A DNA stretch of 64,000 nucleotides from Cyanophora paradoxa CCMP329 (taxonomy: Eukaryota > Plantae > Glaucophyta), in assembly GCA_004431415.1 (NCBI GenBank), contig QPMI01000451.1, forward strand, positions 1 through 64,000. Reading direction: 5' to 3'. Positions 1-64,000 of the stretch are shown here, in pieces; positions within the stretch are counted from its first letter, which is position 1, and every line of letters begins with the position of its first letter. The notes below the pieces were generated by a model. The model did no database searches, was not told where the DNA came from, and saw only the letters and a program-made list of their open reading frames with translations. A program made the position numbers and the translations under genes.

Positions 1-802
1 TTCCGCCCCGCCCGGCGAGCCGCCGCCGCCCGGGAGGAGCCCGGCGGCCGCGTTGGCCGGCGATGGCGCTCAGCGCGGACGAGGATCGCAGCAAGGCGGA
101 CGGGTGCCACGGTGCGGCCGCAGTCTTGGAGGTGATGTGATGCTTGCTAGCGGCTCGACCCGGTCGATTGCATGCGCGCGGGTGCAAGACTGAGGGTGGC
201 AATCATGAGTCAGCATGCGCACCGATGGAACAGATGCGATGTTGATGCCCAGCTGCGACGCTCGCTGCTGCGTCTCGCGGGAAGTGAGAGGGCGGCGAGC
301 CGGGGCGGTCGAAGCCTGCAGCTGGAGGTAGATGAGTTCGAACCTGGTCACCGGGTGCGGCCGGAATCGGTGAGTTCGAACCTGGTGCAGTGCCGCGCGT
401 GGCGAGCCACGCCGGTGGGTGCTTCGCCGAAGCGCTAGCCGGTGCCGGCCGCGACCGGATCAGAACCATCGGCGCCGGTGCAACCGAGGCCGGCGGCCGC
501 GGCCGCGGCAGCTCTGTTGCACCGCGCTAGCCGCTAAGCGATGTCGCCGGTGGAAGCTTGATGCACTGCGGCAGCTGAGAACGAAGCTGATGTTTCTTGT
601 ACCCGGCAAAAACTCAAACTTGCAGGAGCTTGACGCCAGACTCTGAGATCGAGTCTCGGACTGGCAAGTATAAAGGTACTTGAGGCGGCCTAGAGGGCCA
701 CCCTGTGCCCCTCCGGCTCGGCATGTATGACATGAATCGTCAGGCTCATCAAGCGCATTCAGGTGCATTTGGTCCGGCAGATATAACGCCACTTGGTGAG
801 GC

Positions 803-1030
803 GCTAGATCGCATTTTTGGAAAACGTGTTATTGCCCGTTCCAGGTCGACCCGACGGGACCCGGATCTCCCGGAACATGTCTCCAGACTTCTAGGGACAT
901 GCCTTGCTAGGATCCGGCGAGAAAACCCGGGTTTTGGGAGGTCGGGACATTTAATTTCATTTTGGCCTAGGGTGGGCACCCGAACACCCCCAAGTGGGGG
1001 AAGGGGAAGGGGGTCCTTCCCCAAAAAGCA
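803..1030 (+). repeat. ~230-bp dispersed repeat, copy 1
   Basis: Near-identical inverted copy at 61505-61728. Ends in a GGGGAAGG...CCTTCCCC hairpin followed by an A-run. Confidence 0.9.
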
Positions 1031-1395
1031 GTTTCTTGTCAAGGCTTTTATCGGACAGGGCGGGCTCTAAGGCTGGCCGGCTCGCCAGCCTGGCCGACCA
1101 AGCCCCGGACTCCTAGCAAGAGGCTGGCCGCCAGCTCCGGGCCAGCGGCCGAGTTTTTGCGGCTTGGGCTGGGCCGCTGGCCAATGGTTGACACCCCCGG
1201 CCATATGCATATCCCGAGATCTAGGGGATCGAAACCCTAATTATAACGTTAACGACCCGGCGCCCCGAAGGCCTCTATTATAATTAGGATTGCAAAAGCT
1301 GAGCGCCACTGGGCGAGCTGGCCTCTCATTGGGCTGCAACAAAAAGTCACGCTATGTGGTTGAACCCGGCATGCTCCGAGCCCTTAGAGGGAAAA

Positions 1396-1441
1396 AATAG
1401 AGCAGTGCCAAGCCCGCCGCAAGGCGGACCGAACGACCCCC
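1396..1441 (+). repeat. Short hairpin-bearing dispersed repeat
   Basis: aatagag..gtgccaagcccgcYgcaaggcRgacYgaac recurs at 18938-18982. Confidence 0.7.
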
Positions 1442-1500
1442 GTCTGCGAGGCCCTCCTCCCACGAGGGATGCAGCCTGCGTGCTGAGAATACTATGATAC

Positions 1501-3290
1501 TCAACCTACAGTGGGATCCGGGGGAGGCAGCATCTGGTGCTCGTTGACTATGTAGGGGCGCATGGAGTGATGGAAGACGGTAGAGACAGTAGCTATAGGG
1601 GGGGCCTTCGAAGGGGCGGCCCAAAGAGCAGATGACTGCCCATGTTGCGTCCGATGTTGCGTTTTCACGGGTTGCAGGCAGCGGGTCGGGCGAGTAGGGC
1701 GCCACCTGCGTGTCTTCTGCCTGGCCTCTTGCACCCAGGCTTTGTGACAAGAGAATCGTCAGATCAAAATAATCAAAGTGGTTTGCATCCCAAGGGCTTA
1801 CAGCGGAAGGCTTCAAGAAGTAGAATGCGTTCACGGCTGTGGCGAAACAGCGCTGCCGCCTCCTCCCGCCTCCGATCCAGCCGCGCCTGCCTCAGCAGCT
1901 GTCGCCACTGATCTAGTGCTGCGAGTAGCAATTGGTACTCCCGCACAGTCCGACCAGTATTCTGCAGCGCCCTGTGCCAGGCGGCCAATGACATGACTGA
2001 TTCAGTGAGCGAGGGGCCGTCCGTACTGTGGCAATGGTCGGCCAGAGGGGTCGTGGCAGGGGCCAGAAGGACCACAGATCAGCCGCTCCTGCAAAAAAGT
2101 TTGGAAAAAACAGGGCATAGGATGGTCTTTGGGAGGTACCCGCTGTTCAACCTCTGCACAAGCCTGAAGCCGCCGTGCGCGAAATTCATTTGCCCGCTCA
2201 ACCAGTGTCCACTGTCAGGCTGTCAGTCCAAGCACAAGGGCGAGGGGGCTGGGCTTCAAATTGCCTTGAAGCGGCGCATTGGGAGGAACGAGCGAGTCCA
2301 CGCCCGCCAGGCACGCCAAGCACACCAGCGCTCGCTGTGAGCACGCGCGGCATACTCGAGTTCACGGCGCCGGCGATGCTCTGCTACGTTCTTGCAGAGT
2401 CCACATAATGCATGCTGCTTCGCCTTCCGTTGTCGCCACGCGAGGGCCAGTCCCTCGTTTCGTCGCGCTTCCACCTGTGCCACTGTAGCTGGGCGCCAAC
2501 GGTTGGAAAAATAATGCTGCAGGAGGACCCGTCGTCCCATCAAAGCCGCCAGCCTCTTCCGCAGCCGTCCAGCCGCATGTCTGGCAACTTATATGTTTGC
2601 ATGCGCCTGGAGAAGCGGGCGCAGGAATCACGTACGCCCGCCAAGCGTCGAGTGCGTTGCGCAGGCGCCGCTGTATCGCATAGCTGTTTGACCTCCTTAG
2701 CTGGAGGCAGCGTGGAAATCCAGGCCAAGCAGTACCTCTCAGGTAGAGCATGTCGGCGGAAGCGGGTTACATCACGAAGGCGTCGGAGGTAACGCCTGTC
2801 GGGGCCATCAGGAACGCCGGACAACGATGCAGGCAAGGCGAGCCTTTTGATGGCAGCGCGAAGAAGGCGGCGCTCGAGTGCAAAGCGGCGCATGGCCGCA
2901 AAGGCCACACGCAGAGGCCACGCCCGCCTCCAGACTGCTGCGTGTGCCTTTATCGCCTTTGCCCGAGCCCCTGCCTCTCGCCGCCATGACCTTAAGGCCA
3001 AGAGTGCAAGCGATCCCATTCGCCTCGCATATACTGCATGCTGTCGGTCAACTTGCAGCATTGATAAGGGGATGCGCACGACTGCGAGCAAGTCCGCGAC
3101 GGGAGGAGAACGTCCGCCATGCCCTCCATGCACGTACTCGAAGGCGTGCGCTGCCCGATTGTGTGAGGAGCGTGAGGGGCGTTACACTGCAGAGGTGAGA
3201 GCGTGGAGTTTGCAAGAATGGTATGTTAAACGGGACACTGAAGGAATGTGCTGAGGAGAGGAGTTGGGGGCCAAGGGGGCGGAGGGAAGA

Positions 3291-3337
<47 letters not shown>

Positions 3338-6300
3338 GGGGGGAAGGAGGGAAAAGGGGAGGGGCTCCGAGTCGGCGAAGAGGGACAGTTCAGGCCCCCA
3401 ACAGACGACGCACCTGTGGAACGCCGACGCAGCAGCCCATGATGCTCTCCGCAAGCGTCCCTTGTCTGCAGCGAGGGTTGCTGTGTGCCAGCCAGTCTGG
3501 CGAAGACGGGCGGGCGCACATGAAAAGCGGAGGAGGGTGCGCCAGCGAGTGAAGTAGTGTGCGAGATTGTGGAACTGGAGGGCATACTCTGGGGCCTCAA
3601 GGCGCCACTCCCACCAGTCCACGGCTCTGCCCCACACCCGGCGGAGAAGCTGCTGCCCTGCGTCCCCTCTGCCTTCAGCGCCCCACTTGGAAGTGCCAAA
3701 AGTGGAACCGCCAGGCACCGGCAACGGCCCTGCGCCACTCAGCAATCGCTGTTGCAGCCATTGCTCGCACGCGGCGGGCGTTGACAAGCTCCATAGCTGC
3801 AGCGGCGGAATGTTTCCACACAACAAACGCGCGCCACCGTCGCCAGGCCCGTGGAAGCACCCGCCGCCGACGCGGGCCGGCTACCTGTACGACGAGAGTC
3901 GAGGCAAGGGGGGCAGAGGGGGGCGGCCGCTGACCTTCATTTCGCGGGTCTGCTCGAGCTGGTGCCACCAGCGATGCCAGGCCCGCAGGAGCACCCGTGC
4001 TCGCTGCTCGTCTGCAAGTCGCTCCCTGTGGCCGCCGTTGGCCCCCAGAAATGAGGAGAAAAAGAGAGTGCAGGGCGAACATGGCGCGGCGGCGGGATGC
4101 AGCGAGGCAGAGCCGCCCAAAGATTCTTCTGAGGAGGTTGAAACGCCCAAGGGCAGCAGCGTCGCGAGCGTGGATGCGCGCGAGGAAGGCCAGGCGCCAC
4201 TGGCGCCATGCCGTGAGGCGGTGGCGGGCGACCCACACGGCACACGCCATATCAGAGAGGGAACGGCCCCGGCGAAGGACTTCCTCTGGAGGGACAGAGC
4301 TGGATAGAGGAGGCAGCGGCTCAGCAGTTGCCCGCGCAAGGGCTGCCAGGTGCGCCACGCGAGCTTGAAGCGTTGCCTCCAGAGTATGGCCAACGGGCTC
4401 AAAGCGGGAGAAGTAAACGCGGTCGCTGGTGGGGTCCAGGCCTGGCCTCCACGGACCCGCAGGCCGCTGTGGCCTTGCCTCAATTTGCTCGTTTTCGCTT
4501 TCCTCCTCGTCCGTCTCGAGCTCGAAACAGGACGGGCCTGGGCGTTGGGGGCCGAAGCAAAGCCCCCGTGGCGGAGGTACGGTGTGGCGGGGGAAGGCTG
4601 CGAGGAAGGCGCCGTAATCGCTGCTACGGCCAGAGCTTGCCTCGCTCGCAGCTTCGTCCCCCACAGCGAAGCTTGCTCGCCCCGCGGCTGCGGCTGCTCC
4701 CGACCAGGCCAACGAAGCGCCCAGCGGCTGCGCCACCTGCTTGAGCGGCCGGCTGCGAATGCTTTGGATAGTGGCGCTAGTGGAGGAAGTGGCGTGGGGC
4801 CAGGGGCCCGGCGGAGCGGCGCGTCCGATGCTGCGGTAGGCCCGGGCCCGGACAGTTTCTGGGCGAGGGGGCGCGGCAGACAGCGCGTCGCGGGCGCGGA
4901 TGGTGGCGCGGCGGTGTCTTGCAGCAAGGGGTGCGAGGTGTGCCCGGCAGCCGGCGGCGGCCCGCGAAAGATAAAGGTCAAGTGGCGGCAGGTGCCTCAT
5001 CACAAGCGCCGACCGTCGGCGCATGTCCTCTGGTAGCAGCCGGTTCTGCCTCGGCGTCAAAGCTTGGTTGTGCGACCGGGGCGCACAAAAAGCGGGCCTT
5101 CACGATGAGGCCCGAGCGGACGTTGTCGAGCCACGTGTGCAGCGAGATCGCCAGTGGTCGGCAGCGGAACCAGAGGTCGGCCAGCTGCCAGGCATAAGCA
5201 AGGCGCAGCTCTGGCTATGGGGTCTGCATCACCTGTTTCTGAGCAGCGCGCATGCGGCGGCGGACGGCATAGGCCGCCCAACAGCGGAAGAGCCGGAGCG
5301 GGAGGCGACTGCGGCAGGAGGAATTCGACGATTGCAGAGGCGTATGATTCAAAAAAAGTGCTGGTACCTGCGGTAGTATTCGAGGGCTAGAAGACGCCGC
5401 TCCTCTTTCTCCGCGCGCCGAGCCACCGCCCCACGCATAGCTCGCAGGCCCCGCCTCAAGGCTCGCGTGCGCGCCGCCGCCTTCACTTGCACTGCCTTCT
5501 CCCGCAGGTCCACGCAGCGGAAAGTCCATCGTCGCCAGGCAGCAAGGACGGTGGCGGCGGGGCGGCGGAGGGTGCGGAGAAAGAGGCGCGCGGCGCGCGC
5601 GAGGCGGCGACGGCCATCAAGCGAGACGACCAGGAAGGCCGTCCAACCCCAGCGCGCGTAAAGTCCTACCACCGTAAATATAAATAGACGAGGGACAGGA
5701 GGGGGGTGGGACGTGCGAATGTACCATCCTCATCGGCGGCGACCGCTTCAGCCTCCTCTCGGGCACTCCTTGCAATCCTAGCGTGGGCGCGCAGGGCGCC
5801 GAGGGCCAACCGCAGCTCCGCCTTCCTTACGGCCTCCCGTGCCGCCACCTGCGCGGCTCTGAGGCGCTGAAATGCCACTGCGCGCCCGCCTCGGGGCACC
5901 TGCTTCATAAAGCTGCCGTCGCCGCTGCGAGCAAGCTCGCGCCGCAGGGAGGCCCGGCGCTCGGCGGCGGCGGCAGCCTCGGCCTCCGCAGCGCGGCCAG
6001 CGCGGCCACCTGGCCGGAATGCGGCGTGCTTGGAGTCCGGGCGGGCGACGCCGGACATCCAAGGCAGCGGCGGCCGGCGGGCGGGGGGCGACTTGGAGGC
6101 GTGGCGCCGGCGGACGAGGGCAGGAACGCGGCCGAGCGCATGCTGGAGGTTGGCCTCGAAGTGGAGACCCACAAGGGCTTCGAGCCGGGCACCAAGAGCC
6201 CCCACCTCCCGCTCCCGCCTCTCGGCAACTCGCAGGCGCGCCTCGGCCAGGGCCCGCCGCCGCCGAGAGCGCACCGACACGATGGCCCGCCAACAGTCTG

Positions 6301-8288
6301 CCGTGCCCCTTGAGCGGAGCTACAGGATGCGGCAAGGTGGAGACGAACCCTCGAGGGAGGAAGCGACCTGCGGGAGGTCGCGGCGGCGGCGGAAGAACGA
6401 GAAAAGCCGCTCCCGGTCACCCGTGAGCGGATAAAGGGGCGGGGCGGGCGCCACAGGAAACCCCGGAGCCGGATCCTCGCCCCACGCCCAGAGGCCGTGC
6501 CCCCGCTGCCTCGGGTTCCCGCACCGCCGCACGCCGCTCAATGCCTCTTCCTCCTCGCCCTCTGAAGCTCCGGCAAGGGGATTCCCACGCCCTTGCTCGG
6601 GAGACACGGGTGGGGAGGCGCGGTCCAGCTGGGGTGCGGTAGAGAGGCCAAACGAGGAAGCGACTTTCGACGGAAGAGAGCTGTGGGGCGGTAAGCTGGG
6701 GTAGGGCAGTGAGATGGACGCCGCACTCGAAGTAAGCGGCGAGGCGGGCGATGGACCATTCGCCTTCATCAAGCGCCTCGACGCTCGACCGCAGCGGGTC
6801 TGGAATGCTGACCGCGCCGCTCGCGGTGTTGGGCCGGACGCCCTCCGGCGCGGCAGTGTCGGGCGACGGCGCTCTGGGCGCAGAAGAGCCCGACTCGATG
6901 CCGGACTGGGCGAAGAAGTTGCGGGAGTGGGAAGGGGAGGTGCGGAGGGGAGACGACGCCATCCGCGCGTCTCCGCGTGAGCACGGGGACCGTAGCTCTG
7001 GGGAATGCACGTCCGGCAACTCCTCCGCCGCATGTCGGCCCCTGGGCGATCGAGCTGGAGACCGGGCGGGAGAGCGCGCGGCGTTGCGCATCGGAGAGTG
7101 CCGTGGATCGCGCCACGGCGGAGGGGAGACTGGGCGAGCGTAGACCGGCGTGCGGGAGGCGCCGGGCGAGCGAAGGGGGCCAGGCGAGTCCGTCTCAGGC
7201 GCTAGCACCACTCGAGTGGGGGAGTTGGACGTGCTGCGTGGGGCAAACGGGGATAGGGGTGGGGCGATGGGCTGCATGCCCGGCGCCTCGGCGCGTGGGA
7301 AGGGCTTGGCGGCGGGGAAGCGGAACTGCAGCGTGAGCCCCCCTGCGTCACTTGACGCGGATATCAGGCGGTCCTGCTCCGCAAGCTGTAGCCTCTCCGG
7401 TGCGCCTGCTCCGGGCGCAACTCGGCCCGGCGATGTTTGCCCGGGTTCAAACAGGCGCTCCGGCCGGAGGATGCCGCGCCCGCCTCGCACGGGCCTATCT
7501 GCCTGTGCCGGTGGCGCCGATGTTGGCCCGAATGCTCCGGAGCTCGATAATGGGAGCGCCGAGGACGCTAGGGCTGACGGCCTGATCGGCGGGGCGCCGT
7601 CCGCGGGGGTCGCCGCTCGCGTTGTGAGCGGTTGCGACGGTATGAAAACGCCGGCGCTCAACGGCCGCAGGACCGGTACCCTTACACGGGGGAAATCGGT
7701 TCCCGCGTCGGGCATGACCTTTTTGAATCTCAGCGGCGGCTCTGCGAGGAGGACGCGTAGCTCCTGCGATAGTAAGCGGATAATCACACCTAAATGCAGA
7801 TGCGTCTTCTTTACCTGGCTTCGCGTCAAGCCGTCCGAGCCGCGACCGGGCGACGGCGCCCGCATACCGGGTAGATCTGTTCGATCGTTGCTTGCAGCTT
7901 GCTGGCAGGCTGCTGGCACTGCTGGCAGTCTGCTGGCAGACTGCTGGCAGTCTGCTGCCGCTGGGGGGCTACCGATAATCTGGCTAGTTTCCCCTGCTTT
8001 CAGCTTCGATCTGATAATCGTCCTCAGCCAGCCGGTGTACGATCGACGCGACAGTACGTGCCGGCGCTGCAGCGGCGCTCGCGCGTCCATGCGGAAAGCG
8101 GCGCGGCGGTTAGCGGTTCTCGCGCTGCGAGCAGCGCGGCGGAATGAGCGCGTAATAGCCATCGGAGGAGGCCTTACCGCGCTGCTCCTCATTTGGAGGC
8201 TCGCTGCGTCGAACGAACCGGCCGCGGACGCGAGCTCAAGCGCCGGATGCGCTACGGCCGACGACCGGCCCTCTTCGCCACAGAACAT
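1501..8288 (-). CDS. Large multi-exon protein with Sfi1-like (centrin-binding) repeats and a Pro/Ser-rich N-terminus; ends uncertain
   Basis: Recurrent motifs across minus-strand ORFs: LLRAWHRWW, LPRAWRRWRAF, RLTAWRQWRLAF, VLAAWRRWTF, ALRSWRRE, LLAALDQWRQ. Confidence 0.6.
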
Positions 8289-8390
8289 CTGGCTGCTTAT
8301 AGTGGTTCCAAGTGCTCCCCGGCGAAACAGTAAGTGGGCTGGCCCGACTTGGGAGCTCGCGCCGCCCGCGCGACGGGGGTCTTCATCTCA

Positions 8391-8490
8391 TGCACATCGA
8401 TAACACTGGCATACTAGCTGCGGACTACGCTAGCTAGAAGCGGCGGTGCTACCTACGGGGCGAGAAGTCGCGGACGACGCGACAGGGCCC
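8391..8490 (+). repeat. ~100-bp dispersed repeat
   Basis: Same-orientation copy at 49051-49159 (tgcacatYgataacactggcatac...cagggccc). Confidence 0.85.
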
Positions 8491-8667
8491 TATATGTAAT
8501 TCTTCCGATCGTAATTCTTCCGATCGTAATTCAAATTTCCGACGTCGGCGGTCTGGCTTAGATCTTAGCTATAGATGGCTATAGAGCTTGGCCGGGGGGC
8601 AGTAATCGTAATTCTTGGCTTAACTCTGATCGTAATTCTCATGCGCCTCCGCGACGAACTGCGCAGA

Positions 8668-10276
8668 TGAGGCGTTTCTCTCTAAAACAGTGCGTTCGAG
8701 CGCTTCTCAGTAAAGCGAGCATACCAGTCGCTCCAGGAACTCACTGGCTGCCGTGGCACTGCGGCAGCTCCGTGCTTTGGTTCCGGCGCTCCCGCTGTCG
8801 GAAGAGATCTCCGGAGGCGATCCGTTAAACGGGAGGGTAAAGGCCGTCGTGGTCTCCTCGCTGAGCCCCGAGCTGCACCCGGAGTTCGCAAGGGCGCGAG
8901 AGGAGTTTAAAAGCCATCCCGCGGCCGCCAATGTTCTCTTCCACGCGTGCGGCTCCCCGGACCTATCACGGGGCCGCGCTGCGCTCGCCCTGTCTGCGCG
9001 TTCATGATCGCGATTTGCTTTGCAGGCAATCGGGGGGATATCAACGCCGTCCGCTGCCGGCCGACAGCGAGGAAGCCGAGGCTAGCGAGAGGGTGCGGCC
9101 CGCCCAAGTCTCGGAGAGTTTGCCTGGTAGGCGGTAGTCCGTCGTTTGACTAAGTGGCGGCGTCGCGCAGGCGGAGCGACACGCGCGCGATGTCGGAGAG
9201 GCGGTTCTGGCAGCGTTGGCCATCGCGGGGCGGCCGCCGCCGGAGCACGTCATGCTGCTCGGTGAGTCTTGCTTCGGGCCCCGACCGCGCTTTCAAAGGT
9301 AACGCCTGCAGCTGGGGGGCGCTGACGCAGTCGGGGGCCAGAGGACGACCAGGAGGCGTGCCAGAACGCCCTCGAGGGTGTCTTGTACGTTGATTTTGTT
9401 GTTTTCGATTGCGTGCCAGTCTTCAATGTATTCGTAGCTACGCCATCCGCAAGGCTGCCCGGTACTGTCCTCAGTGCCGCGCCCTCAGGTGACCGACCCC
9501 CTTCTTTCTCTTTTTCTCGGCGCCCTGGAGCTCTTCTCTGCCCTCGCGCCTTCCTCGAACTCGATCTTTGGCTGGGACAAGATCGACTACCCTCCCCCTC
9601 CCCCTCCCCTCCTCCTCCCTCCCTCCCCCCCCCCCCCCCACACACTCAAAAAACCCCACCCCCCACCCCCACCCCCACCCTGGCCCCCACCCCTCTGCTC
9701 CCCACGCCCCTCACCCTTCCTAATCCCCTAACCCCCCCCCCCCCCCTTATTTTCAACCAAACCCAACTCCCCCAACCTGACCGTTGCCCATCTCCGAGGG
9801 CGGTCAGTCGGACGGCGACTCACGCCCTCAGGCAGACTCGGCACGGGCCTCAATGGCCTCGTTCTGAAGGGCAGCAACGGCGATGCCGAGCATTTTGCTC
9901 AGTACTTACTCGCGTACGGCTGTTGTGCCTCCGCTTTTCGTCTTTATGATTCTGAGACGCGCCTTCGCCTGCCCGCAGGCACGCTTCAGAGGGCTTCGCG
10001 GACCGTCTCGCCACGTGCGTCTCCTGCGAGCCGCCTTTCTCGCAGGGCGCCCGACCGCCGGGGGCAACGCTCGCAGGGACTGGATCACCGCGGTTCCAGT
10101 TGACGGGTGCGTGGAAGCGCGGACTCTTGGGATGGTACGAGGCGCACTTAGCGGGCCTGATTCGTGTGGGTACGCAGGGCAGGGCCCGCGACGAGCTTGG
10201 GCTCCCTCATCTACCGCTTCAACCTCTTCCGCCACGTGCAGCCCTCGCAGAGCATCGTGCGAGGGAGGCAGGCACG

Positions 10277-10322
<46 letters not shown>

Positions 10323-10548
10323 TGTCCTCCTGCGCACCCCGGAGTCCGACGAGTCACGGTCCGATGGTCTGCAGAGAGCACCTCTGCGGTGCTACGATAT
10401 TCTGTCGACGGAAAATCCACTGCAGAGCTTCCACGTGGACGAGTGCCCCTCCGACGACCTTTTCCCTTGTGCGTGCACTGACCAGGAGGGTCCTGATCAT
10501 TGTCTCAATGTGCTGTCCGGCAGGCCGATGGAGCTCCGATGGGCCTGA
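8668..10548 (+). CDS. Probable multi-exon gene of unknown function
   Basis: Coding-like segments (ALRQLRALVPALPLSEEI..., DWITAVPVDGCVEARTLG) with GT-AG junctions. No family recognised. Confidence 0.35.
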
Positions 10549-10689
10549 GGGCGCAAGCGGGAGGGCCCACGACCACTGGCGCACAGGGGGATCCGAGGGC
10601 GGTCAGGGCGAGGCGGGGCGTGCCCGTATCCCAGGGGCGAGGCCGCCCAACCTTCCCCGGCAGCCTCCCGTTCTTTTCGGCGGCCCCAC

Positions 10690-10812
10690 GATATTGAATT
10701 GAACGTTCTAAACGATTTAATCCAATGCGTAATTGGCTTTGTAATAATCATCCAACAGCTTTTACTCCGCGGTTTCCTTAAATGATCAACATCATCAATC
10801 TGCAAAATTGAA
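10690..10812 (-). pseudogene. rpoB: Plastid-derived rpoB fragment (NUPT)
   Basis: AT-rich island. With one frameshift and one stop it reads [31 protein letters not shown], matching the cyanobacterial/plastid RpoB motif [31 protein letters not shown]. Confidence 0.85.
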
Positions 10813-11052
10813 ACAGCACGTATGGCCTAGCGGTTAAAATCACGGCGTGCATATGCATGTGCGGAACTTCGGAAAGCCCGATTCGACTCCCCTCGGTGGG
10901 AATTCGAGCCATATACCGGTAGGGCATGCCACTGGCCATGGCTGCCAGGCAGTGCCAGCTGCAGCCTAGGCTGCGATGCACTGCGTGGCAAATGGCATGG
11001 GGCAGCCAGATCTAGACCGTGACTCTGATCATGAGCTCGAGATGGGGGGGGG

Positions 11053-11087
<35 letters not shown>

Positions 11088-11647
11088 CGAGGCTGCGAGT
11101 TTGATGCCATGATGTGCGCGGTGCCACGGTGTTTGCCAAGTTGGCCGGAGAGTGTTGCAATCCCAACGGGAACGTCTACCGTAGTACCGTACCTCCAGGT
11201 GGATTTGCAACTTGGCAATTGGGCGTCGACACAGCGCTCAGCCTGGCAGGCTGCCTCCTACGTATACTCCATGGCCAGTGTACGTATACGTAGGTACAAT
11301 ATTTTAATAGAGTATACCGTACTATACGTACGTAGGGCCCTGGGGTTGTCTGGCCCGTCGACGTTGCCGCGGCCGCGGTCCGTTTGGATCGATATCATGA
11401 TCATGCTCGATCTGGCGGGATCGCGGTTTGTTTTCTCCGTGGGGGCCTGGGCCAGTGGGGGCCCGGTGTAGCCGTGGTCGGGATCCAGCATATAGTTTGC
11501 TCAGTGCTGTAGAGAGCTACCATGTAAAGACCAACACAGCGAGGGTGCAGTGGCGGGTGGCCCAGTAACACGGGTGGCCCAGTTGCATATTGGGCCCAGT
11601 TGCAAATTGCGGGCTATATATATATACACACACACACAGAATTGCAA

Positions 11648-14121
11648 TCAGTGGCCGACACGTGCGTGGTGGCCGGCGATCGGCACGGATGGCCTCAAGC
11701 GTTGGAGGTGTTCGTCGATCATCGCGAGCAGGCGATCAAGCCCTCGCCCTGCAACTTGTTAGCAAGGGGCGGGTGCTCCCAATTGGCCTCTGGGGTTTCT
11801 CATGCATGCAAGCCGACAAACGCACCCTCGGTCGCGGAGACGAGGACGAAGTGCCCGCTGGGCGGACTGCAGTCACGCAGTCGAGTCGCTAGGGCCTCAG
11901 GCGAGATCTTGTCCACCTTCGGAGGAGCTTCAGGGAGGCTCGCAAAGACCGCAGAGCTTAAGGAGGCCCAGGAGGCCCTGAGGGGAGGCAAAAACCTTGT
12001 TCCAAATCTCCTGCATGCCGGGCGCCAGAGCGTATGTCATTCTTCGAGTTGGTGGCGAGAGGCCCTGAGGAGGACGGCGGGGGGCTCACTAGGATGCGGG
12101 AAGGCTGTTTCGCGGGATCGATGCCGAGCTCTTGAAGAACGTGAGCGACGTCCGCAGCGTGACGGGCGAAGAGGGGCGATGACACGTCGCGGACAAGCAG
12201 GATGAGATCTGCGTGGACCACCTCCTCCAGCGTCGCCCTGCGCCCGGCTTCAGTCTCGCCCCGCCTCGCTCCGCCCTGCCCCGATCCGCCCGGCTCCGTG
12301 CGTGCGCCCCGCGCCACTCACTTGAACGACTCGACGAGCGTCGTCGGCAGGTGCTACCAAAGCCCGGGGCCCGTGCGCGGTGGGTGCGTGGATGGTCACG
12401 GTATTGGAGTGAAGCGCACCGAGATGAAGCCCACGGTGTCGGAGATCGCGGCGCGGCGCTGCGAGGCCGGTAGGTAGACGGCTCGGATGGTCGGGTCCAG
12501 CGTGGAGAATAACTGCAAGTGGTCAGCCGAGGGAGCCGACGGCAACATGTAAAGGGCAAGCACCTGATCCTTCACGAGCACCTCGTCCTCGCCGGCGCGG
12601 CTCAGCGCCCGCAGAAGCGAGCTCTTTCCTGCATTCGTGTACTAAACCACCGGCGCCGGGCGTCAGGTAGCGAGACAGCGGGCACGGCGCAGCAGCGCTC
12701 GGACCCCGACGAGAGCGATGGAGGGAAGTCCGCGTCCCTTGCGCTGAACGGCGCGCGTGCGCCGCACCTTCTCCAGCTCTTCTCGCAGCCTGCGGCCGGG
12801 CTGCCTCACGAGGAGCCCAACGCAGCGGCGGCCGCGGCGCCAGGGCGCACTGCGCCTCACGCTCCTTTAGGAGCCGCTTCTCGATCTCCAGCTGCTGCTC
12901 CCCCGAGCCGCCGAGCTTACCCGCACCTCCCTGGCCCTTCCCGCTCACGATCTCGAGCAGGCCCGCTCCTTCCTCCGCCATCCCGAACCGCCCGCTCCCC
13001 CCCGTCCGAAGCCGCGACCGCATATAAGCGATGCGGGCAAGCTCGACCTGGGAGATTATTTACTTGTGTTCTTGTGATCATGAGATGAATTCATAACAAC
13101 ACCTGAAGTCGGGCCTCCTTCGTCCGGGCCCGTTCACTGAAAATCTCTGCCGGCCCTCAGCCGCCGCCAAGCGCCGAGCTGCGGGGAGGGCTACGCACCA
13201 AGGATGACGGCAAAGCGGTCCCAGACCTGCACGCGAACGCGGGAGAGGCCGGGCGGCAGGCGTCCATCGTAGGCGAGGGCCTGCTCAAGATTGCGCTGCT
13301 GAGACGCCGTCAGGGTTGCGTCCAGAAATAGTAATACCTGCTGCCGCGTCGGGCCAGGCCGCGGGCTGCGCAGGGCCCTTGCGCGCCCCACGCGCGAATA
13401 CGTACGTGGAGGGGCTCCTCGGTCGGGTTGGCGCCTCGGCGCTCGCCTTCCCGGGCCAGCCTCTCAGCCGTGGCCTCTACAAGCTCACGGATCGACTCTT
13501 TCAGCGCCGCGACTTTTCCCTTCCCTGCCGGTCGTTGGCAAATTTTACGTTTTCGCCCGGTGGCCTGGGATCTTTTACCAAGATACGTCGCTGAATTCAC
13601 CTTGACGGATTCAAACATCGTTAGTTCAAGCGAGGGGAGGCGGCCGATTAATTACCTCGCGAAGGTGCCAGATGCCAGAAAGGCGCTCAACAACATGCCA
13701 GCCTTCCAGCGCCTCCGCAAGACCAATCGCCTCATCGAAATCAAACTTCTCCGACTCGGTGGCGCCGCGCGCAGCCGGATGCTGGCGCGCAGTTCAGGTT
13801 CCGACCCTGGACAAATAGCAACGTGCGCCGCGGCCGTACGCGCACAACCACGATTGTTTTGCGCATTCCAGGCTTCAAATCTTCCCCAGACAGACGTGCG
13901 CGTTCTCCTGGCAGCTCGCGCATCAACGCGCTCGGGGGGTCTTCTCGCGGCCGCTGCTGATCGCTGCCGCGGCTGCTCGCGCTTCGTGCCCCGATGCTGC
14001 ATGGTGCGCCTGCAAAGACTACAGGACGGCTGGTGCGCCTGCAAAGACTACAGGACGCCTGACGCAGTACCTGACGGGGACACGACGAGCGCAGCCGCTG
14101 GCGGAAGGCTGCGGCAAGCAT
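11648..14121 (-). CDS. hflX: HflX-family GTPase (GTPBP6-like), multi-exon, likely organelle-targeted
   Basis: [50 protein letters not shown] motifs. Arg-rich N-terminus [13 protein letters not shown]. Confidence 0.9.
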
Positions 14122-14346
14122 GATTACGATTACGACTTGTACTTGGACGAAACAGCTGCTAGGGCTAGTCCAGATGTTGTCGGTCGTCTAGATCTCTGAA
14201 ATGCAAGCATCGCCTTCCTTTTGATCGCGTACCCCGGGCCAGGGGACAGACTCGGCGGCACAGTGCCCGCCGCACACTGCCGCACAGCGCGCTCTGTGTG
14301 GCGCACTGTCGCGGCGCACAGTGACGCACTGTGCGGCGCACAGGCA

Positions 14347-17181
14347 ATGGCACGGCATAAGGAAAAGCGGCTGGTCGCGCCGGCAGACTTGAGAGTGCAG
14401 ATGCATTTTGCGGTAGGCAAGAAGCTTTGCACGGTGCAGTTGTGGTTCGAGGAAGGTGAGGATGCGCTCGAGACGATGCGCTCGTTCTTCTCGAGCGAGG
14501 ACATCCCGCGCAACCTGGAGACGCCCCTGCTCGCTTCCGTAGCCGCCCTCTTCGAAGAAGAGCAGAAGCTGCGGTCGCGCGAGTTCGAGTCTGCAGGTGC
14601 GTCGATGACGCGGCGCGGCGCCGCCCGCGCAGCAGACAGGGGCACGGTAGTGTCGACGGCAGAGAAGTGGGAGAAAGGCGCGCGGGAGTGGGAGCGCTGG
14701 TTCGTTGAGGATCAGGCCCCGCGCCCGAGAGTTCCCGCGGCACCGGCGCCGGCGCTGGATGAGGACGTGGGGTTCTCGGCGGTGCGGTCGCGCAGCGGGC
14801 ACAATGAGCGCGAGAGCCGTAACCGGTGCGCAGGGCGACCTCGCATTCGCAACGGCGTACTCGTACATGGCATCTCAGTGGGAGGCCGCGAAGAGTCGGC
14901 GCGACGAGCTCCTCTCTCTGCTTGGGGACCACCGGTGCGTATGCGCCGGGCGCCCAAGTCGCCTTGCGGGGGCTCCCGAGGGGGCCCCTGAGGCGGAAGG
15001 ACAGACGCACCCTCTCGGACTTCATCGCGCAGCGGACAGAGGCGCTCGCGGAGCTCGCAAAGAAGTGCGGAGGTTCCGGTGGGGCGGGGTCGGGTTGCCA
15101 ACGGGATTGAGGCAGGCAGTCGCGGGAGGCGGGGCAACTGGCCCTGCGCAACGTCCTAACCTTCGGCTCCACAACAGACGACAAGGCCAGCCCGCCCGGC
15201 CGACCCGTACGCGCCCCTGATGCCGCGCATACAGGAGCGCCGCCTGCGGGAGCTCGCCGCGAAGCACATCGCTGACGCCGCGGAAGTCCGCGCGCGGCAC
15301 GACAAGGAGGCCAGCCCGCTTCTTCCCCGGGTTTGTCGCCTGGCGCGACGGGGCGGCAGGTGGTGCGCCTCAAGAGCTCCTTCCGGAGCGGCTTCCGGGA
15401 GCTCGCCGTCAATGTCGTCGCCGAGATGCGGTCGGCCGCCTTCCCGCGCCCGACGCTCCTGGGCTCACCCCAGCTCACGCAGACGAGAGGCGATAGCGGC
15501 ATGTTCAGGCCACCCGTTGGACGCCTTCCCCGCCCAGCGGCGCGTAAGAGGGTGTCCCGCTCGGGACTCTCGTTAAAGCGGGCAGCAGCATCGCCCCGGG
15601 GCCAGAGGCGCTGCTGCACGCGACGATGCGCGGCGACCAGCTTCGCGTCCTGTGCGCAGAGCGCGCCCGGGAAGCAGCTGCGCGGGCTCAAGCGGGGCGC
15701 AGGTACACGCCGGAGGCGGAGGAGCTCGCCGACGTCGAGCGGGCCTTCTGCAACCCTGCCGCCTACGTCCGTCCGCCTGCACGCCCGGTGGGCCAGCCTC
15801 ATGCGCGCTACAGGTTCCCGGGCGGCTGTTGCGGCCCGCGGTGGCCGGCGAGCGCTTCATCTTTCACCTCGGAAGCCAGAAGAAGGTCAGCAAGCGTCGC
15901 CGCGCGCCCTGCGTTTCTCACTGGCCTGCAGGTCTCCCACGCCGTTTATCTCCACCAGGCATCCCTCCGCGATCTCTTCCTTCCCCCCGCCCCCTCCACC
16001 CTCTCCCTCGGCACATCCCCCTCGACCTCTCCCGCCCCACAGGATCCAGTTCGCGTGCCTCGAGAGTCCCCTTGTCCTCCAGCGACCCACCGAGTACGCA
16101 GATGGCTGCTGTGCGGGGCCTTGCGCTCGTTTCGGGGGCTGCCGAGCGGCTGGCGAGTGGAGCGGTGGCGCTCTTCGGTGGCGGCGCGTCCCCAAGCACC
16201 GCTGGCGGCGTCGGCTTTGTTCCTGTTGCGGGCCGGGCGGTGACGGGAAGCCCTGCGGCGACAGTGGTGCGCGGCAGGCCGGTGCTGGGCGGGGCGGAGG
16301 TGACAGGGCGCAGGTGCTGGTGGACCCTGAGCTGCGGTACGAGTGGGGCGCGGCGCGCGCCCTCGCCGATGCATGTGCCGCCACCGTCGAGTACCACTTC
16401 GAGGACCTCTCCGGTGTCTACCGCCCGCCCCTGCCCTCTCCCTAGCCTCGCCCCCCTCTCCCTCCCTTCCCCCGCCCCCACCGCCTCTCACGCCTTGCAG
16501 AGCGCCTCGAAGAGGTGCGCCGGGCTGCTGCCGGTGCCGCCCTTGTTCCTGGCGACTTCTTCGTCTCGCGCCACTCCTCACTCGCCAGGCACGATTCTCT
16601 GCCCTTTTCCCTGCGGAGACTCACCCGCCCCACAGCTTCACGCTCGTCTACCACCTGGTTGCCCCCTCTTCCGCTGTACGGCCTTCTGCCATGTCACCGT
16701 GGGGCAATGTCCTCAGCCAACGGCGCAGGTGGGGGCTCTGCAGCCAGAGGTCGGAGGGGCCCTGCTGCGGGGTCTACGGAGGGTCTTGCGGGCGGCGGCC
16801 GCCGCCGGCGCATCGTCCATCACTATACCCGTCCTTCTGCATGAGGCGTTGGCGGCTGCCAGCCCCACCGCGGGCCCCGACCGCGAAGGCGTGCTTCGGG
16901 CTCTCGACGGGGTGGTTCCATCGTCTCCAGCCGCATCTGTGGGACGGGCGCCACCTGGAAACGAGGCGCTCAGTGTGGCAACGGCCGCAGGGGGTTCGGC
17001 ACGTGTGGCGGCACTAAGGCGGAGCGAGGCCGTCTTACGCTGCGTCAAGATGCATGCCGTGGAGGGGTATGCACGTGGCGGCTCGCTGCGGCTCTTTCGC
17101 TTCCTGCTAGCGCCTGGCGACGAGGCGCTTTACCGCCAAACTAAGGCTCAACTCCTCTCCACCCTCAACTGCCGCCCCTGA
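14347..17181 (+). CDS. C12orf4/FERRY3 (DUF2362)-like protein, multi-exon
   Basis: ERFIFHLGSQ, YHFEDL, PGDFFVSRHSSL, LVYHLV, GLRRVLR..SITIPVLL and LRRSEAVLRCVK match C12orf4 motifs in order. Confidence 0.75.
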
Positions 17182-17415
17182 GGGATCGTCAGATCGAAAT
17201 TAGATTCAAAACTTGAAACGCCCTCAGGGCCTGAAATTAGATTTAAAACGCCCTGAAATCGAAATCGAAAATCGCCTTTCCTGTATATATATACTCCTCT
17301 CCACCCTCAACTGCCGCCCCTGAGGGATCGTCAGATCGAAATTAGATTCAAAACTTGAAACGCCCTCAGGGCCTGAAATTAGATTTAAAACGCCCTGAAA
17401 TCGAAATCGAAAATC
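17152..17415 (+). repeat. Tandem duplication (~120 bp) of the stop codon and 3' flank of the C12orf4-like gene
   Basis: 17152-17274 repeated at 17294-17415. Confidence 0.9.
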
Positions 17416-17718
17416 ATGGCATCATGATCATATGTATATATACTGCCCGAGTGGAGCCTCGGAGCCCGGCGGCCCTCGGAGGACATCAATCGATATCATG
17501 ATCATGTTGATGACACTGTGTGACATGTACTACCGTACGCGTAGTACTTCGGTACACGTTGACCAGTCCTCTCGGCGATCTTGCCGGCAAGGAACAGGAC
17601 CGCATCAACAGAACCCTCGCAGTAACATTTCGGCCGAAGCGGCCGCGGGCGTCGTAGGCCTATCTCAGAGTTTCCCCCCCGCCCTATCTCCCCCCTCCCT
17701 CCCCCTCTTGTCCCATGG

Positions 17719-18243
17719 GTGGCGCGTCAGGCTCTCGACTGCCGCCACTACGAGTACGCTGGTCTTGCGTTTCGACTCCCTCTGCCACGCGGTCTTGATG
17801 CTTATTTTGCGCAGGTTCCGGCAGCTCATGCAGCACGCCGTCCGGCGGCACCCCAAGGACGAGGACCCGCCGTGCACGCTCCAGCTCGTCTGCGAGGCCT
17901 GGACCTCGAAGACGTGCGGGATGTGCGGCAAGATCAACTACGGGCTCGGCTCGAAGAGGGTCTTCGAGTGCCGCCCCGGGTGCGGCTTCCGGGCGGACCG
18001 CGACGGCGGCGCCGCGCGGTGCGTGTTGTGTCTATACACGCCTATACACAATCGCTGCTCCCCCCGCCTAGTCCCGACACGGCCTATCCACGGCGTAATT
18101 TTCCGTCTAGGCCTAGGGCCGGCTCGCCCTCCCAGCGCCGCCCGATCGCAATCGTAATCGTACTGATCGCACAGACCTCTCGCAGGGGCATCCTGATTCG
18201 CTACGGCACGGGCGTGGACGCGAAGCGCCTGCTCAGCTCGTAG
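17719..18243 (+). mobile_element. Fanzor2/TnpB-like nuclease C-terminal remnant with two spliceosomal introns (17754-17814, 18019-18185)
   Basis: Spliced: VARQALDCRHYEFRQLMQH...VCEAWTSKTCGMCGKINYGLGSKRVFECRPGCGFRADRDGGAARGILIRYG...*. Has the zinc ribbon and the RuvC-III DRD motif. Confidence 0.85.
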
Positions 18244-18282
18244 CTAGCTAGGCTCCGGATCCGATCCCCTTTTTCCCCATCA

Positions 18283-18383
18283 GGGCACCAGTCCCTGCGG
18301 GTTACGCTCTCACCCAAACAGCACGGGTACAGTTAAAGCGCTGTAGGTAGGAGGTCCGGCGCGCCCGTAGCGTAGAAAGAGCA
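18283..18383 (+). ncRNA. Candidate Fanzor omegaRNA scaffold/element right end (family 1)
   Basis: Starts 40 bp after the Fanzor stop. Repeated at 61749-61849 and 44753-44809, and all copies end at GAAAGAGCA. Confidence 0.55.
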
Positions 18384-18389
18384 GAGACA

Positions 18390-18915
18390 CCATGACGTTG
18401 TGAACAAGGCTCGAAGCTGACGGTCCCATCCGGGGAAATAAGCGAGTACGTGTGGATGGCATGCCCCAGCAAAAACTCTTCTGGAACCTGCATGCGAGAG
18501 ACCTGGCCCAGTGGCTGATGGGGCCACGGACCGTCGGACCTGCCAGGCTGCAATCAATGTGAGCTAGCAACATCTGACTCAGTAAATCAGTGAAGAATAA
18601 AATTAGAAAAGCAGTTACCATCTCAATATCATCAACTGCAACGTTAGATCTCTCGACAACCAGCTTCTTGAATGAAGCAACCACTGCCGCAGTGCCTCTA
18701 GATCTGCAGTTCCGGATGTGTCTGCCTTGCTGGACTGTCGAAACAAGTTACAAGTTCGCCACATGGAGGCGCAGATTGACGCAGAGGATGAGCACCTGGT
18801 GCGACTCGACACCTTTGAGCTTGTACCCCGAAAACGCCCCCGGAAACTCGTTCGCCATGTACTCCTCATGGCCTGACAACACGGGACTCGGGAACCTGGC
18901 ATACACGGGGCCCTA
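18390..18915 (-). pseudogene. Orphan intron-containing gene fragment, unidentified
   Basis: Lower-GC coding-like segments (YARFPSPVLSGHEEYMANEF..., VVASFKKLVVERSNVAVDDIEM) with GT-AG introns. No clear start; bounded by repeats. Confidence 0.35.
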
Positions 18916-19089
18916 GGCCTTAGGCCTAGGGTGAAACAATAGAGAGCCGTGCCAAGCCCGCTGCAAGGCAGACTGAACCCCCGCGGGCGGCTCGAGCTAG
19001 CGCTCGGGGCAGGGAGCTAAGAATTATATTAATTACGATTACGTATACGATCCTACCTGAATGACGAAACCCGTACCCGGGACGTGCGA

Positions 19090-22040
19090 ATGGCGGCGCC
19101 GCAGCCGCTGCAGCTCTCGCTGACCGACCTCGAGAAGCGCTACTACTCGGATGTGTTCGTACAAGCGGATGGTGCGCCCCCGTGCGCGCAATCGCCGCGC
19201 CGCGCCGCGCAGTGACCAGGGTTCGCCGGCGAACAGCGGATGGGGACGGTTGGATAACCAGCAAGGTGCGCCGCGTCGCGCGCCGCGCGCCGGCGCGGAC
19301 TTCCAGGGCCGACACAGCGCAGGACGCCCAGTTCCTGCGCCGGTCGGGTCTCGGCGCGCCCGCCTTGAAAGAGATATGGAAAGTATCGGACGCTGCAGCG
19401 AAGGGCTACCTGAGCAGGCTCGAGTTCGCAATCGCGCTGCGGCTTGTCGCCGTCGCCCAGACTCAGCCTTCGACGCCTCTCACGCTGGAGGCGGCTAAGA
19501 TGCCGCCCGCCGTGCTTCCGGTTTTTGAGGGCATCTCTGTGCCAGCCTCCGTCGGCGCCGTGCCCCCGCCGTCTTCAGTCGGAGCGCCGGGTCCAGCGCC
19601 GGTCGCCGTTGCACCCATGTCGTTTTCTTCGGCGAATGGACCCCCCGCAGAGGCACTGATGCATTCAATCGCGCCTGCAACACCTGTCACTGCAGCTCCA
19701 ACTGCTCAGCTCGCACATGCCCCGTCGGCCGCAATCAGCTCCCCGCCACCTGTTCCCCTCACGAGTGCGGGGTCAACCGTGGTATCTCCGTCGTCGCCCA
19801 AAGACACCTCTTCACGTGTCACGCCGAGAGCGGCCGTCCCAGGGGTTGTGCCACCTATTTCCAAGAACGGCCGTCTGATTCCAAGAACGGTCGTGTCACG
19901 CCGAGAGCGGCCGTCTGATTCCAAGAACGTTTTCTTGCTTTTCGCTCACATTTGAAAACTCCAGACAAACGCCTGTCAAGCGAGGAATTCGCGATTGCTA
20001 TGGTGCGAGGCTTCACAATAGGAATTCGCTGACGAATCCGTTCCAATCGCGTGGGTTCCTTGCTGAGACGTGAGTTTGCAGCATTTGATTGGTCATCGTA
20101 TCAAAGGAGTTGAGGTCCCTGCGACTCTGCCTGCACACTTGCTGCCTCCTTCCAAAACAACAGTGCAGCCGTCTGCTGCCCCCTCGCAAAGCACGCCAGC
20201 ATTTGCTGCCTCAATACCAGAGGCTGCTGAAGCACACACGCAAATATCCGAACGCTCCATTGCAAGCAGCAGGGCAGAGCCAAGCAATGCGGTTCAGCGG
20301 ACGTCCGATGTAGTCTCAGGGCGTCTTGTGTCTCCTCCGTGTGATCTCCCAGCCACAGCATCGCCTTCGATCGATCACCTGCCATCCAACACCGACGCAG
20401 TGGCCAGCTCAGAGGTGCAGGGACGCATATCGGATGAGGACCTTGTGGTGCTGATGTCGCACACGTCAAGCCAGCCAGCACTGAGCGCTTCAAGTGTACC
20501 ATCGCCTGCAATCCCGGCGTTGGCTTCGGTTCTGCCTTCGGCCCCGTCAGCTTCTCCTGGTGTGACGTCGACATCGACATCTGGTGAAGTCGAATCTGCC
20601 AGGCAGATCGCAGCGATGAAGGAAGATCTCCAGGCACTGCGTCAGTCATTCAACGAATTGGCAGCCCAACAGGCGAAGCAGCGCGATCTGCAGGGATCCA
20701 TGGAGGAGATGAAGACCCGCTTGGATCGTGAAACAGAGGCGAGAACAAGACTCGAAGAGAGCCTTGCAGATGCAGTCGCTTCGAGAGACAAATCGCTTCA
20801 AGAGATGAGTACTCTCCGAGCAGCTGTCGAAGGGATTCAGGGGAGCCTCACTCGTGAAGTCGACTCTCTGAAGGTAGTTCATTCTCTTTGCTCATCTCTC
20901 TTTCATCCTCTAACTGTTCTTGGTAGAATTTGATCGGTTCAATTCAAAGCCAGGGAGAAAAGGACGCCACTCTGCTTCAGCAGGAGCTGCACGCTGCAAT
21001 GCAGGCCGTTGCCTCTGAGCTGGAGCATCACAAATTGCTCATCGGCCAAGCCATGGAGGTCAGCCTGAAAGCTGCAGAGGCAGCAACTGCTAATGGAGCA
21101 GGCGAAGATGCTGAAGAAGCTGTTCAACAGCCGCCCCAAATGGCCGGAGAGGAATTGTGTGAACGAGATGTAAACAAGGTCTCACACAGCGGAAGTCCCC
21201 AGCTCTCTCCCCGCTTCGATGAGCACCAGCAGCATCAAACAGTGATTAGTGAGCCAGCCAGAGAATCCGAAGTGGTCAGCTTTTCCACCGAACATTCTTC
21301 AAGCCCTTCTTTTCTACGGGCAGGCCACAGCTCTGTGGATGTGGGGGATGTGGGCGTAGCCCAGCTTCCACCTGCTCCTGGAACCTCCATTCTTCAGCAG
21401 GAGCTGCACACCGTGCCGCCTCCGGAGCATCCTGCAGTCGATGCACCTCAAGAGCTCGATGTTGTTGAGTTTGTTTCAGAGCCAGGAAGCCCAGCGCCGG
21501 CCCCTGCGAACGGCTCTCCCGTGGACTCGCCTCTGAATGAAGATTTGCCACCACCCCCTGCTCCGCCTCTACCAGCGATAGCGCCACTGCTTGGTGCGAG
21601 TGTTTCGACAGAAGAAGAGCCTTCTGGCGGTGCTGTGGGTGCTGGCGAGGCAGCTGGGGAGGCAGCTGGGGAGGCAGTTGTGGCAGACGAGAGTTGGGCG
21701 CCCTTCGCTCCTACCATCTCCGCCAGTGCCCCCGAGGCATTTTCGGAAGCCTTCTCAACCCCAGCTTTTGAGTCGTTTTCAGCCCCAGCCTTCGTGGGAC
21801 ACTTCTCCGACTTCGCCAAGCCAAGTTTTTCTTCAGATTTCTCTCAGGTGGGCGTCATTCATTCTATTTCTTCTGCACTTCAAGCCGATTGTCATTGCAG
21901 GCCTTCAGCCAGGCCTTCACTGCACCCCCTGCCTCGCCTGCACCCCCTGCCCCCGCTGCCGAGACTCTCGACGTCGATTTGCCTATCCGACTGAGCCCTT
22001 GAGACTGTCGATCGCGAGTACAGCCAGTCAGAACAGCTAG
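19090..22040 (+). CDS. EH-domain (Eps15/intersectin-like) endocytic protein with coiled coil
   Basis: EKRYYSDVF..AD.DGDG, FLRRSGL...LKEIWKVSD...GYLSRLEFAIALRLV, a second EH tail EEFAIAM-HLI...VPATLPAHLLPPS, and a coiled coil. Confidence 0.85.
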
Positions 22041-22413
22041 TCCAGATGTCGTCGGTCGCCTCTGAAATGCACTAGCAGAGGGCGCCTCTGAAATGCACTA
22101 GCAGAGGCGCGGCAGCCTTCAAGAATTCAATGATGAAATCACAAAGTCGGGATAGCGGCTACTAAATCGCACGTCCGAGTTAAATCGTAATCGAATCGAA
22201 ATCGAAGGCCAATCCCTGCCCAACCCCCGTCGTTCCCACGCTGCGAAGCATCGTAACCCCCCCCCCCCCCCCCCCCCCCCCTCCCCAGGCTTAAGCTTAA
22301 GCCGGCAGCTTCTTAAGCTGCAGGCGTGAAGCTCACGTCTCATAACAAGCTCGTAACCAGGCGCCTCCATCGCGAGGACATCGCGCGCCTCAATGAGTCC
22401 ATCAAGTTCCAAT

Positions 22414-23002
22414 CTAGAAAGTGGAGCCTTCCGGGGGCTGCTGGAGTTTGCGGTTCGCTGGGGACGCCATCTCCTTCCGCAGCTCGGAGAGAAGCTGGGT
22501 CATCATGTACTCGGGCCTCCAGTTGGCGAGCATGGGAAACGCGCGAGGCTCGACCTGAAACGGATCAATCGTGCACGCCCCAGCACGAGCAGACGAGCAC
22601 GCACGACGCCGTTTTGGGGGTTCACACAAGACATGTTGACCTTCGACGTGAACTTCACGGCAGGCGGCTTCTCCGGATAGTCTTTGTCGCAGTGGAGCTT
22701 CAATGAGTAGATGCGGTTCTCGTGTGCGGTCTGCACGCGCTCAGAGACGGGCAAGCTAAGCGCATTCCATCGCGCACGTTGTTCGGGCCCAAAATAGTTC
22801 CAAGCCAGCTTGACATGAGCGTGTCGTCCGGCCGCTCAAGGCCGAGCGACACCGACGGGTCGCCGTGGCCCTTCTCGCCCTTCTCCAGCTCCTCAAGGAG
22901 CCGGAAGTTGCGCGGCACTGCGTTCAAGGTTCATGTGGCGCGTGTAGATTGCAAAGGACAGATCGCGCAGAGCCGCGCCTCACCTTTCACGCGCTCCGCC
23001 AT
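22414..23002 (-). CDS. UEV1: Ubiquitin-conjugating enzyme E2 variant (UEV1/MMS2)
   Basis: [57 protein letters not shown]. Confidence 0.95.
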
Positions 23003-23323
23003 GTTGTCGGACTTCGTTCGCTAACTTCGCTTCCTTCGAGGGGTACTGGTATAGCTCAAGTGAGCTTGACTTCACATCAGAGTCGACGTCTCAGAGACCG
23101 AGGAGTGTCTAGATCTATATATATAGCTACGCTCCGACCGAGGGCTGGGCAATATCGATCGCGATGGCCGAAGAATTCAATTTTTTAAAAGCTGCGCGCG
23201 TTGGCTTCCGAGCTTGCGCCGCGGCGCGCCGCGCGTGAGCGTCTGGCCATGGGAGGTTGTACATGTGGGCGTGAACGCGGACCATCTCGCTGGAACGAAA
23301 CTTGGCCCAGTGCACATGGCGGG

Positions 23324-23490
23324 CATCCAGGAATCTCCTGAGGTTGCAGGAAGATGCCACGGATGGCCCATGGCCAGTGGTGCACGTGAATGCCTTCTAG
23401 CGCTTCTGTGTGACATACTTCCAAGCCGGCCCATGCAGGCAAACGGTTCTCGGCTCTCCGCTGTACACCATTGAACATTGTCCAGGTCCT
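23324..23490 (+). pseudogene. Duplicated internal fragment of the NXF1 gene, including its intron
   Basis: Near-identical to the reverse complement of 58012-58150, with a ~30-bp insertion. Confidence 0.9.
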
Positions 23491-23673
23491 AGCGATCCGA
23501 AGCGCTAGGGCAGTAGCGCGATCTGAAGCGCTAGCTAGGGCAGTACATGTACTACGGTACATGTTGTTCGACTCAGTGACTTTCGAATTTCTGTTCAGCT
23601 GTTGCTGGTTCGTTCCGAAGTTCCTAGTCGAGTGTGCTCTTGCGAAACACTTTGTATGATCATGAGTCACTGA

Positions 23674-24040
23674 GTCCGCTGCCCCCACGTGCACTGCGGC
23701 GTCGTGATGGACCGTGACTTCAACGGGGCTCGGTACGTGAGCCTAGTTGTAATACGCCTAAAAACAATTCCCGCTAGCGCTTATCTATACGTCTAAAATT
23801 AAAAAAAATCGTAAATCGTAATTCCCGCTCATCTACCTCACATACATATATATATATAGCTGTCATGTATACGTATAGCTATATATCTGGCTTAACTATA
23901 GCTAGGAGCTACTAGGCTATTCAAATTGATTCCCGCCGGGCCGCCTGTAGCGACTCGGCGAATCGTAGTCGTAATTCCCACAGGAACGTCTACCTACTAG
24001 GGCCTAGGCCTCCGGGTGGGCTCTGGAGTCGTAATTTCTG
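23674..24040 (+). mobile_element. Second Fanzor2/TnpB-like C-terminal remnant, intron 23733-23983
   Basis: Spliced: VRCPHVHCGVVMDRDFNGAR|NVYLLG. The intron lies in the same codon and phase as in the 17.7-kb remnant. Confidence 0.75.
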
Positions 24041-24177
24041 ATCTCTTGCAAGTTGACCCGCAGCTGGGTTTGTTCTGGCTGATCGTAATTACATAATCGT
24101 AACCCTCCTTTCCATGTCTGGCTGGTCGTAATCGTAATTCTCAAGCCCACAGTGATATCGATGGAGCTCTGTTGTAT

Positions 24178-24232
24178 TTCCCACACTTGTAGCCCGGACC
24201 TGCGTTTTAGTACGTATACGTGTCCAAATGCG
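24178..24232 (+). repeat. Dispersed repeat family 2 (candidate second omegaRNA/right end)
   Basis: ttcccacacttgtagcccggacctgcgt..gtacgtgtccaaatgc. Other copies at 48626-48680 (-), 54312-54358 (-) and 62684-62733 (+). Confidence 0.8.
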
Positions 24233-24302
24233 AACATCCATCCATCTGCACCCTCGAGCTCACTGAGTCAGTGTCGTGCTAACATCGCGTGTCGCGTAAA
24301 AA

Positions 24303-24305
<3 letters not shown>

Positions 24306-24365
<60 letters not shown>
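24306..24365. repeat. (TA)n microsatellite
   Basis: About 30 TA units. Confidence 0.95.
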
Positions 24366-24370
<5 letters not shown>

Positions 24371-24834
24371 CGATCGGAATCAGAGTTGCTAATCACGAAA
24401 ACGACCACAAATCTTCCGGCTCTTGCGCTCGGCTGACTGACCGCTCTTCATGGCTGGCTGAGCTCCTGTGGGCGCTCGTCGGGCTTGTTGCTATTACGAC
24501 TTATACAGCTTATAGTTGCACAGCATAAGCTTAATAATCAGCACCCCTCCCCTCCCCTCTCCCTCTACTGACGTTGACAACCGCGACGGGCCCCGATAAA
24601 TAATTCTATATATATGGGGGACGTGCCCTCCAGGAAAACTGCTCCCCTATTTATATTTCCTCTCACCAGCCCTCCCCTCCCCTCTCCTGCCCCACGGACC
24701 CATGGCCACCGACAGCCGCGACGGGCCGCGATGAATAAGGGGGGCGCGAGGAGGGCGGCTGAGGCTTCGCCCGATGTTTGGGACCCGCAGGGGCCCAGGG
24801 CTTACTTTTTTGTTGTACACAAGTGCGCACAAGT

Positions 24835-27800
24835 CTACTTCACGAAGTCAGGGTTTTTCTTCAGGATGACAAAGCCCTCGAGCATCGTTGACAGAGGGAT
24901 ATCTGCAGGATCGACAGCTCAGTGTTGAGTGGCGATATCTGCATTTCGATGTACTTACACTCGTCGGTTGCCAGCTCTGCCCTGTCCCCTGCTCCAACAA
25001 GAACAGGGGTTGTATGCGTTTGGAATCCAGTGATAGTCTTCGGCCGGCCTGCCTGACCAACGGTGTCGACTGCTTGTCCCACGCGAACCTAGTATAAAGA
25101 TATCAGTGTTTTCCTGTCAAGACTGATTCGTCTAAGAGGGACACAGGCAATCGTACCTGAACTGGCAGAGGCTTCAAATCCGTGTCAACGGTTACAAGCA
25201 TTCGAGGGTATACAGCAGCTGAGATAAGGTACAGCAGGTAGTGCCTGCTGCCGAGAATAACTGCGCAAACCCGGATTTACAAACAAATAATGAAATTGAA
25301 AATGATGTTCTTACTGTTCTTGAAGTCCAAGCAAGAGTGCAGGACTGCAAAAAGAGACGCTGCTGCAGTGGAGGACAGCAAAGTCCTCTGGGCATGGTAA
25401 GGAGATATGGAGACGAGACCCTTGCCCATGTGGAGGAGCCCTTGAGCAATGCGAACAATGAACAATTGATTTGCATCTTTGGCGTAGTAAGCTGCCAACT
25501 GCCGCAGAAGCCCAGCACATCGTGCATTGTTGGTTCCAGCACCAATCAGGCCAAGTCCCAGAATGGCGCCTTGGGCAACGTCTGTGTCGAGGTCGTGCGA
25601 GAGCTTGCTGAGAGTGTCCATGGTTTGGATACGGGGATTTGATATGCTGAGGAGACCCAGCGCCAGCGGCACTGCTCTCCTCACGGTCTGCTCCCCATAC
25701 CTACATGAAAGACACGTGCAAAAGTCAGCTGATCTGGTCGCAGACGAATGTAAGCATTCACTCACTGCAAGAGGTGTTCCAACGACCTCATCGCCATTTC
25801 GCTGCCAAGCTCCTCTGCCATCGCTACGAACGCGATGCCCAGAACAGAGGCGGCCATGTGCATCCCAGCCTCCTCTGGATGCTCACCGCAGATGCTCAGG
25901 AACTTCTGAACCTGGAAGACACACTGTAAAGGAACTCTGCAACATTCAGAAATAGAACTGCTTGCCTTCAACACGTTTCCTGTGCCTGCATAAGCGCACG
26001 ACTCCACTGTGATGGCACAGTACTGTGCAATCTTGGGGTTCAACGCCTTGCAGGCCTCCAGGGTGACTTCAGCAGACTCACCCTTGCCTGTCATGCGATC
26101 AGTAGTGCGCTTCATACAAAACCATGTGGGCACGAACCCAAGAAGAGGAGGGCAAGGCCAACTGGAACTAGCCTCGCCATGGCGTCATCAAACTGAGCCT
26201 CCTCGCGCTCCATAAGCGCTTGCAGGATTGTCTCCGTAACATCCGAGTGTGCAGTTCCAACGAAGACCATCCCTATATTCTCGTTAGTGATTGATCTTTT
26301 CGAGAGGTGGCAAACGGACCGAGCGCCAGCGCAGCAATTGCGACTGTCTCGATCGAGTTCTTGGCATCAGCAAGTACAGGCGTCAACAGCTCCAATACTT
26401 CTTGCCGGGAGGTTCCAGCATACGCGAGACCAAGGCTGGAAGACCGATCAGCAGATGCAAACTGAAAAGATGGGCACACTGCGCACCCAAGAATAGCGCC
26501 GAAGCGGATTGAGGGTTTGTCACTTTCGACATGCTCTGTCAGTAGTGCCAGGGCGGGGTCGCAGTCATTCCGAACGCCTGTTGAGACAATGCCGACCGCC
26601 AAAAGAGCGCCAGCCTTCACATAGTCTTCATTCGAGTAAAGGTATTTGTCAATCTGTGTGAGGCCGCCATCCACGTCCCACATCAGAATCATGCCGAGGG
26701 AGGCGGCTGCTGACATCATGCCGTGCTCCTTGTTCTTGTAGAGCCATTTCGTGCCATCCTGGGTCATGAGCTTGTCCTGTCCATAACCCACATTCACAAA
26801 TGCGTTCACGAAGGTCGACGCCAGGTTCTGCCTGGCAGAATCCACATTCGTGGATACATTTTGCCCTGCACATTTTTCACAAATCCATTGAATGAAGTAA
26901 GGGAAACACAGCGTACGTGTTTCGGTTAAATGGGTCTTGTAGATATCTTCAGGTGTCTTGGCCTCGACGACATCGAGATCCCTTGCAAGGGCAAGATATG
27001 ATGCACTCAGCGAAGAATTGTTCATAATTTCCGTGAACGAATCGTCTCCGCATTCGATTCGAAGCCCCTTCCTTCCCAAGAGATACGCAAGCTGCTTCTT
27101 CACGTCCCTGAGGGTCGCAGGCAGCGAGTTAGACCATTGCGAAATGAACTCTACACGCTTACCGATCCTGGCAGCTTTCAAAAGTTTCCTTGACGAGGTT
27201 CATGTCCCCAAGCCGAACAGCAGTGTGAAGCGCATCTGGGTACTTGCGCAGCTTCGAGAATATTGAGTAGCAGATCTTGTACATGTTCGCGTCCTCCGGC
27301 TCTGCGGCATACGAGGCGCAGCTCATCAAGTACAAGGTAATCCGCCCGAAGTTGTTGTCGTCAACATGATCCAGAATTTTGTCCAGCATCTGCCCACGTG
27401 CATACAAATCGATTGAGGCGACGAAGAGCGCGCCCACGTTAGACATGTCGCACCTCAACTTCAAGCAACAGATCACACGCTTCCGGTTCTGCGTTGTGCT
27501 GCACGTGGAACGGCACTATCTCGTCGATAAGGCGAACAAGGTCCTCCGTCGACTTCTTCGCTTCGACACGAGCCGAGAACTCGCCCGCTACCTGACCAGC
27601 CAAACCGCTGCACGGCATGAATGCTCTCCTAGATCGCACAAACCGCACAGCATCTTGCGTACCGAACGTACTCGTGCCCCCATTCGCCTACGTTCGCCGT
27701 GGAGCCTTCCAACTTGAAGTTCAGCGCGTCGCGGATGCCATCTTGAGGCAAAGTTACTGCGAGCATGGATAGGAGATCCGCCAGGCGTTTCTGTGTTCTG

Positions 27801-28264
27801 TCAATAGACTTGCAGATGCGGGACAGCGTATGAGCGCGCACCCTCGTGTCAGACGGCGCGGACGCCGCGTAGAAAGTTTTGAGAGTTTCGTAGTGCGGGC
27901 GCAGAAACTTGAGAGGCCGCGGCACGGAGGTCATTGATGATGTCGCAGACTTGATCTCCTTGGCGACGGTCTCCAGCGCCAGGTTCGCAACATTCCGGTC
28001 CGCATCCTGAATGCGCTGCACTAGGAGCTCAATCTCCGCCTTCTTCTGCAAGTCCTCTTCCGACTGCAGCGCGGTGCGGTCAGAACGACCATTCCACGCT
28101 CCCCGGGGGGCATTTGCGAGAGCCAGCGGTGTACGTGCGCGTGCATTGCTAGTCGCATGCGGAGGAACAGCGCAGCACCGCGCACGTACCAATTCCTCCG
28201 GCTTCTTCTCCGGCTTCTTGACATCCTTCGTCTGCGACTTGTCCTCTTTCTCCGGGACTGCCAT
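24835..28264 (-). CDS. RPN1: 26S proteasome regulatory subunit RPN1/PSMD2, multi-exon
   Basis: [87 protein letters not shown]. Confidence 0.97.
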
Positions 28265-29707
28265 ATTTACAGAGAGCGCGCTTGCTAGAGCGCTAGCGTG
28301 CCACCCCGATGCGAACCGCTCTGTCAAGCAGACTCAAGCTGACGCCAGGGGTACGCTGCCACGGTGGTCAGCGAGTTCGCCTCATGATCAACCGAACCCG
28401 GCCGCTGTCGACGTCGACGTACGCGTACGCGTAGAGATAGACAATCCTCAAGATGAGCCGAGTCGGACCGCCGCTAGCGATATATCGAATGAAGCTACTA
28501 GTACTAGGCTACGTATACGTAAATATACGTCACGGCGTATACGTACTACTACTACGGTATACTTCAAGGCTTAATTAGCGCTTCGAATTCGCTAAGCGGG
28601 AAAAGATAATTTCGTAACGGATTGTAAATATAAGCAATTCTTCTTACGCGCGAAATGCTAATTTGAATTCGAAGACTCTGAGATTAAGTTTCCGTGCGTA
28701 AGCTACACTACAGCCGTAAACTCCGCGTTGCGTTTGTGATGCGGTATACGTAGCCCCGGGGGGCCTGCGCCCGAGCAGGCTCAGCTACAGCGGCTGCGGC
28801 GCTGGCCGCTGGGAGCTCCGGGGCTACGCGGTTTTCTTCCGAGGCTCAGGATCAGTGCGATTTCCCGTGCGTAAGCTACAAGTAAGCTACACGCAATTGC
28901 AAGCTCCGAGCTCCGAGGCTCGAGGCCAAGCTTCCTCGGGACCGACTTTGCCTCCAGGCCTAGGGCCGTTTCCCGCAGTCCGACGGTCGCCAGCTACGTA
29001 GTGAATATTAGCTAGCGCTGGGGGAAAAAACTATGATGGCCAAAGTATGCATATATGATGTGTTGTGTGGGTGCCGCTCACTCCGATATTCGTAGTGAAG
29101 CGGCTCCCATGGCCACCGACACTGGAAAGATAGGCCCTCCGGATCCTAATTATAAGCCCTTGAAGCTCGTAGCTTACGTATCGCGGGAGTTAATCCGGCC
29201 AAAGTCTTGTGGGGGCGGGGGTCGTCTTGGGGCCTGGGGCCTGAGATGTATTCAGCCTGCGGTGGGCGCCGGTGCTTGCACAAGCGTATACGTACACGAA
29301 GCCAGCACTCAGTGTGACTCAGAGGAGCAGAGCGTCGATATCGATATTGGGATCATTGGATGTATATATATATACCTCAGCAGACGGGAGCCCGGCGGCG
29401 CCAGCGCCGGCGCGGCCCGGCCCGGGATCGGATCCCTACTAGGCTAGTTCCGAAGTCCCTTATATAAGTGGGCTCTTGCCAAAGGTCGAGCTCTCGAGCT
29501 TGCCCTTTCGCTGTCAATGCATTGTTAACCCTCGGAGGTTGCATGAGTCACGCGTCACGGAGGTTTGGGTGTTATATTGCGATCAGGGACGCGCTGCACT
29601 AACAGGGGGGCTAGCACTAACTGGCGCGGGGAGTAACACGTCCGACGTACCCCTCGGGGCCTCCGGCCTCTAACTATGCTCAGGCTCTAACTGAATGCTG
29701 TACCCCC

Positions 29708-30430
29708 TCACTGGCCGAAGTGCGACGGTCCCCACTCGAGGTCGGGGTCGGGCCTTGGGGGCCTCCGGCGGGGTACGATGCTCCCGCTTGCCAGCTCCAT
29801 GTACTCCCCCACGGGGTTGTCTTCGTCTGCGAGGTCCTTATAGTTGCCCTTTACGAGATCCGCTGCCGCTTTGCGCCAGCGAACGGCCACGTTGTACGTG
29901 TTGTCGATGATGTTCTGCACCGTACCCTCCATGGGTATTAGGGATAGCCTATAGTCGAGGTTTCTCTTACGCAGGTTCAATTCCCTTTCGTAGTACTCCA
30001 CTGCGTCTGGGAGGGCCCTGAGCTCCACCGCGTGCTCGCCCGGGTCCGACGAGCTAATGAGCCCGGAGCGCTGCAGTGCGTTCACAGCCGCCCGCAACAC
30101 GATTTTGCCTACCCCCCGCATCGAATCCCTCTGCTCGGGCGTCCCGTATCCCCCCTGCGGCCCGTAATCGTTGTAGTAGCTTTCTATTTCGACGGTGGCT
30201 GGCTTATTGCCGACCTGAGGCTTGACAAAGCCGTACACCCATGCCATGGCGTCATTGTCCGCTGAGCGGGCTTTCTTGGAAGGGGGCGGCAGCACTTCGA
30301 TTTTGAACTCCCTGGTCCGTCGGTTGACGAGTGTTTTTAGATTGAGGGGGAGGCGCGTATCCCCGAATTTATCAGGAAAGAGGCGGTGTAGCTTAAACCA
30401 CGCTTCCTGATCACCGTAGGTGTACGACAT
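29708..30430 (-). CDS. GNAT-like acetyltransferase, intronless (240 aa)
   Basis: MRGVGKIVLRAAV (acetyl-CoA motif A) and VELRALPDAVEYYERELNL (motif B-like). Confidence 0.6.
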   Translation of the reverse strand: MSYTYGDQEAWFKLHRLFPDKFGDTRLPLNLKTLVNRRTREFKIEVLPPPSKKARSADNDAMAWVYGFVKPQVGNKPATVEIESYYNDYGPQGGYGTPEQRDSMRGVGKIVLRAAVNALQRSGLISSSDPGEHAVELRALPDAVEYYERELNLRKRNLDYRLSLIPMEGTVQNIIDNTYNVAVRWRKAAADLVKGNYKDLADEDNPVGEYMELASGSIVPRRRPPRPDPDLEWGPSHFGQ

Positions 30431-30467
30431 TTGCTCGCGGCTCGCTGAGAATTTATACCTGTACCCC

Positions 30468-31238
30468 CTACTCGCGGTCGGGGTACCTGTCGCCGGGCAT
30501 CAGCCTCGCGCGCTTGCGCAGCTCCGCCTCCCCGGGTAGCCAGTTCTTCGGGTCGTTGCTCCACTCCTCCCATTCGCGTATGTCCCGTCTGACGTCACGC
30601 GGGGCGGGGGCGTTTATCGGTGGGGCGGACGGGGCTGGCAGGGCCTGGCGCGGGGGGTTGAGGCCCCTGTTCCACGAGTACTCGGGGTACTCTTCCCATC
30701 CCAGGGGTACCAGATTCATCGGAATTGGCTCAACTTCGAATTGGGGCTTTTTGACGTGATAATCATAGTTTGTGACATACGCCGTCACAGCCGAGCGCAA
30801 GCGCGAGAGGTCGCGCAAATTTACGTCGTCCCATTGCGAGTCCCTTGCCTTCGCGTACCACTCGAGGATTTGCATGCGAATGTGGTCCGGGAGGGTCGAG
30901 AGTATGCTGAGCTTGGAGCCCAGGGCGAACCAGATGCGCTTGAACTCGTCGATAATCCTGCCCTCGTCGTGGCTCCGAAAGTAATGGGCACCGCCAGCGT
31001 TGTGATGCGAATCGAGCCACCCTGCCTGGGCCAGCTCTAGCACCGGCCAGGGTTGGCGCTGTCGATTCGGTCGCGAGGCCCGCTCAACCACCCAGCGTCT
31101 AAGGTCCTTGACCTGATCTATGAACTGTGCGCCGCCACTACCCTTGTCTGGTTGGTTCACTGTCGATTGTGCTTCGGGCCTTCGGGTCCTTCGCCTTTCG
31201 TCAAAACCGCACAACCGGCTTGGGCGTGTCTTATACAT
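30468..31238 (-). CDS. Hypothetical intronless protein (256 aa, Trp-rich)
   Basis: Clean ORF with protein-like composition, 37 bp from the next gene. Confidence 0.7.
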   Translation of the reverse strand: MYKTRPSRLCGFDERRRTRRPEAQSTVNQPDKGSGGAQFIDQVKDLRRWVVERASRPNRQRQPWPVLELAQAGWLDSHHNAGGAHYFRSHDEGRIIDEFKRIWFALGSKLSILSTLPDHIRMQILEWYAKARDSQWDDVNLRDLSRLRSAVTAYVTNYDYHVKKPQFEVEPIPMNLVPLGWEEYPEYSWNRGLNPPRQALPAPSAPPINAPAPRDVRRDIREWEEWSNDPKNWLPGEAELRKRARLMPGDRYPDRE

Positions 31239-31352
31239 ACTCTTCTTCTTCTTCTTCGAACTGTGCGATCACGTCCTTGGGCGCTTCCTCTGCATCCGAC
31301 ATTTGTAATTGCACACATCAAGAAATTCTAAACGCTACTGCGAGGCTAAGCT

Positions 31353-32042
31353 ATGCATACCGATACAGATTGCGAGACTTTGCAACAGGGGAGCGCGGCG
31401 TGGCACGCGGCGCGCCGTGAAAAACTAACTGCATCTAATTTTGCGGCTGCGTGCGGCATAAACCCCTGGAAATCCAGGGCCCGCCTGTGGGCGGAGCTAA
31501 GCGGGATAGCGGAGGAAAACAACTTTGACAACCCTGCCCTAACCTATGGGCATGATTATGAGCCCTTCGCGGTCTCTATCTACAAGGCACTGAACGATAA
31601 CGTTGACATTAAACATACTGGACTGCACGAACATAAAGAAATGCCGTTCCTCGCCGGTAGCCCCGACGGACTTATAGGAAATGATAGAATTTTAGAGGTG
31701 AAATGCCCGTACAAGGGCGAACTTTATGATAGAGTTCCTACTTATTACATGCCGCAGTTACAAGGACTTCTGGACATAACGGGCCGCGAGTGGGCCGAAC
31801 TTTTTTGCTTCACTCCTCTGCGCGTGCAAACGTGGTACGTCAGGCGCGACGAGAGGTACATCGAGCTCATGAGGAAGTGCTTACATCTATTTTGGATGCA
31901 CGTCAAGGAGGGCACGCCGCCCGAGCCCTACAGCGATCGAATGAAGTTAGAGAACCTCAGCGAGGAGCAGGCGGCGCTGCGCGAGTTTAAGTCGTACGCC
32001 CTCCTCTCAGAGTCTAGGCAGACTACTTCTGTCCCAGGCTAG
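31353..32042 (+). CDS. YqaJ/lambda-exonuclease-family viral recombinase
   Basis: QGSAAWHAARREKLTAS, GHDYE, LAGSPDGL, LEVKCPY, YMPQLQG motifs all intact. Confidence 0.95.
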   Translation: MHTDTDCETLQQGSAAWHAARREKLTASNFAAACGINPWKSRARLWAELSGIAEENNFDNPALTYGHDYEPFAVSIYKALNDNVDIKHTGLHEHKEMPFLAGSPDGLIGNDRILEVKCPYKGELYDRVPTYYMPQLQGLLDITGREWAELFCFTPLRVQTWYVRRDERYIELMRKCLHLFWMHVKEGTPPEPYSDRMKLENLSEEQAALREFKSYALLSESRQTTSVPG

Positions 32043-32551
32043 GTCTTTGGAATCTTAATATAAATTTTCCGGGACCCGGGACAGGCCTTGTCGGACATGG
32101 CAATGTCAGAACCTTCCCGATCATCTAGATCTATAATGATTCTAGGGAGGGTCCAGACACATCTCTTGTGCGGACCACTTCTGTCCCAGGTCTTTGGAAT
32201 CTTAATATAAATTTTCCAGGGACCCGGGACAGGCCTCGTCGAACAAACCTCTTCATGGGCCAAGATTTCGTGCATGCATCGGCCGCAGCTCATGCGAAAA
32301 ATCATGTCTGATCCGATCCTGATCATGACGTCCTGCAAATTGAAGAATCGTCTGACCGGGAGTGTCCCGGGTCCCTGGAAATTTTATATTAAGATTCCAG
32401 AGACCCGGGACAGATCTACCTAGAGGGAACATCCAAAATGCTGTACCCCTCCCACCCCGTGATCTTTCGAATTCAATCTGATGGGCCGACCTGAGTGACG
32501 GTGTCCTGGGTCCCCGGAAAGTTTATATTAAGATTCCAAGGACCTGGGACA
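32030..32551. repeat. Four 50-bp imperfect palindromes: 32030-32083 and 32182-32231 forward; 32363-32412 and 32502-32551 inverted
   Basis: Consensus TGTCCCAGGTCTTTGGAA-TCTTAATATAAATT-TTCCAGGGACCCGGGACA. Confidence 0.95.
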
Positions 32552-32617
32552 AGAGCAATGCATTTTCGCACGACGTTGACATAGCCTGATCACGAGAGAA
32601 AAATGTACCCCGATCTA

Positions 32618-35600
32618 TCAAATCCGCCGATGGAGCAGCGAGTAGCAGTCGCAGAACAGATCTTTCACCTCCAAGTAATCCGGCCCCACGCCAGCCCAGC
32701 GCTGCCTTGCTTGGCGCTCTGCAACATCTTCGAGAGTGTCTTCCTTGACCCACGTGATGCACTTGCGCTTGCGAGAGCCGGCGCCCTCCTGCCCTTCTCG
32801 GGTCCGTTTTTCCCGGACCGGGCCCGTCTCACCCCCATGTACTTTTCGAGCAGGTACTGAATCACCCGCCACGACTGCTGCGCAAGCTTGGCCTTCTCAT
32901 TGTCCGATGCATCGAGTTTAGGGGCCCGCTCGTCCAGACTCTGCAGCACCGCGTAAGCCTCCCGGCCCTCCGGTGATGCGAGCGCCGCGTAGGCTTCGTC
33001 CGACCAAAGCATACAGCTGTCGCCGGCCAGCTTCTCGTACCCCGGCCCAAAAGTCGCTTGAAAAGCTCCGCAACCTTCGAGACCCTGTGGTACTCAGTAG
33101 ACGAGGCGATCTCGGCCATGTCGCCGCCGCGCTTCAGCACAAGGATGATCCGCGACATCAGCGGGATCGAGTAGAATGACTTCCACAGCCAGGCCACGTC
33201 GCTCTCGGTCAGCGCGCTTGCGTCCTTGGCCAGGAACGCAGCGGTCGCTAGGCGCGCGAGTGCAGCAACCTTCTCCACGTCGACCTTAGCAAGCGAATCG
33301 CGCGAATGCCACCAGGAGTCCAGCAGCATGTACAGTTCGGTGATGTCCAGGGGCGGAGACTCGAGTACGTACTTGATCTCGCGCTGCCGCTGCTCCTTCT
33401 CCTCTTTCGGCCCCTTGTTTCCCTGATCCTCCGTGACCCGCACGTTCATCACGGCGCAGGTCGACAGCAGCCGCAGCCGCGCGGCCACGGCGAGGCGCCG
33501 CGTCGGCATGCCGGCCCGCCGACTCCCGTGATGGCTCGCCTTCAAGTCCAGATAGCGCTGCGTGTCTGCAGTGCTAGCTCTCTCATCATCGCTCTCACGC
33601 CAGTGCGCGGTCGCCTCGCCCACGCTGACGGAGGGCGCGGACGCGCGGCTCTTGCGCACGGCGACGAGCAGGTGCTCTCCGCCGGGCGGCTCGCCGCGCC
33701 TGCGCAGCTTTCTCACTCGGAACAGCAGCTGCACGATGTCGTCGGCCTCTAGCTGCGCGGGTTCGGCCTGGAAAACGCCGTAGATCTTGTCAAAGTGCGC
33801 TTCCGGAAAGTCCACGCCCGCCCCGAGCGCGGACGTCGCGATGAGCACGTCGCAGGCCTTGTACGCGCCCTCCTCCGAGACGTCGATCGACACTACGCGG
33901 ACCGGGCCCTCGTTCGTGAAGCGCACGCTCTTCTCCTTCGCCTGCCCAACGATGAGCCCAATTGTGAACGGTGCGCCGCTGCCGTCCTCGGGCCCTGCCT
34001 CGAGCTGAGTCACGTACTGAGCGCCGCCCAGGCTGAGCTGCTCCAGCGCCTGCTTCGAAATCTTGTCTGCTAGCTCATTCGCCTTGGCCGGCGTCTCCGC
34101 GATGATCATGGCCCGCGAGCGCCCAGGTCGGCACTGCACCATGATGTCCTTCTCGACGTGCGCCGGGCTGTCTGACACGCGCATCTTCCAGTCGCAGGTC
34201 CGGCGCGAGTTGTGCAGGAGCCCAAGGCGCGCCCCGCGCTCCAGCGCGGACTCCGCGAGGTACGCGAGATCGACCGGCCGGACGAAGCCGTCCATCGCCA
34301 CGATGCGCGAGGCCTTCATCACGTTTCGCATTAGCTGCACGCAGCGCGCGTTTCGGGCATTGACCGCACGCCCATGTGCAGGCCGGCGGGTTCGAGGGTG
34401 CCGCTCGAAGTGAGGTGCTTCGTGAGGGAGGAGAGCTCGTCCAGCACGATCATCAGCGGCGCAGTCGACCAGCCCGCCCAGTCCTCAAGTACCTTGTGCA
34501 GCGAGTCGATCGTGATGACGACGCACCTGCACTTCGGATGGCGGTAGCCCCACTTGCCGTGCGTCCCATTTGAGCTCTCCGGCGGCTTCTGAATGTCCAT
34601 GTACAGCACGGCGTCCTCAGGCAGGCCCACGTCATCCAGGCGGCGCTTCAGGTCGCGGGAGAAGGCGCGGCGGCAGGTCAAGAGGATCACGCGCCAGCCC
34701 CCTCGAGGGCTGGCTTCAGGTACGTCTCGATGAGGGCCTGCGTCTTCCCCGTGTTGAGGCCCGAGCAGATGACGTCGACCTGGGCGGCCCCGGCTCCAGC
34801 GGACCGAACGTGGAGGTGAGCAGCCCTGGATCGCGCGTCAGGTAGTCCGTATCCACGACCTTCACGCAGTGCGGTGTCAGGCCCGTCGATTCGAGTGCGA
34901 TCAGGAGCGACGGGAGGGCCACGTCGAGCGCCACGGGCTGGGACGGGTCCGTCACGTAAGACGCCGCCGTCTCGCTGCAGCTCCCGTCTCCAGCTCCCCC
35001 TCCTGCTCCACCTCGACACCGTGCGCCCGAATCGCGATTCTGAGGGCCGGCGATCCTGGCTGATCGCTCATCTTCAGGGTGATTGTTCCGTCGGGCTCGA
35101 CTGCAATGTCTTGAACGCGGCGGGGGTCATTCAGGCTGATCTCAGTGCGCAACGCCGCCCCGCCCGCCAGATCTCGTCCCTCACCAGCTTGTTCTCGCGC
35201 AGGAGGCTCAGGAACCGATCGAAGTCCGGGAGCGGAGCCTGGGCGTCGCCCGTCAAGCTCAGCGGGGGTGGGGCGGCTCCTTGCGGGGGAGGAGCTCCTG
35301 GCGCCGCAGTCCCGAGCAAGCCCCCGAGCTGCGGCGCCCTGCGGCCCTGCGCCACCCCCTGCGCCGATCCCTGCGTCGGCCCCTGCAGGACGTAGGCTCC
35401 TGTGTCGTCCCCCCCGAGCTCCAGGCCGCTAGATGTCCCCAGCAGCCAGGTCGCAAAGGCGCAGGCCTCCGGGCTCTGCAGGACGTAGGCAGCCTTGAGC
35501 CCGTTGTGCGATGTTCGAGAGAAAGTGAGGCCTCCGAAGCTCTCCGCGCATGCACGGGCGGCCGCGGTGCTCGTCTCGTCTTCCGCGTCGGAGAAGTGCT

Positions 35601-35780
35601 TGGACATGATGTGCGGCGGGTGAAAGATACAGAAGACCATTCCGAGATCAGCGCTGCAGACCTTCTGGACGCAGACGAGGGGAAGCGAGTGAAGAAAAGC
35701 TCTTCTTGCGGGCTCAGGTCCACGGGAGTTACCCCCGGCAGACGGGAGAGTAGACTGTCGGAGCACGTCGAGGTGGCCAT
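32618..35780 (-). pseudogene. UL9-like replication origin-binding SF2 helicase, split by about six or more frameshifts
   Basis: GLNTGKT, LTCRRAFSRDL, ITIDSLHKV, IVLDELSS, RIVAMDG, ATSALGAGVDF..HFDKIY and VQLLFRVRKL match UL9-family motifs in order. Confidence 0.85.
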
Positions 35781-35902
35781 GCTCTCGGGTTAGGCCTGCT
35801 GTTTCGTGTTAGGCTTGGAAAATTTTCAGTGGCACCGGCCGGAAACTGCACACCTTGAGAACTCGAACTCGAACTCCAAGGCTCGGTGAATTGGCGCTAG
35901 CT

Positions 35903-36205
35903 GCACTGTCGACGTCGACTGTCGGACCGTCGACGTCGGACTTCGGATGTCTCGTCTTCTGTCCCAGGTCTTTGGAATCTTAATATAAATTTTCCAGGGA
36001 CCCGGGACACTCTGGTCTGACGACGCTGCAGCTCGAAGCGCTCAACTGGGTCCGCACTGTCGACGTCGACTGTCGGACCGTCGACGTCGGACTTCGGATG
36101 TCTCGTCTTCTGTCCCAGGTCTTTGGAATCTTAATATAAATTTTCCAGGGACCCGGGACACTCTGGTCTGACGACGCTGCAGCTCGAAGCGCTCAACTGG
36201 GTCCG
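35903..36205. repeat. Tandem ~151-bp duplication, each unit carrying the 50-bp palindrome (35960-36009, 36111-36160)
   Basis: Direct sequence identity between the two units and with the 32.0-32.5 kb palindromes. Confidence 0.95.
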
Positions 36206-37219
36206 GTTGACGGCACACAGGCTATCAGGGTGCCAGGCCTAGCCTAGTACGTAGGCTGACCGTCGGACCAGTACTGGCGGTTCAGTTGAAGCCGAGTACT
36301 ACTAGCGCTAGCTATAGCGCCAGCGCTAGCTGTAGGCTAGTACTAGTACTAGATCGAGAGACGGTACGGCGCGCCACAGCTAGCGAGCTCGCGCTCGCTC
36401 GCCTTTGCGCTGAAGCTTAGAAAATTTTGGGCTCACGCGGTCGTTCCACGTGTTCTGTCCGGACAACCTGTACCCAGCTGTCCAGCCAAGTAGTCAGAGC
36501 TCTCCAATCCTGCGGCGCTTGGGCCCCGTGCTTCTCAGAGCACTTGATGGAGGCCAGCGTGTGCGTTCTGTGCTCTCGGGGAGCCGCCGCTTCGTTCCCG
36601 CCGATGCAGAAGTGCGTCTCGGTCGGCGACCCCTCTCTCCGCGGAGCGGCTAGCTGGAGAGCTCTCCCGATGCCGCGCGCTTACACTGCGGTGCGCAGGC
36701 TCGGTTGCTGTGGCCGGCAACCTTCGAGAGCTCGATGGCACCCAAGCTGAACCACCTCGCCGCATCGCGGAGGTGCTGGCTCCCTCTTTCGCAGCTCTTT
36801 CGCTTACACTTACACTTTCGCTAGACCGTGCCGCACAGCCTCGCGCTCATTTCCCCACGTTCGCAGAACTTCGGCGTCGGCGCAGGTTCCGGGATCTGCG
36901 ACCGCGCCTCCCGCAGCTCGAGCCGGCGTCTGCGGCGACCCGCGCATGCATCTAGATCCTATTCTGAAACCCGTGCGTCGATCCGGGTCCCGGGCTCGCG
37001 TTCCTGCGCCTCCCGGACCCTCACACTGCTCCTGTTTGCATCCTAGCTAAGACCTTCCTCGCCCGCAGCCGGTCTCGTCCTCGGCACATTGTGAGCGGCA
37101 TCAGTGGAGCTGGAGTTCCGCACTTTATGCAGGCCCGTGCGCCCTTTCCCGCCCCGCCCCGCCCAGCCCCGCCCCGCCTCGCGTGCGCTATAGCTAGCTA
37201 ACCCTGTCGCGCGCGCCGC

Positions 37220-38149
37220 AGAGGGTTCGTAGCCGGAGGGCTCGCAGGCCGCGGCCCGGACACCTCCGCCGCCGTCGGCGCCGACATCGAGAACGGCCGG
37301 CTGGACGAGACCCTCGCCGGCTTCGGCTCCTGGTGCCGCCCCTACTCCTACAAGCTCGGCGGCGTCTGGCAGACCTACATCCGCGGCATCGTCCCAAGGC
37401 CCCGCTCTCCCTCGGCGAGAGCCAGCCGGCGCTGGAGGCGATCGCGATCCCCGTCGCCCAGTTCAAGGACCCGGCGCCCGACGTCGGGCCCTTCCTCGTC
37501 AAGCCCCACACCAAGGGCAAGGGCAAGCGCACCCGCAACTCGGCGCCGGCCTTCCTCCCGCCCCAGCCCCCGCCACGGCCCCCAGCAGCGCCCCGGCCAG
37601 CAGCGCATCGACGAGATGCTGCCGCGCCAGGTCCGGCCCCGCGTACCCCCCGCCTTCCCTGTACCTCCCTCCCCTCGCCCCGTTCCTGATCCAAGGGCAG
37701 GGTACCTCGGCCTCCCCCGCGAGCGCCGACGGCCCCAGCCCCGTCCCCGGCCCCGGCCACGTCCTCTCCGCGATCCAGGGCTTCGGGCCCAGCAGGAGGC
37801 CGAGCGGCAGGCGCTGGCGGCGCGCCAGGCGCGCGAGGCGGAGGCGCGGCGCCAGGGCCGCCGGGCCCAGCGCCTCCAGCGCACCCTCGCCTTCCGCGCC
37901 GAGCTGGAGGCGGGCTTCCGCGCGGATCAGATCGCCGGCGCGGAGGCCTCGGAGCGCTGGCGGGCGTTCGAGGCGGAGACGGCGGGGCTGGCGAAGGGCC
38001 TCGGCTACAGCTACCGGCGCGTGCCCGTGCCCAAGGACTACGCGTCGGCCGCGGCGCTGGAGGCCTCGCGGGCGGAGATCGACGCGGCGGAGGACGTGGT
38101 GGCGGAGACGGAGGCCCACGCCGAGACCTTCCGCCACCTCCACCACTGA
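37220..38149 (+). CDS. Hypothetical Pro-rich/coiled-coil protein, frameshifted or spliced; start uncertain
   Basis: Coding-like segments in successive frames ending ...AETFRHLHH*. Confidence 0.5.
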   Translation, partial: RGFVAGGLAGRGPDTSAAVGADIENGRLDETLAGFGSWCRPYSYKLGGVWQTYIRGIVPRPRSPSARASRRWRRSRSPSPSSRTRRPTSGPSSSSPTPRARASAPATRRRPSSRPSPRHGPQQRPGQQRIDEMLPRQVRPRVPPAFPVPPSPRPVPDPRAGYLGLPRERRRPQPRPRPRPRPLRDPGLRAQQEAERQALAARQAREAEARRQGRRAQRLQRTLAFRAELEAGFRADQIAGAEASERWRAFEAETAGLAKGLGYSYRRVPVPKDYASAAALEASRAEIDAAEDVVAETEAHAETFRHLHH

Positions 38150-38198
38150 GCTCTCCGAGGCGGTATTTTTTCTCAACCCCTTCCAATTCGGTCCCGCG

Positions 38199-38390
38199 AT
38201 GGCCTTCGCTGACAGCTACCCACAGCACTACACCCTTGGAGCCCTCGCCGCGACCCTCACCTGGCTCCTCGGCGGCACCCCCACCGCCTCGGCCGTCATA
38301 GGCGTGGGGTTCGGGTACGCCGCCAAGAGCCTCTACGCCCCCGGCTCCGTCTCGATGGCGACGGCCGGCATGCGCCCCGCCGGGCGCTAA
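38199..38390 (+). CDS. Small hydrophobic protein (63 aa)
   Basis: Two Gly/Ala-rich hydrophobic stretches; coding-like codon usage. Confidence 0.55.
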   Translation: MAFADSYPQHYTLGALAATLTWLLGGTPTASAVIGVGFGYAAKSLYAPGSVSMATAGMRPAGR

Positions 38391-38500
38391 GTTAACTCTC
38401 CCTTTTCAAATGTTCTATTCCCCCCTTTCCCTTTTCCAAGTTGCTCAAGTCCGTCGACGTTCCCTTTTAAATTTTCTTCATTCACGTTACACGTCTGAAC

Positions 38501-38986
38501 ATGCCGAACGCCGTAGAGAAGCTGTTGTGTACGGTGTTCAAATCGGACTCGCGCTGCAGCAAGATCGGCGAGGCTGCCAAGGGCGGGGGCGGGGCGAAGG
38601 TCGAGGGGCCTAAGCTAAGGGGCGCGGACCCGGCGCCGCCGGCGCTGAAGTCGATTAAGGCCGCGGGCAAGGGCCGCGGCGTCGGGCCCCTGCCCCTCGT
38701 GGCGATCGCCCCCGGCCAGAGGGAGGCGGCGCACGCGGCGACGGCGGCGCTGGCCTCGCAGCAGCAGAGGGAGGGGGCGCCGCGCCTGAGCGCCGGCATC
38801 TGGTCGCAGCCTGCGCCCGCGCGCGAGTACGGCGTCAGCGCCTTCTTCGACGGCGCGAACGAGCTGAGCCGCCAGGAGATCTGGGCCTGGGAGGCGCGGC
38901 GCGCGGTCGACGGGCACCTGCCGCTGCTTGTGGCGCTCGGCGGCTCGCTCCTGATGGTCTGGTACCTGCGCGGCCTCGCCATTTAG
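38501..38986 (+). CDS. Hypothetical protein with C-terminal membrane anchor (161 aa)
   Basis: Ends LPLLVALGGSLLMVWYLRGLAI. Confidence 0.6.
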   Translation: MPNAVEKLLCTVFKSDSRCSKIGEAAKGGGGAKVEGPKLRGADPAPPALKSIKAAGKGRGVGPLPLVAIAPGQREAAHAATAALASQQQREGAPRLSAGIWSQPAPAREYGVSAFFDGANELSRQEIWAWEARRAVDGHLPLLVALGGSLLMVWYLRGLAI

Positions 38987-39012
38987 ATAGATTTTCGAAG
39001 CGCTAGCTAAAG

Positions 39013-39288
39013 ATGGGCTGGGTGGACGCCGTGCTCACCAAGGTCTTCGGCCCGAAGAGCGCGCAGCCGCCGCCGAGCTTCAACCTGGCCGCGGCGATCA
39101 GCACGACGATCGAGCGCAAGAACAACGAGCTCATCCTAAAGAACGACGGCAAGCTTCCCTGGGCCGACGTGGCCGCGGGCGCGCTCGGCAGCACGCTGAC
39201 GGGAATCGATCGGACGGGCGCCGCGGGCGTGAAGGTCGGGCAGGCGTGCAGATTTCCGTACCCCTCTACATGTCTGCCCGGTGGTTAG
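39013..39288 (+). CDS. Hypothetical protein (91 aa, MG start)
   Basis: 26 bp after the previous stop; coding-like codon usage. Confidence 0.5.
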   Translation: MGWVDAVLTKVFGPKSAQPPPSFNLAAAISTTIERKNNELILKNDGKLPWADVAAGALGSTLTGIDRTGAAGVKVGQACRFPYPSTCLPGG

Positions 39289-39353
39289 GGACTTGGCGCG
39301 GCAAACTCTCAGATCCAGAGAAAGTCTGGGCCCAGACCCTGAGTCTAACTCTT

Positions 39354-39395
39354 CCCAAGTCCCAAGTCCCAAGTCCCAAGTCCCAAGTCCCAAGT
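39354..39395. repeat. (CCCAAGT)6 telomere-like array
   Basis: Perfect heptamer array flanked by an 11-bp inverted repeat (39290-39300 / 39404-39414). Confidence 0.95.
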
Positions 39396-39472
39396 CCCAG
39401 GATCGCGCCAAGTCATAACTGAATAGTCGGCCAATTTTTACAAGTATGTACAATGGAATGACGCAATACTAT

Positions 39473-40504
39473 TTACAGCATCTCAAAGTCAGAGTCATCG
39501 TCATCGGAAACCAACTCAATGAGGCCCTCGGGCGCCGACTTAAGGGGAATGCGGGGAAGGGCCTGCGCTGCCTGCACCAAGTCCTGCCGCTCGCGCTCGC
39601 GCTGCGCCGCCAAGGCCGCTGCCGCCTCTGCCTCGCGCTGCTGCTGAGCCTCGATGCGCGCCTTGAGCTCGGCTGCCTCCTTCTGCTTGCGCTCGGCGAT
39701 CCGCGCCTTGTTGATCTGGTACTGGACAAGGCGCTCGTGGCGCCGCTTGCGCTCCAACTCCTTGCGGAGCTCGTTGCAGAGGACGCGCTTCTCAATGGTC
39801 TTGACGTGCTGAGTCAGGCGCTCGCTGTAGTGTGACGTCACACGAGAACGGGCAATGCCAGCGCCGAGCTTCAAGTCCTTGGCGTTTTCCTTGGCGGGGT
39901 CCTTGACGCGCTCGGAGTTGTCGGTGAATGACGTAGTCTCCATGAACTTCTTCTTGACGATTGACTTGGTCTTGATAATGCGGCGCTTGCGAGTCGGGTT
40001 TTCGTTGTCGCCTTCAGAGTCAGAAGACGACTCAGAGTCGTATGGAATCGGCACGTCAAAGTCGATGAAGTCGTTGATGTCAGACTCGGCGTCAGAGGCC
40101 TCGGACTTGGCGTCATCGGCGGGCTGAGGGGCGGGCTCGGCGACGGGCTGAGGGGCAGGCTCGGGGGCAGATGACGACGATGACGGAGGGGGGTAATTCG
40201 TGAAGGCTTGAGGGGGGTTGGCCCAGGCGAGTGTCTCGGCGGCAGACTCGGCTTGAAGCTGGAGCATTTCGGGAGTTGGGACGAATGACGGCGCGGGCTT
40301 GGGCTCGGGATTCTTGACGTCATCCTTGCGGAAAAGGCCAAGGTAGCAGACGCCGTTCAAGCCGTGGTAGGAGCCGTAGTTGTACCCCAGTGCCTTCGCG
40401 CGACGCTCCATGGCAGGGGTAGGCCAAAGTCCGGACTTGTGCAGATTGCGAGCCTTGGCAAAGTCCTTGGCAAGCTCAGAGGGAATCTCAGAGACAGGCG
40501 ACAT
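39473..40504 (-). CDS. Hypothetical acidic/coiled-coil protein (~343 aa)
   Basis: Long clean ORF. The ATG at 40504 follows a polypyrimidine tract and CAG acceptor, so the ORF-track extension to 40636 is probably UTR/intron. Confidence 0.7.
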   Translation of the reverse strand: MSPVSEIPSELAKDFAKARNLHKSGLWPTPAMERRAKALGYNYGSYHGLNGVCYLGLFRKDDVKNPEPKPAPSFVPTPEMLQLQAESAAETLAWANPPQAFTNYPPPSSSSSAPEPAPQPVAEPAPQPADDAKSEASDAESDINDFIDFDVPIPYDSESSSDSEGDNENPTRKRRIIKTKSIVKKKFMETTSFTDNSERVKDPAKENAKDLKLGAGIARSRVTSHYSERLTQHVKTIEKRVLCNELRKELERKRRHERLVQYQINKARIAERKQKEAAELKARIEAQQQREAEAAAALAAQRERERQDLVQAAQALPRIPLKSAPEGLIELVSDDDDSDFEML

Positions 40505-40950
40505 CTGCGCAAAGGGAAAAGAGATCAGCAAAGGCAAAACGTGAGGTGACTGAGAGAGCGGACTTGTGAAAATTCGGAGAGGCAGAGTTTGCTTGGGCTG
40601 AGAGAAGGCGGCGAACCCGTTGTAAGAGTGAGCCAAAATGGCGGCGGACCGCGGTTTTGTGGGCGAATTTTTTCCTGGGCTAGTTTGCAGCAGAAACGTT
40701 GCGAACTGGCCTGAAAAAAGCCAAATTTGGCCTTTTCTTACGTTTCTCCCCCCTTCCTTCGCTGCAAACTGGACCTAAAAAAATGTTGGGCCGAAGGAAA
40801 TCTCACGGAAAACGTCCCTTCTCCCCCCTGTTTTGCTGCAAACTGGACCGCAAAAAAGTTGGACCGAAGCCCCCCTACCCCGCTGAGCCGGCCTGACGGA
40901 AATCGCCCGAGTGCGTCCGCCGAAGGTCGAGTCTCGGGGTTGGGTGTACC

Positions 40951-41370
40951 CTACATCCCGGGGCTGTACCCCTCCCTCTCGATGAGCCCTACCCCGGTGC
41001 GAAGGGCTGTCCGCTCGTCCCGTGCCTCCCTGCGATGTCTCATGCGCCGTCCCCGTCGAACAATAGCCCTGTCTTCATGTGGTACGTGTCGATGATTGTT
41101 AGGGTTGTCGTAGCCTGGCCCCACCAGCCTCACGAAATTTTCGCGTATGGCCTCGGGGAGACTTTGGAAACGGTTCGTCGCGTGGAACTCAATCCATTCA
41201 TTGAATCGACGCGGATATTGACGGACGATTTCGAGGACGCCCTGTGTGTTGGGCACTGGTCTTATTCCGGGGATGTCATGTCCTGTGATGTGCCAACGCC
41301 AGAACTCGCGCAACCTCTCGAATGCCATATTCAACTCAAAGGGGAAATCGTAATAGGGCTCGTCTGCCAT
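40951..41370 (-). CDS. Hypothetical protein (~139 aa, MADEPYYDFPF...)
   Basis: Protein-like intronless ORF downstream of the heptamer array. Confidence 0.6.
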   Translation of the reverse strand: MADEPYYDFPFELNMAFERLREFWRWHITGHDIPGIRPVPNTQGVLEIVRQYPRRFNEWIEFHATNRFQSLPEAIRENFVRLVGPGYDNPNNHRHVPHEDRAIVRRGRRMRHRREARDERTALRTGVGLIEREGYSPGM

Positions 41371-41428
41371 TTTTCTCCCCTTCCGAAAATTTCCCCGCTT
41401 TTGAGTCCAGACTCTGACTCCGACTCTT

Positions 41429-41477
41429 CCCAAGTCCCAAGTCCCAAGTCCCAAGTCCCAAGTCCCAAGTCCCAAGT
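41429..41477. repeat. (CCCAAGT)7 telomere-like array
   Basis: Perfect array sharing a ~22-bp upstream flank with the 39354 array. Confidence 0.95.
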
Positions 41478-41908
41478 CGCATTTTTCTCCCATTTTGACT
41501 CGAGATTTTACCCAAGTCCAAATCCGGCCCCGGGATTCGAACCCTCGTTTTGGGTCGATTTCACGCGTGAAAAACGCACTTTTCGGCCTTTTCCGATTTT
41601 TCCTTTCTCGCGATCGCAGAAATGCCCCCGATCTCGAAATCGCGATCGAAAAGGGTCGCGATCGGGAGAAAATCGCGATCGCCAGGGTCGCGATCGGCTC
41701 GTGATCGTCGCGATCGCCAGCCTCGGAAGGGGTACCCCCACAGCTGTTGCGGCGGTTATAAGAACCTCCGCAATCCAAGCGTCACTTCCGAGTCTCGAGC
41801 TCTCGGAGTTGACTTTTCGCGTTTGGCCCATTGATGGTCCTCCTATATATTTAAAGCTTTCGAATAGGGGTACAAGTTGTCCAGTAGGGTACAAGTTGAC
41901 CACTGACG

Positions 41909-43024
41909 ATGCGGTCCGCCGGCGCGGCGCTCGCGCTGCTGGCGCTTGTGTTTTCGCACGTAGCGATTTCCACCGTCGCCGCCGGTTCGATCCCTATCCG
42001 TCTAGCATCATAGCATGGGGCTTCTATGGGCGCCTCCGGTTCGAACTCTTACCTTCTAGCTGAGGGGCCAGACGAGAAAAGAGGGCTGCGTTCGTGCCTA
42101 GAACGCTCAACGAATCGCCTGTGATTATGGATGGTTGCGTCCTGAGCTGTACTAACACCCCTCATGATCATGCAGCTGCGAAGAAACCCACCAAAGCCGC
42201 GGCGCCGAAGAACGAGACCAAGCCGACTGCGACTCCAACACCGAGCCCCTCGCCCGTGCCTGCCAGTTCGGAGGACGAAAAAGAGGAGCAGGCGGCCGCG
42301 GAGGAGGAAGCCGCAGCCAAGGAAGAGGGCTCAGAAGAGGAGGCCGCGACTAAGGAGGAGGGCTCCGAAAAGGCAGACGACAAGAAACCTGCAGAGGGCG
42401 CTGAAAAGAAGGAGGAGACCGCAAAGCCCGCCGACAAGGAGGCGGAGGACAAAAAGCCCGCTGAGGGCTCCAAGGTGCGCTTCCCTAATGTATACAGCAG
42501 CTGGTTGTAATACGAATGCGCGCCTCAGGAGGAAGCTCCCAAGGCTGAGGAGAAGAAAGAAGAGGCGAAGCCTGCAGAGGGTTCCGAGAAGAAGGAGGAA
42601 GAAAAGAAGAAAGGTCCCCGCCCCGTACCCTTTTTGTCCGCACCGTACCCCCCTTCGACCGTCGTGGGCCTGCAGAGGGCGAGGAGAAGCCGAAGGAGGA
42701 TAAGAAGCAGGAGGAGGCTAAGCCAGCTGAGGCCCCTGAAAAGAAGGAGAGTGAAGAAAAGAAGCCAGCGGATGAGAAGAAAGAGGGGGATGAGGAGAAG
42801 AAGAGTGATGAGAAGAAGGGCGAGAAAGGTAAGACATGCAGTGTTCCAGGCCAGCGTTTCTATTTCGATTTGAATTAGGACCGGCTGCAGAGAGCGAAAC
42901 CAAAGGCGAGAAGGAGGGGGGGCCAACTCCGTCACCTTCTCCGCTCCCGGCCGTCATTGAGAACATTACACCTGGAATCGGCTCGACTGTGGGAGGGCAA
43001 AAAATCACTGTGTATGGGGTGTGC

Positions 43025-43065
<41 letters not shown>

Positions 43066-44727
43066 TTGGAGCTAGTTTGGACCTCCTTTTATTCCAATTT
43101 GGAGCTAGTTTGGAGCTTGATAGAACTAGCTCTTCTATTTGGACAACGCCACATAAATCGAATCGAAGGCAAATATAATCGAATCCGAGCGAAGCTTATG
43201 CTCTGTTTAAAGCGACGTTGAATCTGAAGCATCTGAATTTGATTTACATCTATTTGACTTCGCCAACAGCGCAACTTTCCCACTCCGCCGAGCTCGGACG
43301 ATGAGCCCGATGTGATCTGTCAGGTGAGCTTAAGTTTAGGTGCGCAGATGGCTTGGGCGACTTTAATTTGGGTGCGCAGATGAATGGGCAACACATTGAC
43401 ACAAGAGATTACAATGACCAGGTCAATATCAGTATCTTCAAAGCAAATCAAACTTAATGTCGAATTTTCGATACCAGTACGTGGAGTGTGTGACGCCAGC
43501 GCACCCCGAGGAAGGCGACGTTGAAATCACGGTCTTCTTGCCAAAGCGCAACATCACGACGAACTCGTGGAACTTCCGATATATAGCTGGCATTTTCGAT
43601 TCCGGAAGTTCCTTCTTGATCATTGCTTACACACTTAACAGCCCCTGTTATAGAGAGTGTCGAACCAGACGCATTGCAGTTCAATGGCGACGCCTTGGTC
43701 ACCGTCCTTGGTCGGGTTCGAGCTGCCCCCCGTTTTCCCAACCCCGCCCAACCAAAACAGAGCATCTGAATCAAAGTCCGAGCCTATCCAGCTAAATCTT
43801 CTGACCAACTTAAACCTGCATGACCAAACCTAATTCGATATGAAAATCAACGTCAGACCCCACTAAACCAAATTGAAATCATCTAAAATGCTGGCAGAAC
43901 TTTAAAAACAATCGCGAGATCCGTTGCCGTTTCTCGGCAAAAAGAAATCAATATGAAAGCGATGCAACGTGGATCTCCTCGCAAAAAGTGGTGCGTGTTG
44001 ACCTGCCATGCAGGCAACGCGGAATCAAACGTCCACAGACATGCCCACTCCCACGGAGCGTGGTGCCCATGGAGCGGGTTGTGGTGGAAATCAGTGCTGA
44101 GACGGAGGCGAGTGGCTCGAATTGGGTTGGTGGCGCTCGGAACATGATCAGATTTTCGGACCGTGTGTTGCCCCGCCACTTTCCCTCTCCACCTGCTCAG
44201 ACCTGGCTTACCCCCTCCACAGCATGTAACGACAATTACCGGACTTGCAGAGAGTGCGTCGTGCACGGATGCGGGTTCTGCTATTTTGATGAGGAATGCC
44301 GGACTCCTAGCCCCAACGGGGGTTTTCTTGAGTGGTCCAAGTGCAATGCACAGGTGTGATATCATTCTTTGTTTCAAATTTGGTTTGTGCACAAACAATC
44401 TTGCAGGAGTGGGTCGCCCCACGCAACCAGGGAGACTGTGGCCGGTTCGAAAATCGGCCCCGGGGGTACAATTCGGGTGCCTTCGCACTGGCTGTGATCC
44501 TGGCCATCGGCGTCTTTGCTGGGGGAGCTGGATGTTTCATCATGCGCCGCCGCAACGCTGGCAGCGGCCCAGTGCTGCCCATCACCCGCCCGGCATTCGG
44601 GAGTTCTGAAGGGGGAGTCCCTTCTGCGCGACAAGAAACACGACCACTGATGGCAGACCGGGCTGGTGGAAACTGGGACGAGAACTGGGACGAGAACTGG
44701 GACGACCCCCGGCGCCCACGATCGTGA
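41909..44727 (+). CDS. Type I membrane protein: signal peptide, Glu/Lys-rich repeats, IPT/TIG, PSI-like domain, TM
   Basis: MRSAGAALALLALVF; IENITPGIGSTVGGQKITVYG..VECVTPAH; CRECVVHGCGFC; AFALAVILAIGVFAGGAGCFIMRRR. Confidence 0.75.
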
Positions 44728-44752
44728 TCATGATCACTGCCATTCGCAATCG

Positions 44753-44809
44753 TGCTCTTTCTAAGCGACGGGCGCGCCGGACCTCCTACCTACAGCGCTT
44801 TAACTGTAC
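44753..44809 (-). repeat. Truncated family-1 repeat copy
   Basis: Matches the 3' half of 18283-18383. Confidence 0.85.
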
Positions 44810-45312
44810 TTTAATTTGTAATTCTCGCTCGAGCTCACCGATTCGAAATAATACGTTTACTAGTTGGAATCGTACGTAATACCGTACTACGTAACCGTAG
44901 TACGTTAATACGCTCGAGCTCACCGATTCGAAACAATAACAATCGTGTCCCCATATGGCACGTAAAATTTGACGTTGTATTGGAAGGTTTTATGAAGAAC
45001 ATAATATTCCAGGGAAAGGGGGTAAGACGTTCCATCGTTGCATTCAGTGTGGGCACATGATGTAAGCTAGTGGCTAGCTGTGACCTACGCTTAGTCCCGT
45101 AGGTTCATCTCTCGACTTGACACAGATGGACACCCCAGTTATATCTCTAGCCATTCTCGGTGTGTGCGAAATCATTTACGCCTAGCGCTAGCGCTGTGAC
45201 CTACGCCTGTCGGGGCTACTTTTTGGGGGCTCTGCAGCTGCAGCTGAAGCCGGGGCAATGTGCATGCGCCAGGCTGGCCAGTGGCTGGCGCCACGCGTAC
45301 CGTAGTAGTACG

Positions 45313-45855
45313 CCGTGACGGTGACATGGACGGTTTTTCGCTGTCGCCAATTTGTATGGCGGCCTTATGATCGGAGGCTTACGATCGGCCTTACGAATAA
45401 TTCTCGGTCGTGACATCACCATCATCATGACGTAGGCTTAATTCTGTAAGCAAATTTTAACCTCGTAAGCTTACAGCCGGGAGCGAGTTTTGCCAAATTC
45501 ACTCCCGCGCGTAAGGCTAGGATCCGGGAGCTAGCTATAGAGCTGTAGCTATAGCCTACGTTTGTAAGCTGGTGCTGACGGCGATGCGCCAAAGTGTGCG
45601 TGCATGCATACGCAGCGCCGTACAGCCTTGCCGAGCTACTTCAGCACGCTAGAGCGGCGTTTGACGCTACGGCGCTGCCCTCAACGGTCACTTAGGGGGT
45701 ACCGTCACCGTCGCGCTAAGACTCGACCGGGCTCGTCCACGCCCAAGATTTCACGGCGACGACGCCTTACTGCAGGAAATGACATCATAGTTTTTTTCAG
45801 TGTTAATTTCCGCTCCGTGCGTAAGCCGACAGCGAAAAACCGTCATGAGCACGGT
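45313..45855. mobile_element. MITE-like element
   Basis: Terminal inverted repeats gacggtttttcgctgtcg (45329-45347) and cgacagcgaaaaaccgtc (45827-45845). The internal tccgtgcgtaagc motif also occurs near 28.69 and 28.86 kb. Confidence 0.6.
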
Positions 45856-46099
45856 TAACGCGTACGTATATATACGTATACGTATACGCGTTAACAGTGA
45901 TCATCATGCCATGCATATAACCTATGCTGCGACGCGCTCGCGCGCGTTAGCGCTCGGGCGCTTGAAGACACGCGTACCGTAGTACGTACGCGTCGACGCC
46001 GACCGTCGGACGTCCGACGTCGCCACAGCGACTGTACCCCAGGGCCTGACGTTCGACCTGATCGATTGGCGGGGGCTCGGAAGCCGCTCTCAAATTAAA

Positions 46100-48384
46100 A
46101 TGGCGTCGTTCGCAATCGCCCCCGTGCTGGGCGCCCGGGGATCGTACCCGCGAGCCGCGGAGCCGGAGCTCGAGGCCGCCGCCGCCCGCCTGCACACGGC
46201 GGCTCGCCGCAAGAGCCCTGCCCTTCGCTGCTTCGATGCCCTGAGCCACCGCCGAGTGCGCCCGGCGTTCTCGGCGGCTCGCTCGTTCGGTTGCGATGCC
46301 GCCTCCCTCCGCAAGCCGGCCCGCAACGCCCCCGCCGCCAGCAAACAGTGGCAGGAGACTGTCTGCCAGGCGGACGGAGCAGCGTCCGCCTCCTCAGGCG
46401 AGCAGCCCAGTGTTCCTGAATATGACGCGGAAACGAAGAAGAAGTACAAGATCTGGCGCATCCGTGTATTCGCGAGCCTTTTCCTTGGCTACGCGTGCAG
46501 GTCAGCGTGATCTCGGTTGCGTCCCGCGCGCCCTCTGATCGCCGGATCAGCTACATCGCTCGGTCAGGCTTCACGTACGTGGCACCGCTGCTCCGCGACC
46601 AAGCTGGGATGACGCTTCAGCAAATTGGCGTCATCAACTCCGTTTTTCCCGGTGCTTTCCACCTGTGCGTCATGCCCGCCGCTGCTGATCGCTTGAGCAG
46701 TCGCGTATGGCGTGAGCAAGTTCGTGTCCGGTGTCATCTCCGACTACGCCAATCCGCGCTACTTTATTGCGCTCGGTCTCATCGTCACTGGGCTCCTCGA
46801 TGTCCTTTTCTGCGCCTCGACCAATGTGACCTGGTGTGCTGCAGCGTCCTGACCCTGGCCCTGCGTTGACTGATGCTGCTTCGTAGGATGGCCGTCATCT
46901 GGGGCCTCAATGGCTGGATTGCAGCTGTCGCGGCGCCTGCTGCCGCCAAGACTCTGACTGCATGGTATGCCCCGTCGGAGCGTGGCACGTGGTGGGGCAT
47001 CTGGAACACTAGCACGAATCTGGGTCACTTCTTTTCGGCACACCCGTGTTCTTTCGTTGAATCCTGAAATTCACACAGGGGGGTTCCTCTCTGCTTTCAT
47101 CAGCGCCTGGTTTGCGCAGAAGCTCGGCTGGAAATGGGGCATGTACGTGCCCGGTATTGTCGGCATTGTGATGGGGATTTTGTTCTTCTTTATGGCCCGT
47201 GGTGATCCGACTGAGGTCGGCCTCCCTCCGATCGACGAGTTCAAGTATGTCGCGTGATTTTCATTTTAGGCTATGTTGTCAGCTGTTGCTGACGTGCATT
47301 CAGGGGTGAGAAGAAGGTCGTCAAGAAGGATGCTGCCGGGGCAAAAAGTTCGACGGAGGGCATGACACAGAATCAGATTTTCATGAAGTATGCTCTGATT
47401 GCAGTGTTTTTGTGCTCTCTTTTTGATTTGAGTGCCCGCTGCTTGCAGATATGTCATGCTCAATCCAGCTGTTTGGATTCTTGCCATCTCGTATTTGGGT
47501 GTGTACTTCATTCGCACTGGCGTCACAAACTGGTCTCGTGAGTAGAAGAGTTGATTTCGCTCGTCTCTCGAGCCCTCTGACTGTTCCTCTGCTTTTAGAT
47601 TTCTACCTCATGGATGTGAAGGGTTGGTGAACATGCCACTGGGTGAGGCTGCACGCTAACTCGATGACAGGTGTGAAAGATGCTGCCGAAGCAGCATCGC
47701 GTGTCAGTGGGCGTGAACTCGTGCGTTCTATTCGGTAGATCGCCATCGTTTGCTCTGCTTCTATTTACATCCTTCGACAGGGCGGTCTCCTTAGCAACTT
47801 CGTATCGGGCCCACTCTCTGATAAGGTCTGCTCTCAGTGAAATTGAAGTCTTTTGAATTTACGAGCATCATGATCGCAGGTCTTTGGTGGCAGGCGCATC
47901 CCCGTCATCGCGATTTTCCTCCTTGGTCCGTGTCGCTGATGTTCGCCTGGCAATCTTTCTCAATCGATTGTTTTCGACTTGCAGGTGTTGTCGGATCTAC
48001 AGCCGGCTTCTGGCTCTCGCCTATTGGCGCCCCTGCATTCTTGGACTGGCTCTGGGTGTTCCTCCTCGGTTTCTTTGTGTATGGCCCCCAGGTATGCAAA
48101 TTTGTTTCTGATAATGCTGTTGTGTTCCTCATGTTGCGGTGCCTCAGATGCTTGTCGGGCTTGCTGGAGTGGAACTCGCTCACAAGTCTGCTGCCTCCTC
48201 AGCCATTGGTTTCTTGGGCCTCGTCTCGTACCTTGGTGCCGGAATTGCAGGAGCACCGCTCACCATCCTGGTCAAGCAGTACGGCTGGAACGCTTTCTTC
48301 ATGAGCCTCATCGCATGTGCACTGTTCTCGCTCGCGCTAGTTCTCCCCCTCTGGAACAGGCGTGCACGCGAGACAGAGGAGTAG
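46100..48384 (+). CDS. uhpC: UhpC-type hexose-phosphate MFS transporter with plastid transit peptide
   Basis: YKIWRIRVF, YGVSKFVSGVISD, WYAPSERGTWWGIWNTS.NLG, GFFVYGPQMLVGL...ELAHK.AASSAIGF. N-terminus MASFAIAPV. Confidence 0.9.
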
Positions 48385-49994
48385 AGTCAGTCAGCCCTTG
48401 AGTAGCTAGAACCAACCTTGACAGAGCTTAGCACTAGCGATCGCACTAGCCCTTGAGTAGCACTAGCTAGCGATCGCTGAGTACCGGGCGTCAATGGCCC
48501 TTGCTCGGAGGCTCGTAATTGTATTCGAAACTTGAATCTTGATTCCAAATCGTCTAAAGCTAGCCGCTGTAGATTTCGAGGGCGAGCTCCGCATCAGAGC
48601 TGTGCGTGGCTATCTGGTCACATTAGCATTCGGACACGTACTAGAAACGCAACTTGGCAAGTCCGGGCTACAAGTGTGGGGCGGGATGTAACCTATACCC
48701 TAGCGAGCGCTAGCCGCTGAGCTGACCGGACAGGCCCCGGCCCGTGGCCAGCGGCTCTGCGTGGCCCCCCTAATTTTTATAAGGAGACGTCCTACCTAAT
48801 CGCAATCGTAATCGAAGTCGTCTACCGTACCTAATCGCAACCGTAATCGTATATACGTAATCGAAGACGGCCACGCGGAACTCGCTCACTAATGAGAGGG
48901 TAACCCCCCTCTAGATCTCGGTTGTGGACGACTAAGCACCCGTACCCGGTCGTCGAGCGGCCTCGGAGCAGGTGCGCACACGCAATAAACGATGCAATTT
49001 GAGCGCAGCGGGAGCGCAGTGTGACCACCAAGATGCTCCGGGCGACTATCTGCACATTGATAACACTGGCATACCAGCCGCGGACGACGCAGGCTAGAAG
49101 CGGCGGTGCTATAGCTACCTACGGGGGCGAGAAGCCGCGGACGACGCAGGCAGGGCCCTCTGAAGGGGGGCGTGCACTCCCCCTGGGGTTCCTTTGTCTG
49201 GACGATCGTAATTCGAGACGATCGATACCTATGTAGCTAGCGCTCTAGATCTCTATATATTGATCGTAATCGTCCGACGGTCGTAATTCTTAGCGCCACA
49301 GGGCAAAATATTAATGCACCGACGGTTCGGTGCAAAATATAAATGCAAAATATTAACACGCTTGTCGGCTCCGCGAGCGCAGTCCCTGCAATGACGGCGA
49401 CTGGCCATGGCCATGGCATGAGCGCTCGTCCCGGCGGCGCTCAAGCGCCTGGGTGCCGGGTGCATTGGATCTGCGTGCCCGGGCGCGCTTCCTCGAGCTA
49501 GCGAGCGAGCCATGCGAACACTCAGCTGCCGCGGCCGAGCGGACGTCAATCTCTGCGCAGCCGGCGACCGCGGCCGAGAAGCCTTGAAGGTACCGTAGTA
49601 CTAGTACGTATACGGGACATGATCGGAGAGGATCTCGGGCTCCGCGTCCCCCTGCCAGGCTGGAGGTAAGGCGCGGCGCCGGTGGCGCTCTCCACATCTT
49701 GTCGCTGCAGCAGCAGGGCCGGGCCGCTCCTGACGCTGGGCGCTTGAAGATTCGTGTGTTTGATATCTTTTTTCTAATTTCGTAACCACCACCCAGACTC
49801 GGGTTCGAGTCCTGGGAGTGTCTTTTACTTGCTCTCTCTCTCTTTTGAGCGCCTCGCCACCTAGGCCTTGGCAAAGGTTCCCTTAAGGTGCTGCTCGAGT
49901 CGCAGCGCGCCAGCTATCGCTTCGACTATTCTCGCAGCGCGCTAGCTTTCTCAAAGCCTGGCAGGGCTCTAACCTTACCGCCGCGGGCGACAGA

Positions 49995-54263
<4,269 letters not shown>

Positions 54264-54552
54264 TTCACTTACGTAAGCTTAGCTTCAATTTTTGAAATCG
54301 AAAATACAGAGAGATTTGGTCACGAACTTAATCGCAAGTCCGAGCTACAAGTGTGGGATGTTCAGTGTGGCGCTGCTGCCGTGGGCCCAGTCCCCCCAGC
54401 GCGCACCAGGCCAGTGGGGCCCTGTGTTGCCCCGTGAGAGAGTAATTCGCCTCCCCACGGGCACTGGCTACAGGCATCACGACTCCAGGGCGGCGAGGTC
54501 GTCTCGGGCCACTGCAGCTGCTTCCAGGGGAGGCAGCAAGTGACCAACCACA

Positions 54553-54900
54553 GTCCCTTCTGCGAGACAAGAAACCCGACCACTGATGGCGGACCAGGAC
54601 GGGAACTGGGACGAGAACTGGGACGACCCTTGGCGCTCACGATCGTGATCATGATCACTGCCATTCGCAATCGGCCCCCGCCCCCCGCCCCCCGCCCCCC
54701 CCCCCCCCCGGGCCCACTGACACGTAAATTATTAAAATTTCGAATTCACGTTGTATTGCATGCATGCAAGGTTTAATTAATGAAGGACATAATATTCCAA
54801 GGAAAGGAATAATATTGAAGATGTTCCATCGTTGCATTCAACGTAATTATAAACACGTGGTGTAAGCTAGCGGCTAGCTAGCTGCATCTCCGGACTACGC
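54553..54900 (+). repeat. Diverged duplicate of the 3' end and flank of the TIG/PSI gene (44618-45090), lacking the 44753-44945 insert
   Basis: Shared actgggacgagaactgggacgaccc...cattcgcaatcg and cacgtaaa...cataatattcca...gttccatcgttgcattca blocks. Confidence 0.85.
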
Positions 54901-55639
54901 CTGGTTGGGTGTCATGTTGAAAGTTTCGTTCCTTGCCGTTGTTGGTGCCACGGTGCACGACGAGCACGGCATCAGTGGGCAGTGGGAGTTCCCGCAGATC
55001 TAGACCCGGTCCAATATATTAATGGGGTCCGGGACCCGTCGGAATTCGAAGCCTGCGTGCGGGCTGCGGCGCATGCGCAAAAGGGGAGTCAGACCGAGAT
55101 CAGCGCGATCCCTCCCTGCAGCTGTTTTATTCTGCGCGGCGTGACGTCGACAATTCCAGTTACGCAGTATATATATATGCGTTAGAAGTACATCACATAT
55201 CATTCGAATTCAGGAGGCAGCGATATCGATATCGATACCCGGCAGTTTCGACCTGGAGCTCGCCAGCTCCCGAGCCTCGGAGCTTGAGTTTCGAACGTTA
55301 GCTTTAGCGCGCGCTGACGTCAGGCTCAATAGCTAACGGCGTCGAAGCGATCGAATTTCGGAATCAAAGCAGGTCGCGTAGCACGCGGAAGCTGAGTTGT
55401 GTTTGCGCGTTGCGTCAATGGGGTACACGCGCGGCTGGGATGGGGAGAAGGAGCGGTAGGGGTAGAGGCAGTGGGAAAAGGTTCGAGATCACAGCGCAGC
55501 GCAGCGAATAGGGAGGGGCCCAGGGCATAGCGCGGCGGTCCAGCAGCTTCAGCTAGGAGCTCGCGCGCGACGCGGCTGTCGAACCAGCGAAAACGAGGCA
55601 TTGCACTCGCGGCTCACCCTGCGCGTGCAGGTCGCAACA

Positions 55640-56079
55640 ATGCCGAAGGCGGAGAACAAAAAGAGCCGCGCGGCGGAGATCGTGACGCGGGAGTACACGA
55701 TCAACCTGCACAAGCGCCTGCATGGCGTGTATCCTTGAAAGCGCGGCTTCTCATGCCTCCGGAACTTTCGAGCTATAGCTGCCGCGCCCTTGACCTGCCG
55801 GCCCGCAGCGGGTTCAAGAAGCGCGCGCCCCGCGCCGTGAAGGAGATCAAGAAGTTTGCCTCGAAGATCATGGGCACGACCGACGTCCGCGTCGACCCCC
55901 GCCTCAACAAGTTCGTCTGGAACCAAGGCATCCGTAGCGTGCCGTACCGCGTGCGCGTTCGCCTTGCCCGGAAGCGCAACGACGATGAGGACGCGAAGGA
56001 GAAGCTGTACACCCTCGTTACCTACGTCCCGGTGACCTCGTTCAAGGGCCTGCAGACCCAGAACGTTGACGCCGAATAA
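55640..56079 (+). CDS. RPL31: 60S ribosomal protein L31 (one coding intron, ~55728-55809)
   Basis: [44 protein letters not shown]. Confidence 0.98.
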
Positions 56080-57012
56080 GGCGCAATCTCTTGGACGGCG
56101 GGAGGACGCTGCAAGCTGCTCCTTTCGCAGCCCTCGCCTGCCAGCTCTGTTCTCTCCTATTGCGACCCCAATTGTGTGAATTCCCACGAAATCGACTGCA
56201 CGTGAAAGCAAACGGGGGGGCCCTAGGACTCTCTCTTGGCCATAGGGGCCCGTTCCGGATCTTTTAAACCACTCTCTGGTATGCCAGCTTGGTTTCCCTT
56301 ATCAGCTCCTTCTTGATCGTGAGCACCAAGCTCGCCAGGTAGTTTTCTACTTGATAGATGGCTCGGCTATCGATTACGATTAGGGGTTGGGCGAAGCTAA
56401 GGTCACCGGGTTGCCAAGTTGGACGTCTTGCATGTAAAAGATCATGGAAGCTAGAGCTGGAGGACGCGAACATGTACCGTAGTACAAGATCTGCTACTCA
56501 ATATTCTCGAAGCGCTAGCTGACATGGGGACCATGAACCTGGTCAAGGCTTGAATTCGAAGGAATCGTTAAGCATGTATATATATATATATAATTATAAG
56601 TACGTGTAGAGCTTGAGTACTAGTTCATGCAACCGACGAGTGCACGTGTGAGTGCATATGCATATATATCGATTTCGAAATCGATTCCAGGGCGCTTTAA
56701 GCTTTGATTTGGATCCCGGGTCCCACCACTCAAGAATGACGGTGATGCTGCACCTCTCACGTGCATTATTCCCCTTTCGGGCCTCGGCCGCGCGGGGGGA
56801 ACGGTGGGGCCGGCAATGACGAGGGCTGCACCTTCCTATGTGTAGCCCACACAGGCGTAGGTCACAGATGCAGCTAGCTAGCCGCTAGCTTGCGTGTCTA
56901 CGCTGAACGCATGTGTCGATGAAAGGTACATGCACCGCAATTGCAGCCCGGATAATGCCGATTTCGGCGTCTGCCACTGCTTTGATAGAATTTGACGACA
57001 ATCTTGATCGAG

Positions 57013-59741
57013 CTAAGATTTCAGTGATTGGATTTGCTGAAGTGCCTGATTGAAGTTTCCTTGTGTCCGAATCAGCGCCTGCAGGGCGTTAGGATGTGTG
57101 GATGTCACTTTTTTGGCGATTCGGCATTCTGCACCTGCTGGACGATATCGACCGGAGCACCCGTGGCGGCCACTAAAGGTTGAACCATCTCTTGCTGCAG
57201 AGCACATGAGGCCAATTGCCATCTTCAAAGCTGGGGGAAAATGGACCTGCAATCTTGCAAGAGCTGCATCGTAGTTCCAGCCGACTGCAATCAACATCTG
57301 ACGGCAGTAGTCTGAAGCTGCTGTCGTTGTAGAAGACAGCCTCTGCACAAGCGCCTCCTGGAATGCCAGGTCAACCGCCTCCTGGGGCAACGAGATAAAA
57401 CTTTCGAGAACCTGGTCAGTTGCAACCAGTGAACTAGGTGGCTGCCCTGCCGCCTGTGGCTGTGCTAAGTCCTCCTTTGGTCGCAACTGCGAAAGCCTAA
57501 GAACACATGGAAAACTTTTTCCGAATTCAATGATCTGGAGAAAGTATCAGCACACCGTGAGACTCTCATTGAGGATCAATGCAGGCCAAGCCCCAGCAGC
57601 TTGCCTGTGGAAGCGTGTGAGTAAAAGAGAGAATGTAAATAGATTCACGCACTGATTTGATGGGGGAACAAGAATGAAAACACGATCGAAGCTGAATACG
57701 TCACTAGTCGTTGCTGGACGATGTCAGCGAGTCACAATCAGACGACTCAACACAGACAGAGAAATAACTGACTTTCTGTGAAAAGGCCATGCACGTTGAC
57801 AACGAGGAACTGCATCCCTGCCTTAGAGAGTGACGCAGGTGCACAGCAAAACTACAGCGCACAGGACATGGCCCAACTCGGTCAAGCACAAAAGAATCCA
57901 CCACTAAGCTTTGCAGATTGTGAGCAGTGGAGGGCAATTGTGTCAGGGCCTGCAGGAATTAATAAGACACGAACATGGAAAAAGCAGCAGGACAAAGAAT
58001 GCATCAAGATGTAGGACCTGGACAATGTTCAATGGTGTATAGCGGAGAGCCGAGAACCGTTTGCCTGCATGGGCCGGCTTGGAAGTATGCCACACAGAAG
58101 CGCTTGAAGGCATTCACCATCTTCCTGCAACCTCAGGAGATTCCTAGATGACGTGATAAGGGCGCGGAGTCGGTTCTGCACTGATGGAGCAACTTGCATC
58201 TGGCCGAATGTGAGAACTCGGCTCCGTCTTGGTGCATAACTGATGTACCCCTGGAACGGAGGTTTGAACCACGACGGAGAAGCACGCGTTTTCGGTATAT
58301 GCATTGAAAAGCTGCTGCCGATTCGTGCTGTCATATGTCTCGAAGAACCTGCGAGAGGCTTGAATCTGCCGCGTGGAGAGAAATGCGAATCGCAAATACC
58401 TTGGAATAAATGCCGACACAATCGCTTGGGAGTTCGCATCCAGGTAGGAACCCTGCAATGCCCTCAGTTACGACATCACAATGCAGCAACGATTCGTCTG
58501 CACCAGTGTTGGTGGGAGCGACAAAGCGGCGTCATCGGGCCCAACCTAGGAAAATTCCAGTTCAACCAGGAACATGGTATTTCAAAGCATGGTTCAAACC
58601 TCCACGCCGTCTAAGTACTGTAGAGATTTGAAACAGCGAAGAACTCGTCTGAAAGCACACAGAATTAGGATCCTACGCATGTTCCCCCGGTAAAAACACG
58701 CACGCTCGGTATGTGGCATCAGAGGCGATTGGATTGTCTGCAAACCACACTTCACGCAGTGCCAGGTGCGACATACTCTCGATTTCCTGCAAGCGATGGG
58801 ATCAGAAGTACGCACAACAGCCTGATTCAGGTAAACATGGGGCTTTACCTTGAAGTCCGAGATTTCATTTCCTTGCAGGCTAATGTTCACAACTGCCGGG
58901 GCAAGGCGGGAAATGCTGTCTCCAAAAGTGCGGAGACGAGAAATCCTGTTCTGTGAGAGGTCCAGTGTGGTAGCCTAGCTTCGAGCTGAGAGTCTCGGCA
59001 ACAATGAAAGCAAACTCATTCCGGTGGCACCTGTGGACATACTTTGTAGATAGCAGCAAGAAAGCGCTCCGCAATGTGGGGGCGGCTCAAACTGGCATTT
59101 TTGCCCTGAAACACTGGCTGATTGCTGAGTTGAGCGAGGCTGACGAACTGCGACGTTGGATCGTAGTGCGACTGAACGAACGACACAATTTCGTTATCAG
59201 AGGGTGCTGGCATGGCGTCTCCCATGCCTGCCCCCTCCGAGTAATCTTCTTCGACGCGCAACTGCAAGGAGATATTGATGAGCCCGGCGCAGGAGGCGAG
59301 GGGTGCTGTGCACCTCGCCACCGCCGCATCTTTTGCCTGTGAGACTGAGCAGTGCGTCTGCTTCACGCCGGGACGCGACGCCGAGCGCAGTGCTCGCGGG
59401 CGTGAAGGCATACTGCGTTCAAGTGAGGCCGATGCCGTTGACGCCCGTCGCTCGCCTTGGCGTACCGTTCCTTTCACGTACGAGAACTGGCAGTTCGAAT
59501 TCAGGAAATGCAGCAGATCGGAGTGCGAAACTTGGCTGCCGTAGCCAGAGATCTATGCGTCGAGCACATGAGCGCGGCACAAAGCGCCCCGTCGTTCACG
59601 CACTCGCAGCATGATCACGGCTCCACCCGCGCCGCCTCCGGAACTGCGCGGTGGCACATAGTGCTGGCCGTAGCCGCCACGCGAGACGAACGCGCCTCCG
59701 CGCCCGCCACGGCCGCCCCGACCGCGTCCGCCGCGCCACAT
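57013..59741 (-). CDS. NXF1: Nuclear mRNA export factor NXF1/Mex67 (RGG N-terminus, LRR, NTF2-like, tandem TAP-C/UBA)
   Basis: NISLQGNEI, LQYLDGVEV, YDSTNRQQLFNAYTENACFS, SRNLLR, FDRVFILVP, YCRQML...WNYDAAL. Confidence 0.85.
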
Positions 59742-59755
59742 TCGTCGACGAGCTA

Positions 59756-59849
59756 GCCACGTGCGCCCACGCTGCCACGCGTCGCTGCAGCGAGCTAGCC
59801 GTTGCCACGTGCGCCCACGCTGCCACGCGTCGCTGCAGCGAGCTAGCGC
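59756..59849. repeat. Tandem ~44-bp duplication upstream of NXF1
   Basis: gccacgtgcgcccacgctgccacgcgtcgctgcagcgagctagc occurs twice. Confidence 0.85.
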
Positions 59850-60157
59850 TCCCGGCGCCTGTCCCGGAATTGCCGTACCCCGACGCGAGAAAACCAAAGA
59901 GAGGCCGACCGAGGTTCAACCGCATCCCTGCCACCGCAAGTCAGCCGCCCGCGCGGCCGCCGCCGCAAGCCGTCCTTCTCGTCATTCGGCGGCCGCAATC
60001 GGCCCGCAATCGCCACGGCTTCGCCCACAGCGTGGGGGACACTGCATTGCCGTGTCCGCGAGCGTACGTGGCGCCCTCGGACTCGCCTTAGGCGTCGACG
60101 TTTATTATACAGCACGGAATGAGTCCGGCTGTCGTCGCCGACCCCGTCCCCGGCATC

Positions 60158-60704
60158 ATGACCGACCAGACCAGCGGACCGACCAGCTGCAAACCTGCGG
60201 CGCGGTCTTCATCGATGGAGCAGGAGAGAAACCGCCTGCGTAGTTTGATCTCCAGACATCCTAAGTACCGCGAGGATCGCCGTTCCTTCCTAGGCGTACG
60301 TTTCTTCAGAGGTCTCCTTTCGATTCGATTGCATATTGACGGGCTGCCATGGCCAATCCGCGAGCAGACGTACGACGGCCTCGGGGCACTCCCTAAGCAT
60401 AAGCTCGTCGCCCTCGCAACAACGTTGGGGATCGACACAGCGGGTCTGTCCCAGCGCTCTGCGCGCGGGTCTGCACTTCTTTCTGAGCCGCACCAATTCG
60501 AATCATTGAATTCTGAGGATAATGTCTGTATCTTCTGTTCGGAACCGTGCATGTGTCTCGGCCATTGAAGACCCGAGTGACGTTCCATCTTTGGCAGCCT
60601 CGTCTCCGTCTCCTTCCGGCCGGAGTGTTGCATCATCAACATCGTCGCCAAGCAGCCGTCCCGCTCAGCAGTCTTCATCTGTAACATGCCAACAATCTCT
60701 GCGT

Positions 60705-60735
<31 letters not shown>

Positions 60736-61432
60736 TGCGGCACATTGGGATCGATTTTCCATCCACGTTTCTCACTGGCTTCACGCCGCTTGGCAGCGAT
60801 CAGTTTCATCCGTTGTCTGTCGATTCCATGTCCATGACGCCATGTGAATTTCCAGAACCGAGGCCAGTGACTTTGGGTTTGGGGACAGCAGAAGGTGGGC
60901 GTTTGATTTATCGCTCTCGTCCTGTGTAATCTCAAACTTATCCGGTTCATATGTGCGAGCAGCCCTCGGGTTTGCATCCTCGGCGGACTTTATGGACATT
61001 CCGATTGATATTGCCCAGCCCAACTCGCCATTCAGCAGTTTCTTCAACTCGTCCACTCCACGTCCAGCTGGAAGTCCACCGCCTTCAAATCTTGCTGCCT
61101 TTCAAACCACAGATGCATCTGCAACTGAACCTGTTGCGCCATCGTTGAAAACTCTTGTGCGTGTTAACCTCCGTCCAGATTTCCTTTTCCGTGGGCTGAC
61201 TTATTACCAGAGCCACTCCGATGTGAGAACATTCCTGGAGGACGTCTTCAAACCAGACCCCATTCCGGAATCAATCTCGAAAGCTTTCAACGAGAACGCC
61301 GTAGACATGGAGGTTGTCCGGAGCTCTCATTTCACGAGTGACTTGCTTGTTCGGCACCTCAAGTTATCGGTTGCAGATGCAATGAGGATAATCGAAGCAC
61401 GCATAGACATTACAGCAGTGCGTTCAGCATAA
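60158..61432 (+). CDS. Multi-exon protein with C-terminal SAM-like domain
   Basis: SDVRTFLE...ISKAFNENAVDMEVV....DLLVRHLKLSVADAMRII; Ser/Gln-rich middle region. Confidence 0.55.
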
Positions 61433-61504
61433 GCACTACGTAATGTGCAGTAGTGTACAGCTCCTTACACGTCAGCAGAAACAGTTGTGAATATGACTTG
61501 TGTG

Positions 61505-61728
61505 TTTTTTTGGGGAAGGACCCCCTTCCCCTTCCCCCACTTAGGGGTGTTCGGGTGCCCACCCTAGGCCAAAATGAAATGTCCCGACCTCTCAAAAACC
61601 GGATTTTCTCGCCGGATCCTAGCAAGGCATGTTTCCAGGAGCCCGAAAACGTGTACCGGGAGTTTCCGGTCCCGTCGGGTCGATCAGGAATGGGCAATAA
61701 CACGTTTTCGAAAAATGCGATCTAGCGC
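61505..61728 (-). repeat. ~230-bp dispersed repeat, copy 2
   Basis: Reverse complement of 803-1030. Confidence 0.9.
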
Positions 61729-61748
61729 TTACTGTTTGTGCAGTACTA

Positions 61749-61849
61749 TGCTCTTTCTAAGCTACGGGCGCGGCCGGACCTCCTACCTCAGCGCTTTAAC
61801 TGTACCCGTGCTGTTTGGGTGAGAGCGTAACCCGCAGGGACTGGTGCCC
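61749..61849 (-). repeat. Full-length orphan family-1 repeat copy
   Basis: Near-identical to 18283-18383; no Fanzor ORF recognised upstream. Confidence 0.9.
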
Positions 61850-62750
61850 CTTGGTCCGCCCGACAGGGAGCGGGCCGTCACGGGGATTCAGGCTCTTCCT
61901 CATGTGGCGCTGTCGGGTGTCCGACGGTCCACATAGGTTGGCTTCGTTTCGACTCCACATAGGAAGTCCGCCCGTCCGTGGCATAGTACTATGCCATCTT
62001 CTTTCCCGAGTTCTTCGAATCAGTCCGTCCCGGCAGGATCCCAAGCGCTGGCTAGTACTCCCGGAAATTAAAGAGCTCTGCCTGCCCCCTCGTTCGCCCC
62101 CCCCCCCCCCCCCCCCCCCCCCCCACTCTCTGCCCCCCAACCTCCCAACAACAACAACAAATCGAGCGTAGCCATGGCCAGCCTGAGCACGTAGCGTTGC
62201 TTTTTGCTGTAGCTACTGTGTGAAGAGCAGTCTACACTACCGGGAGCTGCCCTGGTGCGAGAGCAGTCTACAGCAGTGCGCGCAGGTGCCCTGGAGCGTC
62301 GGCCTGCTCGGCGGCTGATCGTCCTCCGCCCGCGCAGGCGCTCCTCTGGGTGGGAGGCTCGTCGATCGAGTGCGCCCCCGTTTGATTTCATTTGGATCTC
62401 AAGACCTTTCGATTTCGATCTGACCCACTTCGCCCCTGGCGCAGGCTGACTCCATGTCGGGCCCCTCCGTGGGCCTGTAGGGGCTCCCGCCACCGCCCCG
62501 AGACGACCCCCGCCGCCACAAGACGCGATGCAGCACCACGCCGCGCATGCGGGCACCTGTAGCTATTTAGCTGGCCAGAGTGTCCGCGGGGAGGCGCATT
62601 ACTCTCCTCAGGGGGCCACGCAGGGCCCGGCCGGCCGGCTTGCTGGTGGGCTGGGCCCGCGGCCGCGGCGGCCGCAGTGTACATTCCCACACTTGTAGCC
62701 CGGACCTGCGTCTTAAGTACGTGTCCAAATGCGTCTACACTACTTCTACA

Positions 62751-64000
62751 CTACTTGCGCTGCCAGCGGGTGCCTGTGGGGGAGTCCAGGAGGACGTAGC
62801 CGGCTGCTGCAAAGACATCGCGGATCTCGTCGCTGCGCTTGAAGTCCTTCCCCTTGCGGGCGGCAGCGCGTTCCTCAATGAGGCGCTCCCACTCGCGCAC
62901 AGTCGCCTCGTCGAGGCCGTCGGTCTCACCGAAGTCGGAGTGGACGGCAGGCCCCGTAGCGAGCGCCTCCGCCGGCACCTCGTAGAAGATTCCGAGCACC
63001 GAGTCCACGTCCTCTAGCAGCCCCACCACCTGCCGCTCCCTAACGCCCCGCCCCCCACCCCACGACCCACACGCCGCACCGCCCCTGCTCCGACCATCGT
63101 GAGAGTCCCCTTGCGAAGAGCTTGCTCGGCCTTGCCTGGGAGTGGGGCGTGAGAGGTTGGGGAGGGCGGCGGGACCAGCCGGCGGACCGACGAGCTCAAA
63201 GATGGCCGCGGTGGCGCGCGGCGTGTTCAAGTCTGCAGGGGCTCTCAAAAAATGAGGCGACAGCGAGGACAGCAGGCGCGGGGCGGCCGGCTGGACCGTC
63301 GTTCATGTGGCGGAGGAAGGCGCGGCGGGTGGCCTCGACCCACTGGGCGGCCTCCCCGACGTCACCTGCGGGGCCGGCGGCGACGACCTCGGCAAGGGAG
63401 GCGCGGAGGGCGTCGAGGCGGCGCAGCGTCTTGGCGGCCGCCTCCATCGAGTCATCGCTGAAGCTCAGCGTGCTGCGGCGCCGGCTGGTCGGCAGAGCGA
63501 GGGCAGGGAAGGGAGGGGGGAGCGGGGCGGGCGGACGAGCGGTACTGGGAGGAGACGACGAGGTAGCGGAAGGCGCGGGCATCCTCGGCGCGCCGCACCA
63601 GGTCCCGCACCGTCACGAAGTTGCCCAGGCTCTTCGACATCTGCAGCCACTCTCGCCGCGCCCCGCGCCCCGGCCGGCGCCGCCCCCGCGCGCCTTCTCG
63701 TCGTTGATGTTGACAAAGCCGTTGTGGATCCAATAGCGCGCGAAGGGAGCCCGCCCCGTTGCTGCTTCGCTCTGTGCGATCTCGTTCTCGTGGTGGGGGA
63801 ATACAAGGTCAACGCCGCCCGAGTGGATGTCGAGCTCTGAGTCGGCGTGAGGGCGGCCGGGGGCCAGCGCCGGCGGGGCGGGCGGGGCGCGCCGTCGCCG
63901 AGGTACTTCGTGCTCATGCAAGAGCACTCGAGGTGCCAGCCGGGGCGGCCGCGCCCGAAGCGGGCAGAGCCGGGCCAGCAGACCTCGCCGTCGGCCTCCT
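62751..64000 (-). CDS. CARS: Cysteinyl-tRNA synthetase, 3' part (bacterial/organellar type likely)
   Basis: [62 protein letters not shown]. Confidence 0.95.

Follow-up and report, generated by a model that had tools for sequence, protein, structure and literature searches.

The window, a 64,000-nucleotide stretch of the Cyanophora paradoxa CCMP329 genome, contains a 12.4-kb island of ten genes lying between two TATATA repeats (29,461 and 41,844), with zero further TATATA between them. The earlier note had reported about ten compact, mostly intronless open reading frames here. The count of ten holds (ORF240, ORF256, YqaJ, helicase, a gene at ~36.5-38.15 kb, ORF63, ORF161, a cut ORF205, ORF343 and ORF139), but the helicase is broken up in the window and, judged by eye, five stretches of the 36.5-38.15 kb gene look like introns. 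Of the two host genes named as flanks, RPN1 on the left is a firm Pfam match (E 4e-36) and TIG on the right a weak one (E 0.079). The features are as follows.

29,461-29,466, no strand: left TATATA direct repeat, placed by the end of a single-copy contig and the motif position; element DNA starts here
29,708-30,430, minus: ORF240, predicted GNAT-like acetyltransferase (weak; PF00583 on Atlas rows 7 and 28)
30,468-31,238, minus: ORF256, orphan, with no Pfam, PHROG, NCBIfam or Atlas match
31,353-32,042, plus: YqaJ / lambda-exonuclease family nuclease
32,031-32,551, no strand: an imperfect 50-bp palindrome in four copies, two forward and then two reversed; candidate origin
32,618-35,780, minus: UL9-like superfamily 2 helicase of ~1,000 codons, split into six or more pieces, start codon uncertain (relatives, Pfam, Foldseek)
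35,903-36,204, no strand: exact 151-bp tandem duplication upstream of the helicase, with the fifth and sixth palindromes (35,956; 36,107)
36,500-38,149, plus: Pro/Arg-rich orphan whose end is coiled-coil-like, from a three-frame view; start uncertain
38,199-38,390, plus: ORF63, small hydrophobic protein (KD19 1.27)
38,501-38,986, plus: ORF161, predicted C-terminal membrane anchor (KD19 1.71)
39,013-39,246, plus: first 78 codons of the 205-residue protein ORF205, cut at the internal junction (from sister models)
39,246-39,247, no strand: internal junction between left and right arm, the inferred deletion point (loose contig ends)
39,327-41,474, no strand: two-gene cassette between 73-bp direct repeats, 92% alike and 2,075 bp apart
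39,473-40,504, minus: ORF343, acidic/basic and coiled-coil-like, N-terminus variable; one of a large family confined to Cyanophora
40,661-40,865, no strand: upstream of ORF343, three to four short repeats in both direct and inverted orientation
40,951-41,370, minus: ORF139, orphan, with no Pfam match
41,844-41,849, no strand: right TATATA direct repeat, placed by motif position, 60 bp upstream of a likely host start codon

Illumina contigs were compared with the window over 26,000-39,300; runs X1 and X9 are DNA, and X15 and X19 are presumed, as a guess, to be RNA. The left junction is bridged by Illumina contigs from two runs, and the single-copy contig at 29,020-29,490 shows 0 differences from the window in both X1 and X9, which supports a real left end over a chimeric one. 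From 31-letter words we infer that repeated DNA begins at ~29,461, where the single-copy contig stops at a jump in depth. The left TATATA is likely a target duplication or a recombination core; another reading of the terminal pair is a duplication of 5 bp, leaving AG...CT as the ends, which are Polinton-like. To the right of the island, a signal-peptide-like host start lies at 41,909 (by eye). TATATA is frequent in host intergenic DNA, and the right-hand one could be there by chance. The ends carry no terminal inverted repeat, with the 100-bp ends scoring no better than 113 of 1,000 shuffles, and in GC and CpG content the island is not distinguishable from its flanks.

The helicase is a single 3-kb gene whose frame, relative to its natural relatives, switches near 34,780, 34,700, 34,355, 33,060 and 32,780. 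These frameshifts are likely assembly indels; over 34,477-35,932 the window differs from Illumina contigs by 8 gaps and 0 substitutions. The pieces in the window carry Walker A, the DE box and motifs V-VI. The UL9-like assignment of the earlier note is supported by Herpes_ori_bp, which matches the window's pieces weakly (Pfam, E 0.0014) and exceeds the curated cut-off in two of five relatives, P0153 and P0154 (29.7 and 22.5 bits versus 20). The best NCBIfam match is the plasmid initiator CyRepA1 (NF042913; E 3e-9), at 36 bits against a cut-off of 200. In a Foldseek search of the PDB with a model of pLDDT 44, the origin-binding protein of HSV-1 ranks first, ahead of a flavivirus helicase by a narrow margin (E 1.8e-5 versus 2.6e-5), and in a viral structure library herpes origin-binding proteins stand at ranks 9, 16 and 43. 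The AEP family gave no match on residues 1-300 of P0154, where the model has pLDDT <50. Relatives are few, with only 5 among 1.84 billion representatives; pattern scans for the helicase gave no match in IMG/VR viral contigs or metagenome contigs, and tblastn of P0154 gave none among 72,556 plasmids or in phages. A helix-turn-helix match on an off-frame piece inside the helicase was dismissed as a shadow, and a plus-strand gene across the same region was rejected, with 2-7 stops per frame after splicing, a test that the indels weaken.

A mark of UL9-like origin-binding helicases is sequence-specific recognition of inverted boxes through the C-terminal domain. Six 50-bp palindromes, similar in build to herpes oriS, lie on both sides of the helicase gene, each with two GC-rich arms around an AT-rich core. 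The palindrome pattern has five exact matches versus 0.00 expected, and the sixth copy carries a small insertion; a pattern scan with the core was without any match. In oriS, inverted boxes surround an AT-rich spacer (PMC12543377). The second replication gene, the YqaJ exonuclease already named in the earlier note, is secure (Pfam E 2.6e-28), and both PF09588 and TIGR03033 score above cut-off. Its nearest cluster includes 13 Cyanophora accessions, and pattern scans retrieved distant relatives alone, at 27-44% identity; the other island genes are absent from all 169 loci of these relatives. The YqaJ tree is a quick version that excludes the 122-residue P0072.

The remaining genes of the left arm are less readily assigned. 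The GNAT-like protein holds up with weak support: besides the PF00583 rows, a Foldseek search with a model of pLDDT 47 returned a best E of 0.03, with ranks 1-5 GNATs throughout. The true start of ORF256 may sit further in, because the high-depth sister type lacks 31,122-31,257. Splicing at the 5' end and a frameshift in the window are both likely for the 36.5-38.15 kb gene, which has no family match in Pfam; gaps relative to the Illumina contigs fall inside it at 37,392-37,784. The small membrane proteins of the earlier note fit the hydrophobic stretches of ORF161 and ORF63. ORF63 is also the N-terminus of the sister gene models P0087, P0094 and P0095, and ORF161 has an exact match in EukProt, in a cluster of 10; pattern scans with both proteins gave no match. 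An exact look-up matched three of the ten island proteins, the blank for ORF139 carrying no weight because its query lacked the first residue, and PDB sequence searches with island proteins gave no useful match.

At 39,246 the reading frame of ORF205 is cut, and the sister models P0082, P0083 and P0096 carry it whole, 127 residues further. Loose contig ends lie behind 39,246 (X19) and before 39,247 (X9), and each side continues differently elsewhere. In the right arm, the 73-bp direct repeats of the cassette terminate in heptamer arrays. ORF343 has mosaic blocks and belongs to a family of 27 clusters, all from EukProt, of which 58 accessions were used. Two likenesses seen by eye, of ORF139 to ORF256 and of ORF343 to the 37.6-kb open reading frame, found no BLASTP support.

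That these are genes of an element family and not host genes, as the earlier note proposed, is supported by their multi-copy depth and by their cluster mates, which are Cyanophora paradoxa gene models. Relative to the single-copy flanks, rough depths are 5.6-6.8x (X1) and 3.6-5.7x (X9) for near-identical contigs, and 39-44x (X1) and 28-30x (X9) for a diverged type, from which we estimate about 6 near-identical copies and 30-40 diverged ones. Copy number of the left arm by depth, ~35-50, is of the same order as the 58 ORF343 accessions; YqaJ has 13. At six of 22 left-arm loci an ORF343 gene not known to lie on another contig is found 28-42 accessions off, versus 1.3 expected (P 0.0013, or 0.029 with the best band picked per shuffle); the null is uniform and does not cover clustering of repeats on small contigs. 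Two of the six pairs are known on one contig, four are on accessions without a contig name, and one uses an interpolated number. The other 16 loci have no ORF343 partner in this band, and two further same-contig pairs lie 3 and 65 apart. Within 10 accessions, ORF343 accompanies one of the 13 YqaJ accessions versus 0.62 expected, in a test so weak that even adjacent left-arm genes are linked in 0-1 of 4-8 cases.

As the earlier note had stated, virus hallmark genes are missing from this copy: a Pfam search of 123 of 123 frames of at least 60 residues found no capsid, packaging ATPase, polymerase (pPolB included) or integrase, Pfam being weak on the capsids of Polinton-like viruses and virophages. 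The same copy has no tyrosine recombinase or rve integrase; none of the Mriyaviricetes MCP, ATPase, VLTF2, VLTF3, RuvC or HUH endonuclease in Pfam; and no giant-virus core gene in the 12.4 kb between the host genes, giant endogenous viral elements being hundreds of kb long with core genes for polymerase and capsid. Of the 'Ariadnavirales' set (TFIIB, VLTF2/3, RuvC and PCNA with YqaJ) it holds YqaJ alone. The Cyanophora paradoxa assembly has 366 capsid-gene hits (PMC10120064 supplement), recognised through HHpred-level searches (PMC10120064), and giant-virus insertions have been reported for the species (PMC12344493); we found no link between the island family and any capsid gene.

We lean, with modest confidence, towards the island being an internally deleted copy of an undescribed endogenous DNA virus of ~45-60 kb that would replicate in the nucleus, with both ends likely kept. 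The lost middle probably held the capsid genes, and the copy appears to be without some 30 genes, which sister copies may hold. Of the two options in the earlier note, a small capsid-less 12-kb element fits poorly with a copy cut in mid-gene. The other, a larger endogenous virus of which this is a fragment, is the better fit, provided that the island is taken as what deletion left of both ends of a repeated mid-size element and not as a decayed piece of a giant virus. Because we read the copy as internally deleted, 'capsid-less' is established for this copy alone. In the deleted-virus reading, the helicase would bind both palindrome arms (a putative interaction) and melt the AT-rich core, like herpesvirus UL9 at oriS, and host polymerases, proposed because no polymerase or primase is recognisable in the island, would then copy the element DNA. 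Replication linked to recombination, for which YqaJ may resect DNA ends, would at the same time account for mosaic copies. Insertion at TATA-like promoter sites, with 5-6 bp duplicated, would be the work of an integrase encoded either in the missing middle or by a full-length sister, and the island copy would be a non-autonomous passenger whose DNA could still replicate.

The break at 39,246 invites two other explanations. The island could combine two unrelated repeat families, a YqaJ-UL9 element having lost its right end, from 39,246 on, when a separate 2.6-kb element with ORF343 and ORF139 landed in it. The separate flanking direct repeats of the right part, the surplus of ORF343 models over YqaJ models (58 versus 13) and the near-chance linkage of the two within 10 accessions agree with this, but that linkage test is weak, left-arm/ORF343 pairs are in excess at 28-42 accessions, the outer ends share an identical hexamer, and the right part has neither transposase nor inverted ends; we regard such a chimera as unlikely. 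Alternatively, the long-read assembly may have fused two copies of the repeat exactly at 39,246 or close to it, in which case the 12.4-kb unit would be absent from the cell. The window has many indels versus Illumina contigs in the island repeat and no contig shown bridges the internal junction, yet the matching end hexamers, and host genes that diverge on the two sides, agree with a single insertion into a single promoter region, and this misassembly seems improbable.

Other alternatives concern what kind of element this is. A truly capsid-less, plasmid-like nuclear replicon, with a UL9/CyRepA-type initiator, palindromic origins, TATA-site integration and perhaps an episomal phase, would agree with the 123 frames lacking capsid, ATPase and polymerase, with the cyanobacterial plasmid initiator as best NCBIfam match and with ~40x contigs against 13 YqaJ models, which leave room for extrachromosomal copies. 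We hold it to be quite unlikely: absence of genes from a cut copy says little, capsids in Cyanophora were found by HHpred-level searches (PMC10120064) and Pfam may miss such genes, the CyRepA1 score is far below cut-off, and the cluster of small hydrophobic and basic proteins resembles a virion module. Most improbable is an origin from a giant endogenous virus, of Nucleocytoviricota or mirusvirus type, that decayed and left the island as a fragment. YqaJ and UL9-like genes are known in giant viruses (bioRxiv 2026.08.29.747986, bioRxiv 2024.02.29.582850) and giant-virus insertions have been reported from this alga (PMC12344493), but the family has dozens of copies, its left end is sharp, one subfamily is young and near-identical, the reading frames seem intact in the Illumina data, the island has no giant-virus core gene and the IMG/VR pattern scans gave no relative of the helicase, all of which argues against it. 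More speculatively, and with doubtful prospects, the island could represent a new class of glaucophyte nuclear replicon, in which a herpes-type origin-binding helicase, oriS-like palindromes and a lambda-type exonuclease form the entire replication kit. Such a replicon would lack inverted ends, target TATA boxes and exist in dozens of near-identical copies, part of them perhaps as episomes; it would have either a virion built of small membrane proteins or no capsid at all, and abundant spliced antisense RNA over the initiator gene would restrain it.

In the literature we found no virus-like element whose replication module joins a UL9-like helicase, oriS-like palindromes and YqaJ. If the deleted-virus reading is true, a mid-size DNA virus that has yet to be described, and that begins to replicate in the herpesvirus manner, is present in dozens of young copies in an alga that can be cultured and stands at the base of the plant lineage. 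It would provide a testable non-herpes UL9-origin pair, bearing on the origin of UL9/oriS, and this virus may prove to own some of the 366 capsid genes known from the genome. It is also a caution that 'capsid-less' islands can be deletion derivatives.

Among known systems, the mriyaviruses (Yaraviridae, 'Gamadviridae') are nucleus-replicating giant-virus relatives of 35-45 kb without a DNA polymerase, and a subset shares the UL9-like SF2 helicase with the island; theirs has an intact AEP primase, which is not recognisable in the island helicase, and they own HUH, VLTF2/3, RuvC, MCP and ATPase, none of which is in the island copy (bioRxiv 2024.02.29.582850). The available part of that text makes no mention of integration or endogenous copies. 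'Ariadnavirales' resemble the island in having YqaJ and no DNA polymerase and in being found with protist genomes, and SmDNAV has YqaJ plus a UL9-like helicase, whereas both have an intact AEP, TFIIB, VLTF2/3, RuvC and PCNA, all lacking in the island copy (bioRxiv 2026.08.29.747986); glaucophytes are not mentioned in the accessible portion of that paper. Endogenous Polinton-like viruses and virophages of protists are multi-copy integrated DNA viruses, as the island family is proposed to be, and in Tetraselmis Polinton-like viruses the structural and replication genes occupy separate arms; these viruses are 15-30 kb long, with TIRs, pPolB or a D5/SF1 helicase, and a YR or rve integrase (PMC10120064, PMC12220804), whereas the island lacks TIRs and pairs YqaJ with a UL9-like helicase. 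With alphaherpesvirus UL9/oriS the island shares the helicase family and inverted boxes around an AT-rich spacer (PMC12543377), but it has no other herpesvirus gene, and its six palindromes, at which binding is putative, lie beside the helicase gene itself. CyRepA1 of cyanobacterial plasmids has a primase domain, and the island helicase falls far below its family cut-off, yet it too is a similar helicase, acting as the sole initiator of its replicon (NF042913; PMC9978351).

The 12.4-kb gene cluster that the earlier note described as a capsid-less, virus- or plasmid-like island is real and repeated, and the interpretation holds in part: capsid-less describes this copy, which is cut mid-gene at 39,246/39,247. 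Its left neighbour is RPN1 on the minus strand (Pfam E 4e-36). The right neighbour, a host gene on the plus strand, has a start at 41,909 that resembles a signal peptide; its TIG match is weak (Pfam E 0.079). The hexamer TATATA occurs exactly at 29,461, again at 41,844 and nowhere in between; this second copy, with the host start 60 bp further on, marks a candidate right end. The island ends, when compared, showed no inverted repeat: 113 of 1,000 shuffles score equally high. At the left junction, an Illumina contig covering 29,020-29,490 has 0 differences to the window in each of two DNA sequencing runs, X1 and X9, and stops at a depth jump, so that repeated DNA begins at about 29,461.

Read depth against the flanks, a check that the earlier note had proposed, shows the island to be multi-copy. 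Single-copy flank contigs have depths of 123-137 (X1) and 36-50 (X9) in the two runs (region 26,000-39,300); near-identical island contigs reach 5.6-6.8 and 3.6-5.7 times flank depth, respectively, and a diverged type 39-44 and 28-30 times, rough ratios that were taken from single contigs because summed depth does not equal copy number. In 14 of 24 listed runs, 50% or more of the words from 25,500-35,400 are present. The two DNA runs share joints at 31,252, 31,258 and 35,353 (e.g., 35,353 to 37,738), at a depth about equal to or below that of single-copy sequence; these indicate that the genome contains other copies with deletions or rearrangements. Exact EukProt entries exist for two island proteins, ORF161 and ORF343, and every named cluster mate of these is a Cyanophora paradoxa gene model. 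Elsewhere in the window, a C-terminal TnpB/Fanzor zinc-ribbon piece (17,700-18,030, plus strand; Pfam Cas12f1-like_TNB, E 9.6e-9) adjoins an exact 142-bp tandem duplication at 17,151-17,415.

Across all 123 frames of at least 60 residues, Pfam matches were confined to YqaJ, Herpes_ori_bp and one off-frame HTH (E 0.01), so that no capsid, packaging ATPase, polymerase (pPolB in the earlier note) or integrase is detectable in this copy, in line with that note. The YqaJ exonuclease that it named is a clear family assignment. Evidence for its GNAT-like protein (ORF240) is weak, and its small membrane proteins correspond to hydrophobic stretches in ORF63 and ORF161; ORF256, the gene at 36.5-38.15 kb and ORF139 are orphans. 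The nearest YqaJ cluster comprises 7 sequences (13 accessions) from Cyanophora paradoxa, and a quick 76-row tree groups the 7 Cyanophora rows with two environmental proteins on a single branch (support 98), separate from the rows labelled as plant, animal or alphaproteobacterial. Those environmental proteins, P0002 and P0003, are 65% and 50% identical and lie on contigs shorter than 2 kb; they suggest that the element family has relatives outside this strain. The accessions of two YqaJ models of 122 residues differ by two, and one of these models is three accessions from an ORF343; they could be tandem or end-to-end copies.

The helicase is placed as follows:

~35,780 to 32,618, minus strand, UL9-like helicase

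Compared with natural relatives, its frame switches near 34,780, 34,700, 34,355, 33,060 and 32,780. Because Illumina contigs show gaps against the window but no substitutions (2 gaps in 32,202-33,679 and 8 in 34,477-35,932, pieces from a longer list with 1,989 more), these breaks are likely long-read indels, private mutation being the alternative. Only 5 relatives were found among 1.84 billion representatives, and 2 of the 5 pass the Herpes_ori_bp cut-off, which bears out the UL9-like assignment. For a Cyanophora sister helicase, the plasmid initiator CyRepA1 is a match with E 3e-9, at a score well below the family cut-off. For P0154, one of the relatives, a low-confidence model (pLDDT 44) puts the origin-binding protein of HSV-1 in first place in the PDB by a narrow lead and gives mixed SF2 matches in a viral structure library. 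The N-terminal 300 residues gave no recognisable primase; this part did not fold in the model.

A 50-bp imperfect palindrome occurs six times around the helicase, with four copies below it and two above; each copy has two GC-rich arms around an AT-rich core. Their common pattern has 5 exact matches, all within the island, versus 0.00 expected. According to PMC12543377, HSV oriS has inverted boxes with an AT-rich spacer between them, bound and destabilised by UL9 dimers; by analogy, the helicase may bind the island palindromes.

Two runs guessed to be RNA (X15 and X19) provide a lead on transcription. Among the 15 joints shown (39 more are in the longer list), seven leave out 48-61 bases over the minus-strand helicase, with plus-strand GT..AG ends, and one with CT..AC ends crosses the plus-strand ORF161/ORF205; these splice-like joints are absent from the DNA runs. 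They would be spliced antisense transcripts, on contigs that give neither strand nor level. Apparent host-type introns, antisense to the element's genes, lie within 33,668-35,203 and 38,963-39,037 in these runs, with contig depth up to 1,329 versus 182 for RPN1. Donor-acceptor pairs in the helicase number 9 on the antisense and 1 on the sense strand (mean 4.1; P 0.023 and 0.093), a distribution that would fit a gene adapted to avoid being spliced by the nuclear host machinery.

The internal break separates a left arm, up to 39,246, from a right arm. The ORF at 39,013 matches residues 1-78 of a protein of 205 residues, full-length in three sister models; one contig runs on past 39,246 into the missing coding sequence, and another enters 39,247 from different sequence. 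In P0084, a sister gene model, the start of ORF205 is fused to a diverged-type helicase on the same strand, implying that a neighbouring copy is rearranged or inverted. The right 2.6 kb encodes ORF343, whose family is confined to Cyanophora, numbers 27 clusters and has mosaic sequence blocks (incompatible column pairs 5/252 near versus 19/243 far; 21 of 27 rows used). Heptamer arrays lie within two direct repeats at 39,327-41,474 and may resemble a minus-strand repeat of telomere type; recombination between the repeats would loop out ORF343 and ORF139.

An ORF343 lies within 10 accessions of 1 of 13 YqaJ accessions (0.62 expected), which on its own would suggest that the arms are unlinked, but the distances pile up further out. 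An ORF343 accession is 28-42 away from a left-arm locus in 8 of 22 cases, or 6 of 22 without pairs known to be on different contigs, versus 1.3 expected (for the 6, P 0.0013, or 0.029 allowing for band choice, under a uniform null with 17 of 58 ORF343 numbers interpolated and 2 of the 6 pairs known to share a contig). This spacing is suggestive of linkage rather than proof. Taken with the two loose ends and the matching pair of hexamers, it would be accounted for most simply by one long element whose middle, some 30 more gene models, was deleted in this copy; at the arms' ~1.2 kb per gene, the full element may measure 45-60 kb.

Such an element would likely replicate in the nucleus from the palindromes, using its own initiator-helicase and host polymerases, with YqaJ feeding recombination and an integrase, encoded in the missing middle or acting in trans, inserting it at TATA-like sites. 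The literature searched, which covered few subscription papers and included PMC9978351 and bioRxiv 2025.10.09.676808, contains no description of it. Bellas et al. report 366 capsid hits in Cyanophora paradoxa in two clusters (272 and 94), six examples having ascovirus, iridovirus and Pyramimonas virus capsids as best HHpred matches (PMC10120064); passages elsewhere mention Cyanophora PLVs (PMC12220804) and giant-virus insertions (PMC12344493), and the portion seen of PMC6704402 lists 11.5% unknown repeats with 0 occurrences of "virus" or "viral". Unlike PLVs, the island has no inverted ends, and on this trait it falls outside that group. Mriyaviruses and "Ariadnavirales" are described as polymerase-less and nucleus-dependent, some members having a UL9-like helicase, but with intact primase domains; the family of this copy, whose middle is presumably deleted, could still belong to either group. 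Judged from its sequence, the element would behave as an integrated DNA virus that replicates in the nucleus and starts in the UL9/oriS manner.

Follow-up and report, generated by a model that had tools for sequence, protein, structure and literature searches.

A UL9-type helicase gene and six palindromic units in a putative virus-derived element of Cyanophora paradoxa

Genes and extent of the element

We analysed a stretch of 64,000 nucleotides (hereafter, the window) from the glaucophyte Cyanophora paradoxa CCMP329. Its central part contains the following features.

29461..39246, no strand: traceable part of a multi-copy, intronless, virus-like element, with an inferred left end and a right end that seems cut or interrupted
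29708..30430, minus: ORF of 240 aa, weakly predicted to have a GNAT-like acetyltransferase fold
30468..31303, minus: ORF without assigned function; the abundant subfamily lacks 136 bp that lie between 10-bp direct repeats
31353..32042, plus: intact YqaJ / lambda-exonuclease family nuclease, 229 aa (PF09588, E 2.7e-28; TIGR03033, 96 bits, cut-off 68)
32031-32084, plus: palindromic unit 1, left arm disrupted
32182-32231, plus: palindromic unit 2, arms matching at 15/18; identical in sequence to units 5 and 6
32363-32412, minus: palindromic unit 3, arms matching at 17/18
32502-32551, minus: palindromic unit 4, arms matching at 14/18
32621..35780, minus: UL9-type SF2 helicase gene, ~1,050 aa, with 8 frame changes (9 frame pieces) in the assembly
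35903-36204, plus: exact 151-bp tandem duplication that contains units 5 and 6
35960-36009, plus: palindromic unit 5, arms matching at 15/18
36111-36160, plus: palindromic unit 6, arms matching at 15/18
37200..38149, plus: frame-broken ORF of ~320 aa with a proline-rich middle and a helical end; no family match
38199..38390, plus: hydrophobic ORF of 63 aa, conserved across other copies
38501..38986, plus: ORF of 161 aa with a hydrophobic C-terminus; cluster of 10, 93-100% identity
39013..39246, plus: ORF starting MGW, 78/78 residues identical to the start of gene model P0004, then diverging

The element is at least 9.8 kb long and intronless, and its roughly eight genes include the YqaJ nuclease, the GNAT-like gene and small membrane-type genes. 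At the left boundary, single-copy contigs stop at 29490, and 31-letter words place the onset of the repeat at ~29461. Depth is high through 39200, the last position covered by the read-depth analysis. The right end was judged from gene models: P0004 matches the window to 39246 only, the ORF after it forms a cluster of one, and this copy appears to be cut at ~39247. The initial annotation took the helicase and palindromes for the whole module, and the palindromes as possible element ends. Neither idea is supported; the repeat spans ~29461 to at least 39200.

The model of the GNAT-like ORF has a pLDDT of 47, with a best match at E 0.03 (GNA1) and Z of 5.3-6.0 over residues 28-139; the ORF belongs to a cluster of 8 members with 88-99% identity. 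The 30468..31303 ORF is skipped whole in some copies (joint 30470>31293), and the loss of its 136-bp stretch corresponds to joint 31121>31258. The 37200..38149 ORF has single-base gaps relative to short-read contigs. The motif GGGGTAC, distinct from the units, is found at or close to the 3′ ends of three ORFs (GNAT-like, 30.4-kb and helicase).

Marker proteins of the Mriyaviricetes (capsid protein, packaging ATPase, VLTF2/3, RuvC, HUH endonuclease) and of polinton-like viruses and virophages (jelly-roll capsid, ATPase, integrase, tyrosine recombinase) had no match in the scanned ORFs, with libraries that cover eukaryotic virus proteins poorly and in a copy that appears cut. No terminal inverted repeat was detected between the left end and 36-46 kb (best score 41, window background 46), and this copy may lack the true right end; a likeness of 29461 to ~41800 is no better than background. 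There is no CpG depletion. An apparent avoidance of splice sites on the coding strand (9 sense versus 22 antisense, p 0.03) was lost against synonymous-codon shuffles (8 versus 10.0 ± 2.3; 15 versus 11.9 ± 2.6). The single-sequence fold of P0019 had a pLDDT of 35, and a fold search on the model was meaningless. Helitrons combine an HUH Rep and a PIF1-type SF1 helicase in one fusion protein; the element's proteins have no Helitron or PIF1 Pfam match.

The helicase

The helicase, encoded by the element's largest gene, has N-terminal domains of no recognised family, followed by motifs I-VI and a helical C-terminal region. The SF2 motifs are present in order, and in the relative P0050 all lie within one frame. 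With Pfam model PF02399 (Herpes_ori_bp, cut-off 20 bits), the relatives P0010 and P0050 score above the cut-off (29.7 and 22.5 bits), and the window's own helicase fragment and P0049 score below it (17.2 and 18.2 bits). In a comparison of P0050 with the PDB, the best four of five matches are to the origin-binding protein of HSV-1 (E 0.009), and the alignment spans motifs I/Ia and V/VI. The top Atlas cluster (score 0.98) has PF02399 on 25% of its members. The CyRepA1 model NF042913 also matches the helicases (E 1e-15 to 3e-6, 26.5-57.6 bits), short of its cut-off of 200. The assignment of the window's helicase as a UL9-type protein is thus supported, and the initial annotation was right on this point, given that relatives exceed the Herpes_ori_bp cut-off and HSV-1 UL9 ranks first in the PDB.

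A pattern search for an RVKNL-like UL9 DNA-recognition motif found it in 0/39 stored proteins. In the N-terminal region, P0051 and P0050, members of two subfamilies, share no conserved DxD or His of the AEP catalytic motifs, no AEP family matches, and the domain has no usable match in the Atlas. A possible likeness of this domain to HUH Rep motif 2 was unsupported by a PDB profile search. Searches with longer proteins gave no match, and P0052, among eight full HMMER scan matches, is a chance Ig-repeat match.

Within the helicase, short-read contigs have 2 and 8 bases more than the assembly and show 0 substitutions. Other gene models continue across 5/5 tested frame breaks, as well as across the first break. 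The breaks are most likely assembly errors. The gene is therefore probably intact, and the repair proposed in the initial annotation is probably not needed.

Palindromic units and element copies

Each arm of a unit comprises a tandem pair of GGGAC-like boxes spaced 7 bp apart, and the arms are inverted around a 14-bp A/T core. Twelve core bases (TCTTAATATAAA) do not vary among the six units, and the element's top six A/T windows are the six unit cores. A degenerate core pattern occurs at only six sites in the window (12 matches on both strands) and at none in 100 shuffles. Spacings from start to start are 151, 181, 139 and 151 bp. Folding z-scores for single-stranded DNA, in the order of units 2-5, are -4.4, -7.2, -2.5 and -4.4; unit 1 scores -1.1. 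That unit, within which the YqaJ stop codon falls, carries a 5-nt insertion and a 1-nt deletion that disrupt it. Units 5 and 6 are not independent, because both lie within the exact 151-bp duplication, and contig breakpoints suggest that only some copies carry it. Compensatory changes were not found among 18 arm pairs in the 6 units, a comparison with little power. A hit to the RNA family mir-9243 (27.7 bits, cut-off 83) is a chance hairpin match.

The order >> << [helicase] >> originally described for six 50-bp units agrees with these data: the positions are as claimed, the core-pattern search found no others in the window, the copies nearest the gene are inverted around it (units 3-4 on the minus strand, units 5-6 on the plus strand), and likeness among the units extends ~12 bp past the right arm. 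The range of 15-17 matches per 18 arm positions holds for units 2, 3, 5 and 6, but not for unit 4 or the disrupted unit 1.

The named relatives are all C. paradoxa gene models, on 23 contigs and in three subfamilies. Together they form a multi-copy family in a protist genome, which agrees with the protist nuclear setting proposed in the initial annotation. Read depth suggests ~5 near-identical and 30-45 diverged copies, contig depth not being a strict copy number. Depth ratios are steady across three DNA runs, and thus give no sign of free replicating copies. In the window-like subfamily (A), short-read contigs covering 32202-33679 (X1, X8) join units 3-4 to the helicase, and one covering 34420-35985 (X7) joins unit 5 to it, all with 0 substitutions and at a uniform 3.8-6.5 times flank depth in 3/3 runs. 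The proposed linkage of palindromes and helicase is therefore real in this subfamily and not peculiar to the present copy. One X15 contig ends inside unit 4, and X15 covers the palindrome bins thinly; as this comes from a single study and from contigs only, it was given no weight.

Just beyond unit 1, depth drops from thousands to ~900, and on the right side the subfamily-specific stretch continues ~1 kb beyond unit 6. Next to helicases of subfamilies A and C lie ORFs that share 97-98% identity with the window's 161-aa ORF. Given that neighbour genes are 88-99% identical between copies but helicase C-termini only 59-69%, the replication module looks exchanged. The abundant subfamily has no clear match at ≥85% to the palindrome region, so its origins are not seen. 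Among the models listed, a helicase model occurs within three gene numbers on 2/8 contigs with the 161-aa ORF and on 1/7 with the GNAT-like ORF; on three contigs, two helicase models are two gene numbers apart. Word-based or near-exact searches, which cannot show absence, found no relatives outside the host in viral contigs, metagenomes, GTDB genomes, phages or plasmids. No dataset containing the stretch is recorded as RNA.

Possible functions and likeness to known systems

From the sequence, we consider with middling confidence that the locus is an integrated, virus-derived, multi-copy and multi-gene element, and that its 50-bp palindromes are putative origins for the UL9-type helicase. The unit layout parallels that of HSV oriS, which has inverted boxes around an A/T spacer, and in which UL9 is described as recognising the origin through its RVKNL motif (PMC12543377). 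The helicase would bind both arms, and bend and melt the A/T core. The fork would then be handed to host nuclear enzymes, since none of the element's genes encodes a polymerase or a recognisable primase. By resecting DNA ends, YqaJ might serve recombination-dependent replication or insertion, a role in keeping with the tandem and rearranged copies. Helicase and origins may be exchanged jointly as a module, comparable to plasmid rep-ori pairs. As they stand, the copies appear stably integrated, with antisense transcription on the plus strand. Several observations count against origins: five or six in 10 kb is many, the boxes are unlike HSV Box 1-3, an RVKNL-like motif is missing, and units 1-4 lie 3′ of two converging genes, in each gene's sense, as 3′-end signals might. 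The lack of compensatory arm changes, the unmatched palindrome region of the abundant subfamily, the stretch that continues beyond unit 6, the few listed helicase models near the 161-aa and GNAT-like ORFs, and the steady depth ratios weigh on the same side.

It is unlikely that the units are instead transcription signals (hairpin 3′-end or polyadenylation signals, or a TATA-like core between activator boxes), with the helicase acting elsewhere. In favour of it, units 1-2 come after YqaJ and units 4-3 after the helicase, with the sense of each pair matching that of the gene before it; units 5-6 share the sense of the plus-strand antisense RNA, and the invariant core includes ATATAAA. Polyadenylation at palindromic hairpins is also described for Mimiviridae (PMC4402537). 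However, a unit follows only 2 of ~8 genes, and GGGGTAC provides another motif at 3′ ends. Moreover, the arm mismatches speak for neither strand: on the oriented strand, three positions give G-U and two give A-C. Quite unlikely, too, are sites for recombination or end processing (cassette inversion or exchange, concatemer resolution, hairpin-end formation). The inversion of units 3-4 and 5-6 around the gene, the start of the subfamily-specific stretch at unit 1, and chimeric models in which, in another copy (P0004) but not in the window, the MGW ORF and the helicase share a strand, would all suit such sites. Recombinase sites likewise resemble arms around an asymmetric core, although the cores of tyrosine recombinases are 6-8 bp, shorter than the 14 bp seen here. 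No recombinase was found in the scanned ORFs, the unit flanks are not mirror images as at a resolved hairpin junction, and 0 of the 15 joints listed (of 39) change strand. It is very improbable that the palindromes are an independent MITE-like repeat whose position near the helicase is accidental. The palindrome is a short inverted repeat in a repeat-rich genome, but 6/6 copies in 64 kb fall within 4.2 kb inside one element, every depth-supported copy of subfamily A has units joined to the helicase, and the flanks show no shared target duplication.

Another account, possible if short of probable, departs from the preferred one in classification and not in unit function: the element could be a cut-down known endogenous virus, a mriyavirus or polinton-like virus (PLV), with the palindromes as its ordinary origin or hr-like repeats. 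A PD-(D/E)XK nuclease is described for most mriyaviruses, and a UL9-like SF2 helicase for some (10.1101/2024.02.29.582850); mriyavirus-related regions are described as embedded in a glaucophyte assembly (10.1101/2025.04.19.649669), and PLVs are reported in C. paradoxa (PMC12220804). This copy appears cut at ~39247, and the small hydrophobic ORFs would suit a virion. By contrast, the core viral proteins listed above and conserved AEP motifs were not found, with the poor library coverage noted, and helicase models two gene numbers apart on three contigs suggest a short unit, not one of 35-45 kb.

UL9-like helicases outside herpesviruses are widely annotated and, to our knowledge, their target sites are not known. 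In this cultivable freshwater alga, a helicase of that kind comes with a defined candidate site of 50 bp, and the element's three or four diverged subfamilies are built-in specificity controls. If the units are origins, they allow a test of the idea that origin recognition is an ancestral trait of the UL9 family, and could yield a vector that replicates in glaucophytes. Should complete copies likewise lack capsid and integrase, this would be a type of mobile element that we have not found described; supplements may list these loci. We propose only tentatively, and with considerable doubt, a class of capsid-less, integrase-less nuclear elements of ~10 kb with herpes-style origins, their own UL9-type initiator, YqaJ-driven spread and exchangeable initiator-origin subfamilies. 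Such subfamilies can be likened to plasmid incompatibility groups within a eukaryotic genome.

With HSV-1 UL9 and oriS (PF02399; PDB 9hgi, 9hgj, 9zgf, 9vjh), the family shares aligned SF2 motifs I, Ia, V and VI, a helical C-terminal region, and inverted boxes around an A/T spacer. Herpesviruses also carry UL12, a lambda-exonuclease-family nuclease, comparable to the YqaJ nuclease near the helicase. The Cyanophora helicase differs in having ~300 extra N-terminal residues, no RVKNL and a different box sequence. In addition, five to six sites lie beside the gene in a 10-kb element in an algal nucleus, and no polymerase, ICP8 or helicase-primase is recognised.

The best-scoring family model, CyRepA1 (NF042913; Slr7037 of cyanobacterial pSYSA), represents a primase-helicase Rep with a nearby origin. 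CyRepA1 is described as a tested plasmid initiator, whose loss led to plasmid integration and at whose locus an antisense RNA acts (PMC9978351). In Cyanophora, the scores stay far below the cut-off, the host is eukaryotic and tblastn found no plasmid match. Transpovirons and capsid-less polinton-like derivatives are also small multi-gene, helicase-centred DNA elements with no recognised capsid. Transpovirons are described as encoding pPolB-SF1 helicase fusions (PMC11161782), whereas, in contrast to these and to Tlr1, the Cyanophora helicase is of the SF2/UL9 type in a chromosomal element with no terminal inverted repeat found. Finally, AEP-UL9 primase-helicases are described in mimivirus (R8), ASFV (pF1055L), mriyaviruses (SF2_hel) and SmDNAV (10.1101/2024.02.29.582850; 10.64898/2026.08.29.747986). 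Unlike these systems, the element has dozens of chromosomal copies, no core viral gene seen, and no AEP match or conserved DxD/His. What it appears to share with them is an N-terminal domain and a UL9-like helicase in one chain of ~1,050 aa, with a YqaJ/PD-(D/E)XK nuclease in the same genome, and the pairing of an SF2 or SF3 helicase, SF2 in this case, with a PD-(D/E)XK nuclease is also a feature of the Mriyaviricetes.

Palindromic units and helicase gene

A degenerate pattern for the core of the 50-bp units, with three mismatches allowed, matched six sites in the whole 64-kb window and none in 100 shuffles. This search confirmed the initial annotation, which had placed six palindromes around the helicase and none elsewhere in the window:

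Start 32031, plus strand: unit 1, disrupted by a 5-nt insertion
Start 32182, plus strand: unit 2
Start 32363, minus strand: unit 3
Start 32502, minus strand: unit 4
35780 to 32621, minus strand: helicase gene, in nine frame pieces
Start 35960, plus strand: unit 5, from an exact 151-bp duplication
Start 36111, plus strand: unit 6, from the same duplication

In units 2–6 the arms match at 14–17 of 18 positions, slightly wider than the 15–17 originally claimed, and the claim fails for the disrupted unit 1. The arm mismatches of units 2–6 are all transitions, with no compensatory changes among them. Each arm has two GGGAC-like boxes spaced 7 bp apart. When 22-bp windows across 29461–39250 are ranked by A/T richness, the top six are the six cores. 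A second palindrome (29 bp, G+C-rich) occurs immediately upstream of units 5 and 6, at 35910–35938 and 36061–36089; its folding is no stronger than that of shuffles (z −1.3).

The window helicase has, in order, Walker A, motif Ia, a DE box, motif III, motifs V–VI and a helical tail. The suggested comparison with Pfam Herpes_ori_bp gave a divided answer: the relatives P0010 (29.7 bits) and P0050 (22.5 bits) pass the cut-off, whereas the window's own fragment (17.2 bits) and the gene model P0049 (18.2 bits) fall below it. HSV-1 origin-binding protein accounts for four of the five PDB matches of P0050 (E 0.009), and P0019, another relative, was placed beside PF02399 clusters in Atlas (scores 0.98 and 0.96). 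The top family model is CyRepA1, a cyanobacterial plasmid initiator (E 1e-15 to 3e-6, far below the model's cut-off). P0050 (53% identity) has an N-terminal domain and the helicase within one frame; family searches returned no match for this domain, and primase residues are not conserved in it. RVKNL, the UL9 recognition motif according to the available part of PMC12543377, was not found by pattern search of 39 proteins. Judged from sequence, the helicase motor is UL9-type, as the Pfam (in relatives), PDB and Atlas matches bear out, and the DNA-binding part is putative. P0050 and P0053 (34%) are more distant relatives, and may represent a fourth and fifth subfamily or a related alga.

The frame breaks in the helicase gene are very probably long-read indel errors. 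Contigs of all three DNA runs over 32202–33679 and ~34420–35985 have no substitutions relative to the window, and 2 and 8 extra bases. The first break is read through by the gene model P0051, those near 34815 and 34700 by P0010 (from another subfamily), and those near 34355, 33055 and 32790 by two, four and three gene models from other contigs. PacBio reads were the basis of one published C. paradoxa assembly, according to the accessible text of PMC6704402. As counter-evidence, the P0049 model, which comes from a different contig, avoids a number of these places too, so some breaks are common within the gene-model set.

Extent and copies of the element

Sequence up to 29490 has single-copy depth and everything beyond it, as far as 39200, the end of the stretch compared with reads, has high depth, which indicates that the repeat begins near 29461. 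The element contains:

GNAT-like ORF, with weak fold evidence
ORF of unassigned family, listed between the GNAT-like ORF and YqaJ
YqaJ nuclease ORF (E 2.7e-28), left of the helicase
Palindromes and helicase
Four further ORFs, of which three are small and have hydrophobic stretches

The element's last ORF is equaled by the chimeric gene model P0004 over 78 residues, after which the two differ, and the next ORF forms a one-member cluster; the copy in the window therefore appears to be truncated near 39247. A 2.1-kb segment at 39327–41474, between 73-bp direct repeats (92%) ending in (TCCCAAG)7, is probably a separate insertion at this cut end. Its two intronless minus-strand ORFs, of 343 aa (a one-member cluster) and ~139 aa, have no family match. 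The presumed left end opens with a TATATA run, and an imperfect 20-bp palindrome (29481–29500) lies ~20 bp inside it. The region 36400–37140, which is specific to subfamily A (the window-like helicases), has Cys-rich frames and lacks three bases relative to short reads; it may hide a small gene. GGGGTAC, a candidate polyadenylation signal, occurs on the coding strand at 29706, 30467, 32449, 32611, 39264 and 40972, at or near the 3′ ends of several minus-strand ORFs.

Relative to flank contigs, the depth of contigs, which is not a strict copy number, is 3.8–6.5x for window-like sequences and 31–44x for the diverged family, alike in all three DNA runs. Helicase models occur on 23 named contigs (5 of type A, 14 of type B and 4 of type C), and the five window-like contigs are consistent with the lower depth figure. 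All 28 helicase sequences listed in the cluster look-up have Cyanophora paradoxa accessions, and so does every named member in the neighbour-gene clusters; the host is hence this glaucophyte alga. Tandem copies are suggested by three contigs, each with a pair of helicase models separated by two gene numbers. Neighbour genes lie at most three gene numbers from a helicase on tig00020693, tig00020851 and tig00000471 (2 of 8 and 1 of 7 listed contigs), and three chimeric models (P0004, P0010 and P0022) fuse neighbour-gene pieces with helicases.

Identity among copies is 93–100% for the small ORFs and 88–99% for the GNAT-like ORFs. The type A helicase is 88–89% identical to type B in the core and 67–69% in the tail; for type C the values are 69% and 59%. 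With likeness set at 85%, B-family cover extends over the helicase core and the genes on both sides, and is not clear over the palindrome region or 35–37 kb. From this sequence pattern, we infer that helicase and palindromes make up a replication module that can be exchanged against a common backbone. Its edges lie near unit 1 on the left and ~1 kb beyond unit 6 on the right, which means that the units do not mark the precise limits of the cassette. At the start of the 151-bp repeat, contigs run through in the DNA runs X7 and X8 and break in X1, which suggests that only some copies carry six units.

Probable antisense transcription and surroundings

In the contigs of one run, X15 (presumed RNA), the helicase shows five joints, none of them present in the three DNA runs. 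Each spans 54–61 nt and is bounded by GT..AG on the plus strand, and four begin GTGCGC. A sixth joint, CT..AC, occurs across the 38.5/39.0 ORFs. All six (33668–35203 and 38963–39037) are antisense to element genes, and the spliced joints resemble host introns (54–73 nt). C. paradoxa small RNAs are described as exonic and often antisense (PMC3700990, available part), and its repeats and viral genes as methylated (PMC12344493, likewise in part). Spliced antisense RNA could feed silencing of the element.

The window also carries eukaryotic genes with many introns (domains of RPN1 and of Ala- and Cys-tRNA ligase). A fragment of a Cas12f1-like TNB (TnpB/Fanzor-type) zinc finger at 17151–18157 (E 9.6e-9) adjoins a 142-bp tandem duplication. 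Dispersed repeats of 50–230 bp, 79–99% alike, are likely small transposon remnants: 801–1027 / 61507–61728; 18283–18386 / 44753–44809 / 61746–61849; 23386–23491 / 58012–58117; and 44616–44752 / 54552–54673.

Possible function and relation to known systems

Our favoured reading, at about even chances, is that the units are origins for the element's own initiator. The inverted boxes around a meltable core would act as origins for the helicase, host enzymes would complete replication, and YqaJ would promote recombination-based amplification or insertion. The units, which lie on both sides of the gene, might instead be transcription signals, which we consider unlikely. Recombination or end sites are a little less probable again. 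An unrelated MITE is highly improbable. Single contigs carry units 3–4 together with the helicase tail in runs X1, X7 and X8, and unit 5 together with the helicase head in X7 and X8, in each case at A-family depth; palindromes thus flank the helicase in A copies generally.

A separate matter is classification. On the membership features tested, the element was not placed in herpesviruses, mriyaviruses, PLVs, transpovirons, Helitrons or CyRepA1. We retain, as a tentative minority view, that it is a cut-down mriyavirus or PLV, because the available portions of two sources report mriyavirus-type viruses or PLVs in glaucophyte assemblies (10.1101/2025.04.19.649669; PMC12220804), and those of a third describe some mriyaviruses that encode both a UL9-like helicase and a PD-(D/E)XK nuclease (10.1101/2024.02.29.582850). 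The available parts of PMC10120064, PMC8502044, PMC11161782, 10.64898/2026.08.29.747986 and 10.1101/2025.04.15.648976 contain nothing matching the element. It is real, multi-copy and undescribed in the literature searched, although supplementary lists of viral regions may include these loci. If the units are origins, the element would work like UL9 on oriS or like the rep-ori pair of a plasmid.
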